Assembly (NCBI GenBank): GCA_029571225.1
Contig: JAKPTF010000035.1
Coordinates: forward strand, 81,925 to 145,924
Direction of reading: 5' to 3'
DNA: 64,000 nt
DNA from: Candidatus Omnitrophota bacterium
GTDB lineage: Bacteria > Omnitrophota > Gorgyraeia > Gygaellales > Profunditerraquicolaceae
Positions 1 through 64,000 of this stretch are shown piece after piece; position 1 is the stretch's first letter; every line of letters starts with the position of its first letter. Position numbers and translations under genes: made by a program. The notes under the pieces are model-generated. The model worked only from the letters and a program-made list of their open reading frames with translations, was not told the origin of the DNA and searched no databases.

Positions 1-1
1 T

Positions 2-1381
2 TTCGCAAATAAGGCGCTCAATAGCCGCAAAGACTCCGCTGATATATTTGACATCGAGGGTACCGGTCTTTTGAACCCAATAGCGCATGGAATCCGTATA
101 AACGCTCCTGAAATTCAACAGACGTTCGACGACAAGTCGGTCCGTATCGTCGGTAATGAACGCGTGCTCGCGGAGTTTTGCTTTCGGAATCGAAACGGCA
201 TCGTTCAAGGCAACCTCTTCGGGAATCGAATCCGCGTGGTCCCTGAACAACTGGCGCAGTTTTGACCGGTATAACGAACGCATGCTATAATCCCTGAAGT
301 ACGCTTCATACATCTTATCAATGGTATATTCTGGTCCGCGGCGCAGCACCCAATTCAACGGGCGCAGGTCCATGCCGGGCAGATGGCGGGCAATGACGTC
401 TTTGACCACTGCCCTCCTGCGGGCGATCTGGGCCCACGCGTCGATGTACGCTTTGTCGAATCTGGCCATGAACGTGGCGCCGGCGGCGTCATTCGCGAAT
501 ACAGGGAGTAACGCGAGCACGTTGAATTCTGACACGCCCTGGCGCGTATCTTCCTGCTCCCAGACGAAATTCTCGAACACAAAGAAGCGGAATTCAACGT
601 CGAAATCGGCGATATTGGCGATCTCGTCCCCGACCACATATATGTATTTGTTGCGCAGGCCATGGTCGTTGCATCCAAGGATATGCTCGAGCACGAGATG
701 AGGCGTCAGCTTGGATATGAGCTGCAAGAGCATCTCGCAATTGTTCTGCCGGATCCACATGGATACGACGCCGTTGGCCGGCGTGCCACGGAACACCGCT
801 TCCACGAGCACATCAGGGCCCGCGGGATTGCGGAACGCGTATGCCCCTTCCTGGATATCGACGCCGAGCAGAACATGCTGCAGCTCAACCCAGATCGCTT
901 CATACGCGACATCGTATCCGGGCTTATCGGCCTGGCTTTTCAGAATACACTCGGTCATCGTTCCGTTATCAAACCTGATAAGGAGTTTGTAAACATTCCT
1001 GCCGATGCTTGCGTCCTTAAGGTCGACGATCCTGTAATTGCCCTCATAGCGGCAATTCTGCCTGACCCACGCGTCAACGGCCTTGTCCCATCCCAGCTCG
1101 GCCATGCGCTCCTTGAACAACTCCAGCTGGATGGCTTTGATGTACGCAGGGGCATCATTAATGATCGACCGGTACGCCTGTTTGACGGCGCTGGAGATGT
1201 CCGGGTGTTTCTCGACAAAATACATCCTCGCCAGCGCGGTCGGGCCGACCACCTTTGACGGATTGAACAACGGCCCCGTCAGCTCGTCGAGCGTTATATC
1301 CGACCTGCCGATGTCTTTCCTGATCGCGTCGTTCAACAGGCCGAGCTTCTCCTGATAGTACTGCTGCAGGATATCCCTTCT
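2..1381 (-). other. Module: protein-kinase-like / aminoglycoside-phosphotransferase-like fold (runs off the left edge)
   Basis: Translation near 600-680 reads LGCNDHGLRNKYIYVVGDEIANIADFDVEF. This is a D-x4-N catalytic-loop-like motif followed about 15 aa later by DFD (a DFG-like metal site), the spacing typical of kinase-like phosphotransferases. The rest is unrecognised. Confidence 0.35.
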
Positions 1382-4300
1382 TCCTCCGTCGCGCAGGTCA
1401 CGCGTCCGCTCTATGCGGATCAATCCGGCAGACCGTGCCTCCAACGTTATGGAAATATCGGTACGGTTGTCCATTCCCGCGAGGAATGAAACATCGCCGA
1501 CGACCGCCTCCCGGGCCAAGGTTATTTGCCCGGGGCCTAGCAGGGCCGTAAGGCTTTCGACGTTAAAATTCGCTGCCCGGTCTTCATCGAGAAGGTTAAG
1601 GGCGCCGATGACGATATGTTCTTCGTCAAACCGTGCGACTGCGACGATATCGCTGTCCGGGCCTGACAGCGGCATATACCAGCCGCGTTTCAGAACCGGA
1701 TAACGGTCACGAATTGAGAAAAGTGTTCTGCCTGCCGCCTGATCGACAGTAGCCGTTTTATCGATAGACGGAGCCGGCGCAGTCTGCCCCATATCTGTCT
1801 TGAACATATGGTCTTTGCCGTATACCTGGCCGTTGAATATCAGGGAGTAGCCCGGCAGGACAAGATACAGGAAATAAAGCAGCGCTTTGCTTCTCTGATC
1901 AAGCAACGCCCAGGGATCGCGAAAATCGAATGCATCGTGCTCCGGGCCTATGCTGACGAGATTCTGCTGAAATCCTGTTGGCATGGCGTCGAGTTCGGTA
2001 AGATAGCCGTTCAATACCGATTGCTTGGTGCGATCGGACAGGGCTTCGGCGGCGTAATTCCTCGGCTTCCAGTTGTAAACGCCCGTATAGCGAAAATCGG
2101 CAAGTTCAAGAAGCTCCGGATGACGTTCGAACCCTTCGAACAGGATGAATGCATCCGGATAGGCCCTGCGGATCGCATGGATGAAATCATGGGTCAGATT
2201 GCTTTCGACCTGGATGCCCCAGTTTTCCTTGACCTTGTCAGGCAGCGTTGACAGTGCGGCATCAATGCGGAAACCGTCAAACCCTTTTCCCATCCAGAAC
2301 ATGCCGATATTGACCGCTTCTTCCCGCACCTCGATGCTTGACAGGTCAGGCTGCGCGAGACTGCCCCACCGCCGCGGGAAGCACCTGAGGGGAACCTCGT
2401 CGGTCGCCGACACGACAAACAGGGCGTTACCCGAGGTGACGATATATTCTCTGCTGCCGCGATAACCGATGGACTCGCGCAGGCTTTTCTGCGCCGGGAT
2501 ATAATCGACTCTGTCATTGCTGATCATGACCGATCCTGCTTCCGGATACGTGCCTGCTGTTATTGTGTCGCGGAATTTTTTCCCAAGCTCTACCTTTCTC
2601 AAGAGCGATTCCGCATCGATCTCCCCTCCCTGGACGAGCGTCGTTTTTTCCTCGGTAAAGAAGTTTCCGTCCGTTGCGTTGGTAAACAGGAACCGCTGGG
2701 GATGGTCCCTGGTCAGAGAGGCTGATTTTGCGACGTGCTGGTTTGCCAGCCAGTCGATGATGACCCTGATGCCAAGACTATGCGCCTCATTGATGAAATC
2801 CCGCAGGTCGTCTTCATCCCCGGCGCGCTCGTCAATGAGGTATGGATCGAGGATCTCAAACGGGCTGCCGGTATGTTTCATGACGCCGAGCAAATAAATA
2901 TACGCGATGCCGCTGTCAGCCAGATACTGCAGTTCAGCCCGGGCCTTTCGAAGCCCGGATACATTGTTTCGCGCGTCGCAATAATCCCGCACTGCCATTT
3001 CATAAACGATCCTGCTTGACGTATCTGCCAGAGCCCACGGCAGGGATGTTTTATCCGGGAATAATAAGACGAGCCCGCGCAGCGTTTCTGCGACGCTCCA
3101 TGCCTGGGCTGAACAGCCCCGTTCATTCCAGCTTCCGGCAACGATGTCGCAGTCTCCGTCCAATATCTCCGGCAGCGACCGCAGCGCGTTCATATCGATC
3201 AGGCGGGAAAGCTGCGTGAAGTAATGCTGTTCCGCGAGCAGTTGGACGGTGCTGTCAATGCCGTACACGCGGACGCACGCTTCGATGAACACGCCGGACA
3301 GCCACGGCCATATGGTCCCCTGGTGATATGAATATTCATCCGTATGATACGCCTTGTACTGCGCGTCCTGTGCCGCGAGCGTACGCAATCCGTACGGGGT
3401 AAACAGCTCTTTATTAACCGTGTCCACGATGGTCTGCGCGCGTTCCGCGTCAAACAGCCCTGCCGCCACGGCAAACAGCTGGTTCGGCCGCACCTGGCAG
3501 CCCTGCTGCCGATCGCCGTCAAGCGTATCGAACAGGCAGCGAGCCTCTTCATTCCAGAACGCATCGAAGTTTGACCTGACCTTGCCGGCAAGATTGCGGT
3601 ATCTTTCCGCCTGTGCGCTTTTTCCCTCTTTGCCGTACATATCCGCCATCACGTTGAGGGCATTGAACCAGAGGGCATTGATATCCACTGCCTTGCCGTA
3701 GCGGCTCGTCACCGGGGTCCCGTTACGCTGTGCGTCCATCCACGTGAGCTGGGTGCTGCGGTCGCCGGCGCACAAAAGGTTGTCGCGAGGATCCATTTTC
3801 ACGCTGATCGTGCGCAGGTATGATACGGCGCCTTCGTTGTCTTGCCAGACATGCGGACGCGTAATACCCTGTTCATATGCCTGCATGATCTCCTCGGCCA
3901 AAGATCTCACGGATGCCGCCTCTCCGGCTGCCGAAGACCTTTCGATCATTTCGTTGAGGAACGCGTAATCTCCGGTCGCCTCCAGATACTTCCCAAGCGC
4001 CCACATGAACAGGAGGCTTGCGTCGACGCAATTATATTGCGGATTTTTCCCGTCCCCGACCAGGTTCGGCATCAGCCCATGATCGACATAGCGCAGATAC
4101 GTCCGCAGGACTGCCTTGAAGAGCGCAGTCCGGCCAGTGCATAAACAAAGACCGGGCAACGAGATCATCGCGTCCCTGGTCCAGTTATATAGCCATGCGT
4201 TTTGGCGCTGGTCGAAATGCGGCGATCCGGCGATAACGGTCCATCCGGAAAGCTTCTTATCATAATAGAGGAAATGGCCGGCTGCGCTCTGAAGTTGTTC

Positions 4301-7300
4301 GATAAGCCCGGCATAACGCAGCTGGCGGTCCTGAGCCTGCGCCGGAGACACCAGACACATGGTCCCGGTCTCCTGCGCGACGATCCTGACTGGTTTTGCG
4401 ATCTTCCAGACGCCTGAAGTGATCTCAAGATTGCCCTGGAACGGCAACGGCAGGTCTGCGGGGATCAGCGTGTAATATTCGGCTTTATTGGGCCCTGCGC
4501 GTTTGACCTTGAGCGGCAGGCGCACGCCGTACTCGTTCACGAGGTCTGCCCGTATCGATTCAAAAGAAACCGGGCCTGTTCTCTTTGTTTCGAAGTTAAT
4601 GTGATCAAGCGCCTCAAGGTGCACCATAACCGAAAATTCCAGATTCTCCCGAAGTTCCTGCACCTTGCCCTTGATATGGAACGTGTCTCCTTCACGCTCG
4701 AGGATCCGTTCACCGTCTTCAAGATATGATGTTATTGCCATCTTGTCGATATCGTAAATCTCGCCCGGGACGCGCGGCAGGGCTTTCCTGCCGGGACGCT
4801 GGAGGAATGCATTGCTCCACAGTGTCAAATATGCCGCCGCTGTCAGCGAGGCTTCGAGGACCCTGCTGAACCTAACGGACTGGGCCTGGTATATTCCGAG
4901 CGAACCGTTTTTGAACTCGTCATGCGCCCAGAAGATGGCATCGAGGTACGACTGCGGATCGACCGATGCCGGAATGAGCGTGTTTCCGGTCTGTCGGCGG
5001 CGATTGATCGCGATGCCCTGATGTTGGATGATCCCTTCCCAGAACGGCGCCCCCATTTGTAATCCCGCGTTGGCTGAGACATCTGCTTCGGTGTACTCCG
5101 CAGCTCCGGTGTACCGATCCGAGTCCTGGACCTGGATGTCGGATGCAGCAAGGAGCTGACGCTGCTCGTCAATATTGAACTTTGCCTTGAAAATGAACCT
5201 TCCCGCATAGCGCATGCGCTCAATCCGGTCCCTGAGCTGCTGAAGCTCCACGCCGATGCGCTGGCTCGCCTCGTACGGCTGGATATTCCCGTAGATCACG
5301 ACCTGGATACCGGCTTTGACCATGCGTTCGATATTGCTGTCCGTAAATGCCCGGTCCCGGCCGGCTTTTTCAGGCACGAGCCTGCCAGAATAGGAAACGA
5401 CCATTTGCTGAGGATTCAGCCCGATATTCTTTTTGGCCGCCTGCTTGGCCTTTGCGACCTGTTCCGGCGTCACATGCTCGTAATCGGATACTCCGATCCG
5501 GTCTAATTCTTTCCTGAAAAATTCCGCCGAATATACCCGGTTGTCACCGTTGGTCACGCCGACCAGGTCGGTGCCGGGATCGCGCGCGTTCATCTCATAT
5601 GCGTGGATGGCGCTGACCGCCTTGGTCACGTCCGCGCTCCTCAGGCCGGCGCTTGTCATATCCCACAGGTTGTCGCCATTCAATTCCTTGCGCAGGAAAA
5701 GCCACAGCCATTCATCAGGCACCCCTGCGGCGCGCAGGAACTGCAGGCCGTACCCTTTGATGTCTCCGCCGATAAAAACGCGGTTGCGGTACGTGTGCGT
5801 TGTTGCGCTGAAAATCGCTTCGTCCAATATCCGGTATGCATTGTCGATCTCGCGGCTGTCCGTGCCCTCCGTCATGATCCTGGATTTCTCACCGTAGAAA
5901 ATGCGGCGCCACGCCGCCAGCGGCAACGCCTGCCCGTCGTTGATATCGACGAGAGGCGCCTTATACGCGCTGCCCAGTTCTTCGAGCTGTTTTACCTCAA
6001 GGAACCTGATCAGTTCAAGGGCTGCCTTCGTGAAGAATTCGGTGAATTCAAAGCTCGACGCAGGAGCATCGGACGTATTATATTCATAAAGGATATTGAC
6101 ATAATAGCCCTTGATATCTTTGATCATATATGTCCTGATCCCCAGCTCATTGACCGCTTCGTACACATGGAACGCCACCGGGCTTCCGCCGACAAAAGTA
6201 TTGAAGACCTGCTTCATCCTGCGGATATTTGAAACAGGCACCGGCAACTTGCTGTAATCGAGTGTTACCACGCGGCCGAGCTTATCCCGTGTTTTCATGT
6301 AGTACGGTTCGACGTACAGGATCTTCGCGCCGAGACGCGCCATGGCGGTGGAATGGTATTGTTCGACCCGGCCCAAACCGCCAGCCAATAATGATATCTC
6401 CGCAGCCACGACATAAATGCTCCTTCCGCTCAACTGGGGCGCCCATTTTTCAAGCCAGTTTGCGCTCCCTCGGTCGAAATCAAGCATAAGGATGATCGCG
6501 TTGATGAGCGAAGAGCGCATCCACTGGCTGCGCGTCAGCAGCCAGTCAACGAGCTTCTGCTGGTCTTCTGCAATCATCTGCGCTATGGCCTGAAGGACGG
6601 GATACATCGACTCAATCGGGTATTGCGACCACTGATCGAGGACGGATGCGTAGGCATCGACGGCGGCGAACAATGCCTGTCTTCCCTCGGACATGGACCG
6701 CTCGATATCGCGGCGGATATATTCGAAATCATGCGCCCAGACCGCAATAACCCTGGGTTCTGCGTTCAAATATACGGTACTGTCAAACTCGAGGCTGAAA
6801 TTATTGTCTTCTGCCCTGATCAGGCCACGACGGCGCAGCCCTTCGAGGCGCTGCAGTATCCTGGCGCGATCGGCTGCCAGGCCATGATCGGCGAATACCG
6901 ACGCTGCTGGATCTATGATAGCGCTGACTGAAAGCGCTGTTTCGCATGAATCAGCCATGCTCAAAATCGCCTGCGCGGTGATGTACGACTCAAGCCATTC
7001 AGGGTCGTTCCATCCGCGCTGGTTGTCAAAGAGGTTCGGGAACGCGAGTGGGATTCGGTATGAAGGCCCCCTGCCGCCGTCGCGCAAGGCCAGGTCTCCT
7101 GTTGCCCCGGAATAATATATCCGGATCGGTGCCTGATACCGCAGGCAGAACTGCAGCTGGAAGGCGCTGACAAAGATCACGCTTTGTCCGATACGAATGA
7201 TCTCGTCTTCCATCTTATAACGCCGGGCCCTGCGCAACTCAGGCTCACCGCAGGCCCTGCCTCCAGAGCACGTCGATACCCGATAGTAAAGTTCTCTGCC

Positions 7301-10300
7301 GGAAAGGAAGTCCGCCGCGCTCTTTTCTACCACGACGCGGCCGTCGTAGAATTTTAATTCGTGTTGTTTATTCTCGTTCTGTGCGCCGCCGTCGTTTTTG
7401 GATGGGAAGAACTTTTGGTAATACTTCTCATTATCCGTCAAAGCAAACTTGAAAAGGTTCTCTGCGGCTCGTAACGACGCCTCCCAACTGTTGTCTGAAA
7501 AGACGGCATTACGCACCAGTTGCCGCCATCCCAGATCAACTGTCCGTTTGCTCCAAATAGAATATAATTTGTCGAAGGCAATTATACTATTGGCTATCGT
7601 CTGATGGAAATTGCCCTCGTCTATCGGGAAACGTACGCCATTCGCTCCGGCTTCATCTTCAGTGATGTTAATAGTCCGGGAGAATTCGGGGACATGGAGA
7701 GTTTTGACTGTGGATTTATGGCCCTGCTTGTCAGAAACAAGACATGGGGAACCGAAAGCGAGCGCTTTCATGGGAGAAATTCCGCCGGGCTCCCAAAGAG
7801 AAAAAGCAATAAACAAATCCCCGCACAAAAACGTGCGGGATTTGATCCTCTCTGGATCTCGATCCGGTAAATAATCATTGTAAAACCCAACCCTGCCCGG
7901 AAATTCAAAAGCCAGACGAATTAACTGATCGGTCCAATATTTATCTCCCGGCGCATTAAAAACAAACGCCACATCGGGATAAAGCCCGCTGTGAATTATG
8001 TTGCGGACGAAAGAAACAACAAAATGGATACCTTTCTGTTCAGCTGCCCGGGATAACAACACAATAACAAACGTGCCATCATGAATAAAATTCGAGCGCC
8101 CATCAGATGCAAACCAGTATGGATGGAAATTGGCGACAACGTTCTTGGCGACACTGCGTTCATGGTAGACAGCATCCACAAGACGCTGTTCATCGGCATT
8201 ATTTTTGACATCCAGGCATGAAAGGCCGAACCACTCCTCCTGCAACTTTTTTAATGATACTCCGTTCGTTATGGCAAAAAGCTTCTTTTGCGCCATTTTT
8301 TCTCTAAAGATATGCATTAATCCTTCCCCGCCCCCTTTATCGTCAGACGCAAGATAATCCGCCATCTGCCCGGGGCTGACGGCGACGACATAATGAGCAT
8401 GCCTGATGAAGGCAGCCATCAGGTTGATATAATTATCGCGGTGAGGATCAATGAACCAGCCGTAATCTTCCGCGGGTAACCCTATGTTGCTTAAAAGATC
8501 CACGCCGTCCTGGAATCGCTCGACCTTGAATTGATAGTCCTGGCCGTTGTTATGCACCCAGCCGATCGTTCGTGTGTATAAGAAATGCGGATCCTGCTTA
8601 TACAAGGAACGCATTGAGTTCAAATGAGCCATAAGCGGCGCGCACATCCAGTCATTGCCGATGACAATAGACGGATACACGTTCATAACTTTCATGGCTT
8701 CCAGGGCACCGAAAGAAAGGAAAATCGCGCGCAACATCTCGTGCTCTTTGGTCACGCGGGACACGGCAGAATTGCTCTCGATCCGGTACTGACCGTATAA
8801 TGAATCGGCGAAATACGGATTGTCCAGGAGAAGATGTTCGACCCCGTTAATCCGGGTTCTCGCAAGACCAGACGAGAACATGCCATGCCTGCCCACATAC
8901 ACCTTGAGCGGCTTGCCGGTATATTTGACGTTAAAGTGCGCAATGGTAGAATGTTTCAGGTCCGCAACAGAAAAGTTATTCTTTTCAATATATTTGTATA
9001 ATGGGCTGACAATATAAACTTTCAGGCCGGACTTTACAAGAACCTCGGCTAATTCTCCCACAACGCTCGCCATGCCACCCGCGGCAGATACCGGTTTAGC
9101 CTCGGGCGATACGAATACTATCGACCCAATATCAATCCAACGTAATATTTGTGCCGCGATATCGGTGATTCGGTTTGTGCCGGTATTTCTCTTTGCTTTC
9201 TCAAGCAGCATCCGTATTCTGTTCTGAAGACCGGGATGCTTTTTCTGCATCTCATGCAGCAGCAGGGTCAGGTCGCCGGTAATAATCCCGGATTCACCGA
9301 TGAACGCAGCCAATTGGCTGAACCGTTTCAAGAACTGGCGCGGTTTGCCGGCAATCAGCGGTTCTTCCAGCCACATGAAGGCAAAGTTCGATGCGATCCT
9401 GACCGCCAAATCTTCTTCGGTGTAACGCGCCAGTGCGTCGCGCAACGCGGTTGTTTGAATGTCGATGCCTTTTTCGTCGCGCACTTCCCTGACGGTAAGG
9501 ATTGCCGCTTGGTAGGAGCCGACCGTATGTTCAAGCGTCAATGAGCGCAGTTCGCAGCCGGTAAAAACCTGCGTCGAATTGCTCTGAAGATCCACGACTC
9601 GATAAAATTTCCTGATTGACTCATGTACGCCGATAGCATCCCACAGCGGCGCAAGATCAACCGTCACCCGCGTTGTTTCCCAGCTTGTATTGACCAGGAA
9701 TATGAGATTTTCCTTGCTGTCATAGCGGGCAATAACGAATACTTTATCTGATGCATCGAATATCCAGTTGTTCCCGCGGCTGAGGACCGGATGTTCCTTA
9801 TAGAACGCCAGCGCGCGGCGGTAAAAATCCTGAACGGTTTCACCCGTTAACTGTTCGAACTCAAGTTGCGCGTAATAACGCTGCCTGTCGGCTTCTTCAT
9901 AATCGTGTTTCGTGTAATTATCGATGCGGATGCGGTGGACTTCTCCGATTTCCTGTCGGTTGTACACCATAAGCGCTCCGCGCGTTGCGGCAAGCCAGGC
10001 CCAGACGGCAGCACTGAGTTTCGTTGGGCCGAAACTCTGCCATCTGTCCATAGCGCGGAAATAGTCGTGCGTTTCCAGCGCCGTCACGACCTGGCTGCCT
10101 TCCGGCAATTGTCCCAGCAGCCATCGGAAATGGCTGTCAAGGACGCTCTTGGGAGCTTTGCCCAGCAGCACATGCTCCAGGTCGTCATGCGTGCCCGAAT
10201 CCATGGGCATGACGCCTGATTTGATAAGCTGGATGTATTTGCCGTAGTTCTCGCCGATAAAGATGAATTCAGGATATTGCGTTGATATGCGCGAAACAAG

Positions 10301-13300
10301 ATGCACCAGGTATGGATTGGGCTGATTCTCATCCCAGGCATTGACGATCCGGTATCCGCCGCGCTCATTCCTCTCCCACGACGTTATATGGCCGAACAAT
10401 TTCTGCTTGCTTCTGAGGCCCGGTTCGACCGGCAGCATTGACCCGAAGTTATGGGCTACATCAATCCTGACCCCGGCAATCCCCAGAGCGGCAAGCCGCT
10501 CTGTCAGGTTGATGATACTTTCCATGACGCGGGAATCGCGGAAGTTCAGCATAACCGAATCATGCCATTCCACCGGCAACCCGTTCTCGTGGTTGATCGC
10601 GCCGTCGGTGGCGAGGCGGCGCACGATTCTGCCGTCGCCCCGCGCTTTTACGATCGCCCATTCCGGAAGATCAGCGAAGTTCTGGTTGACGTGCGGGATC
10701 AGGTCGACAAGTATCCTGATATCCTGTGCTTCCGCCTCTTTGATCAGGCGTTTCAGCCCTTCTTCTCCACCCAGTTCCTTGCTGACAGCCCATTTGAGCG
10801 GTGAGAATAGCGAGGCATCGGGCCCGACCTGACCTTTGATGTTCTCGGGCCTGTCAAGCTGGTAGATACCCATCAGATACACGTGGGTAAACCCGCTTTC
10901 TTTCAAATACGGCAGCATGTCTATGGCTGTCTGGAACGTGCCGGAGAGAGCTCTGCCCGTGTGGTCATATCTGACCTTTCCGCTTTCGTCATACACACCC
11001 ATATACTGCGGCCAGAGCTGGTACATGCGGCTGCCGCGGATATCCGGCTGGACGATCAGCGTCTGGTTGGCTGAAGAATCTTCGACATATCCCCATTTCC
11101 TTTCTTCTGCCAGTTTGGTTTGCAGGGATATGTGGACCATGCCTTTGCGGGCAACCAGCTTGTTCGCGCTGTGGGCAATACGCAGAATCACTGACCTGTC
11201 GGACAGCGGCTCTACGACCAGGTTACGGTATTGGCGGTTGCCGCCGCCGGACTGAGCGATGACAAGCCTGGCTTTCATGCCTGCCAGTTGCTCCTTGTCG
11301 GAGAACGGATTGAATCCGACAGTCATACGAATTTCCCCGGGTACGATAACGCTTCCCGGCGATACGATCCGCGTCACATTCGCAGCGGGGAATTCCAACG
11401 GCCTGCCGGACCGGACGTTGTTCAGGAGTGCCGCTGCACGTCGCTGTACAACAGCGCTGGGATGGCCCAATAAGGCGGTTAATAAACGCAATAGCTCATG
11501 GCTGATGCTGTCATCGGCAAGACGCACCCTTATCTTTTCCATCGTCTTGACGACCTTATCCGGGTCGTCCGAATCCAGGGCGTACACATAGCCGTACAAT
11601 TCCGGATGCGCGGCGTACAAGGAGAGCTCATCGGTAATGTACTGTATTTCCTGGTCGTCAAAGATAATATCCACACGAAGGCCATTACCGAAATATGAAA
11701 TCGTTTTTCTGCTGTCGGTCAAATAATCGACAAAATAATCGGGTGCGATCCTGACAAGGGCTTTGCCTGGAGGGAACGAATATACCAAAATGGCGTGTTC
11801 GTCTTCGAAATATATTTCATCTAATGTATCGGTGATATTCGGGACGCCGGCGTTGAGCGCAATTCCATCCAGCGTCCTGCGTACTGCCTGCTGGCGATCC
11901 ACGTTTCCTTCCAATACTAAGGGCAGGATCCCGGTCAGAAGCCCTTGCTGCGCAAGTTCCTGCCAGGATCTGAGGAATGAGGCTTTGCCGCCGTCCTTCG
12001 GAGGACCGGTTGTCTTATTGACAAGCCGATCCCTTGTATTTTTTACGATATAATCGCCTTTTGTCTTTCTGTTGGCACGTTTCGCAGTTTGTTTAACACC
12101 GTTCGCACCATTAACCGCTTGCCCTCCATTGCCGTTTTTCCCGTTGGACAGGATGAATGTTCTCCATGAAACCGCGATTGCGCCTCTTGCCTTAAACACA
12201 TCGAATACATCGACAAGGTAAGGATCTACGGAATAGAACTCGCTCTTGTCCGCCGTCCTGGAGCGAGAGAAGCGGGCTTTAGCAGCTTTTTCAAGGATCA
12301 CATTCCGCAGCGCGGAAGGGCTCATGATAACAGGCGCCTTGCGCTTAGGTGCAGGCATCACTTTCTGCATGAACGCCCTGACGTCAGGATTAAGGCAGTA
12401 ACGAGAAAATTTTCTTTCCAATACCCGTTTGCCGTTCACCACCAGGGTATCGCTCAAAACTTTTAACAAGCCTTTGCCTTCCTCCTGAATTATTTTGTAC
12501 CCCTCAGTGCTTTTTGCTTTTATGGCCGATGCAATAATGGGGTTTTTGAAATCGCGTGCCAGGATCCCCAGGAATTCGAGCTCCCTGGAAGTGCATGCGT
12601 TCCAGAGTATCCCGTATGTGACGATGTCGTTTTCAGACGTCAATTCGGTCAACGCCCGAGTAACAGGATCGAAGAAGTAGATCTTACCAGGTTTATAAGC
12701 AATGCCGCATATGTCATTTCCAGCGATATAAACCGTTACTTCATCAGCGCGATGATCACGCAGCCTCGCTTCCAGATACAGCCCTGACCTGAGCATGCTC
12801 CATTGAGGCAATTTATAGTAAGTTTTTATTTTGTACACGCCAAGGGCTGAATACCGGGCAAGATTCTCCAGGTCCTTCTGGAAAAAGTCTACGGGATTAT
12901 CATTCACGTCGTAAATCATGTTAAAGTTCCGGGATGCCACGACAGCGCCCTGCTTGTCGTAAACCCTGGCTTGAGACCAAACCAGATCGCCAGTGGCCCC
13001 TTGCTCAATATCTATCTCAGCTTTATAACCCGCGTATGTATGGAACACGCTCTGGATGACCCTATTGTTGAATTCAAGATTGCCTGTCCTCGTTACGCGC
13101 AGATTGCCGACAGTAAATCGGTCCGGCCACTGGCGCATCGAGTTATCTCCTAATTTCCAGAAGGTATCGATCGTCGTCCCGTCCGCGGACAAAACATACT
13201 TAAATTCCAGCCGTTCCTGGGACGATAAAACAAGCACTTCACGGACAAGCTTATCTTTAACGATAATTTCAATTTCTTCGGCGCCATACCGTTGGAATCC

Positions 13301-16300
13301 CGCCCATAACCGGGAACCGATGAACAGAGCGCCGTTCGCATTCAAGGCATCCTTGCGAATGAGTGCCGTGCGGCCCTGCGTATATCCCTCGAATCTTTTC
13401 TTATTAAGTGCCAGATTATATACCCCGATCAATTTGCCGCTGTCCATATCCCATATCTGCTTGTATGGCTCGACGATTCCCGTTCGGTCGCTCCAGACCC
13501 TGATAATATGCTTCATGCCGTTTAGTTCTTCGTAATAATCGATACGAACCTCATCGCCCGGGTGGCCATAAGTAAAATAATAATTACGATCGGTCTTATC
13601 TTTATAGATGAAATTATTTTTTGAGATCGTCCTTGTCATTGTCCGTTTATGATAACAGCACGAATGGAAGCCGAAACGGTAGCCAAAGAAGGCATTAGCA
13701 CATTGATCGTCGATAAAGAGGACTTCGGATGCAGCGCTCTGAGAGCTGCGCAACACATATGTAAATGCCCGTCGGTCCGGTTTGGCCAGCTTTATCTCGT
13801 GAGACAGGAATATATTCTCTTTCTTTATCTGCGGGTAATGAGCGACGATCTTGTTTTTGATCTCTGCTGCCAGATGATTATCCGCGCTCACAAAGTAATT
13901 CGATAAGACATAGATCGGTATCCCGCGCTCGTGCATATCTTTCACAAATTCCTGTATCTGAGAAATGGGCTGATAGTCCAGCGAAAGCATACCGGCGACA
14001 TCAGGTACGGTAAACGGCGCAAGGCCGGGAGCTATAAATCTGAGCGCATTGTTCAACCATACGTTGTATTCTTCTATCGGCAGACTTCTCCGCATGGCTT
14101 TAGCGCGTTTTCCGGTGAATATCAATTTTTCAAGTTCTTCAAGCGGGATATTCATACCCGATCTTTCCTTGATCGTTCTCTGGAAGCGTTTGAGCACCGC
14201 GTCGGCCGGGTTATCGAACAGGACGCCCGCGATATCAAGAACGACCGCGCGGATGTTCTCAAGATCGATCTCCCTCGCAAGATCTTCAGTATCACCTATG
14301 ACGAGCGTACCGCCGTCGCGCTGTTGGCACCCGTTCGTTTTATTCCTCGCAAACGCAGCCAGGACCTCCTTGTCCCAGTGCCGGATCCTGCCTGCAGCGC
14401 ATAAGAGCTCATAATCAGCGACAAGCTGCGGATGGCGCTGGCTGAACGCGCCTTTATTGCGTGCCTGTATCTGGGTAAGGCCCGGTGTGCTTTTCACAAC
14501 CTGATCAAGCTTTTGCCTGAAAGTTTGCGGCGAAATCTCGGCAACAAGCGGGTCCTCGGAAACCCGCTCCTTGATATACGCGCGTAACAACGCGCCCATT
14601 TTGTACCGTCTGCTGACTGTTGTGATGAACGCGGAACCGTTATTGACCTTTTTCACTGCGTGCGCAACAAAATAATTGACTTCCGGCCTTATATATAGCT
14701 CCGCCTTTACGCTTATTCCCATAAGATCCTTCGGCAAAAACGTGTCGGGGAAATGATATGCGGCAACCGCCAGTACATATTGTTCCGCGTCGCTCAAACT
14801 TGCCCACGTGTCATCGAGTGCCCCTCCGTCGAGTTGGCCCCTGCCATTGATAAAACCGACGGAAAAATCCCAGTATTGTTCTCCGGGCCCCAGAAACTGT
14901 TTCACCATACGGCCATCCCAATCTTCGATTGGCGTTACGTACAGCTCATCCATAAACACGCTGCGTTGGGCTGACGCAACCGCGAACATCCTGGCAAAAT
15001 GAGCCTGCCACGGGCTGGTCCTGACCGTATCGAGGATTTTTTGGGCAAGCCGCCGGTCGCCGCAGAGGTACCTGCATTTCATAAATTTGCTCATGGCTAT
15101 CGCGTCTGAATCGTCGATCGCTTTTGCTGACGCCAGCACCGCCTCCCGGCAGAACAGCTCATAATCAAGCGCTTCGTGCCAGATGACGGCGAGGTGGCCG
15201 GCAATCCGATCAAGATCGCGCGTAAGAACACTCTCCGATCCTTTCCAAAGGGCTCCGGTCACGACCAAAACATCGAGATCAGAGCCCTTCATCAGTTCGC
15301 CGCTCACTGCATCTTCGCGCTTGTGCTCATTGGCAAGATGCAAACCGACATCGCCGTTAATGAAAAATACCAGCCCCCGCCGGCCATACCCATTTTTTAT
15401 CAGCTTCTCCATCGCCGCCCTGGCTAAATTCATTTTATTCGCGCTGATCTTTGTTATATTCTCTCTCAGGTTCAACACATACGCGTCTGCCCGGCGATCA
15501 CCGGAACGCGCCACGATCTCGTAATCGAGGAAGCTGCGCAGGGGCGCAGGCGACAAGACCGCCTGCGTATGGTTTCGTGTTGAGATTCGGATATAGTGTT
15601 CTGCGGCGCAATGGGTCGCAATGGATTTCGATGTGTTGCATATCTGGAAAAGGCGCGCCGCACCATGCAGGGTTTGTATCCCCAGCATCCTGGCCAGATC
15701 ATATCCGGTGCTTGGAGCAGCCAACTGACGAATAACCTTGCGCTCATCGAGCGCGCCGCCGTCCTTCTGCCTTCTACCGGAATCCCTGCGCATTATCCTG
15801 TCCATGCCCTCCCCGAACAGCCTCTCAAGGCCCATATCCGAGAATATCTTCTGCGGGATAACGGTATGAAACTCCCCGTCACTCAAGAACCCGGTAACAA
15901 GATCCCGGGTAAAATAACGGTTCCGGTCGTGCACCCTGGCCCACTGATATTTGTGGATGAGCAGCGCGTATTCCCTTTCGGAGCGCTTATGAATGATGCC
16001 CCACTGCCGGTAGCGTGAGCGCTCTTTGATCTGGTCGAACAGCCGCGTCAGGCCAAACATATTTTCGTTGCTGTATTGCCGGCGCACATACAAAAGCGTC
16101 ATGATCTTTTGCATATCGATCCTGCCTCTGGGATCCAGCGGCAGAGGATCGGCCTTCAGGCTGCCGCCTCTTCCCGAACGGACGAATTCCCACTGCGGCA
16201 GGTCATTGAACGTAAGCGCATTGCCGCGGCCAAACCGCTCGTTGTCCCAGTGGATGATGACCAGATATTTATATGCAATGCCTTTGGTCCGGGCGGTATT

Positions 16301-19300
16301 GTCATAATACCGGCGGTAGATTCTGACCAGTTCGCGCCTCACCCGGTCCCGTTCGCTTTCCGGCACCGGCGACACCCTGATATGGATGACCCGTTTATAC
16401 GCCAGCCATTCCGGCGCGTCGATATAATAGCGGGTCAAGACCGCGGACAAGGAAGGACGGTTATACGATACCTTGATTTTATTGGTGTGTATCTCGATGA
16501 TACGCATGCGCCGCTTTTCGGCCGGTATGACAGATGTGCGATTGAGATCGGCCGGGGATGAGGCGGAATCTTCCGCCACGGTAGATTTGACCGCCTCATT
16601 ATCCCCCGGCCTGAACTCATTCAAGGTCGATTGCCTGCCGCCGTCAGCTTGCTTTCCGGCGAGATCCCTGGCCTCTCTCAAATAATCATTAAAAAGTTGT
16701 GTCGAGATACTCTCATCCAGCTTTTGGAACGGGTCTTCGCTTGCAAGAGCATGATCGACCTTTTTCATAAAATGATCATAAGAATCGCGCAGGTCGGCTG
16801 CAGCATCAACGGACACAGAGGAAACCGCATCGTGAACAACAGCGCCGATGGCGCGCCAGGTTCCCTGCCTGAAAAATTGTCCGTATTGTTCCGCGGGCAT
16901 GCTTTGTTCATACAGACCACGCACTGTATCGTGGTCATAGCCTTTTTCTTTCCTCAAAACAAGATAGTACGCTCCGTCTTCATATCTGGCGAATTCCGAT
17001 GCGATAACGAACCCCGCTGCCTGCGCGAGCGCGTGGAAAGGCGCGAAACGGTATACCGCAAGCTGCGGCTTCAGCTCTGGAAATTTCTCAAGCAGCCACC
17101 GGCTTTCATAATCGTCGCCATAATGCCGCAGTAATGTTGTAAGTGAATAAGGTTTTATATCGGATATTTCTATGATCAGTTTTCCCTTGGCATTCAACAA
17201 TATCTGCGCTGATCGCAGCAGTTCAAGCGGATGCATATGATGGAGGGCACACGCAACGACAATATTGTCGAATGTCGTGCAGGCGCGGCTTAACTGACGG
17301 ATCAGTTCGAGATCGTTAAAATCACCGTGCAGGAAAGTCAGCCGATGCTCTGCTTGCTTGAGCTCTGTTTCGGAATACAATCTCCTGCCGTCCAGCCAGA
17401 CCATATCCGGATAGGGAAAATGCCGGTATGGTTCGAATATAAGGAATTTGAAACGATATTTTGGGGACTGCCAGGGGTATTTCCCGTTATGTCGCGCAAA
17501 AATCTTGTGTCGTGATGAAAAATCGCCCGATGGATAGGAACAATTCCAGCGGTGCTCTTTTGCCGTTTTGATCTGATCCTCCGAAAGATCCAATCCGACA
17601 ACTCGATGGCCCTCAACCGCCATGAGAACAGCTAAATGGCCTGCGCCGCAGCCCACATCAAGCACAGACCCGGGGTCCAGCAGATCAGGTATGGCATTGA
17701 TATCAAATAACGGATTGGATACCGCTATAGTAGGCCACATCCGGCTTTTTCCCCGGAATTGCCAGGCATCTTCCACTTCCTGCGATGAAATCTCGGCGGT
17801 CTGCCATGAAGGTTGGGACAATGTGCTGGATTCTGCGCGAACCGTGAACAGCCGTGATAACAAACCGCCGTCTAAGCTGTCTTCCCTGATATACTCAACC
17901 GTCACCGGCTGCAATTGCGAATTGTCTGCCGGTGGCGCCCAGGATTGTTTGACCATGCCCGCCCCTGCGTTGACCATGGTTTGCGTATATCCCGCCTCCG
18001 AAAGCAACGCAGAAATATAGATGCTGTTATCGCGCCGCACCGCGCGCTCTTCCATGGAAAACGCCGGCCTGGACATATTGTTATACACCTGTCCATCAAC
18101 GGTGACCACGGTCCAGGAGCCGTCATCGTTCCAGAACGCCTTTGCGACGAGATTATTATTCGACAGTTTGTCGCCGGGGACCCAGCCCGCCACAGGATCG
18201 AGATTCGACTTCATGGCGCGTATCTGATAATGGCGGCTCATGGCGTCGGAAGGATTCTCGTCCACATAGATATTGTCGCCTCTCTTTTCCTGAATAATGG
18301 GCAGCAGCTCTGCGGCAAGCTCAACCGCCTGATTGGGATAGAGGACGTGAATGTCGCCGGTCTCCTGAGTCTGCGTATATTCCGCAACGGCGGGACGGCC
18401 AAGTTCGCGCTCCCGTGACCGGAGAAGTCCAGGCATGATGTTCGCAAAGAGAACAGCGCTGTTCTGATCCTGGTTCGTCGGCTCATTAAACATGACCGAG
18501 TCCTCCTCGGATGCGGTATCACGATAGGATTCGTACACGCCCGGTTTATAGGGATCGTCGGCGTTGACGCAGGGGCCGCCGACGATACGGCCGGACATGC
18601 GCTCACGGGGAATATATCCGCTCTGGAACAGCAAGTCGGATGGATTGCGCGGCGCGCGGTCGCCATGACCCATAACAAACGACATGGCAAACGCATTCCT
18701 GCGCTCTACCACACTCTCCCAGAGATCGTACGCGGCATTCAGGTAGCGCGGGGTATAACCGGACAGCCCCTGTTGGCGATAGCTGATCTCATCGATCACC
18801 AACAGCGTGCGCACGCGGTCCATTTTATTGCGGTTCGCCCCCCACGCCCAGTCATCAGTCCTGTCGTTGAGCGCGCCGACGCCATACGGATGCACGCGTG
18901 CCATGGCCATGACTTCTTCGCCATACGCAAGAAGGCGTTCCTGCGACTGAACGCGCTCGTTCTGTAATCCGTATTCATAGACCGCATCGTCGGGATACAG
19001 CGCAAGATCGGACAACACAATATTCTGATGCCATTCTGCTTCGAAGATATGCCGCGGCTGGATGGCGTCGATATGGGCTTTAAGATAACCGACCAATGAT
19101 TCAGTCGTGATATACTCTAACCCTGCCTCCGATGATGCGCGCTCGAATATCTCCGGGTAATCGTGCGCGAATAACAGCATCTTTTCGGCTGCCATAACGC
19201 GTTCATCAAGATCGTATAGTTCCCGCGCCGGGCCTTTCTGGAAGACAGCCGGCTGTGGATGGCTCAGGAGGAAACCCCATGCGCGCAGGCTGGCGCTGCA

Positions 19301-22300
19301 GGCGTCGACAGCTTGCATATTGTCCCCCCGTTGCGCCGCAATGCCTGCGGCGACCGACATCGCGCCTGCGTATTGCGCCGTCACGAGCGTCGAGTAGTTA
19401 TTATCCGACGGCTCCACGATATACCTGTCATGTTCCGAGAACTTATAGTTTATGTCGGTATAATAATCTCTATCGCGCTCGTCCTGATATACCGAGCCTG
19501 CGAACGGGCCGGACTCGACCTGCATCGCCAGCATCCACGGGGTCTGATCTTTGAGTACTGACCTTAATTGTTCGGCGTACCGTAGCGCAAACGGACTATC
19601 TTGATGTAGAAACAGCCCCCAAACGTTATACGTTTCCGCCAGATAATCCGTTGTTGCGAGCTGGCTGCCCTCGGGGATCATGGTCGCAGGCATCGTGTCT
19701 GTCAGCCGGATAATCGTTCCGTTGGCGTCTATTACCTTGAGCTGCCGCGGTATATCGGTGATATATTTGCTGCTACGATACTCGTACGCCTCGGTCATAT
19801 CGAGCGCAAGCGCGCTGAACGGATCATCGACGACCTGGAACGAATTCGACTTAAAGAGTTCGCCCGAAACAGTCTCGATCACGATATAGTACGTCCCCGG
19901 CCTGTCGATCTGGGGACTAATGCGATAGACAAGCTCCGACGTCATAAGGTCCTTGCTCGCTTCGGACACTATTCCGTACACCTCGGATCCCATATCAGCG
20001 GTCACAAAGACCGTGCCGCGCGAATCCAGGATATAATACCGGGCGTTATCCAGCGTTCCGTCGATTGTGGGCAGCCCTGATTCCTTTGTGGGAAACGAGA
20101 CATATATCTCCTGGTCCAGTAATCCGCCGGCAGAGATAGACGTCACCGGGGTTTTGATCAAAGGTGAAGCCAGACCGTAGTAGAACTGGCCGTTTTCAGC
20201 CATAAGACCACGCATTTTCTGCAACGTTGCCGGATGCACCCATCCTTCGGGAGCTTCGCGGGTAGTCAAGCCGCCTGAAGCCGTTTGCCCGGAGGATTCT
20301 CTGTTGAACAGACGAGTAGCGGACTCGTACGGGATCAATACGCCGTGATTGCCCTGGATGCCGTTGAAATCGGAATTAAACCGCTGTTCTTCAAGCGCTT
20401 CTGCCTGCTTTGCCAACAGTTCATCGTATGTCGTGACGCCAAGCCGCCCTTCGTAAAGGTGGACATGTTCAACAAGCTTGCGGAACGCGTCAAGCTGGTA
20501 CTCATATGAATCCTGGGCCGGGCCCGTGGACAGCTTATGGAACATGAAGGTAATCGTCGCATTGTTCCAGAGGGCGCGGTCGACCACTTGCTCGTCGAAC
20601 GCCAGCCTGTCATAATCGGTGCTGTTGACCGATGCCGGCACCCGCATATAGAAGTGATAACGATCGAACGGGAAGCGCCCGTTGATTCCATCGTAATCCT
20701 CTTTGATCTGATGAGAATAAAAATGACGGTAAATATAACGCAAGGTATTCTGGTCATAGAGACACTCCGGAGAGCAGTACGAGCTGGCCGGGAAGCCGAG
20801 CATGCGCAGGGTGTTGCCTTTGCCGACGATCTCGTCGAACATCCGACGGTCGGTTTCGGCCGTTACATTTTCCGATGCGGAATGCGCTCCGATCTGATTG
20901 CCTTGCGCAGCAAGCGCCTGGACATTCTGAAGTGTCATATACTCATTATCGACATGCATCGGGTTGCCTGTCCGCTCGTCCCACATGGTTTCGGGTATGA
21001 TGTTGTACACCGCGGGGTATCCATACCTATGCAGGATATCCGCCGCCGCGAACTGGCTTTTCCATCCGTCGTCAAATCTGAATATGACATGCGGCTGCCG
21101 CAGCCAATTCAAGGCCTCGGAATCAACGACGCGCGATACCCGGATGCCATCGCAATAGGCCTCGAGCCGTCCGTCGGCTTCTTGCGCCTCGATGGCAATC
21201 GCAATGGCTTTTACGTCCTTGCCTGAGGGCGTATAGATAAAGGTATCCGAGGTAATGCCGGGCGCTGCTGACTCTTTCGTGGACGCCCGCTGGATCAAGA
21301 AAGCCCGGCTGCCTTTCATGGAGTATTCATCAACGCAGATTTTAACGGATCCTTTCTCCATCTGGCGGACATCGACCATATATTCGACCACATACGTCTG
21401 GGACGGATCGACCCGGACAAGGTCAGAATGCGCGATACCCGGCGCGCTTATTTTTAATGATGCGCCGGGGGACGGATACACGCCGTTATCATTGAGGTCG
21501 ACATCCCACCCTGTTTGCGGGACTGCCCACCCTTCAACCTTTGCGTACGGCCGGGGCACAAAAAGCTGGAATCCGGCTAAGCCCTCGATCTGTTCCAGAA
21601 GTATGGACCCGGCTCCTTCAACGCCGTTTGCCCCGAAACCGAGTTCTTCGACGACACGAACGCTTTCGCCGGCGACAGGGACCCCGGCCGTAATGCCCAG
21701 GGCCATCATCATTTCAGGGCCGACGAGGACCATTGAGATCGTATCGCTTGCGAGCGTGACAGCCGTCAATCGCGAGGCTTTCCGAGCCGGCGAGCGGACG
21801 GACCTGTCCGCAAATTGCGCCTGCCATATCTTGATTACCACAGGCAGGTCAAGAAACGCCACGACAATCATGCTGTTGAGCAGCAATTCCGGGGTGACCA
21901 CGAACATGCCTGCTACCGGCAATACAATGCTCGACAATGGGGTGTTCAGCCATACAGGATCAAGGAAGAAATACAGGATGGCAGGCCCGATCCTCATACC
22001 GAGGATCGCCAGGAACAGGCGCTGGCTCAGGAATGAAACAGCGCCTCGCGTCAGGGCGATCGCGCCGGTCATCAGCGCAAGCGCGGCGCCTCCTGTCGTG
22101 CCCCTGGACGCGCGCGTCCGGTCTGCATACCGGACGATCACTCCGTCCATAATATTGAAAAACGGCTGTAACGTCGCGGCCCTGGACAGGATGCGTAAAA
22201 TTTTCCCTTTGGCATGGGGCATGTATGCCGCGTCAATTTCTTCGCGCGTCTCCATGATGAATTGCCGAAGCAGGGGCTCCGGGACCCGATTCGCGTATCC

Positions 22301-25300
22301 GTGAAACGCAAGGCCCGCAGGGACAAGGAAATGGCGCAGGAAGAAACGATACAGGATCATGAGGGTAAGGATATCCCATATCCAGGTCCCGATCATCAGA
22401 AGACCCTTTGCCAGAGGATTATTGGCCGACGCCCGTTTTGCGCTTAACGGAGAGAAAAAGCCGATCTGCCGGGAAGCGTTATATTCGTTGATCTTCTGAG
22501 AAACTCCGCGTAAGAGCTTCCTGCGATAGATAATATCCTTGACATCAGGAGCTATTCTATCTATGTCCTCGGCAAGGCTCGATCCTGCGGGCTGCTTTGC
22601 CATGGAGAACCGGTAATATGCGGCCAGGATGCCCAGGGTAAAAACGGTCACGCCTGCTATGCCGACGGCATATTCTGCGAAAAAGGCCGATGCCCCGGTG
22701 GCAGCTGGCGCAAAGATGCCCCATCCCGCGCCTGAAACGGCCGCTGAGAGAATGCCCATAGCCGGAGTATAAAGAATACAGGCTGATATGAACGGAGCCG
22801 CCCAGATCCCGAAAGCCAGCACGCAGGTAAACGCGGCGAATGTAGCAGGGTTTCCGATATACCGCCGCAGCGAATTTTCCGGCGGGACGGAATCAACAGT
22901 GGCTTTAGGGCATTTTATCCGTCCGAGCAGGAACTCTATCGTCGCGATCGGCGACGTGATCACATCCAGGAAGAAAGTCAGAATGCCCTGCGGAACCATG
23001 TAAAGGAATGCTTCGTCCCGGTATTCTTTTTTGAACTCGGGGTTCATGACCATAAGAAATCCCTGGGATACAATCGAATATGCGACAGCAATGATCGTCG
23101 TCATGATGGGATTCAGGAAAAACGGTATGAGGAACCCGAAAAAGGTTACATATCTTGTCATTTCGACCAGGCTGTAGATCCCGAGGGCGCTCCCCTTCTT
23201 GATTTCTTGCCAGTAGAAACCGCGATACCGCATATATGTCTTTAAGGCCCCGCGCCTCCACCGGATACGCTGCGAGAACAAGCGCCGTAATGTCGAAGGG
23301 ACGATCGTCTTGATTTCCAGGTCGTCGTTGAAATATCCGACGCGATAACCGTGCTGCTGCAGAAGAACGGTAACCTCCATATCGTCTCCGTCATGATCAA
23401 GCGAATGGTTGCCTAACGCGCGCATCAGGGGAGCGGTATTGAACACGCCCCCTGCCCCTGGGATGCACCGCATATTGCCGTGCCTGCAGAAAATGGTATG
23501 AAGCATGCGGTCGGATATATACTCGTAATACTGCACCTGCTGCAACATCCCTGATCCCCGGTCCAGGTACGGGACATCTTTTAACCCGACAGCCTGCCAG
23601 TCATTCCGATCCATCAATATGAAGATATCCCGTAATTTGTTCTTGATGGTCAGAGCTGATCCGTCCCGCGTCCACAAGAATGAATCCCCGTCGATCAAGA
23701 TGACCCGGCGCGGCAGTTTATGGTTCTCGGAAAGTGAATCAAGCGCTGCCTTGATCTGGCCGATCTTTTTTCGGTTACGAGTGCCGAAAAATGCATTGAT
23801 GCCGCGCGTTTCCGACAGCTCGCGGAGTATATCTGCAGTGGCATCGGTCGAGCCGTCATCGATAAAAAGGCATTGTCCTAGATACCCATATTCACGGGCC
23901 AGTTCGACGATGTGCCGAATGTTTTTGGCTTCGTTATACAAAGGCAGGAATATCAGGTAATCCTGATCCGGTTCAACGTCATTTTTCCATGTTCCCATTG
24001 CCTCCTTCGCTGCCGGACCGACGGCCTTTTCTTTCCGCGCCTCCCTGGCGGATATCAAGGTGACAATGGCAAATGAAATAATCACAAGCACGCTTCCCCA
24101 GTGCTCCAGCAGGAATGAACCGCCCGTTACGGCAGCGGTGGTCAGATCGCCCCACAAAACCGACGTTGGATCGAACAAAGCGCTCTGGAGCCCAGCGCTG
24201 TTGTTAACGGACTGGGCGTGATATTGCAGGAAACTCAGGATATTAGCACGCAAATGGGCAAATGGCACATCGAGCATAAGATACGTCCCGTATATAAGCG
24301 GCATAAGCATTGCTGCGCCTTGTGCGAGGGCCAGGCCTCTCGACAATGGCGTTTTTTCCACGCTCACCGGTTTTTCCCAATCAATGTCAATCGCCCGTTC
24401 AGCCAGGACTTCCGCTGTTACGGCACCGCTCGGCTTCTGGTACCCGTTGGGCAGCTTATTGACCATGCCCCGGGTCCCCCAGTTATTGTCCGCCATGGTT
24501 GCCAATGCAATGAAGCTCAAATGATCGAACAGGAGCATGGAGAAATAGAACTGGCCGATGCCGAAATAAAAGTTCGTACGCCTGTTTTCGTAATAATAAA
24601 ACAGCGACAATACGGCAGCCATCATCGTGCTGCAGACGATATAGGTCCAGGCCGGGATTCCCAGGATCAACCAGTTAATGCCGATGAGGATAATGACAAG
24701 GGGGCTAAAAAAGAACGTGCTTGACATGGCGATAAGAGAGATTCCGACGGCAAAGGGATGCGCCGGCCAGTTAGACGGCGTCAACAGAAGACGGGCCGTT
24801 TCATAGAAATGCGACCGTTTCCAGCGGAGCTGCTGCTTGAAGAACTGCCTGAAGTTCTCGGGGACTGCCGTGCGGGCTACGGCGCGCGGATGATAATAAA
24901 TCTTATAACCGCGGGCAAGGATGATGTTGGTCAAATGGCGATCCTCCCCGACAGTGCAGAACTTTTCGCTCAGGAACTCATCAAGCGTCGCAAGGACAAG
25001 GTCGCGCCGGGTCGCGGTGAATACGCCGGGGCAGCATGTAACGTCGCCGAACGCGCTCTCAGCCGCTTTGACGATGCGGAACATGAAGAAATACCATGTC
25101 GCCTGAAAACGCGTGAGCATATTGACGTCGTGGTTGACGACATCGCAATGGCCGCACGCGGCGCCGACCCTCTCATCCTTGAAGAACTGGACAAGGCGCC
25201 TGAACGATCCCTTGTCGACGATCGTATCGGAATCGAGCGAAATGATGATATCGCTGTGTTCGCTGGTGCGACGCACGCCTGTTGCCATTGCCTCCTGCTT

Positions 25301-28300
25301 GCCTTTATTGACTTCATGATGCAGGACCGTAATCTCAAAACCGTACCTGTCGCGGGCATATGCCTTGATATATTCAAGCACGGTCCCTGAATTATCCTGG
25401 CAGCCGTCGTTGACCGCGATCAGTTCCATCCTGTCAAGGGGGTATCCGTTCTCAATGCAGCTGATGATGGTTTTGGCGACGTCGCGCTCTTCGTTATATA
25501 CCGGCAGGACAACGGAAATGAACGGCAGATGATCGTCCGTTCTGGGCAGGACCAGTTTATTGAATCCGGCGCACAAGAAAACTATCGACCAAACGCTTGA
25601 TACCAGAGCGATAAAACCGAATACCGACGAAACAAGCATGATCGTTGCGAACGCGCCGATGAACAGGGAAACCGACAGCGCAAGGCAGAAAGGCTTGATA
25701 AGCCTGATGTTGGGAGTTCCGTCTTCGCCCATGAAACGCGCGGTGATCAGGAAACGGCGGATATATTTTCCCCCGTCCTTGCCCGGAGCGGCGAGGACGG
25801 CGTCGGCGAATGCGTGAGCGCTCGCATAGATGTCGGAGCGCTCGTTGATGCCGCGATACGCGGCCATGAATGCGGTGACGAGCAGCGCACGGCGAAGGCC
25901 TGTGCCGTTAAGCACGATAATAGTATCTTTAAGGCCGGCGGTGAATACGGTAACTGCGGGGATCAATTGACTGGCCAGGTGGGATATCTCGTCGCGCAGC
26001 TGCGGCGGCGCCCGCGCTACCTGCAGGCTGGCGAGTATGTCGGCAATCTCATGATATCCCCTGCTGCGCAACCGGTCAATGACGATCGTTTTCTCATCAA
26101 GGTAATACGTGCTGTAGTACATCGGGTCCATGCGTCCCGCATACGCGTTCACGATGTCCGTCAATTCCCGCTCTTCGTTTTCCGTCAACGGACGGTCGGC
26201 TGCGGCCGGGATGAATGCTGCGCCGTCAAGGTCAAACATGCCCTTGAGAACAACGGCGAGCTCTTCCGGATCATTGACCAGAATAAGCTTTTCTTTCAGC
26301 GCCGCAGGGATCACATCGAAGTTCCTGACGAACGCGCCAGTCGCGCCTTCGAACACAAGTTCGAGCATGTCGAGGTCATTTTCGCTGTCGCCTGCGACGA
26401 ATATACGCTCTGCCGGGATGCCGCTGCGCGCGGCAAGGTCCTTAAGCGCCCTGCCCTTTGCGGTCAGGCCTATATCGATGGCGACGTTATTGTTATTGAA
26501 AACATAGATTCCGTCTTCGCTCAATCGCTGTTCAAGATATTGAACGACCTGCGGCGCGTACTGCCTGTACTCCGGTTCATTGAACTTCAGGGTGCGCGAT
26601 GAACGCTTGCGGTCGTTTAAGACTATTTTGCCCGGCGTGCCTTCCATGACGAGGTCATCGATGAGGCCAAGTTCAGTCAGCTTTTCCTTCACGGCGCTCA
26701 ATATCTTTGCCTGCAACGCTTCGGACAACTCCAGGGAATATTCGATATCCCGCACGAATTCGCACTGTTCTGTGCAATAACCTATATGGCCGCCGAGCTC
26801 GCCCAGGAATATGAGACGCCGAGGATCTCTTATCCCGGAGAGAATGCCGGTTTTTGCGCTCAATTCATCATAGACGAATTTCGGACCCCTGCCTGAAACA
26901 ATAGCGCCTAAAGCGCCTTTGTTAAGAGCCTCTATGATTGCGCCCTGCAACGCAGGAGGCACTTGCTTGAAATAAACGCTATCAGGATCCAAATCCGTCA
27001 ATGTACCGTCGTAGTCGAACGCAATAAGCCACTGCGAGACATCTTTTTTGATACCCCCGTCTTTAATAAAGTCTTTCGGAAGTAGGAAACATTTCAGGCC
27101 TGAAGCAGGAACATTCTGCGGGCTCGTTTTCTGGCTTATTGAAGGAATAATATATATTACTATTGCCGTCTCGTCCACAAAAAGGCCAGATCCATTCTTT
27201 TCACTGAGCTCAAACGCATTGACCGTGGACAATCGGGAACTGAAATAGTGTCGTGTGACCGTAAGCCTTAATTGCAACACTGCGCCGAAGATATTCTTGA
27301 GCACCCTGATTGATATAGAGCCGATGCCGCCGTCTTTCAGGGTGAACGTGCGTTTTGCGCCTTCTTTCTTTGTGCGCTGCCGCTGCGCTTCGGCTGTCGT
27401 ATTGGTAAGCCGCACGCCGTTGGCATCATCAACAGGAAGTTTGGCATCCTTGAGTATGCCTTTCCTGCGCGCGCGATCGACCGCGTCTTCACCGCCGTCT
27501 TTGTACACGGCGACCTTTTTGATCATGGGACAGATATCGATATTCTTAATGTCCTTGGCCACGATTTGAGCGCCTGCTGCACGCAGTTCGTCTTCATTGC
27601 CGAGACGCGCAAGGCCCAGGCCGAAGAACCCGCCTGCGCGCGCCGCCTCCATGTCAGCGACGGCGTCGCCTATAACAAGGGTCTTTGCAGGGAACACACC
27701 CAACTTCTTCGCTGCCAGGAGGAACATATCCGGATGCGGCTTGCCGTGGGTCACATCCTTTGAGGTAACGACAGCTGTAAAATAACCGATCAGGCCGACG
27801 TCCGTCAGAAGCTTGACCGAAACATCGGAGCCGGAGCCCACGGCAAGCGGGACCCCGGAAGCATGCAACCGCTGAATGAGGCGTATAGTGGATTCAAATT
27901 TCTTGATCCCGTCATGCGCCAAAAATTCGAGATAATACTTATGCACGGCCGCATGGCAACGGTCTATTTCATCGCTGCGCAGATCCGGGAACCATTTCTT
28001 TAACGATTCGCGGCCTTTGCGCCCGTTCAGATTATGATCGTAGAATTCAAGATCAACCTCAGGGCCGCCATTTTCTTTGAAAACCCGGTTCCATGCAATC
28101 ACCCAGACGGGCGTCGTATCGAATATGACGCCGTCCACCTCGAATATCACGGCCTCGAATATCCCCACGAGGGCGCCGCCGTCGAGCGCGGCAAAATCGA
28201 GCGGACCCTCGAGTTTCCTGAGTTTGCCCGCCTGCCCCATCGCTTCGCGCATGATATCGCGCGCGTCAATATGGCCCAGGGCTCCGTGAAGCGCGTCGTC

Positions 28301-31300
28301 TTCGGTAAACCTCGAGATCCACGATGACCGGCGATTGTATTTCGAATACACCAGTACCGGCACTTCATGCCACGAATGGCCTTTCATTGCCGCGGGAGTC
28401 GAATGGTCTCCTGTTACGACCAGGACATCCCGGCGGTCTGTATCAAGCAAATCCAGAATTCCTGGCAGTGCTTGGTCCACCTGTTCGATATACCGCACCT
28501 TGGCGTCAAAATCCCCGTCTTCCCCGGCTTTATCCGTGTATTTAAAATGCACATAAAAGAAATCGTGGTCTTCCCAATGATCCCTGACTGCGGCAAACTC
28601 ATCGGCAATGGTCTGGCTGCCTCCGACCGGCAAAAGCTTCATGCCGACGACGCTTGCAATGCCCTTATAGGCGGGATACGTCGCGACAGCCGCGGGGTTC
28701 AATTGATAGATTTCGGTGAACGACGGCAGCTGGACCAGCTCATCCCAGCTGCGAAGAAGAATGCTGTTGATCTGAGATTCGCCGCTCAGCCTTCGGTGAG
28801 CCGTTTCGACGATCTGCCTGACGAGCTGAGCCGTTGATTCTGCTTCCGGGACTTTCGCCTCAGTCAATAACGCGGGCTTGCCTGTCTCCTCAGGGTCAGT
28901 ATCTTTCAGTTTGGCGCTTAAATCCCTGCCGCCGCGCAATATCAATACACCGCGATGTTCCTTGGTCACCTGGATCAGCACCTGGACCTCGCCGAATTGC
29001 AAGCCGGTAAGGCAGCGCTCCACAACCCCGGAAGAAACTTCCGTTGCGACGCGGCCTGCGCGCCGGTCAACGATAATGCCATCCCTTGCCGTTGCGAAAT
29101 TCACCCTCGCGATGACATCGCCGGGCATCAGCTTGATATTATCGCCCATTGCGTCAAGTATGCCCCGGCCCACCGCGTGGATATACGGGTCATAGCCGAA
29201 TATCGCAAAATGGCCCGGGCCGCTTCCCGGCGTGACGCCGGCGCCTGCGATCCGCGAGAGACCGACAGAACCACGGCGGGCAAGTGAATCGAGATTCGGG
29301 TGCGCAGCCTTGTCCAGTTCTGTGCCGGCCTCGCCGGGCATGTGTAAGCCGCCCAGACCGTCCATGACGAGAAAGACGATTTTGGAATCTGTCTTTATCG
29401 AAAGCCCCTTCATTTCCTTGAGATGCCGGTCAAGCGCGTGCTTCTTGACATTACCGCCGTCTTTATGCTCCGACTCTCCTGACTGCTGCGGCTGTCGATC
29501 CCGGGTGATGCGCGCCCTTCGCTCTTTCATTATATCCTTAAGATCAGCGCGCAGATTCCATATAAGCCATGACTGAATAATGACGGTTCCGATACCCAGC
29601 CACAACAGGCCCGCAGTCACATATCCATGGAAGAACGCCGCAATCGCAGGAATGACCACCAACAACACTTCATGGAACGCCATGAGGATAAACGGAAGCG
29701 CATTGAGTATTTTGTCTTCGGTGCCGCCGTCATGTTTCACGCGCGTCTGAATGCCGTACTCAAGGGCAGTTATTGCAAAAACAGGGGCTCTGCGATCAAT
29801 CATACTCAGCGGTTGCGAATATCTGGTCGAGGCAAGAAGCATGGCGGACGCCTCACAGAGAAACGCCGCCGCCCTGGCCTTTGACAGAGTGCGGTAGTTA
29901 TTTCTTGTCTCAATAGTGATTTCGAAAAGCCGGTCATGGTAGCCGGCCGGCAGAATCGAAATCAAGAGCGCATTAAGGTTCAGAAGCCGGCTTATGGCTT
30001 TTTTCGTATTCCCTGCAGATAAATGGCGGAATGCGTTAATACAGGTGAAAACAGCGGCGCCATATTTCACGATCGCGGGAATCTGTTTCTGCGAAAAGTC
30101 CTCGCCCCGCAGCAGCAGCGCATTCGGCAACTCCACTTTCCAGCAATAATTTGACTTCAGATCATGCCTGTTGTACACGTTAATGTCTATGCGCTCGCCG
30201 TTGAATGCTGAGGTGAACCGCCGCGAGCGCTGGCGGTCTTCGGTGATCACGAGCACGTCCACGTCCGAATACGCCGGGCACATGATGAAAGACCCAAAAA
30301 CGTACACCGCCGCTGCGCGTGATCCGGGTTCAAGACAATGAAGCACGTGTTCGACCCCTCCGGTCTGTACGAATGTTGCGATCCGCGCGCAGATCGCCTT
30401 CTGCAGCGATTCATCCACGGTATTGCGCCAGAAATATCTGCCGGCCAATTCAGCACGTATTCCTTCGATCGTGCCGGCCTCTGTGCCGCCGTCTTTGCAA
30501 AGCGCGCTGATATCTTTCATCATGAGACTTGAGCCGATAAAGCCCCTGCGCTTCCAGAATACAAGCTGCTGCTCGTAGGGCGCGCCGCCATCAAACCATA
30601 CATTCGCCTTATCGGATCCCGGATACGGACCTTCGGCGACCTCGATCATCTTATTTGATGCACCGATGAAATCAACCTTGTGGCCGCCAAGGCTCAGGAT
30701 CCGGTCGCCGGCACTGAGCAGCAGCGTATCAACCGGCTTACCCTGGGGAGTATACACGGTGTATTTGACCTCGCCGCGGACTACGAATATCAACTCGATC
30801 CTGGGCTTCTCGATCGGGGTCGGGCAATGCGGCCGGCCGATATCGTTCTGTGCCGGGGACTTGGTGCCGATGCCCAGCGCGAACGCAGGATTCGTCATAA
30901 CCTTGTATTTTTCAAATTCAATGCCGCTGCGCAGGACAAGCGCATGGATCATCCAGTAATAATAGGAATCCATGACAAGCTCCGGAGTGAATGACGCATC
31001 CCGGTTCTCATTGTAATCGGAAATGCTCGGGCTGGTGACAACAGGAAGGTGTTCGGTTTGATATACGATCGACACGACCGACTGCTCTGAGGCAATGATG
31101 GAACGGTATGAAGTAAGGATGGTGGCCAGATCTCCCGCCGACAGCTCGATGTGCCTGCTTTTTTCTTGCGAATCGAACAAACCAAGGGTGACCTTGCCGG
31201 ATTCGACATAAATGACATCCTGGGCCGGCGGGCCCCGGGTCCGCGGCCGGTATTCCTGTCCGGGCTCCAGATCAATGACTTCCAGTTCAACAGGCAGGCC

Positions 31301-34300
31301 CTTTGGCTCCAGAATGACGCCGCGGGAATCCCTGCGGATAACGATTGCCTGCGTTCTGCCGTTATGATCCACAATGGCCTGTCCAAAAGGTTCAACGCCA
31401 GCATTGCCCCCGTCGCGAGGCTTTGTCCTTGCAGCGCCGCAGTTCACGCAACCCTTGAACTCGCGCAATTGGCTTATCCTATCATATGCCTTCAGGAATA
31501 ATTCGACATCCTTCTGCGGCAGAAGCCCAATTTCCACATCAAGCTCATAACCGCTTGCCGGCGCGTGGACCGCGTTGAACATAATACCCGTAATCCTGGG
31601 GCTCAACCCGCGCGCCTCCGCTTGCCTCATGAACTTTGCAACAGCGGTATTCGCATATTTTGTCTGGTTCCATACAACATGCCTGAGGCTTCCCGGATGC
31701 GCACGGTTTATATCGGTCGCGCCCACGACGACGGCTTTGACAAAATCCTGCTCTGCAACGGCAAGCGGGTTTTGACCTTTCAAAAGCACCGTTGCCTCTT
31801 CGACGGTCAGATGGAATGCTTTGAGAACGTCTTCACGCGGCCTCCTCCTGACGAGCATCCACGGCTGCATTTCCTGCCTGCTGTATTCGATCCAGAGGCT
31901 GAAAGCCGCAACGGACAACTCCCCGGGATATAGGTTCTGTATCGCAGCAAACCATTGTTCGAACCGGACGCCGTCTTTGTCAGCAATGATCTGCCTGCCT
32001 TCTTCTATAAGGGCAGGATCGATTATTCCTGACCGCTCCAGTGCATCGAGATTCGTGGTAAATGCCGTATGGCCCCAGCGTTCCAAAAGATGCTGGATGG
32101 TCACGGGAGCGATCGCGCCCTTGAATACCCTGAAGCTTGATCCAAGGCGCTGATTCAGTTTATAATTGAGCGGCTCGCTTAATCCTCCCCTATCCCCGCC
32201 TTTGAGCCAGATAAACGAAATCGTGCCGACCGTGCGCACCAATGCGCCCAGGAGGTTTTCATCTTTATGCTCCGATACAATAATTCCGCCGTCGTTCTGA
32301 CGCCTTGACGCGCCGGCAACAGGCAACCATACCTTGTTGCTGCGGCGCTCAACCCGCGCCTTCAACGCATCCAGCATACTCCATGCCGCGGCGAATTCAG
32401 GTGATTTCTTCCCGCCGTTATATGTTTTACGATATGTTTCAATGTCTGAAACCAAAACCGCCAGTGATGCAATCGCCGATGTTCTCAGACGCTTTGCTTC
32501 CTGTCGGAATTCATTATCGTTAAGCATGATACCACGATACGCGTAAAATTCCCTGTTCCAGCCATCGCTGGTCCGGTCGAGCAGCCGGTCCAGCCGCATC
32601 GCCCAGAAACCGCCGTTCTCTTTCGGCCGCATAGCATAAAATTTCCGGTCCTTTTCATCGCCGACCTCATTGAAACCAAGGCCCCGCACCAGGCCGCGCA
32701 GCGGGCCGAGCGTAAGGTTTTCATAATCTTCCTCGTACGATGCCCGGCTCTCGTCTTCCGGCGACCACAGATAATACAGACACGCCCATTCAGGAGCAAG
32801 GCCGAATAGCGCGCCCAGCTGTGCTGCCCGCATGAATGTCCGGGCGGTGATCTCTTTCAGGACATGTTTGCCGGGGATATACGATATGAAGTTGATCCCG
32901 CTGTTGAACGGATTACACGTAAATATCTTCACGGCGTTATTATCGAGCCTGAAATTCGTCACGCCGATAAGCACGCCGTCAAAGTAAAATCTGCCGCGTA
33001 CCCGGAACGATTCGAGCCGGCCGGTTTCAAGGGACTTGCTGGCCTGTTCAATGATCCATTGCTCTCTGATTTCAGAGGAAACGATCGGCCGTGTAACCGC
33101 CGCGCTCAGATCCAGGCCGCCGTCTTTCTTTCCTTCATATTTGCCGGTGACGATATCAGGGTCTTCACGGTGATCTCCCAGATATCTGGACCGGGCAATA
33201 AACCTGCCGATGACTCCGAACGCATCCATGGAAACCCCCGCGAGCGCTGCAGATATGCCGATTGCCAGAATAATGAACGCCGCAGCCGGGAAGCTGCCGA
33301 TAAGCATGCCTGCGCCGACGCTGCCAGCCATGATCATACCGACGAAAACAATAAAACCTTTTGCATTCAGGCCGTACGGGAATTCCTGCGCCCATTCCTC
33401 AAGCGTCTTTTTGTCCCCGCCGTCAAATGTCTTTTCGAGCAGGGCGAACCATTCCCTCGTGCCCTCCGTCTCACTACCCATCCAGATCATGCGGCAATCG
33501 GTCCTTGTAAGATCAGGCTCTTCCTTATCCACGCTGATAATGTATTCCAACTGGGACTTTGTCACTTGTTCTGAAACCGGTCGGGCATTTCCGCCCTTAA
33601 AGAATTCGTTGCCGTGATAGATATACAAGGCATCCGGCCCGATCTGGGCGATCACATCATTGACTGCAACTGCCTTGTTGACGCCGGCGACGTTGATGTC
33701 AACCGTGACGCCGGTTGCGCCGCCCGCTTCAAAAGCCTCATACGGCAGACGCAGCGTCCGGAAGAAATCGTTGAATTCCGCTGCGATAGACCCGCGCGCC
33801 TCGGGCGGAACCGGCTTGAACGCAAGCTGGAACACCGGTTCATTGGTAATCGCGCGCGTTTTCGCATCAGGCCGCAGCTCTAATCCCGGTTTTCGCCAGG
33901 CGTACGACATGCGGCCGGCGGCACGCGTCCCGAAAATGAATCCCGGATACAGGTATCTATGCGATACTTCGCCTTTTTCATTGATCTTTTGATTTTCCGC
34001 CAGCGCGATATCGACGCTGTGCCAGAGATCGATGCTCACTTTACGGGCGATTGGCTGGATCATTTCGATATGCACCGGATCAACGGTCTTGCCGCTGCGG
34101 TATGAGATATCTTCGATACGCGCGCCATTCTTGAAGGTGAACTTCTGCGCGGCGCCGTTGCCGTAAATAATGAAGTTATCGAAGAGCTCGACCTTGCCCT
34201 GTTCAGCAAGCGCTTTCAACAAAGGCGTGACAATACGCTCGTTCTGTTTCAAGATATCATTGCCGGAGATGATGGCGACAATGAACCCTTTCTCCAGCAT

Positions 34301-37300
34301 CCATATGAACGTGTCCACCAGGCCTGCTTCTTCGATGGTCTCTTTATGATCCTTGCCGGTTTTAAGCAGCGTCTTGTCAACGTCGAAGATCAAGACGACC
34401 TGTTTGCCCTGTCTGCGGTATCCGGCAGCGCGCTCAAGCACAGGCTGTAACCTTCTTCTGATCTCTTTGCGCTCCCCGCCGTCCTTTCCCATGGTCACAA
34501 TTACATTATGGTTGTGCCCATCATAAGGGATTATATTACCTGGGATAAGATTACCCGTCTTTCTATCCTGCATCGATATAACACCGCTGGATACTCCGTC
34601 AGGATTCAGGATTTCAATATAATATGTTTTACCCCTGAATTTTCTTTTTACCCTATATCCAGCCCAATTACTCGGAATACATGGATCGACAACCAAACCA
34701 TCATACACAGGCTTGATCCCCAGCATAAACTGCATAACGGCCCTCAAATACCACGCGGCCGCGCCGGTAAGCCAGGACCCGCCCGCACCCTCTTCTCCAT
34801 TTTCTCCGTTCACGACCTGTGATAAAACATGGGGGTCCGACTGATATTTTATCGGGTCATTCAGGCTGGCAACAGGCGGGAGCACAGCTCTGATGACTTT
34901 GTAGGCGTCGTCAGCACGGCCCGCTTTTAACAAAGCGGTTATTCCCATTGATGCAGCGTGGACAAAACAAGCACCATTCTCTTTAAAGTACGGAGGATAA
35001 AAATAACAACAGCCTACCGGACAATTTTCCTTATCATAGGCAGGATAAAAAAGAAGAAGGCCCGCATTTCTGGATAAACTCATTATAGCGTTAACACAGT
35101 CCTCTTCTATGTCCTGATATTCGCCGCTCAGTATCGCATATACCTGAGACAAAAGATGAACACGCCCTTCCACATTAGTCGAGGTTCCAAACGGGTTACC
35201 GTTATCGTCTTTGCCGGCAATAAAATACTTGCCTTTAGAATCCCAATATTGTCTCGCGGCTATTTCTTCTTTCGCTTTCTGTATCAACTCCTGATGTTTA
35301 GTTTTGTTGATCTGTTTCTCGCTCGCGCTCACAGCATCTTTATCGCTGATCTCGATCAAACAATTGCACATGAGCAGAAACATCATAGCCACCATGACAG
35401 ATTCGGCTTTTGACTTCTTTAATTTTTTAAGGTAATTGTCTCTATTATAGCCCTCGGCGTAGTTGCCCTTATACTTGCGTTGATTGGCATCATTCCAATC
35501 CGCGGTTAGCAAAAGTCCGAAATTTCCCCAGGAGAATTCAATTGCTTTCATGAGATGTTGATATACCGTATCGAGCTTGTGCTTGTTATCCGCATATCCT
35601 GCCAATTTACCCAGTATTGAGATATCATTCGTTTCTCTAATGTACTCATAAATCGCCAGGATCATCCAAAGATGATCGTCAGAGAACGGAACCTCATCAT
35701 GTTCCTTAGGGTCGCTTGTCAATACGTCAAACGCATGAATAGCACTGCCATTCTGAAGATGTGTGGCCCGCAATAGCAATATTATTCTTCTTTTGGCAGC
35801 GGCTGCGTCCAAATGGACGTAACCAATGATATCCTGCCAGGAATCTCTAGTCCCCATACCCCGGCTCTGGCCGGTTTTCAGTTTATCTACGGAACGAGAA
35901 AATATATAATTTGCCCATACCTGCCACTGTAACCAACTGTTGGCCATAAATTCAAGCTCTTTATCTGGAAGCTCACACTGAAATTTCTCAGTCTTCCCAC
36001 TAACATGTTTTTTCAATGCTTCAAAAGCAGTATTAACATTTTCGGGATTCAGCCATTTTTCCGCTTGTTCCCAGCAAACCTCTTCATCTTTTCCAATGCC
36101 CAAAGCAAAGATGATTTCTTTCCGGCAGCCTGCCTGATTTGCCGGAGCCAACTTGATGCGTATCTTATGGCTGCCTACGCCAAACCCGCCTGTTGATTTG
36201 TCATTGCCGGGCAACAACGGATCCTCGACCCACGCCGGACACGATAAGTCTCCTGCGCCGGTAAATCCTTTCAAGCTGGTTTGTACGGCTACGGGGCACT
36301 CGCTTACGGCAAAAAAAGTAATTGGCCATTCCTGCTGGTTTTTCTCATACCAAAGCTTTTCCTTTAACCGGAACTCAGTCTTTCTATAGATTATGCGCTT
36401 ATCCCCGGTTGTAAAGTTACGATATGTAAAGTTCTGTCCCATTTTTTCATTGTCCTGGGGCCCGTTAGGAAATTCGCGCAAGCTCCAGATCATCAAATCC
36501 TTCTCTTGAAAGGATTTATTCCTGAATATGACTTTTTGAATTTCGGGCGCTCCTTTATTTAATGGTATGAATATTACCTGCTCGGTCTCTATCCCATTTC
36601 TTTCAGAGATGATACGGAGATATCCGAATCCAATGCGCGTTTCATACCACTTAAATTTAGCCCTTTCCTTTACGATAGGCTTAATACTCGCCGACCAATA
36701 CTCCTCTGGATTATTCATATCCATTAAGTAAATATACCTGCCTTGAATGCCCTCTTCGCTGCCTCCGCCGGTATATCTGGTAAGCCAATAATTGTTAGGA
36801 TCTTCCAGTGTCCAGGTAAATCCGGACCCATCGGTAAATACGATAGCATGAAGGTATCTTTTGCCGAACTTTACTCCTAAATATGTATAATAACGTGGCG
36901 CATCACGCGATATAACGACATATTCTTTAGTCTTTGTATCAAAATAGCCGACAGCGGATTGCGCAAGCTTTCCGCCGTCTTTTTCGATATCAGCAGGATT
37001 AATATTACCGGCAGGCCCCAAATCATCCGCCACGGTAGATAATGGGGCCTGCGTATCGGTAATATGAGTCTCTGAATCCTTAATATCGACGGCAGGCCCC
37101 AAATCTTCATCCGCCACGGTAGAGAGACCCAGGGCCTGCCTGATAGAAATCAAGACAATTGCCGGAAATGCGATAAAGGCGAGATACAACACAGCCAGAA
37201 GTTGTACTGAAGGATTGTTGATCCTGCTGAGGGAAAGGTACGGAGCGATGATCCTGACAAAATCGTTTTGCTGCCTGACCGCCGGAGGCCCTCTGGATCC

Positions 37301-40300
37301 GGGCAATCTGACGGATTGTTCGGGTGCAATGACTGCATCAGCAGGATGGACAAGGCCTTCCTGTTCGATGCCGTGGTCAAACCGGCAGCTATCTTTCATA
37401 AGCTTTTCGGCAATGACCTCGTTGTGACGAACGGACTTCACATCCCCGCCGTCCTGCTCGCTATTATCGTCATAGGGAGGCTGGGCTGCCAGGCCTGCCA
37501 GTTTTTCCTTAAAAAATTCCATCGTGCAGAAAATGCAATCGATCGCGCCCGATCTCCTCTGAGCCAGAACCATGGTATATGCCTGTGGCTGGGCCTGCAT
37601 GATACGGCGAGCCGCCTCTATCGCTTCCGGATCGGTCAGCACGCAGAACCGGATGGCACCTGACCGGACCATGGCGATATCGTTATAATCATAATAATCG
37701 AGTCTCATGATTTTCTGAGCCGGATCCGACACGTTTTCGCCGGTCGCGCCGTTGCCAAGCAATGCGTGATACAGATCGAATGCATCTTCTTCGCCGCCGT
37801 CTTTCTTGCCGTACCCCCAGTAGTGTGGATCAAGTTCTATGGGCATATACGTCACCGGAGCATATACGATCGGTTTATACACGAATGCGGGGTAAAGCTG
37901 CGGCTTGAACGCCGCTTTGAACAGTTCCCGGTTCTTTTCGGTATCTTTCATGCGCACGAAAACGCCTGCGCCGCCCTGTTGCTGACGCAGCTGTGTCAAT
38001 GCTTCAAACGAGGCCTGCGCGAAGTAATCACGCACCAGGTTGGGGCTGATACGATCCAGATATCCTTTGGCAAACCCGACTGCCGGGTTGCCCGGGATGA
38101 ACATTTGAGGCACCAGTGACACGAACAGAACGAAATAATTCTGCGGCTGGGCCAGAATCTGCTGGAAGTTGATATGCTGGTCGCTGGTGCCCTGCAGGAC
38201 CCAGTCCACCCCCTGGCTGATAAGGAAATCCCGCAGCGAATAAAATTTCTCGCCTTCGAGATAAAGCACGATGACGAACTTCCGGCCGTGCATACGTGCA
38301 AACTCCTTGCCCATGCTCAACAGGGCAACCATGTCGCCTCTGTTTTTGACCGCAGACGGAAACGCGAGCTCGGTGATATTGGTCCGGACCATCCCCCTGC
38401 CCGCCTGAATCCTGGTTTCTTGTACCGCTTCATCAATCGCCCCGGCATTGCGCCAGGCCGCTTCCTGAAGGGCCTTCATTCTGCTTTCAAGCAGGCCTTT
38501 GCCCAGCTCGACGAATGGCTGGCGCAGGTACAGATTCTCCTGCAGGATCCGTGTCGCAGGATTCTTCAAATCATTCAGATCGACATCGGCGCCCGTATAA
38601 CCTGAGGCGAGCAGCGCGCGGGCGATCAGCCGGTCGCCGTTCAGGTTGGTCAGGCCGTAGAAAATGGTAAACAATGCTGCGTAGATGAGGGCCACCTGCT
38701 GCCCGGTCATGCCGGTAAAATCAACGGCAAGCGGAATATTCACCACGTTGCCCGATATGTGCGCGGATGAAAGGTTAATCACCAGGGCATCCGGTTTATT
38801 CTGATAATATTGTTTCTGGTCGGGCCAATCGCGCGCGCGCACGGCTATGAGGTTAATGAACCCTTCCTGCCAGATGCTCTCGTTATTGTTCTGCTCCTGC
38901 GCCTTGCCGAACCAGAACAGATGATCCGGCACGACAAGCGCGATATTCCGGATGCCTTGATCCATGATCATCTCATTGAGGATGTTGGCGCAATGGCGGC
39001 CTTCGAGGACCTGCGCGATGTTAGCGCTCCGCGCCTGCCAGTATTGCTCCGCGTCAAGATCATAGAACGCCAGGAATGTCATCATGTGCAGATCGCCTGT
39101 CCAGCGGCCGGCGACATTGTCATACATGGCGCCGAAGCCGGGAGCGTTCTCTCCAAGCTCATCGCCGAGGCCTGAATTCCTGATGAATGCCGACAGGCGG
39201 CTGACTTCAGGCCTGTCCACAGTTTCGAAAAACATGTTGCCCAGGGCTACCCCGAGGATCGCGGTTACGTCTTCCCGGCTCATGCCCAGCGCGGCTGCGT
39301 TACGCGTAATCAGCTCGATCAGACTCGTTGTGCCAAACCGCGCTTCATCCACTTTGAACAAATCGGCACCCGCCCGCTCCTTGCCGTCGATAAAGTTCAC
39401 CTCATGGAGCGTATTGAGCACGGTATGTGCGAACCGATCGCCGTCGAATCCTCGATCCAGGGCGATATTCTTGAGGAGCGCCTTGAATATATCGATAAAG
39501 ATCATCATGGTTTCATCGGTCGATCCTGATTTGGAGCTGGGGATCACGGCAACCTGGTCCCAGTCGATCTTAAACGCTCTCAGATGCTTCCTGATAAACG
39601 CCTCGTAATCCACGCCAAGCTCGTACGCGCCGACGATCTTGCCCGATGTCGAATCTACGACTTCGAATCCGCTCGCAATGCCCTGGAACGGCGTGTGCTG
39701 GCCGCCGATGCCCGGCTTGATGACCAGCTTGATCGGCTTACCTATAATGCGGCTGCGGTTTTTGAAGAACGCTTTCATGTCGTTGACAGTTTTGATAAAA
39801 GATTCCTTCCCGGTCTCCTTGCCATCCGGACTCCGCGTGTAGTATCCCTGCGAGCCGGTCAGGGCAAAAGAACCGTCCGGCGACGCGCCTTCAGGCACGC
39901 CGTATCCCAATTCGTTATGCCCGCCTTTCATGAACAGTTTGCGGATTTGCTCATTCCCGCGGGCATCAAGCGGCGTGCGCAGCTTTTTACCGACGATGCG
40001 AGCCTCTTCTTTCTCGCCGCCGTCTTTTTTACCGGTCGCAACAACAGCCTTGCCGTTCTCCTCCTGGATCATTTTCAGGATCACCAGTTTGAGGAAATTG
40101 ACCAGCTCTCTGGTATAGTCGTGCGCGCCTGAAATGCAATGCGCGATCTCTTCGATATACGTCGTCAGGAAATCGTCTTCCTTTTGCAGGCGGCTGCGGC
40201 GGATGCCGATCGTGCGCGTTGCCTCGTCCCAGAAGCCCCAGGTCATCATGTCAACCTCTCTGCCGCGTTCCAGTTCCCATTTGCTCAAGGTCCGTTCAAA

Positions 40301-43300
40301 TACGCGGACTTTGAATTGCGGCAGCTCTTTGCCAAGTAACAAAACAAGTTTTCTATTGACGATGAAGGCGGTCGCAAGCATTGCTTTCTCCTGCTCGGTC
40401 AACTCATCCGCAGCCACATATTCGATAAACTGGTGAACCACCTCATAGTCATAGGGTACGCCCAAATGGTCATGCAAAACGGTCCTGATATGTTTGGCCG
40501 TGTTCACAGGGTTATATCCGATGTGGTGCAACTTCGTGCCTATGTCCGGATTCTTAAAGAACACTTTGGTCACCAGCGCAATGCGTTTACCCCGCATGAC
40601 GCTGTCATAGGCCATTTGCCAGACAGGAACGTTAACGGTAAAGCTATCAATGGGGCATGATAATTCGATGCAATCTTCTCTTTCAGACTCGATCAATGCT
40701 TCTTTCAGTACGCGCTCGATTGCCGCCGGAGAGTCGCCTTCGGCAAGTATTCTGCCGACCGCATCTTTTAGCAACTGAAGATTCAATACGTTTCTGTCCG
40801 GAGAGGCCACAAGCTTCTTGTCGAAGAAATTATATCCGAGCAACAACTTGATCCCCTGCCATGCGCTTGCAGGAACGAACAGGTCCTTCACGTATACGGC
40901 AGGATGCAGGAATGCGATCTCGCCGACAGAAGTTTTGGAAAGCGGCTTGTAATTCGGATTCAGGGTCAGCACAAGCTCCGGTATGCGGGCGATGACATGA
41001 CCGAAGCGGCTGTCAAAATCACGGAAAGTGATCTCGGTGCCGAAAATAGAATCCTGGCGGGACTTGACAAGCTCAAACCCGAGCGATTTGACGTTAAACC
41101 GCTTTTTATCCCCGTTCCTGGTTTCAAATACTTCATCCTCGAGCTCGACGGCCTTTGCACTCCAGTTCCTCGAGCGTATCTCGATCGACCTGACATTATT
41201 GCGCAGGCAGCTTGCGACTGCCATTTTCAGACCTTCGCCGAACGAACCCCTTGCTTCCGTGTTCCCGTTCTTGGTCGAATACAACAGGCTTAACAAGTGC
41301 TCATCAAACCCTGCGCCGTTGTCCTTAAAACGGACCGCGACGATTTGGCCGTCGATCGTGCCGTTATACTGTTCATGGGCGGTGCCTTCCGCAACCTGAA
41401 CAGGCACGGGAAGGTGCGCGCCGTTGCCGAAAAGCCTCTTGACCGTTGAAATAAACCCTGGTTTTTGCGCCAAAGCCGACGCAAGCCGTGTATTCGACGC
41501 CAGGTCATGCCACTGCTCCCGACCCTGATTATTCCGGATTGCGACCTCGACATGCACTGCAGTCGCCCCTGAATCCTCATGAAGCATGTTTTGTATCAGG
41601 TCAGTGACCGCGCGTTCGAGCGTCCATGCCTCTGCGCGATAATCGAGCGAGATGGACGTCCGCAATAAAGAATCATGCTCCGCGTAATATTCGTCAAAAA
41701 CCGTCGGCACGGATTTATCCAGCAAGTACTCTATGCCATACGTGATGATAACTTTCCTGCCGCTTTGAGATATCGCTTTGACCATCTGCCCGACTTTGGG
41801 CACTGCCAGGGAAGTAGCCGGCATAATGACAGCGTTCTTTCCGTAGACATCATAAAGCGCGTGCGCCCAGAGAGACCTGTCTGTCCATGTCCAGAAATGT
41901 CTGAATTTCTCAAACGCCTCGTTCTCAAAGACCCCTTGAGCCGTTTTTCCTGACATCCATTCATTGGTGCACGCCGCGATCACAGTCCTCATCACCTCGG
42001 GATTTTTCGTATTCCTTAACAGGTGGTGCACCGCGCTCAAGATCCTGTAGGAAGGCAGGGAATCCCGGTCCCGATTCAGATCATTCTTCGCATCCTGGGA
42101 AATAAGATTATAATCGAACAACCCGCCGGCGACTTCCATTACGAACATGCCGCTGACATATATCCTGGATGGCCGTCCCTGCGCCTTCCGGATCATATCG
42201 CCCGTTTCTGCGTCACGGTCCAGTATCTTCAGGTCATCCCGGAGATACAGGATCAGGTTATCCGCGCGCTGGGCTGTCTTGAAGAAGGCCTGATCAAAAT
42301 CCGTTATAATGGTCCTGGAACCGCGGATCATGGGGCTCGGTTCGATCTCATAACAGAGTTCGTACGTAGAGAGCTCATTGGCCTTGCCTTTGTTCAAAGT
42401 CAGCGGCTCAAGCCGCGCAGTTGCCTTCCAGTCCTTCGAATAGAATGTCAGGCCGAATCCCTTGCGCATTGCGACCAGCGCTGCGATCTTAAGCCCTTCG
42501 CCGAATTTGCCGACCATTTCTGCCTGGTTCTCTTTGGTGCTGCACAAAAGCGCAAGCAGTTCTTTGTCATACCCGACGCCGTCATCGCGTATCTCGATCG
42601 CCTCGACATCCTGCCTGCGCAGGTTCTTTGCATAACGCAGCGGAACCATCCGGCCCTTGTCTGTGCGGAACAGGACCTCGATCTTGCTGCCCATGGCATC
42701 TGACGGCAGATGGTTCTGCACCAGGTCGATCATGATGCGCAGGTCCGGCCAGTTCACGTTATAATTGGTGGTTATATTGGTCCGCATCAGGGCCTTGCCC
42801 CTGGCAGCGCCGCCGTCGCGAAAGGATCCGACCGATGTTCCGACATTTTTCGCGCAAGGTTTCAACACCACCATGCCCAGAGGCGGCAGGGTAAATTCTG
42901 CGGAGGCAGGGAAACCGTGCGCCGGACGGTCAACTGCCGCAATCCGGCCGAGATTTCCCACATTGCTCCCCCCGTACACGGCGGCATCGCTGTTAAACGT
43001 TTCCTCCCATTCGCCTTCCCCGGGCAGCCCAAGGATGTAGCCGTAGCGGGGAACCGGAGTAAAATTCAGGGCAACCGCCAATGTATCCTGTGGCTTTTCG
43101 CCGAAACGCAGGTACGCCGCCACGGCGTGCTGCTTGTCGTCACATGCGATCCAGCGGAAACCCCGCGATTCGAAATCATATTGGTGCAGGGCAGGTTGAT
43201 CGCGTTCCAGCCGGTTCAGGTCCCTGACAAACCGTTGTATCGCCCGGTGCTCGGGATATTCCAGCAGCCACCAGTCGAGGTCCTTGTCATGGTTCCATTC

Positions 43301-46300
43301 TTTGTACTGTCCGAATTCCCCTCCCATAAACAAAAGCTGCTTGCCCGGCATGGTGTACTGCAGACCAAGCAACAGGCGCAGGTTGGCGAACCGCTGCCAC
43401 TGATCACCCGGCATCTTTTCCAGCAATGAATGCTTCAGGTGCACCACTTCGTCGTGGGACAAAGCAAGCACGAAATTCTCACTAAAGGCATATGCCAGGT
43501 AGAAGGAGAGCCCGCCCAGATAAAAACCACGAAATACCGGATCAAGCTTGATGAACTCCAGGGTATCGTGCATCCATCCCATTGCCCATTTCATGGAAAA
43601 GCCCAGGCCGCCTGCGTACACCGGCCGGGAGACCATCGGCCAGGCGGTGGATTCTTCGGCGACGGTGAGGATGCCCGGATAACGCGCGTGCACCACCTGA
43701 TTGAACTGCTTGAGAAAATGCACCGCTTCGAGATTCTCCCTTCCGCCGTACACGTTAGGTATCCACTGTCCGTTTTTGCGGGAATAGTCGCGATAAAGCA
43801 TCGAGGCTACCGCGTCCATGCGCAGGCCGTCGATATGGTACTTCTGCAGCCAGAAGCAGGCGTTGCTGATCAGGAAACTGCGCACCTCATTCCTGCCAAG
43901 GTTGAACACCGCGGTGCCCCAATCCGGATGCCTGCCTTCCCGGGCATCGATATGCGAATACAGTTCGGTGCCGTCAAAATAGATCAAACCTTCTTCATTG
44001 AGCGGGAAGTGCGCCGGTACCCAGTCCATCAATACGCCGATCTCTTCCCTATGCAGCCGGTCCACCAGATACATCAGATCCTGCGGGGTGCCGAAGCGAG
44101 AGGTGGGCGCAAAAAAATTGGTCACCTGGTATCCCCAGGACGGAACAAAGGCATGCTCAGTAACCGGCAAGAGCTCCACGTGGGTGAAGCCCATGTCCCC
44201 GATATATTCCGCCAGCTCATCCGCGGTCTCCCGATAAGTCAACCAGCGATTATCCTCTTTCCTGCGCCAGGAACCAAGGTGCATCTCGTACACGGACATC
44301 GGGCTTTCCAGCGACTGACGTGCCGCACGGGTATCCATCCACTCCCTGTCCCGCCAGTCGTAATTCAGCTCCCAGACAATCGATGCGGTGGTCTCGGGAT
44401 GATCCTTTGTTGGAAACTGGTTAAAAAAGGCAACTGGATCTGATTTCAGACGGGACTGGTGGTCAGCGCCAAGCACGTGGAACTTGTACAACGCTCCCAT
44501 GCCCACTCCGGGAATGAAAGTCTCCCAGACCCCTGCGTAGGTTTTGGACATTGGCGCGACGGATCGATCCCATGAGTTAAAATCCCCGCACACGCTCACC
44601 TGCCGGGCATGCGGCGCCCACACCGCAAAATGCGTCCCCAGCAACCTGCTGCGGTCGAGTACCACATGCGCGCCCAACTTGCGGTAGGTGTCATAATGCG
44701 TTCCCTCGACCATGAACAGGTGCTGGTCGAATTCAGTAAAACGCGGCAGAAGTCCTTCCTCGTTTCCGCCATCCTGCTTAGCAGCGGAACCGTCCGGTTG
44801 CGCCTGCGGGGCAGTGCGCGACATCCGGATCGTCAGTACGGATTTCTCCGGCATGTTCAGGCTGATCCGACCTCCATCGTTGAATTGAGACGCAGACCCC
44901 GAACCTTCACCCGCCACGGTAGATTGACCCAAGGCCTGCGTTATCTCAATCGGAACAAGAAGCCGAACGCGTTTAATATCATATGTCAATCCTGCACGAC
45001 CCTTGACCTCAGCAAGAAGAGCTTCCAAAACTTCCAGTGAATGCCGGTTTATCAAAGCTATTTCCCTCTCGTACCCGGCCTGATTAAGCCACATGCCCCG
45101 GTAGACATAGAACCATGCGTACCAGTTACGCTCGGCAGCCGCAAAAAGATCTTCCGAGGACAAGGCCCAGGCCCCGCTACTATGCTTGCATTCCAGGGCA
45201 CGCAAGGCCGAATCGAGTAGCATGTGCCTGTTTATCAGGCGCAATCCCAGTCCGCGACTAAGCGTCCGTAATGGCAGGAGCAAATTGTCTTCATAGTCAG
45301 GATTGTAATCCGCGCGATGCTCATCTTCCACTCCCCAGATATAGTACAAAGTCGCCCAGGGGCTGTCCCATCCCAGGGCCTGGCCGATCTGTATCGCCCG
45401 CAACAGCGTGCGCAGGGTGATCTCCTTGCCCAAATGCTGACGGGGAATATAGGAAACCAGATTCTTCCTGTCCCAGCCCGGCGGGTTGCACCCGTAGATC
45501 CGCGCGCCGTTCTCGCTGATGGTGACGTTGGTCAAGCCCACTGCCCGCTCCCCGGCCCGGAAACCAGGCAGCGCATAAATCTCGATAAAGTCCTTCTTCT
45601 CATAGTCCGGACCGACGCGACGGATCATCCATTCCTCGCGGATATCCGAAGACCGGATAGCCTGCTCCTGCGCCCCACCGTCCTTGCCATGTCTGTTTTT
45701 CATTATCTCAAACAACCTCGTTCGAAGATCCTTTTCGGTCAGGCACGCTTTCAACATATCAAGATCGTCTTCGCTAAAGACTGAAGACGCGCTTGAATAC
45801 CCCCTCAACTTATACTCACCATACTCTGCCTTCGTAAAAACGAACGAGGATTCATCGAATATCTGGATTTCAAAGTACCGGTTAGCATACGAACGGGAAC
45901 GATCAAAAGGAAATCTTTCCGGCATAAAGAAGAAGCAATTTGCCCGGGTCGATCCGTTTCTGGTAACTACCCTTTTCTCTTTCAAGCGGAAACCCGCCGC
46001 TGCCATTTTTGCACAGATATCGTCTATCCCAATCTCCCGTTTCAGTATTCTCATCCCTATGTAATCGTTCGCAATCTCTGCCCCCCGGCAGAGCAGTCCA
46101 AAGACATACGCATAACATGCATCGGGATTTTTTAACTGCTCCGAATTTAACGGCACTCCGTACTTCTTGTTCAGGCGCAGATAAATACTCAAGGCTCCCT
46201 TGATTCGATGGTCTATCCTAACAATTTGTTTTGTTTCTCCAGTCAAAGCGCGCGCGATATCATCACGGATCTGGCAACTGACACCTTTTGGATCGATATA

Positions 46301-49300
46301 ATAATCGGCGAACGCATTCTCGATCGCCTTTGACAAGACGGGAGCGATGACCGAGAAACAGCCGTTGCGCAGGTTGGAAGCAAGATCATCCATGCCGAGA
46401 CGATAGGCCAACGGGATATACACCAGGTTCACATCCGTAAGCATCTCTCGCGCCCGGGCATCCAACGATCCATGTAATGCTTTGACCTGGAAGAGCTGCG
46501 CCTGCAAGGCCGATTCCACTTCGTTTACACTCGAGAATCTATCCAGCAATTCCCGCATCCTCCTGGCTTTGGCTGCCTTGACAGCCTTGAATTCTTGATA
46601 GCGACCGCTCATCTTCCTCATCTGTTCGATGAGCTCCGCGTGGAAATTTTTCTGATTGCGTATATAGTTCTCTAAAGGCATGAAAATCTCTTCCATCTCT
46701 TTCTCGATTTCAGCTTGCTCCTCGCTTGGCAGCAATTCAAGCATGTCAATTCTCTCTGAAAACTGTTCCAGCAAAGTCGCCAGCCGCGTATCCTCATCAA
46801 CATCCGCCGTTCCTATATATATCCCGGCGCGTTCCTTCAATCGGGAAGCTAACGATGGCAGTCCCAGAACTTCGGCAAACGGCGCATAGAAATCGTGAAC
46901 CCGGCGAGCAAGGAAGCGTAATTCGAAGATCGTGTTCTTGGTTGGAGCCAGAGGCAGTTTCTCTTCAAGCGCAGCAAGCGGGAAGAAACCGAGAGATGCT
47001 TTTTCTGCTTCATGCAGCCTGGCCACGATCTCCATGATCTGGCGCGTTCCTTCGTGCGTTTTCATCGGCCAAAGATTGATCGTCTCTGGAGCGCCATTGA
47101 AATCTTTGCCCGGCACGCCCACTAAATACGGCAGCTTGTTACCCGATTGCGCGCCCAGCCGGGCCATAGGCGCAGCCAGGAAGTTGTAATCGGTAGCGCT
47201 ATCGCCGATCCCGATGATCAGCGGATTTACAAACGCCCTCTCGCGCAAGAATTCCTTCAGGGTGAACTCCTTATCCCGCACGCTGGCGATCACAAAGGTG
47301 GTCCCGGAGAACACGTACATCTTCTCCTTCAGACCGTCAGGCAGCATCGGCATCATCAATTCCACGATCCGGGCGGTGAACCGGGCGTCCTGCAGCTCGG
47401 CCGCTGCGTATTCTTGGCTGTTTTCTTTTAGTTCCACAGAAAGCATCTTGCCTGCGCCGTTGTTCAACTTCACGATGCCCAGCTGATACCGATATGTGAC
47501 GATGAATTCTTCAAAAATATTCAGCACCGTCTGCATATCCTGAGATTCCAGAGTGAACCTGATATAATCTTCCGTGGGCACGTCGAACATGCTTACCACT
47601 GCCGTATAGAACGCCAGGGCATAAGCCTGGATGATCCGGAACTGCTCTTCCTCGCTGAATGGCTCTCCGCAGGCCTGGGCATACTCATCGCCTTTCTCAT
47701 CCCAGATCAGCTTTTCGCTGCCGCTCATACAATAATAGACTAAACGCGCCAGCTGTTTATGCATGCCGCGCTGCCTGGCTGCTTGCGTCAACGGTTTGAT
47801 CACGTTCTCATAGCTGTGCACTAACAGGCCGCCGGTGATCACCACAAACCACACGTTCTTCGCCAGCAGGTCGAGCGCGGCGTTTATCGCATCCTGCGTG
47901 ATCGGTTCGTTTGGGCCTGTTAACGTACCATCCTTATCCATAAAGAATACCAGATCGGAATGTTTTTTATTGACCGCCTTGATCAGCGCCAGCATAACAT
48001 GCAGCTGCCCGACTAGATCAGGATTGGAAAGAATATCCCGGCCCAGGGATGCGTACGCCGCGTCCCCCTCGACGCGATACCTGTTCAGCTCCTCTTCCAA
48101 GCTCACCCATTCCAAGGCGGAGGTCTTTTTCGCGTCAGGAGACAGCAGGGCGATCTCCCGGTCATCCACCAGATATAAATACATGCTGCCGATTTCCCGG
48201 TCAGTACCGTGCACTACGCGCAGCGCGCCTTCGGATCCCACCACAAACGCGCGCTTGCGATCAAGCTGTACGGTGCCCTGGTAGAGTTTTTTCTCCGCCG
48301 CTTGCAGGCCGGCTTCCCGGTCATCGGTAATCAGGCCGCAATTGGTTGCTGCGGATACGTCTCTGGCAAAAGGCATCTTCTCCACGTTGCCGCGCACACC
48401 TATCAAGATCTCTCCCTCCTTATTCACCAGGAGCACGAATACCGTACGATGCCACAGGCCCTGGGTGTGCACTTCGTCGCGCGGCCGGGCAATGAATGCG
48501 CCCGATGCATCGGTCAGAAACGCGCCCTGCTCATCGGTGATGTAGAACAACTCTTCCTTCCCGCCGTCACGGGCCAAATTCCTAAGGAAAGCCGCTATCC
48601 GCTCGTTATCAAAAGCCGCCGCGATTGATCCTACAAAGACTTTGGGATTATCGCGCACTGCCACTTCCAACTCGCTGATATCCCAGAAACGGCTTTCCGC
48701 AGCCACGATCATATCCGCCTCATCCACAACCAGTTTCTCCAGCTCTTCGTCAGTGGCTTGATATACGTACAGCTTGTAGATGGCCCGGTTGTAGGCGTTG
48801 TTGCCCTTGACATCGTCGCAGAAAGTCCCCATTTCATGCAACCGGCCAAGGTCGATGTTCTTAAGATTCAGCTCCTCTTCGATCTCGCGCAGACAGCCTT
48901 CCATATAGGTATCGCCCAAGTTCAGATGGCCGCCCACCGACTCTGCGTATTTGTCCGGATCGATGTCCTTGTCCGCACCGCGCTTTTGCACGAACACTTG
49001 GCCGCGGGGATTTATTACCCAGACGCGGTTGTCCCGATGCAAGTCTCCGTCCACGTGCACCAGCGCCCGAGGCTTGACCCTGCCCAGCACCATGCCGCAG
49101 GCATCGATAATCTCGAAAAAATCCATTGCGTAGCTGTCTTCTTTAACGATCTGGTTCAGCAGGACGGTCTTATTCAGTTTGCTGCGGAAATCACGCTGCC
49201 ATTCCAGGAGTTGCCGGGTAAAATTGTAAAGCGTGGAGTACTCATCCTTTCCCTGCAGGTCTTTGGCATAACGCAGGAATGCCTGCACGTACGGCCGGTC

Positions 49301-52300
49301 GAAATTGGTGACCGCCTTAAGCACGGCGGCATATCCATCGGCAGAGCTTCCGGCAGGAATGCGGTTCAAATGGTACTGGGAAAGGTCGATTTGATCGAGC
49401 AGGCGGGCAAAGGCCCTGACGCCGATGTGTTCCGAGGCGGTGATCACAATGATCTCGTAATCGCGTTCGCTGCGATTGGCCAGGGTGAAACCGGTAATGG
49501 GGTTTTCGCCGACATTATTGTTCAACACGACATGGCTTGCGGAAGAAAGCGTGATCTGCTCCGGAGGACCACGCATTCTTAGAATCCCCATGGTCGCGGA
49601 AAGCTTTGCGCTGTCGGTTTCGGCATTCCAATCTGCAGAAATATTTTTTGGCCAGGGCATGAACCTGACGACTTGCAGTCCCGGATACAGCGAAGCGAAC
49701 GGGATCACATCGGTGGTCTCGCCCGGTTTGATCGTAATTATCTTAAAATCGATATCCATAACCAGAGACACTTCGGGATTGTACACTCCGGCAGCATCCT
49801 GCTTGAATATCACATTGCCTTCTTCATCAGTCTTCAACTGTGCGGCCATAGCCGGCAAGATGTGGGAATAAACCGCCCAGCCGTTACCCTGTGTGACCTG
49901 CGCCGGCACCAACGCATACCTGCCGGAGACAATCGTTTCTCCGGAGGACTTGAACAGCCTGGCAAAAATATCCTTGAACGTCCAGTCGATACTCGGGGCG
50001 ATGGCATCGGTGTTACGCAACGTATGCGAATATCCGGCGGGAATACGCACCAGGCAGCCGAACGGCATCTGCTGGCTGTATTTCGCTTCCAAAGCATTGA
50101 TGTCGGTTTCCGAGATAATCCTGGCCAGCAACGCATGTTCTTCTACGCCCAGATAAATACCCTGACAGCATTTCTGCAGCTCATCCGGAGAAATGCTTGC
50201 TGCATACAAAGCATCCCGCAGCAACACTTTGGCCAGGCCGCTGTCCGGAGCGAACCCGTATTTGATGGAGAGCTCGTGGATCAAACCGTTGTAATCCACG
50301 AAAGCGATATTCTCCGCGCCTGAAAAAGTCAATTCTTCTGCTTCATGGGTGTGGATACCCTGCCTGCTTGCGATCCGATTCTCCCCCTCGGAAAGACTCA
50401 AACCCAGGGCCCGGGACGACGTCTGGCTGAACGCGGTATACTGCCGCTTACTATCTTGCACCCAGCGACTGACCACAAATGCTGAGGGAATCACGGAAAC
50501 CTGTTTGTCCTGCGTCATATATATTGTATCGGCATTGTCCACGATCGCCGCGCGGATGTAGAGGGCACGAGTGTATTCCCGGAGGAACGTGCTGCCGTTG
50601 CGCATGGCGATCGTTTCCGCCAAGAGGCCGAACGTCTTGCTCAAGGCGAATCCCTGTTTGCCAAGGCGCAAGGCCTTCTGCCAGAGATCCCGGTCATTGA
50701 TCCTCCAGAGGGCGGGATGCTTCTGCGTATCTTCCCTAATCTGTTGCTCCAGTGCTTCCAGCTGCCTGATCGCTGCCAGCACATCATCGTATTCCTGGAT
50801 ATCGAGGAAACTTTTCAACTCATCCAGATAGTGCGGGAGCTCGCCGCCGTCCGCATGCACGGCCTGCATCTGCGCCAGGTACTGCGTGGTTAAATCCTTT
50901 GCCGGCAGACCCATGACCAGATCCGTGTTCCTTACGTAAATCTTCTTCACCTCCAGGGTTATCACTACCACCGCGCCAAACAACATCAGCAGGTCATTAA
51001 ATCCACGCATGCCCTCGGCAAACCGGGTGATCTTTAAGAAAGCATCTGCAATTACCCCTCCGTCGAGAGACAGGCCGGCATGTTCCCTGGCCCAGCGGTA
51101 GATGTTGATATATTCCTTGACCGGTCCTCGCCAGCTCCAGTCATGGCCTGCGGCGTTTTCCGTGACCCTCTCCCAGTGCTCGGGAACCCGGAAGGTGTTG
51201 ATCGCCCGCCAGATCGCCGCGTACAATTCCTCGTCGTTTATGTTCTCGAACAGCCAGCCGTTGCCCTTACCGGTGAACCATTCGTATTCCTGGAAATTAT
51301 CCGCCAGTCCGCCGGTGCGGCGAACCACGCCGGGTACCCGGTTGATCAGGGCTACCACCGGCCGGGTGCCGAACGGCTCAAATTCAGAAGGATACAGGAA
51401 GATGTCCAGGGCGTGGAACACGTCGCGCTGCTCGTCAGTGGTGTACTTCTGCTTGAAATTTACATTCTTCGGCCAGCGTGCCTGTAGCGCCTGTAGTTCG
51501 TCAGCGACCTCGGTGGCGTATTGGCTTGAGGTGTCCCCCTTGCCCAGGTACATGAACTGTACTCCGCCATTGGTCTCCAACAGCAGGCGGTCGATCGCCC
51601 TGACCACTTGGCGTACACCCTTCTGTTCGTCGATACGCGCGACCATACCAATAAGGGGAATATGCTGATCCACCTTGAATCTGAGCTTCGCCTGCATCGC
51701 CGCTTTTTTGAGCGGTTTCTCCTGCTTGCTCACCGGCTGCCAGATCGGATAATATATCCCGTTAGGAATACCGAGCAGGTCGCCGATGCGCGCCCTGTAC
51801 GCCTCATGCAGGCCGCTGCCTCCGGAAGGCGTCATCATCTCGTCGCGGTTAGTGCGGGATACTGCATTCAATTTGTCCGCGTGGGTGATCGCCCCGCGCA
51901 TCAGGCAGAAATGATGCTCGCTTTCCGGCTGGCGCATGCCGAACCAATGTTCACCATTGATGCCAAGCTCTGGGAAGCGATTTCCGGGGATCCAGCCGGC
52001 GGTGTGCTTTGGATTGTGCACGGAGAACAATGTTGCGGCCTGCGAAATAATCGGATCGTTGCGGTACTTGGTCTTGACAAACACCGGCACCAGCGCAGCC
52101 GGCCAATCGTTGGCGTGCAACACCTGCGGCTGCGGCATCTCGCCGGCTTCAACCAGAGCCTTGACCGCCTTGAGCGCGCCTTCGGAAAGTCCCACTGCGA
52201 AGTTCAACTTATCGCCGGAATACGGCTGTCTGAACCAGGCACTGCCTGCGGAGGTATAATAGGTGGTACTGCCTTCCCGCACCTCGCTGAACCAACCTGC

Positions 52301-55300
52301 CTCTTCCAGGAAATAATAATTTACGTTGCCGTTAGTCCCCTTCCAGATACGGCATGGCAACTGTTTATATTCTATATCCACCATACAGGTGATTCCGGTA
52401 TTCACGAGCATGCTCTCATCCACGGCATCATACTTATACAGGATCACCGATACGTTCAATCCGAAATTCGACAGGGCAGTAGCCAGTTCGCCGCAGACGT
52501 CTCCCAGGCCGCCGGTCTTGAAGAACGGTTCAGATTCAGGCGTGACGATCACTACATTTTTCACTCCGTTGGGATCGAGCAGGTTGCGAATGCGGTAGGT
52601 AATATCCTCTGCGAACACCGCGCCTTCGTTATCGCGGATATGCTCCTGGATCTGTCCAGCGATGAATCGCAGCAGTGCGACCACATCCGGGTTGGCCAAC
52701 ACGTCTTTGATCCCGGCGTATTTGCGTTTGCTATGCGCAATGCTCTTGAGCAGAGAATTAAGTTTTACAAATTCCACACCAAAGATTTCGTCAGTGTGCA
52801 GGGTCACTTGGGCGGCCTCCGGGATGACGTAGGCAAAGACATGGGTAAAGGTATTCTCGATCATGCCCTGCTGGATGAAGTCGCGCTGGATCCTGATCCC
52901 CCGCTGCGATGTAATACGGATAAGATGATCCGCCTGAACCTTCATCCCCAGCTCCTGTTGCATCCGGGATACCGCTGCCTGCTCGGGCGTTTCTCCAGCC
53001 AGAACATGGCCGCTGGCCGATGCCTCCAGCAAGCCAGGATACATCTTCTTGGAAGCAGCACGTCTTTGCAGCAGGATCTGGCCGTCCTTGTTGATCACAA
53101 AAACATACACGTCGCTGTGCCATTCGCCGGCCAGATGCATCTGAGTCTTGGGCATCACCAGGCCGATGGCATTGCCTTCGGCGTCCCTCACGTCCAGGTA
53201 CTGCTCGCCGGTGACTCCGGCGTAACCAATGATCTCGAAATCCAGCTTCAGGCTGTTGATGATATGTTTGGCCAACTCGCGGGAGAAGGCAAAGGCGGAA
53301 ATCGTTCCGCGCATTTCCGCTTCCCGCAACCGCTCGATGATTCTGCTCACCGCAGGGGCTTCCGATTCGAGGATCTGCCGAGATTCCAGGCCAGCAAAAT
53401 CGTCCACGCCCAGGGCGCGCAATACCATAGCCACAAACGTCGCCTCGTCCACAGCCAGCGGATCCGCTGCCTCGAGCATCGCCCGGGCCAGCTCATCGGA
53501 AATCCCCTGGTTGTTTAAAACCCATTCCCGGGCATGCAGCCTGCGGAAGATGATAATATCCTGCTTTGCCTCTTCCCCGCCGTCGGCGGAGTACGCCATT
53601 GCTGTAAATATACCTGCAGACCCGAAAATACCCGCCACGGTAGGTTCCCGGGCCTGCAGAAGTGTAACCGTATTAATCCCAGCTCTCAGATTCTTGACTC
53701 TCAACCAGATCACCACCACCGCGCCGTAGGCGATAAGACCGACCTTGCGAAGCGCCAGTCTGATCATGCCGAGGATGCTGTAGACGGAGCTCTTCAGGGC
53801 CTGCGCGTTGCTGCCGCCGTCTTTCGGATCCGCAAGGATACTCTCGCTGGCAGTAACGATGATCAGCTCATAATCATCATCGCTTGTATTCTTGATTTTA
53901 AATCCCGTAATCGTATTTACCTGGTCGTTATTATTCAGGACGATCTGCGAACCGCCAAGGATATCAGGGATGACCTCTGGAGGACCTCTCGCTTTTATAA
54001 CCGTCAGCAATGCCTTTAATTTCGACCTCTCTGCCGCCATATTCCAGTCCCCGCCTATATTCTTCGGCCACGGCATGATCCGCACGATCTGTAAACCGGG
54101 ATATAACTGGGCAAAATCGAATACCTTTGTCTCCTTGCCGGGTTTCACAGCTATCATCTTAAACACAACATCAATTATCTTATCCGCAACAGGATTATGG
54201 ATGCCGTCTTCATCCTTGGCAAATAACGGCAACCCATCTTTATCTGTCTTTATAGTGGCTATCATATGATCCAGAATATGAGTGTACAATTCCCATCCAT
54301 CGCCGTTCTCGATCTCCGGAGGCAGTATCTGAGGCGCCCCTTGGGCTTCACCGCCACCCTGTACCTTAAATACCTGCAGATACAAGTCTTTGAATGTCCA
54401 GTCAATACTTGCTATCTCCTTATTAATATTGCGGATGGTATGTATGTATTCTGCAGGCGTCCGCACCACATACCCGAATGGAACCTGAGATGTATATACC
54501 TTCTCCAGTTCATTGATATCTTCATTTTTCCACATATCCCATACCACCCGTTTTTCCTCAGCGGTCAAGGTTATACCCTTAGTCTTGATATAGTCATCCA
54601 GCAATGCCTCGTTTTTCTCAACGCCGCTGGTCGTCCTTTGTTTTTCCAGGTCATACAGCATATCCATGCCCAAGGCGTTAAAAATGTTCTTGTTCCCCGC
54701 AACGTTGTATTTCTCAAGCAAATCCTTGATCAACTTCCCGTAATCCATATACCCCGTATAATCCGACCCCGAAAGAGTCCTTTCGGCTATCTTGGGATGT
54801 TTATGTATCCCTTGCCGGCTCCCTTTCGGGTTCTCGGCTTCGGTCATGCTGAACCCTCTTGCCCGGGAAGATTCAGGATTGAAGCTCGGATACTGCCGCT
54901 GGCTGTCGCCGTCTTGGCCTTTAACCAACCGATTCACAATGAACTCATATGGGATAACCGTGACCTGCTGCTGCAAACTCATATACAAGAGGTCTTCATT
55001 ATTGATAAATGCCGACCTGACAACCAACTCCTTCGTATAATCAAGAGTATCGGCTGTGGCGCCGAGTTTCTCAAGGTCTTTGCCTAAAGCGTCAAACGCA
55101 ACATTGATGGTCCGGCCTGTGGATTGCCTGTCCAATGACGCTTTCCATCTGTCCGCACTGTTCGATTCCCACTGGCTGCGATCGTTATAAATCCCGGCAA
55201 CTTCTTGCTCCAGCCGCTCCAACGCTTCTAATGATTGAACCGCAGCGTTAAACTTCGCTGTATCCAGCAATTCTTTCAGCTCGCGTACAAACCGGATTCT

Positions 55301-58300
55301 CCTCACCGAAAACTTTGTGGTCACCAGCGCGCCCAGCCTGTCCGCCAGCCTGCGAAGCGGCCGGAACAGCGTCCTGAACAGCGCCAAATTGCTGTAAGCG
55401 AAATCTCTAAGGAACTGACCGCAACTCTTTGTGCCGCCATCTTGCTTTGTTTCTGACTGCAAAGCACCCAAAGTTTCCTCATCGAAGGGCGAGATGAAGA
55501 TGCTCATCAGGTCATCGCCGTATTTCTCGCGCAGGGCCTCAAACCAGGCCAGGCCGCATTCCAGGATGATCAGCTTTGAGCCCTGGGCAAGCTTGGTATC
55601 CAGGCCTTCGATGTAAACAGTGTCTTTGTGCTCTTCTTTAGTGACGGGATCGATATATACAAACTCATCTACGATATCTTTGACTGCCATGCCCTGAAGC
55701 TGGTTATTGATCAAAGCGGTGATCACATGGCCCTGCCATTCCTCTTCTACAAAGAACCAGTGATCGGGATTACGGTAGTGATAATTCACGCCCATCTGCT
55801 CGCCCTTGCGGATGTTGCGGGTATGGATCAGAACGAATTTCTCGATCAGATCGCTATATTTGCGCTCGAAAGCCTCCCACACCGCACCCTTGCCGCCTCC
55901 CGGAGGGCCGGAGTACACGACGAACTTGGCAGGCGTGCTGTATGCGGACAGATCGATCGTGCGCAGCCGCTCGGCATAAGCATCAGCTGTCGCCTGATCA
56001 TCGCTCAACAGATCAGCAAAAATCGGTTCTTTGCCATTCTGAATGTTCTGCTGATCGATTCCTTGAGCGAGATTTATGAATATGGCCAGCGAGAAATCCT
56101 CGGTAAGATGAGCCATAATCTTTTCAAACTCTTCTTGGCTGCTGGCCCATTTATTTACCAGGACCTTCTTGTATTCGTTGCGCCGGGCAACCTGGTTCAC
56201 TGCCTCGTTGATGCGGTTTACAAATTCTTCCTGCTTGGTAGGCACGTAGAAATCTTTTTCCAGCAGCGCCTCGCCGTTGGCTAATTTGCCCATGGAAGCA
56301 GCTTTAACTTTCTCTGCTTCTTGAACCTCGCGGGAATGAATACGCTTGGCGATCTCAAGGCCGACAACGCCATGCAGCGCCTTGGCAGGATTGCTGATCG
56401 ATGCCTCGATCTCTTCATCCGAGAACGGCGAAATGAAGATGCTCATCAGGTCGCTGCCGTACTGGTCGCGCAGGGCCTCAAACCACGCCAGACCGCACTC
56501 CAGGATGATCAGCTTGGAACCCATCTGCAGCTTCGATTCCAGGCCTTCGACTTCCGCAACACCCCTGTGCTCTTCTTTGGTAACCGGGTCAAGATACACA
56601 AACTCGTCAGTGAAGTTGCGGATTGCCATACCCTGCAGCTGATTATTGATCTTTGCCTGCAGCACGTAATCTTTCCATTCCTCTTCTGCAAAGAACCAAT
56701 GCCCGGGATTACGGTAATGATAATTCCTGCCCATCTGTTCGCCGTCGCGGATGTTGCGGGTGTGGATAAGCACAAACTTCTCGATCATGTCGTTGTACTT
56801 TTCGGAGAATTTCTCCCACACCGCGCCCTTGCCGCCTCCCGGAGGACCAGAGTAAATGGCGAACTTCGCCGGCGTGTTATATGCCGAAAGATCAATCGTG
56901 CGGATCAGCGCTGCATAATCATCCGCAGTAGCGGAAGGATTGTTCAGGAATGCAGCAAAAATAGCAGCTTTGCCTTCTTTAATATTCTGCTGATCGATCG
57001 CAGTAGCGAGATTGGAGAAGATGGCGAGTGCGAATTCCTCGGTCAGGCGGTTAATCGTAGCTTCGTATTCGGCCTGGGAATTGGCCCATTTATTCACCAG
57101 CACTTGTGCATACTCATGCCGTCTGGCTACCTGGACCACCGCTTCTTCGATACGATTGACGAATTCGTTCTGATTGGTGGGAACGTAGAAATCCTTGCCC
57201 TGCAGGGCCTGCGCGGCGGCAACCTTGTCCAGCGATTTGGCCTTGACCTTCTCCGCTTCCTTGACTTCGCGGGCATGGATGCGTTTGGCGATCTCCAGGC
57301 CGATGATGCCGGAGAACGCGCGCTGCCTGATGATTTCGATGGCGCGCTTAAGCTTGTCGCCATCCTGCTTAGGTTGTTTCTCCGAAGCCCCTGCACTAGG
57401 AATATCCGATTGATTCTCGACTGGAGGAGCACGGGCAGAAACTCCACCCCTCTCGCTCTTTTGTATCATTTCGGCTTCCGCCCTCACGTTTAGCTTCTCA
57501 GCTCTTTCGCACAATTCGTTAATTCTTTCTATCAATTTGAAATACCGATTATTTTTGTTACCGTCAACATACCCTGGGGTAGACTTTATTAATTTATGCA
57601 CTTTTGAATCCCGGAAAGTTGCCTTTAATGCTTTGGCTCTACGGCCAATAGCTTCATAATCAGCCTCGCTTAGTCTTTTTTCTTGCTCCTGCTGCTCCAG
57701 TTTCTCAAGCCATTTCATCCCGGTGCGAAACTTGGTAATTTCTGCAGCATCCTTTTTCGTACTATCCCCACTGCAATTGGGCTCGCTCAATATATGCTGT
57801 AGTTCTAAATCAAGAACGCGCATCTTATTCAAGCGGAGCTTGGCGGGCAATACTTCGAAGATCACATAACCGGAAACGACAAGTCCATACATAATGCTTA
57901 ATCCGACGGCCTTCGCAAAGCCCACTTCCGGATCTCTCTTGAAACGCCCGTAAGAAAGGGCGGTGTAAATCAATCCTATCGCTCCCCAGGCAAAAAGCAT
58001 AACAATAAGTAAAGCCGGAGTTAATATCGCGGGCAATATGGCAGCCGCGACCGTGCCTCCGATAACACTCAAAGTGACAATTGCGTAAACTGCAGCAACA
58101 AGCTCGGATTTCTTGGTGAGATCTGCCTGCTCAACTTCTCTCACAACGTAGTTCACATGCTTTCCGTCCGCATTTACCATTTTGGCAGGGTCATTTTCGG
58201 TTCCCTTCCCGATATAATTCATTCCACGGTAGAAACTGCGGAGGTTCAAAACGAAGTTCTGAGCCTCTTTATTCTTATCCTTTACTTTTCCGTCCTTGCG

Positions 58301-61300
58301 CTCAGTTTTAACTGCCGCCTTTGAAAACCATTCAAAAAGATCTGCCTTCTGCTTCTCAATAGCAGCCCTGGCTTTCTCCGGATGCTTAATATGCCACATG
58401 AGAATCGCGGTTCCAATAATTATGTTAATTCCCGTTACGGTAAGATAATATATCGCAGCGGCGATTCCATACATTGCCGCTCTAACCTTACCTCTCCATC
58501 CCAATTCATTGTTTGTAAACGGCCCAAACAAGAAAACAAAAGGCAGCATGTAGAAGAATAACTGGAAGATAACTCCAAAAGGATGGATAGGAGTGAGCGC
58601 AACGATAATGAAAAGGATCATTGCAAATTTGATGGTAGGTTCATAAGCTTTGTATAATTCTTCGAAAGGCACGACCGGATACACTATGTCTTTAACGCCA
58701 GAAGTAAACAATCCGGCCTTACCGAGAAAAGCGTTCATTACCTTTTCCGCATGCAATGGAATTAGGGTGGCGAAAGTAAAAACAAGACTCCAGAAACGCT
58801 GCAGGAGCAATCCCAAGCTTATTAAAACATTTATAGAAACAGCGGTCCGAGCCCATCCATACTTCTGGAAATATCCCATTAACTTTACCAGGTGGGAATC
58901 CCCGGTTTTGGGCCTGCTCATAAATAACCTTAACCCTCCCGAGGTAATAGCTTCTGTAAAGATGTATTGCGCAACAATGAAAAATAGGGGCAATGCAAAA
59001 TAGGAGAACGGGCTAAATGTGACAAATAACGCAAATACAAAGATCGTTAGATTATACAAGGGAATAAGCGGTTTGTTGAAATAGAAGTCAAAATTCTGCA
59101 GCAAAGTCAGCTTCTCTGTCCAATGAAGCTGGTCGCTTAGAAGCAACTTCTGAAAGTGTGTAGATAGAGCCTCATCCAATACCAGGCCGCCAAATCTATT
59201 TTGAAAATCAAGGATCGCAACCATGAGCATTTCACGCGGCCGGCTCCAGCTTATTACCGGCGTAAAGCATCCCCTGTATCCCAAAAGCATTGCTTCATGC
59301 GCAGCCGCTGTATCCTCGATGTTAGACATAAAAGCTGCCCACTGCCTCATTACGTTCCACCTCACCAGACCTGGGCCGTAGAAAGCGTGGATCCCAACTT
59401 CCGCTTCCATTGCCACTATCCGCTCATTCCAGGTATCCTCTGCCACCTTGTGGTTGGCTGCAACGTTACTGACACCTCCCGTCCCCATGGACAAACGCGT
59501 AGTCATCCACCCCAAGGTAGCATCACTCATAAACTCCTGGGCTACGAATGGCAGCAAGTAATAGTCGGAGGGGAAGAAAAAGTGGTCACGGTCAAGGTTA
59601 ACGATCAACGCATCATCCTGCCCATTCTTGAAGATCATATGATCAATGAACCGCGCTGCGATGCTCCATTTATCCGTCTTAACTTCCCATCGCTTCGATT
59701 CTCCCTTTTCATAATTGTAGACTATGGGCTTGCCCTCTAAATCGACCAGAACATCGCCTTTCTCAGAGTCCTTGGTAGAAACGACGACCTTTCTTCCGTA
59801 TTGATTAACCACGAACCCGCGATTTTTCACTAACTCCTTAATAAGCGTGTTGGGTTCCTTCCCTCCCCATCTTTTATCTTCTTCACTCTCATTTGCCTTA
59901 TCAGGATCAATGTCTTCATGAATATGTACCAAACCAACATACTTGTTAACTTTCTCTATAAGCGCCCCTTCATCAATAATAATATTTTCCTTCCATTCAG
60001 ATTCTTTGGCCAGGCGGTTTGGCCTCGCGTCATTCGCTTCGCGCTCCATTTGATACCTGAAGAAATCTTTATAGGCGTTTTCCAGAGCCTCTTCAGCGAA
60101 AAGCAGTGTTTTCAAATACCCGTCTGCTCGATAAATAACCCACCCTACGACGATCCTATCTCCAATTACCTTGGAGATCTCTTCAATGACCACCGGCACC
60201 TTCATTTCATCTTTCCAAGAATTCGGCTTCTTTTTCAGGACTTTTTCCTTTCCCTGGGCCACAAGCCTATTTATAGCTTCCGGATCATTCTCCGCGAGAT
60301 AAGCAAAAACCATGTCAGCAAGATCATCGATAGTTGCCCTGAGCGCCATTTTCGCATCAGTGAATTTTTCAATGTTCTTCAAGTAAATATCTCGAACAAA
60401 TTGATTTTTGAAATCATCGCGGTTAGTTATTTGCAAAGCCTCCAGCAAGTTATTATCTGAGAACAATCCCTCTTTCAAGAATATTCTCCACGATTCCCCA
60501 AATTGCTCCTTAAATACCCTGAATCCGGATTTAAGGACTCGGTAAGGTCTTTGCTTGGTACGCGGCTGTTCATCAAGCTCCTCTATGTTGCCATCGAGAA
60601 ATTCAATGCTGGGAATTATTCTTTTCTTCCCTGTTCCTTTGCCGATTGTCATGATTGTTGGATTCCGAGATCGCCTATCGAACTCTTTCTCTCCGCCAAC
60701 CAACGCAATTTGGGTTTCCATTTTATTGAACCATTTAATTATTTCCAGCTGGGCTTGCGCATTAATTGGTTTGTAAATAGTCTTTTCTCCTACCTTGGTA
60801 GCCTTCAGCAACTCGGCGGCTTCGTTTTGATCGACAAGCCAGTATTTTTTGAGAGTGTTATTAACCATTCCTTCGAATGAAATTTGCCAATACCTCTTAG
60901 TTTGAATTCTTTCCAACTGTTTCTTGCCGATCCCTTCGTAAACGAAAATGCTATCCCATCCCTGATTGCGGATTATAGATGTCGAAGCTGCATCCGCCAT
61001 CAAATACCACCAGCTGCGAAAAGACATTCTGACATTCAGCAACACCAAGGGGATGCCTATAACAATTAATCCAAGCGTAACAATAGTACCAAGGCCGAAA
61101 GCTAAGCTCAATACTGCAATTCCGACCGAATACGCCCCGAGGACGAAGAAATATTTGATAAAGAAACTCTTCATGACGCGCAGCCGTTGTTCGCTTAATG
61201 CTCCTCGGTAAGGATATTCTTCGTCTTTTGTCTTGCCCAAGAAATGCCTAATATGGAATGATATATAAGGCAGGAATATTTTGACGAAGAACATCGGCCA

Positions 61301-64000
61301 GATCACTATCTGGAACTCCAGGAACGGCATCATCTTAATGACAAGATGAGCGAAGATGGCGATAACAAATGCGTAAAAGATAGCGGCGACCAATCCAAAA
61401 CCCAAAGCAGTGGTTCCGACAATGATGATCGTGAAAACTACCGTGGGAAGACCCAAAGTATAATACGGATTATCCGAGTAACGCGCCAAGGCAACAGGGA
61501 ATACTGGCTGGATAAATCCGCTTGTCAACTGTTTCAACCAAGCGCGAACAGCCAACGTAAACAATCCGACTGCAGCGCCAGTGGCGGCTGCAACCTGTAA
61601 TGACATAACAATGCCGCCTCCGGTCACTATAAACAATACGGCAGTTAGAATGAATGCCACAACGGCAATCCCGAGAACCAAATAGGGATTCCTGTTTTGG
61701 CCCCATCTTCTCAAGCGCTCCGATTTAATAACAGCGTTTGCCGGATCTATGTTCTTCTTAATAAGCCATTCCCTTATAGGCTGGGAAGCTTCTTCAATAA
61801 ACCTTTGCGAAACCTCGGCTGGGCTTACTTGCTTTCCATTTACGGTTATAGAAGCTGCAGATTTCTCCCACAAGTTCTTGTGAATTCCCACCTTGTTGCT
61901 GTCCGGGTGCAGAGGCAACATGTAACGGTTCAGGGAAAACTTCAACACAGGATCCACATAATGCCTGCCTTCAGATTGCTTACCGCAATACTCAAGCACC
62001 CTCTTCACATCTCTATCGGAAAGAATATAGTATGCTTTGGTCCATTCTTTGTGCTCTTTGAGCAAGGCCTTTATCACATCCATGCGCTTGCCTTCGTTTT
62101 CTTTCTTCCATTTTGCAGCATGGTCAGTCATCAGGGCGAAGAAGATATATCCGATCGGATTGACGTAGAATTTTTCCAGATGAGTAACAACCAGCAAATT
62201 ATGCATTGCGTCATATTCGTCAGTCGCAATCCCTGATCCGGGCGTTACACTTGCGATAAGTTCCCTCAGGGCATTCTCAACTTTGCTGCGCGCAGGGTGT
62301 TCTACAGCTATTAATGCTCCGTCTCTCAATGTTGCCAAAGTGCCATAGTAGGTTTCAAGCAGAAACCGCAAATGAATTAGATCGATAATCTTATAGTTAC
62401 GCTGTCGTTCCTGAGATAAAGCCGCTTGGATTTCATCAATGTTCTTGCTGTCCAACCACTTACCAGGTTCAATTTCCCCCGACTCCAAAGCCCAATATAT
62501 ATTTCGCACATAGGAACGAGCTTCCTCGTTATTCATCAGGTATTCCGCCAAACGACGATAGTCAATCCTGTAAAAACCTGCCAGGTACTTGATTATTCCC
62601 CACATAATTGCTTCATGGCGATGTAACGAATCGAGTCGCAAGATTATATTCTTGTATTGCTCCCCTCCAATATAATCCTCTCTTTCTGTTCCAGCAAAAA
62701 TGCTCTTCGCTCCGGTCTTATGGATTTTAGGTTGCTCGCCTGCTATTTTCTTGCCTAAGCGTCTTAATCCGATATACGAAATTACTGTGACAAATGCTGC
62801 CAAGGCAATAGGCAAAAGAAGTGTAACCAAACCAATTCCGGCAATAACAACTAGACCAAACATTCCCGACACCCCGGAAGACATAGCGGAGAACGGCTTG
62901 CCTTTGGATATGGACGCGGGAAGGTTCAACAGATCCTGCGCAGCCTCGTTCAGGCAGCGATACACAAACACCGCTCCACTATTGATATTTATATACTCTC
63001 CCTGTACCCTAAAGTATTCTACAAAGATCGCAATATCTCTAGGCAGCAATGAAAGCACGGGACTACGATCAACTCCCCTATCATAGTCTTTCCATTCAAT
63101 CGGAGCATATTTATTCTTGATCTGGTATTGCAGGCTGTTGAAAACAAAGCGCTTAGCGTCTCTCTCTGGCAATTTGGCTGGCATTTGAATTACTCTGCCC
63201 GAATTCTTTTCAACAGAGATTTGTTCGCCGTTGAAATTATTCTTCTCATTCATCCACTCCTCGGGATTTGTTAAGAGCTTTAACATCTCTTCCCTAATTC
63301 CAACGGAATAATCCGAGCGATTGACGTTCTTGCTCATGACCCAGTAGTTTCCATAGCCTTCAAATGCCGTATAAGCTTCTTGATAAGGAATAAATTTGCC
63401 ATCATCAATCTTGTAGCTTCTTTTTGCCAACCCTGACGCAGTTTCGTAATACATCTTGATGGCTGGCAATTGCATGAGATTAACAATCCCCAAGAGGTCC
63501 AAAGATGGTCCAGCGTATTCATCCCACAATGTAGTTCCCTCAGCGGTAAGAGCAAATTTTTTCATGCTTTTTCTATTTTCTCTCTTATCATCGACGTCGT
63601 ACTGGAAGGTGATGGATTTTTTATCCGGGGTGGCGGGATCGAGAGCCTCCAGATGGATGGTACGATTGCCGGTCTTGCTGATCCAATCCATGTTCTGCTC
63701 GTAGAGGGAATAATTCAAACCATATGCGGGATTAAAATGATAGGTCGTACCGCCCTGACCGTAACCAAGATGCAGCGGGCCGGCATCGTAATAGCTGGCA
63801 ATATCCTTCTGAAGATTGATAAAGGTGACATCGGTGAAGGCGCCGCTCGCGATAAGCTCTTCGGAAGTCATCTGCTCGCCAGCCTGAACCTTATCCAGGA
63901 ATACTTTGGTCTCCGGGCTATTCAGTGCGAATCCATCCATGGTCGTCACAAGGTGACCGGAACCGTCTTTGAACTGCAGAATGATATTGGTGACCTTGCT
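2..64000 (-). CDS. Giant multi-enzyme ORF, internal fragment (both ends lie outside the window; 21,333 codons here)
   Basis: Hand translation of the minus frame with codon first bases at 64000, 63997 ... 4 gives continuous enzyme-like protein, and I met no stop. All 51 minus-strand ORFs in the supplied track start at coordinates = 0 or 2 (mod 3) and none at 1 (mod 3), so this frame yields no bounded ORF, as expected if it is open edge to edge. Dozens of catalytic motifs (GlgA KTGGLGDV, GlgB, GH13 regions I-IV, GT2 QxxRW, etc.) all lie in this one frame. Confidence 0.9.
1391..3010 (-). other. Module: GH13 alpha-amylase-family catalytic domain (third GH13 in the window)
   Basis: The four GH13 conserved regions occur in order: I VIIDWLANQH (~2735-2765), II GFDGFRIDAAL (~2258-2292), III AFILFEGFE (~2125-2150), IV IGPEHDAFD (~1925-1955). 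Confidence 0.7.
3060..4780 (-). other. Module: glycogen debranching enzyme, amylo-alpha-1,6-glucosidase type (GDE_C barrel plus N-terminal domain)
   Basis: WLYNWTRDAMISLPGL (~4150-4200), GKNPQYNCVDASLLFMWALGKYLEATGD (~3960-4060), LTWMDA, GKAVDINALWFNAL and YHQGTIWPWLSGVFIEA (~3270-3320) are hallmark motifs of archaeal/bacterial-type debranching enzymes. Confidence 0.75.
4800..6420 (-). other. Module: GT-B alpha-glucan synthase/phosphorylase-like (GT5 vs GT35 not resolved)
   Basis: SIYVVAAEISLLAGGLGRVEQY (~6355-6420) resembles the N-terminal GGL loop of glycogen synthases/alpha-glucan phosphorylases. Also present are VGVTNGDN (~5545-5570) and SYSGRLVPEKAG (~5360-5400), plus C-lobe-like [32 protein letters not shown] (~5040-5140). 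Confidence 0.5.
7400..9130 (-). other. Module: glycogen-synthase-like GT-B glycosyltransferase (divergent, GT5-like)
   Basis: IVFVSPEAKPVSAAGGMASVVGELAEVL (~9040-9125), GNDWMCAPL (~8640-8665), ITNGVS (~8255-8280), LLSRAAEQKGI (~8020-8065), FSLWEPGGISPMKALAFGSPCLVS (~7735-7805). Confidence 0.6.
9560..10990 (-). other. Module: GH13 alpha-amylase-family catalytic domain (second GH13)
   Basis: Regions I ILVDLIPHVNQ (~10683-10715), II GIAGVRIDVAHNF (~10447-10487), III FIFIGENYG (~10240-10275), IV VVTALETHDYF (~10058-10090). Confidence 0.75.
13690..14260 (-). other. Module: HAD-superfamily hydrolase-like, degenerate motif I
   Basis: AVVLDIAGVLFDN (~14210-14250) is motif I with the second Asp replaced by Ala. 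LAKPDRRAF (~13765-13795) and VLFIDDQCANA (~13690-13735) are typical HAD-IA motifs III/IV. Confidence 0.5.
14850..15450 (-). other. Module: nucleotidyltransferase-fold-like
   Basis: GLVFFINGDVG ... MKGSDLDVLVVTG (~15255-15400) resembles the G-x-n-[DE]h[DE]h signature of Pol-beta-type nucleotidyltransferases. The support is weak. Confidence 0.35.
17150..17720 (-). other. Module: class I SAM-dependent methyltransferase
   Basis: VLDVGCGAGHLAVLMAVEGHRVVGLDLS (~17590-17670) is motif I plus the acidic post-I residue. NAKGKLIIEISD (~17160-17200) fits the later beta strand. Confidence 0.65.
18430..19650 (-). other. Module: GH9-like (alpha/alpha)6 glycoside hydrolase
   Basis: AMSFVMGHGDRAPRNP (~18650-18700), GRIVGGP (~18570-18595) and YRDTASEEDSVMFNEPTNQDQNSAVLFA (~18445-18530) resemble the GH9 patterns S-x-V-x-G-x-G..P, GALVGGP and Y-x-D...NE-x-x-x-D-x-NA. 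The usual H-x-R is absent. Confidence 0.45.
20500..21110 (-). other. Module: CE4 / NodB-type polysaccharide deacetylase
   Basis: HVIFRFDDGWKSQF (~21058-21100; TFDDG-type motif 1), QIGAHSASE (~20880-20905; H-S-x-x motif 2, second His not seen), ITFMFHKL (~20530-20560). Confidence 0.55.
21130..21560 (-). other. Module: beta-sandwich, possible carbohydrate-binding module
   Basis: About 140 aa, beta-rich (VEGWAVPQTGWDVDL ... YVVEYMVDVRQ ... AIAIAIEAQEADGRLEAYCDGIRV), between the last TM helix and CE4. This is a pattern-level resemblance only. Confidence 0.3.
21660..23250 (-). other. Polytopic transmembrane block following GT2 #2
   Basis: Long hydrophobic runs, e.g. FFGFLIPFFLNPIMTTTIIAVAYSIV, ATFAAFTCVLAFGIWAAPFISACILY, GIAGVTVFTLGILAAYY, LLMIGTWIWDILTLMILY, GAALALMTGAIAL, IVLPVAGMFVV. 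Confidence 0.5.
23250..23960 (-). other. Module: GT2 processive beta-glycosyltransferase #2 (BcsA/PgaC-like)
   Basis: YLIFLPLYNE (~23925-23955), FIDDGSTDAT (~23830-23860), VILIDGDS (~23680-23705), GAGGVF (~23440-23475), GDDMEVT (~23375-23395), QRIRWRRG (~23250-23275). Confidence 0.75.
23990..24760 (-). other. Polytopic transmembrane block following GT2 #1
   Basis: Hydrophobic runs FAVGISLIAMSSTFFFSPLVIILIGINWLILGIPAWTYIV, MMAAVLSLFYYY, FGIGQFYFSMLLFDHLSFIALA, AAMLMPLIYGTYLML, WGSVLVIISFAIVTLI. Confidence 0.5.
24760..25540 (-). other. Module: GT2 processive beta-glycosyltransferase #1 (NodC / hyaluronan-synthase-like)
   Basis: VVLPVYNEE (~25490-25520), AVNDGCQDNS (~25385-25420), ISLDSDT (~25220-25245), GEDRHLT (~24925-24955; the GEDRxLT motif of the NodC/HAS/chitin-synthase group), QQLRWKRS (~24812-24838). 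Confidence 0.8.
25565..25715 (-). other. Transmembrane helix pair preceding GT2 #1
   Basis: IKPFCLALSVSLFIGAFATIMLVSSVFGFIALVSSVWSIVFLCAGF. Confidence 0.5.
26200..27040 (-). other. Module: HAD-IIB (Cof / sugar-phosphate phosphatase type)
   Basis: LIAFDYDGTLT (~27005-27040), AIVSGRG (~26885-26915), FVAGDSENDLDML (~26365-26405). Confidence 0.65.
27560..28170 (-). other. Module: HAD-IA, beta-phosphoglucomutase-like
   Basis: AVIFEVDGVIFDT (~28110-28150; Glu at the usual nucleophile Asp position), LAVGSGS (~27830-27850), THGKPHPDMF (~27715-27745), LVIGDAVADMEAARAGG (~27625-27680). Confidence 0.6.
28230..29400 (-). other. Module: cofactor-independent (metal-dependent) phosphomutase, archaeal ApgM-like
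   Basis: KIVFLVMDGLGGLH (~29345-29390), GVTPGSGPGHFAIFGYDP (~29190-29245), VNFATARDG (~29085-29110), VLVVTGDHSTPAAMKGHSWHEVPV (~28365-28435). Confidence 0.75.
29560..29715 (-). other. Hydrophobic hairpin (2 predicted TM helices) bracketed by DGG motifs
   Basis: ILNALPFILMAFHEVLLVVIPAIAAFFHGYVTAGLLWLGIGTVIIQSWLIW lies between the DGG copies at ~29723 and ~29453. Confidence 0.5.
29890..30480 (-). other. Module: minimal nucleotidyltransferase (Pol-beta superfamily)
   Basis: VYVFGSFIMCPAYSDVDVLVIT (~30245-30310) matches hG[GS]-x9-13-DhDh. Confidence 0.55.
30600..31400 (-). other. Module: bicupin-like (two double-stranded beta-helix halves)
   Basis: DVIYVESGKVTLGLF...IELSAGD (~31145-31225) and IELIFVVRGEVKYTVY...LLLSAGD (~30705-30805). 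Confidence 0.4.
32294..33115 (-). repeat. Uncharacterised ~270-aa module, paralog copy B (pairs with 44879-45673)
   Basis: Shared blocks with copy A: S-x-IRE-x-W-x-I; G-x-TN...N...I...CNP; SYIP...L-x-KEIT-x-RT..RA-x-Q-x-G; LYY-x-W..EDE-x-RA-x-Y..DYE..L..PLR-x-L-x-RGLG. Both copies are bounded by DGG. Confidence 0.6.
33190..33365 (-). other. Hydrophobic hairpin bracketed by DGG motifs
   Basis: GFIVFVGMIMAGSVGAGMLIGSFPAAAFIILAIGISAALAGVSMDAFGVIGRFI lies between the DGG copies at ~33416 and ~33116. Confidence 0.5.
33580..34420 (-). other. Module: HAD-superfamily phosphatase (IIB-like)
   Basis: VVLIFDVDKTLL (~34375-34410), VAIISGN (~34265-34285), IYHGNEFFKGGNA (~33585-33630). Confidence 0.5.
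34490..36960 (-). other. Module: GH94 glycoside phosphorylase (cellobiose/chitobiose-phosphorylase type)
   Basis: SRGMGTRDSWQD (~35830-35875), DDHLWMILAIYEY (~35655-35695), LLTADWNDAN (~35490-35520), GSWLTGAAAWYLRAVMQFMLGIKP (~34720-34790), DPCIPSNWAGYRVKRKFRG (~34640-34700). The DGG-to-DGG length is 832 aa. Confidence 0.7.
36995..37145 (-). repeat. Short peptide repeat LSTVAD(E)DLGPA x2 with conserved QALG-x-STVA lead-in (third copy near 44880-44950)
   Basis: Plus-strand ...ggcaggccccaaatc(a/t)tc..ccgccacggtaga... occurs twice (37021-37060 and 37091-37130). ccgccacggtagagagacccagggcctgcc at ~37111 compares with ccgccacggtagattgacccaaggcctgcg at ~44907. Confidence 0.6.
37150..37215 (-). other. 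Single predicted TM helix
   Basis: VQLLAVLYLAFIAFPAIVLISI. Confidence 0.45.
37810..40010 (-). other. Module: phosphoglucose-isomerase-like (SIS fold), divergent
   Basis: VIKPGIGGQHTPF (~39690-39730; GIGGS-type), VIPSSKSGSTDETMMIF (~39500-39550; SKSG(T/S)T-x-ET), MYDNVAGRWTGDL (~39090-39130; near-match to the PGI G-G-R-[FY]-S signature). Confidence 0.55.
40900..41650 (-). other. Module: GHKL (Bergerat-fold) ATPase-like #2
   Basis: TDLIQNMLHED (~41583-41610; N box), VRFKDNGAGFD (~41300-41335; G1), GSFGEGLKMAVA (~41215-41255; G2). Confidence 0.5.
42000..42800 (-). other. Module: GHKL (Bergerat-fold) ATPase-like #1
   Basis: IDLVQNHLPSD (~42715-42750), IEIRDDGVGYD (~42565-42600), GKFGEGLKIAAL (~42485-42520). 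Confidence 0.5.
42860..44760 (-). other. glgB: Module: 1,4-alpha-glucan branching enzyme (CBM48 + GH13_9 + C-terminal domain)
   Basis: [22 protein letters not shown] (~44600-44665), [31 protein letters not shown] (~44000-44097), HIDGLRMDAVASMLY (~43801-43845), TVAEESTAWP (~43640-43670), ALSHDEVVH (~43445-43475). The DGG-to-DGG length is 652 aa. Confidence 0.9.
44879..45673 (-). repeat. Uncharacterised ~265-aa module, paralog copy A (pairs with 32294-33115)
   Basis: SSDIREEWMI, GLTNVTISENGARIYGCNP, SYIPRQHLGKEITLRTLLRAIQIGQALG, LYYIWGVEDEHRADYNPDYEDNLLLPLRTLSRGLG. Confidence 0.6.
45800..46480 (-). other. Module: RelA/SpoT-homolog-like nucleotidyl (pyrophospho)transferase domain
   Basis: LVYIPLAYRLGM (~46395-46430; cf. 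EIYAPLAxRLG), IDHRIKGALSIYLRLNKK (~46170-46220; cf. GRxKxxYSIYxKM), YFEIQIFDESSFVFTKAEYG (~45820-45880; cf. EIQIRT...AEYG). Confidence 0.5.
47150..47950 (-). other. Module: HAD-IIB phosphatase-like
   Basis: LVFFMDKDGTLTG (~47905-47945), FVVITGG, IIGIGDSATDYNFL (~47185-47225). Confidence 0.6.
48200..48490 (-). other. Module: Nudix-fold-like, Nudix box degenerate
   Basis: VHTQGLWHRTVFVLLVNKEGEILIGVRG (~48400-48480) parallels the N-terminal strands of the two Nudix modules below, but no G-x5-E-x7-REUxEE box follows. Confidence 0.3.
48700..49080 (-). other. Module: Nudix hydrolase (IDI-like), copy B
   Basis: VHVDGDLHRDNRVWVINPRGQVFVQKRG (~48985-49065), GGHLNLGDTYMEGCLREIEEELNL (~48862-48935). 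Confidence 0.6.
49450..50840 (-). other. Module: cupin-containing ~460-540-aa module, copy B
   Basis: SRQGIHTHEAEELTFSG (~50320-50375; cupin motif 1-like). GCLVRIPAGYSHTLRN (~50010-50060) matches cupin motif 2, G-x5-P-x-G-x2-H-x3-N. The conserved tail is SIDWTFKD, LYPGLQVVRFMPWPKNI, RGPPE, VLNNN, ITGF, DYEIIVITASE. Confidence 0.45.
50852..51055 (-). other. DGG-bracketed hydrophobic linker, copy B
   Basis: VIADAFLKITRFAEGMRGFNDLLMLFGAVVVITLEVKKIYVRN... is homologous to the linker at 53585-53812 (shared [YF]GAVVVI-x-L-x-VK). Confidence 0.5.
51070..52570 (-). other. glgA: Module: glycogen/starch synthase (GT5, GlgA type)
   Basis: VVIVTPESEPFFKTGGLGDV (~52495-52565), LHANDWPAALVP, GIPNGIYYPIW, PLIGMVARIDEQKG, LYPSEFEPFGTRPVVALINRVPGVVRRTGGLADN (~51290-51390). 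Confidence 0.85.
52800..53150 (-). other. Module: Nudix hydrolase (IDI-like), copy A
   Basis: HLAGEWHSDVYVFVINKDGQILLQRRA (~53060-53145). GHVLAGETPEQAAVSRMQQELGM (~52940-53015) aligns residue for residue with the IDI-type box [24 protein letters not shown]. Confidence 0.65.
53585..53812 (-). other. DGG-bracketed hydrophobic linker, copy A
   Basis: SNAQALKSSVYSILGMIRLALRKVGLIAYGAVVVIWLRVKNL...AGIFGSAGIFTAMAYSA. Confidence 0.5.
53830..55430 (-). other. Module: cupin-containing ~540-aa module, copy A
   Basis: SRQGIHKHPK (~54790-54825), GYVVRTPAEYIHTIRN (~54428-54480). The conserved tail is SIDWTFKD, LYPGLQIVRIMPWPKNI, RGPPE, VLNNN, ITGF, DYELIIVTASE. Confidence 0.45.
55442..56366 (-). repeat. 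Tandem repeat copy 1 (C-proximal): guanylate-kinase-like P-loop module
   Basis: VVYSGPPGGGKGAVWE (~55885-55920), HTRNIRKGEQMGVNYHYRNPDHWF, LIILECGLAWFEAL, MSIFISPF. This copy is offset 939 bp (313 codons) from copy 2; for example, atgaagatgctcatcaggtc occurs at ~55494 and ~56433. Confidence 0.6.
56367..57305 (-). repeat. Tandem repeat copy 2 (N-proximal): guanylate-kinase-like P-loop module
   Basis: AIYSGPPGGGKGAVWE (~56824-56858), HTRNIRDGEQMGRNYHYRNPGHWF (cf. guanylate kinase TTR-x-PR-x-GE-x-x-G-x-DY-x-F), GLEIAKRIHAREVKEAEKVKA lead-in. The similarity is mirrored in the antisense track ORFs 55628..56284 and 56321..57493. Confidence 0.6.
57860..59150 (-). other. Polytopic transmembrane block (C-terminal to the GT48-like core)
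   Basis: LTIFVFALFVTFSPFSYFALPLFFIVAQYIF, VLISLGLLLQRFWSLVFTFATLI, FAMILFIIVALTPIHPFGVIFQLFFYMLPFVFLFGPF, AAMYGIAAAIYYLTVTGINIIIGTAILMW, LVAAVYAIVTLSVIGGTVAAAILPAILTPALLIVMLFAWGAIGLIY, LSIMYGLVVSGYVIF. Confidence 0.55.
59150..60000 (-). other. Module: FKS / callose-synthase (GT48)-like catalytic core, tentative
   Basis: IDHMIFKNGQDDALIVNLDRD (~59620-59690; cf. FKS NHAIIFxRGExIQxIDxNQD), LGWMTTRLSMGTGGVSNVAANHKVAEDTWNE (~59425-59520; cf. [24 protein letters not shown]), FDFYFNKPLIPLYNLTIFVFALF (~59040-59110; cf. FYYAHPGFHLNNLFIQLS). The comparison is against remembered FKS1 sequence only. Confidence 0.4.
61040..61700 (-). other. Polytopic transmembrane block (N-terminal to the GT48-like core)
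   Basis: NPYLVLGIAVVAFILTAVLFIVTGGGIVMSLQVAAATGAAVGLFTLAV, LGLPTVVFTIIIVGTTALGFGLVAAIFYAFVIAIFAHLVI, FLEFQIVIWPMFFVKIFLPYI, FFVLGAYSVGIAVLSLAFGLGTIVTLGLIVIGIPLVLL. Confidence 0.55.
62765..62885 (-). other. Predicted TM helix or helix pair
   Basis: SGVSGMFGLVVIAGIGLVTLLLPIALAAFVTVISYIGL. Confidence 0.45.

Follow-up and report, generated by a model that had tools for sequence, protein, structure and literature searches.

The DNA analyzed here, a 64,000-nucleotide stretch of Candidatus Omnitrophota (the window), is read through by a single giant open reading frame (ORF). With a probability of roughly 70%, the region around its GlgA-like domain is best explained as a whole as part of a giant multienzyme ORF in which two old paralogous cassettes flank GlgA, each bearing a metal-dependent bicupin that would work with a Nudix domain. 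Frame 0 of the minus strand contains no stop in 21,333 codons, i.e., across all 64,000 bases, and each of the other reading frames of the same 64,000-nt window contains 320 to 1,138 stops. The ORF, of at least 21,333 codons, extends past both ends of the window. Its Pfam domains include GT5, GT1, NUDIX, CBM48/alpha-amylase, GH94, iPGM, HAD, GT2, GH9, methyltransferase, and GDE_C. Among the enzyme types tiled along it are glycogen synthase and branching enzyme, as well as GH94, GT2, HAD, methyltransferase, and Nudix. The ORF is a giant gene joining dozens of sugar-metabolism enzymes. The original prediction did not include the window-long ORF.

Arrangement and paralogy of the two series

All features described below lie on the minus strand and are given in the direction of the ORF. 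The limits originally set for the duplicated region, 48560 and 55441, coincide precisely with DGG codons (ORF residues 5145 and 2854, respectively). Series A opens with the DGG at 55433..55441 (residues 2854-2856), its upstream boundary, located after the second guanylate-kinase-like repeat. Bicupin module A (53822..55282; residues 2907-3393), a family member by alignment, is followed 8 residues past its last beta-strand by a DGG (53813..53821; residues 3394-3396). Linker A (53585..53812; residues 3397-3472), a hydrophobic, DGG-bracketed segment of 76 aa that contains YGAVVVIWLRVK, is closed by another DGG (53576..53584; residues 3473-3475). The next segment (52565..53575) holds approximately 125 aa without a family match and then the IDI-like Nudix A (Pfam NUDIX at residues 3628-3760), which is fused without an intervening DGG to the central domain (51065..52564; residues 3813-4312). 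The assignment of the latter as a GlgA-like glycogen/starch synthase (GT5 plus GT1) is well founded, with 164.6 bits for GT5, 52.9 bits for GT1, Pfam E values of 4e-48 (PF08323) and 4e-14 (PF00534), a KTGGL motif, and 305 bits for TIGR02095, whose cutoff is 328 bits.

Series B comprises a DGG (51056..51064; residues 4313-4315), the hydrophobic, DGG-bracketed linker B of 68 aa, which contains FGAVVVITLEVK (50852..51055; residues 4316-4383), a second DGG (50843..50851; residues 4384-4386), and bicupin module B (49391..50842; residues 4387-4870). An interdomain stretch of approximately 90 aa then leads into the IDI-like Nudix B (together 48569..49390; Pfam NUDIX at residues 4992-5111), and the DGG at 48560..48568 (residues 5145-5147) forms the downstream boundary. 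All three DGG positions of series B are kept in two related contigs, L001 and L002. The order of parts is as had been claimed, with a DGG, linker A, and a further DGG between bicupin A and Nudix A, and with bicupin B passing directly into Nudix B, no DGG lying between them. The sequence blocks quoted in the original prediction were all found on the minus strand where it had placed them, and SRQGIHxH, Gx5PAxYxHTxRN, SIDWTFKD, LYPGLQxVRxMPWPKNI, RGPPE, VLNNN, and DYExIxxTASE each occur in both cupin copies.

The two series had been proposed to be paralogous block by block, and pairwise BLASTP alignments are significant for all three types of part. Module A (53822-55432) and module B (49391-50842) share 190 of 487 residues (39%; E = 2e-124), and their best piece in a self-BLAST of the whole ORF has an E value of 3e-101. 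Nudix A and Nudix B are identical at 29 of 87 positions (33%; E = 4e-16), and the linkers share a common core of 17 aa (10/17 identical; E = 2e-4; shuffle P = 0.0005 to 0.0015). The similarity thus reaches beyond short motifs, over 487 residues in the bicupins and 87 aa in the Nudix domains. The motif G[AS]VV[VI] occurs only in linkers A and B across the 21,333 residues.

A degenerate third linker-like element, A' (55283..55432; residues 2857-2906), missing from the original prediction, lies directly N-terminal of bicupin A and is fused to it without a DGG. Its local alignment with linker A scores 42 (shuffle P = 0.0005); the corresponding P value for linker B is 0.025, and MAFFT aligned the element to the linker of P0002.

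In a neighbor-joining (NJ) tree of the bicupins, A, B, P0001, and P0004 formed one clade in 100% of bootstraps. Bicupin B paired with P0001 in 100% of bootstraps, the placement of bicupin A with P0004 had only 66% support, and A and B were never exclusive sisters. Identity at third codon positions is 36%, and DNA similarity has nearly gone. Judged from these sequence comparisons, the bicupin duplication is ancient, and the divergence of A and B predates the split of the window lineage from that of L001 and L002.

Whether anchor, cupin, and Nudix were duplicated around GlgA as one three-part segment, with the order then rearranged in one copy, is a separate question. All three types of part are similar between the series, and the copies flank a single domain, no more than 7 kb apart, as such an event would predict. 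Nevertheless, we consider it unlikely. With element A' immediately ahead of bicupin A, each bicupin is already preceded by a linker, so linker A is additional and not relocated. Nudix A gave 64 bits with Nudix B and 72 to 78 bits with the Nudix domains of a further type, C (see below), and only its N-terminal half aligns to Nudix B; since Nudix A is no closer to B than to the C type, bicupin and Nudix need not have been inherited together in a single block. The orthologous B cassette in L001 and L002 (linker identity, 55%) is preceded by a homolog of window residues 7992-8704 instead of GlgA, so cassettes move between contexts. Deep bicupin paralogs also coexist in other giant proteins, e.g., P0003a and P0003b.

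Two old paralogous cassettes thus lie around the GlgA-like domain, each with a short hydrophobic element, a bicupin of approximately 490 aa, and an IDI-like Nudix domain further downstream, probably delimited by DGG tripeptides. The unbroken order of bicupin and Nudix in series B is the older arrangement, because this order recurs in distant family members. Series A carries the DGG-linker-DGG segment and the approximately 125 extra residues between its bicupin and a Nudix domain joined to GlgA.

The bicupin family and its Nudix neighbors

The module of approximately 500 aa had been called a cupin of unassigned function. This was correct and can be sharpened to a bicupin. The AF2 model of module B (pLDDT, 91.2; pTM, 0.89) gave oxalate decarboxylase, quercetinase YxaG, and vicilins as its best Foldseek matches (E of approximately 1e-10), and the range for the bicupins OxdC, YxaG, MncA, and vicilins was 1e-10 to 1e-8 over approximately 415 columns. 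For barrel 1 alone, the best matches were Cupin_2 proteins, among them the Mn-cupin TM1459, and target TM-scores reached 0.78. Bicupin A comprises an N-terminal helical region, cupin barrel 1 with an HxHx3E...H site and a long helical insertion, and cupin barrel 2. In the model of module B, this insertion splits barrel 1 between its two motifs.

Across 17 aligned sequences, which are 19 to 28% identical to module B except for the paralogous module A (39%) and the ortholog P0001 (70%), residues Q161, H164, H166, E170, H273, N277, D286, T288, and K290 are invariant. They form the set Gln-x2-His-x-His-x3-Glu...His-x3-Asn in barrel 1, followed by Asp-x-Thr-x-Lys. By its sequence pattern, the barrel 1 set is the classical 3-His/1-Glu cupin metal site; H164, H166, E170, and H273 are predicted to converge in space because they match the two canonical motifs of cupins. 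No metal ligands are conserved in barrel 2. The module itself had no match in Pfam, NCBIfam, or PDB sequences, and a Pfam Cupin_2 match was found inside it in 3 of 17 family members. With 33 representatives among 1.84 billion cluster representatives, this is a rare and previously unnamed family for which Pfam and NCBIfam offer no model. Three named members are Candidatus Omnitrophota proteins; in one of them, P0004, window residues 77-2167 and, after them, bicupin A have collinear counterparts.

Functions differ widely among cupins, and some have no enzymatic role. A sugar-phosphate isomerase (mannose-6-phosphate isomerase [PMI] or cupin-type phosphoglucose isomerase [PGI]), feeding or draining the neighboring glycogen and nucleotide-sugar enzymes, had been raised as a candidate function. 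The sugar-enzyme context of the window, the PGM/PMM domains upstream in L001 and L002, the 3-His/1-Glu site with its conserved Gln, and the helical insertion, reminiscent of type I PMI, would all fit. The insertion is, however, missing from most family members in the 17-sequence alignment and is thus not a family feature. No PMI or PGI family was matched in Pfam or NCBIfam even at E values up to 1, there was no PDB sequence match, and neither PMI nor cupin PGI was among the best 50 fold matches of the whole module or of barrel 1, leaving this identity quite improbable. Even less likely is a noncatalytic scaffold or ligand-binding domain, like seed-storage vicilins or cupin dimerization domains. 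The fold matches do include vicilins and CENP-C cupin domains, but the sole invariant polar residues of a family with 19 to 28% identity are the metal ligands plus Q, N, and D-x-T-x-K, the pattern expected for an active site. We favor a bicupin that acts as a metal-dependent enzyme on a small sugar-derived or nucleotide-linked metabolite, in which barrel 2 may have a structural role and the adjacent Nudix domain probably takes part.

The bicupin-Nudix association is found in both window copies, in L001 and L002, and also in two further family members, P0018 and P0027, whose Nudix domains start approximately 70 aa past the bicupin. NUDIX is present in 5 of 30 family-bearing proteins; most family members are without the adjacency, and many of these are contig fragments. 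The description of both Nudix domains as IDI-like holds in that their best NCBIfam and PDB matches are type 1 IDI, but the IDI catalytic residues are absent. Nudix A (PF00293, E = 2.9e-15; PDB 3hyq IDI, E = 3e-11) scores 90.4 bits for the NF002995 IDI model, below the 127-bit cutoff, and Nudix B (PF00293, E = 1.2e-10; Escherichia coli IDI, E = 7e-6) scores 45.9 bits. The catalytic Cys of IDI is found in neither; Nudix A has Ser in its place and Thr instead of the catalytic Glu. An IDI-type Nudix box had been assigned to both, which is appropriate for the degenerate box of A (SRMQQELG) and not for that of B, a nearly canonical hydrolase box (REIEEELN, within GHLNLGDTYMEGCLREIEEELN). Nudix B, which is 75% identical to its L001 ortholog, is probably an active diphosphate hydrolase, given this box.

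A third, degenerate IDI-like Nudix (C; 47951..48559; residues 5148-5350) is located right behind the DGG at residue 5145, outside the region originally described and absent from that description, and is followed by a HAD-IIB domain (TIGR01484). It has no recognizable Nudix box. Nudix C belongs to the same domain set as A and B, with self-BLAST E values of 3e-8 to A and 3e-5 to B and 36 to 37% identity to the Nudix domains behind the bicupins of P0018 and P0027. With their degenerate boxes, Nudix A and C would probably be limited to ligand binding or serve a different activity.

DGG tripeptides and hydrophobic linkers

The boundary behavior of DGG is the most interesting side result. DGG is the most overrepresented tripeptide of the ORF, observed 37 times against 6.7 expected (5.5-fold), and 15 of the 37 occurrences are directly preceded by Lys. 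Recognized domains, which cover 27% of the ORF, contain not one DGG (P = 8e-6), and the edges of internal repeats and of synteny blocks coincide with DGG. In relatives, 8 were observed against 1.4 expected, and 4 of 4 aligned positions are kept in L001 and L002. From these patterns, DGG is a candidate processing or cassette boundary.

This raises the possibility that DGG marks proteolytic processing sites, at which a cysteine peptidase, for instance of the C39 type, would cut behind Gly-Gly. The products would be free bicupin A, a 76-aa hydrophobic peptide, a Nudix A-GlgA fusion, a 68-aa peptide, and a bicupin B-Nudix B fusion. The enrichment, the preceding Lys, the avoidance of domains, the conservation, and the coincident edges would all agree with cleavage. 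Double-glycine leader peptides have a hydrophobic -4/-7/-12 pattern, but the residues ahead of DGG do not fit it. Moreover, Pfam detected no peptidase domain in the 21,333 visible residues, the more distant relatives P0003 and P0004 have no DGG, and identical sequence statistics would be expected if DGG were a flexible hinge or a recombination "seam." We regard cleavage as possible but tentative. For Omnitrophota giant proteins, peptidase domains of the C39 and S8 types have been discussed along with possible processing, and the cleavage points are stated as unknown (bioRxiv 10.1101/2023.11.21.568195).

The DGG-bracketed linkers had been called anchors, which would make them transmembrane segments that hold soluble enzyme modules at the membrane. 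No other stretch within several thousand residues is as hydrophobic, clear hydrophobic helix pairs occur in other DGG-bracketed segments of the ORF (residues 10193-10293 and 11424-11514), and many transmembrane helices have been reported for giant Omnitrophota proteins (bioRxiv 10.1101/2023.11.21.568195). Their Kyte-Doolittle maxima are nonetheless 1.8 (1.84 for linker A), versus 2.0 to 3.1 for clear transmembrane segments elsewhere in the ORF, and their uncharged cores span only approximately 11 to 14 residues, are flanked or interrupted by Arg/Lys, and are rich in beta-branched residues (GAVVVI). In addition, a single pass per linker would put Nudix and bicupin across the membrane from GlgA, an unlikely topology because GlgA needs cytoplasmic nucleotide sugar. 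The anchor reading is accordingly weak, and we doubt it.

Relation to the giant proteins of Omnitrophota

The duplicated bicupin-Nudix cassette is real, yet it is normal for the class of giant genes to which this one belongs, a class described only recently. In the multienzyme giant proteins of Omnitrophota, ancient repeats within the protein are reportedly the rule. These studies describe a "multi-enzyme metabolic" class and a sugar-metabolism module (bioRxiv 10.64898/2026.06.07.730766; bioRxiv 10.1101/2023.11.21.568195), and the domain content of the window ORF matches the multienzyme, sugar-metabolism giant proteins described for this phylum.

The giant open reading frame

On the minus strand, the frame beginning at window position 64000 contains no stop codon in its 21,333 codons, compared with 320 to 1,138 stop codons in the other five frames. 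As one frame is free of stops throughout, the whole window (positions 1 to 64000, minus strand) lies within a single giant gene, whose reading frame continues beyond both window ends and includes approximately 25 recognizable domains, carbohydrate-metabolism enzymes among others. The ORFs listed in the region on a first pass have the look of antisense noise. Stop-codon reassignment was rejected, as the standard code already yields one stop-free frame. Residue numbers refer to this ORF, in which residue i (1-based) corresponds to window positions 64000 - 3(i - 1) down to 64000 - 3i + 1.

In the order of the ORF, the Pfam domains are a duplicated guanylate-kinase-like P-loop, NUDIX, GT5 and GT1 (GlgA-like), and NUDIX; CBM48, alpha-amylase, and branching-enzyme C-terminal domain, HATPase, and GH94; a cofactor-independent phosphoglycerate-mutase-type metalloenzyme, HAD, GT2 (twice), polysaccharide deacetylase, and GH9; and methyltransferase, HAD, alpha-amylase, a second GT5 and GT1, GDE_C, and another alpha-amylase. 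A hydropathy scan of the ORF revealed clusters of strong hydrophobic helices, for example at residues 383 to 2032 and 12772 to 14022. The first of these, an N-terminal region with approximately 12 hydrophobic helices (window 57900 to 62860, residues ~383 to 2032), shows collinearity with P0004 (MCF7917224.1; NCBI name, [quoted passage not shown]), the two being 30% identical. The collinearity of this protein extends over window residues 77 to 2167 and then continues with bicupin module A, discussed below.

The original prediction placed a GlgA domain between two duplicated series. The domain at this position (window 51065 to 52564) does harbor GT5 (PF08323, 164.6 bits), GT1 (PF00534, 52.9 bits), and the KxGGL motif, present as FFKTGGLGDV, but its TIGR02095 score of 305.1 bits falls short of the cutoff of 328.45; we therefore designate it only GlgA-like, a name that implies no particular sugar donor. 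A second complete GT5-GT1 GlgA-like domain (window 7700 to 9120, residues ~18294 to 18766) is 25% identical to the first, and window 4520 to 6400 (residues ~19195 to 19361) contains a partial third GT5 followed by a GDE_C amylo-alpha-1,6-glucosidase domain (E = 5e-96). With these further domains, a near-complete set for glycogen synthesis, branching, and debranching is present within the ORF.

Other repeats occur in the same ORF. Window 45002 to 45685 and window 32438 to 33127 (residues 6106 to 6333 and 10292 to 10521) form a paralogous pair with 35% identity (E = 7e-38) and no Pfam match, both members of which begin precisely at the tripeptide Asp-Gly-Gly (DGG); a HATPase-like pair (residues 7056 to 7341 and 7430 to 7765, 26% identity) starts at a DGG as well.

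Two paralogous series around the GlgA-like domain

Series A is composed of bicupin A (window 53822 to 55282), linker A (53585 to 53812), and Nudix A, and series B of linker B (50852 to 51055), bicupin B (49391 to 50842), and Nudix B, where bicupin denotes a two-barrel cupin module of approximately 490 aa. The duplication region corresponds to residues 2854 to 5147, and both end coordinates are exactly DGG codon triplets. The duplicated series around the GlgA-like domain are real and had been well described, and the proposed block-by-block paralogy is borne out. Module A (residues 2857 to 3393) and module B (residues 4387 to 4870) align end to end with 39% identity (E = 2e-124), the two Nudix domains are 33% identical over 87 residues (E = 4e-16), and the linkers have 10 of 17 residues in common around GAVVVI (E = 2e-4), a match beaten by only 0.05 to 0.15% of shuffles. 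This linker motif is found in the two linkers and nowhere else in the ORF, and all of the motifs quoted in the original prediction are present. The 50 residues from the DGG at residue 2854 to the start of the A/B alignment are also linker-like (P = 0.0005 against linker A), indicating that bicupin A too has an upstream linker-like element, but without a second DGG. A third, degenerate Nudix domain resembling type 1 isopentenyl-diphosphate isomerase (IDI), Nudix C (window 47951 to 48559), directly follows the DGG at residue 5145.

At the DNA level, similarity between the bicupin copies is essentially gone, with a third-codon-position identity of 36% and a single blastn HSP of 47 nt. On these values and the protein identity of 39%, a recent or assembly-derived repeat was rejected. 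A much younger event than the bicupin duplication is the tandem duplication of an approximately 310-aa unit at window 55463 to 57322 (residues 2227 to 2533 and 2540 to 2846; 70% identity, E = 1e-148). Both of its copies have a guanylate-kinase-like P-loop (GPPGGGKG), whose match to guanylate kinase models is limited to their first ~50 positions.

The linkers had been regarded as anchors. Their hydrophobic cores are short, consisting of approximately 11 to 14 uncharged, beta-branched residues with Arg or Lys on the flanks, and their hydropathy maxima of 1.8 are well under the values of 2.0 to 3.1 for evident transmembrane helices in the same ORF. Moreover, a single membrane pass per linker would place Nudix and bicupin across the membrane from the GlgA-like domain, a topology that seems implausible for nucleotide-dependent enzymes. 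A function as membrane anchors is possible but unsupported. Elsewhere in the ORF, two short DGG-bracketed segments (window 29450 to 29740 and 33120 to 33430; residues 11424 to 11514 and 10193 to 10293) each contain a strongly hydrophobic helix pair (Kyte-Doolittle, 1.6 to 2.3), and these look like membrane hairpins between soluble enzyme modules.

Nudix A and Nudix B were both predicted to carry IDI-type Nudix boxes. Their best family and PDB matches are indeed type 1 IDI, followed by YfcD and DR0079, but with 90.4 bits (A) and 45.9 bits (B) both remain below the cutoff of 127 for the IDI model NF002995. The catalytic residues of IDI are Cys67 and Glu116 (Escherichia coli numbering). The NSVCGH sequence of IDI is aligned with ASASGH in Nudix A and ESVGGH in Nudix B, replacing Cys67 with Ser and Gly, respectively, and ENE is aligned with ENT in Nudix A, replacing Glu116 with Thr. 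Compared with the Nudix box consensus G-x5-E-x7-R-E-U-x-E-E-x-G-U, the box of Nudix B, GHLNLGDTYMEGCLREIEEELNL, retains the REx2EE core (REIEEEL) with E-to-D and G-to-N changes and is thus a near-canonical hydrolase box, while that of Nudix A, GHVLAGETPEQAAVSRMQQELGM, has lost the core (SRMQQEL). Nudix C has no Nudix box and stays under the Pfam NUDIX threshold, which Nudix A and Nudix B exceed. Known specificity motifs of Nudix proteins are a Pro 15 to 16 residues after the box (ADP-ribose), SQPWPFPxS (NADH), and the NuCoA motif (CoA). Inspection of the sequences flanking the two boxes in Nudix A and Nudix B identified no ADP-ribose, NADH, or CoA motif. An all-against-all comparison separated the Nudix domains into three subtypes: Nudix B is 75% identical to its orthologue on the related contig L001 and 46% identical to the Nudix of protein P0015, Nudix C is 36 to 37% identical to those of proteins P0018 and P0027, and Nudix A is about equidistant from the other Nudix domains compared (64 to 78 bits).

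The bicupin family and the history of its cassettes

Neither bicupin copy matches any model or entry in Pfam, NCBIfam, or the PDB sequences, and neither a single sequence nor a 17-sequence profile gave anything significant when searched against the PDB sequences. A word-indexed search among 5.8 billion proteins found two close relatives only, and an exhaustive profile search among 1.84 billion cluster representatives found 33 family matches, mostly within proteins of 1,000 to 3,000 aa or contig-truncated fragments. Three proteins carrying the module are Candidatus Omnitrophota by NCBI name, which is indirect evidence that the window, too, may derive from an Omnitrophota genome.

We aligned 17 module sequences. 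Their identity to module B is 19 to 28%, the exceptions being module A at 39% and the orthologue P0001 at 70%. Twelve columns are invariant in all 17 (Q161, H164, H166, E170, H273, N277, D286, T288, K290, P396, W405, and N456, in module B numbering), and W397 is nearly so. Judged from the alignment, Q161, H164, H166, E170, H273, and N277 represent the two canonical cupin motifs. Cupin motif 1 (G-x5-H-x-H-x3,4-E-x6-G) is found as GSRQGIHKHPKIAE in copy A and ASRQGIHTHEAEE in copy B; its core H-x-H-x3-E (H164, H166, and E170) is invariant in the 17 divergent members, but conservation does not extend to the flanking Gly residues. Cupin motif 2 (G-x5-P-x-G-x2-H-x3-N) is found as GYVVRTPAEYIHTIRN in copy A and GCLVRIPAGYSHTLRN in copy B, with H273 and N277 invariant in the family.

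An AlphaFold2 model of module B built on this alignment (pLDDT 91.2, pTM 0.89) comprises four long helices (residues 1 to 112), barrel 1 (residues 115 to 290), a beta-barrel broken by a helical insertion at residues 184 to 254, and barrel 2, a second beta-barrel (residues 310 to 471). The insertion is confined to the clade of the window copies and a few other members. In Foldseek searches, the model displays the cupin jelly-roll fold, matching many cupins with a probability of 1.00. Its PDB matches include oxalate decarboxylase, the quercetinase YxaG, MncA, and 7S/11S globulins, with E values of 1e-10 to 1e-8 over ~415 columns, although the TM-scores of the whole module are only 0.3 to 0.47. 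With few exceptions, the best 50 PDB fold matches are bicupins, with alignments spanning 410 to 445 columns. When barrel 1 was modeled alone (pLDDT 84.7), small Cupin_2 metal proteins (TM1459, RemF, DddK, and KdgF) were its best matches, the target TM-scores reaching 0.78. Pfam Cupin_2 (PF07883) is reached by 3 of the 17 module sequences, with E values as low as 4e-6; the window's own copies have no Pfam match at E ≤ 1. A library of viral structures gave only weak double-stranded-beta-helix matches.

The designation "cupin" in the original prediction was correct and can now be sharpened to a bicupin with one conserved 3-His/1-Glu site. The identities put forward for it, mannose-6-phosphate (phosphomannose) isomerase or cupin-type phosphoglucose isomerase, found no support: neither turned up in the Pfam, NCBIfam, or PDB sequence searches or in the top-50 fold lists obtained for the module and for barrel 1. 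Most likely, the bicupin is a metal-dependent enzyme whose substrate would be a sugar-derived or nucleotide-linked metabolite, handled jointly with the Nudix domain. Approximately 5% of the ORF, formerly without a family match, can now be placed in a defined bicupin family with what its conserved residues suggest is a metal site. The family has a recurrent IDI-like Nudix partner and, at ~490 aa, provides a concrete expressible target for biochemistry.

Family members also occur in other contexts. P0009 (KAJ3431613.1), a 1140-aa protein of the eukaryote Anaeramoeba flamelloides annotated as "IMP-specific 5'-nucleotidase" and encoded on a 20.8-Mb scaffold, contains a bicupin at residues 342 to 769, which could be due to horizontal transfer or be a symbiont-derived sequence. 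P0003 (3164 aa) contains two bicupins (residues 1088 to 1573 and 2434 to 2972) from two deeply separated family clades, along with guanylate-kinase-like and HAD domains, and one member of its cluster, encoded on a 54.6-kb contig, is as long as 3731 aa. Giant proteins with more than one bicupin are therefore a recurrent finding.

Two contigs with a GC content of 46% from two JGI samples, L001 and L002, carry a homologue of window residues 7992 to 8704, followed by linker B, bicupin B, and Nudix B (55 to 75% identity to the window) and then by an OMP-decarboxylase-fold domain that is absent from the window. This order indicates that the B cassette has been kept as a unit, yet in a different neighborhood. 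A eukaryotic (protist or metatranscriptome) origin of these contigs was dropped, as the named homologues are from Omnitrophota. The two contigs are nearly identical apart from frameshifting indels (L001 9700 to 10020 versus L002 10850 to 11140), and the same giant ORF is called as 5 genes in L001 and 11 in L002. The frameshifts thus lead to fragmented gene calls, and by such splitting, public gene catalogues hide giant genes from protein-level searches. In P0018, an Omnitrophota protein, and P0027, both distant family members, a Nudix domain begins ~70 residues past the bicupin, indicating that the arrangement in series B, where the Nudix domain follows the bicupin without interruption, is the widespread one. 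A literature search for a bicupin-Nudix pairing retrieved nothing relevant.

In a neighbor-joining tree of the bicupins (200 bootstraps), A, B, P0001, and P0004 group together (100%), B groups with P0001 (100%), and A groups with P0004 (66%); A and B are never exclusive sisters (0%). Together with the lost nucleotide similarity, these groupings indicate that the bicupin duplication is older than the split from the L001/L002 lineage. The original prediction had envisaged one in-place duplication of all three parts, followed by rearrangement. A single event of this kind is possible, but the data do not require it, and the extra linker-like element upstream of bicupin A, the equidistance of Nudix A from the other Nudix domains, and the mobility of the B cassette speak against it. 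The presence of series B orthologues in a different neighborhood shows that these giant genes evolve by moving cassettes.

DGG tripeptides and comparison with known systems

DGG is the most overrepresented tripeptide of the ORF, with 37 occurrences against 6.7 expected, at sites across window 1390 to 55441; one-third of all Gly-Gly dipeptides are preceded by Asp. The residue before DGG is mostly Lys, Arg, or Gln (Lys in 15 of 37). None of the 37 sites lies inside a recognized domain, although domains make up 27% of the ORF (P = 8e-6), and several are located 6 to 30 residues from a domain edge. Other internal repeats begin at DGG (for example, residue 6106 versus residue 10292), and edges of synteny blocks coincide with it. 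On L001/L002, 8 DGG are present against 1.4 expected, and all 4 sites of the aligned part are conserved in position; the more distant relatives P0003 and P0004 lack DGG. DGG tripeptides thus delimit cassettes.

The codons at these sites are also biased. Asp is encoded by GAC in 33 of 37 cases, compared with 43% overall (P = 6e-9), and the first Gly by GGC in 29 of 37. Asp-Gly dipeptides outside DGG use GAC in 73% of cases, and the first glycines of other xGG use GGC in 66%; on L001/L002 the GAC/GGC bias is not seen. We do not claim a DNA-level signal such as a recombination site or RNA motif, as the GAC-GGC preference is mostly codon-pair context.

On this pattern, DGG is a candidate processing site or else a flexible seam where cassettes join. 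In double-glycine (C39 peptidase) sites, the Gly-Gly follows a leader that is hydrophobic at positions -4, -7, and -12, and the system includes a C39 domain. The residues upstream of DGG display no hydrophobic periodicity and are unlike classical double-glycine leaders, and no C39 or other peptidase domain was identified in the visible 21,333 residues. In the available part of one preprint on giant proteins, C39 and S8 peptidase domains are discussed and the cleavage points are stated to be unknown (West-Roberts et al. 2023, bioRxiv 10.1101/2023.11.21.568195). Term searches of the available text found neither cleavage nor double-glycine in a second preprint (bioRxiv 10.64898/2026.06.07.730766) and neither cupin nor a double-glycine motif in either one, and a literature search combining Omnitrophota and double-glycine returned nothing. 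Cleavage at DGG is conceivable, although we lean against it. If it does occur, the products would be bicupin A, Nudix A-GlgA, bicupin B-Nudix B, and two small hydrophobic peptides, and the giant gene would encode a polyprotein that, much like an operon, supplies a membrane-associated glucan-handling pathway in fixed stoichiometry. The broader reading, that [K/R/Q]-D-G-G marks both processing sites of giant Omnitrophota polyproteins and seams for cassette duplication and exchange between giant genes, with consequences for products and pathway, has in our estimate a probability of about one in four. The conserved and statistically strong occurrence of DGG at cassette edges makes the processing of giant proteins testable in existing metaproteomes.

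The bicupin module resembles OxdC (Bacillus subtilis), YxaG, MncA, and the 7S/11S seed globulins in its two tandem cupin barrels and the His-x-His-x3-Glu...His site in barrel 1. It differs from them in sequence, with an identity of only 6 to 10%, in its embedding in a giant polypeptide, in an extra N-terminal helical region of ~110 aa, and, in the clade of the window, in a helical insertion of ~70 aa inside barrel 1. OxdC and YxaG have a metal site in each barrel, whereas barrel 2 of the module has no metal ligands. The small Cupin_2 cupins (Thermotoga maritima TM1459, RemF, DddK, and KdgF) provide the best fold match for barrel 1, but in the module helices break up this barrel, and a second barrel is joined to it. 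An N-terminal beta-strand extension is common to Nudix A, Nudix B, IDI, YfcD, and DR0079, as is the "GH" that comes after the catalytic-Cys position; unlike IDI, Nudix B retains the hydrolase-type REx2EE box.

On a larger scale, the available part of West-Roberts et al. 2023 describes an "Archaeovorin" category of giant Omnitrophota proteins with glycosyltransferases (GT5 being the most prevalent), methyltransferases, glycoside hydrolases, peptidases, and NUDIX hydrolases (bioRxiv 10.1101/2023.11.21.568195). In the accessible text of the second preprint, a "multi-enzyme metabolic cluster" class is defined alongside a sugar-metabolism co-occurrence module centered on PF08323 and PF00534, and repeated domains are reported in 65% of such giant proteins, with ancient rather than recent duplication as the rule (bioRxiv 10.64898/2026.06.07.730766). 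Unlike the giant proteins as portrayed in these parts of the preprints, the visible part of the window ORF has no C39/S8 peptidase, SecA-DEAD, or dockerin domains. Like them, it exceeds 20,000 codons, tiles GT5, GT1, NUDIX, HAD, methyltransferase, and glycoside hydrolase domains with hydrophobic helices between them, and contains internal domain repeats that, judged by their DNA, are old. As a single ORF of more than 10,000 aa with many enzyme domains, a GT5/GT1 sugar module, NUDIX, HAD, and methyltransferase, it belongs to the giant multi-enzyme class as delineated in the available text. The bicupin duplication is thus ordinary, one more case of anciently duplicated domains within a giant multi-enzyme gene of a known type, to which the window adds an unannotated bicupin family with an IDI-like Nudix neighbor and DGG as a cassette delimiter.
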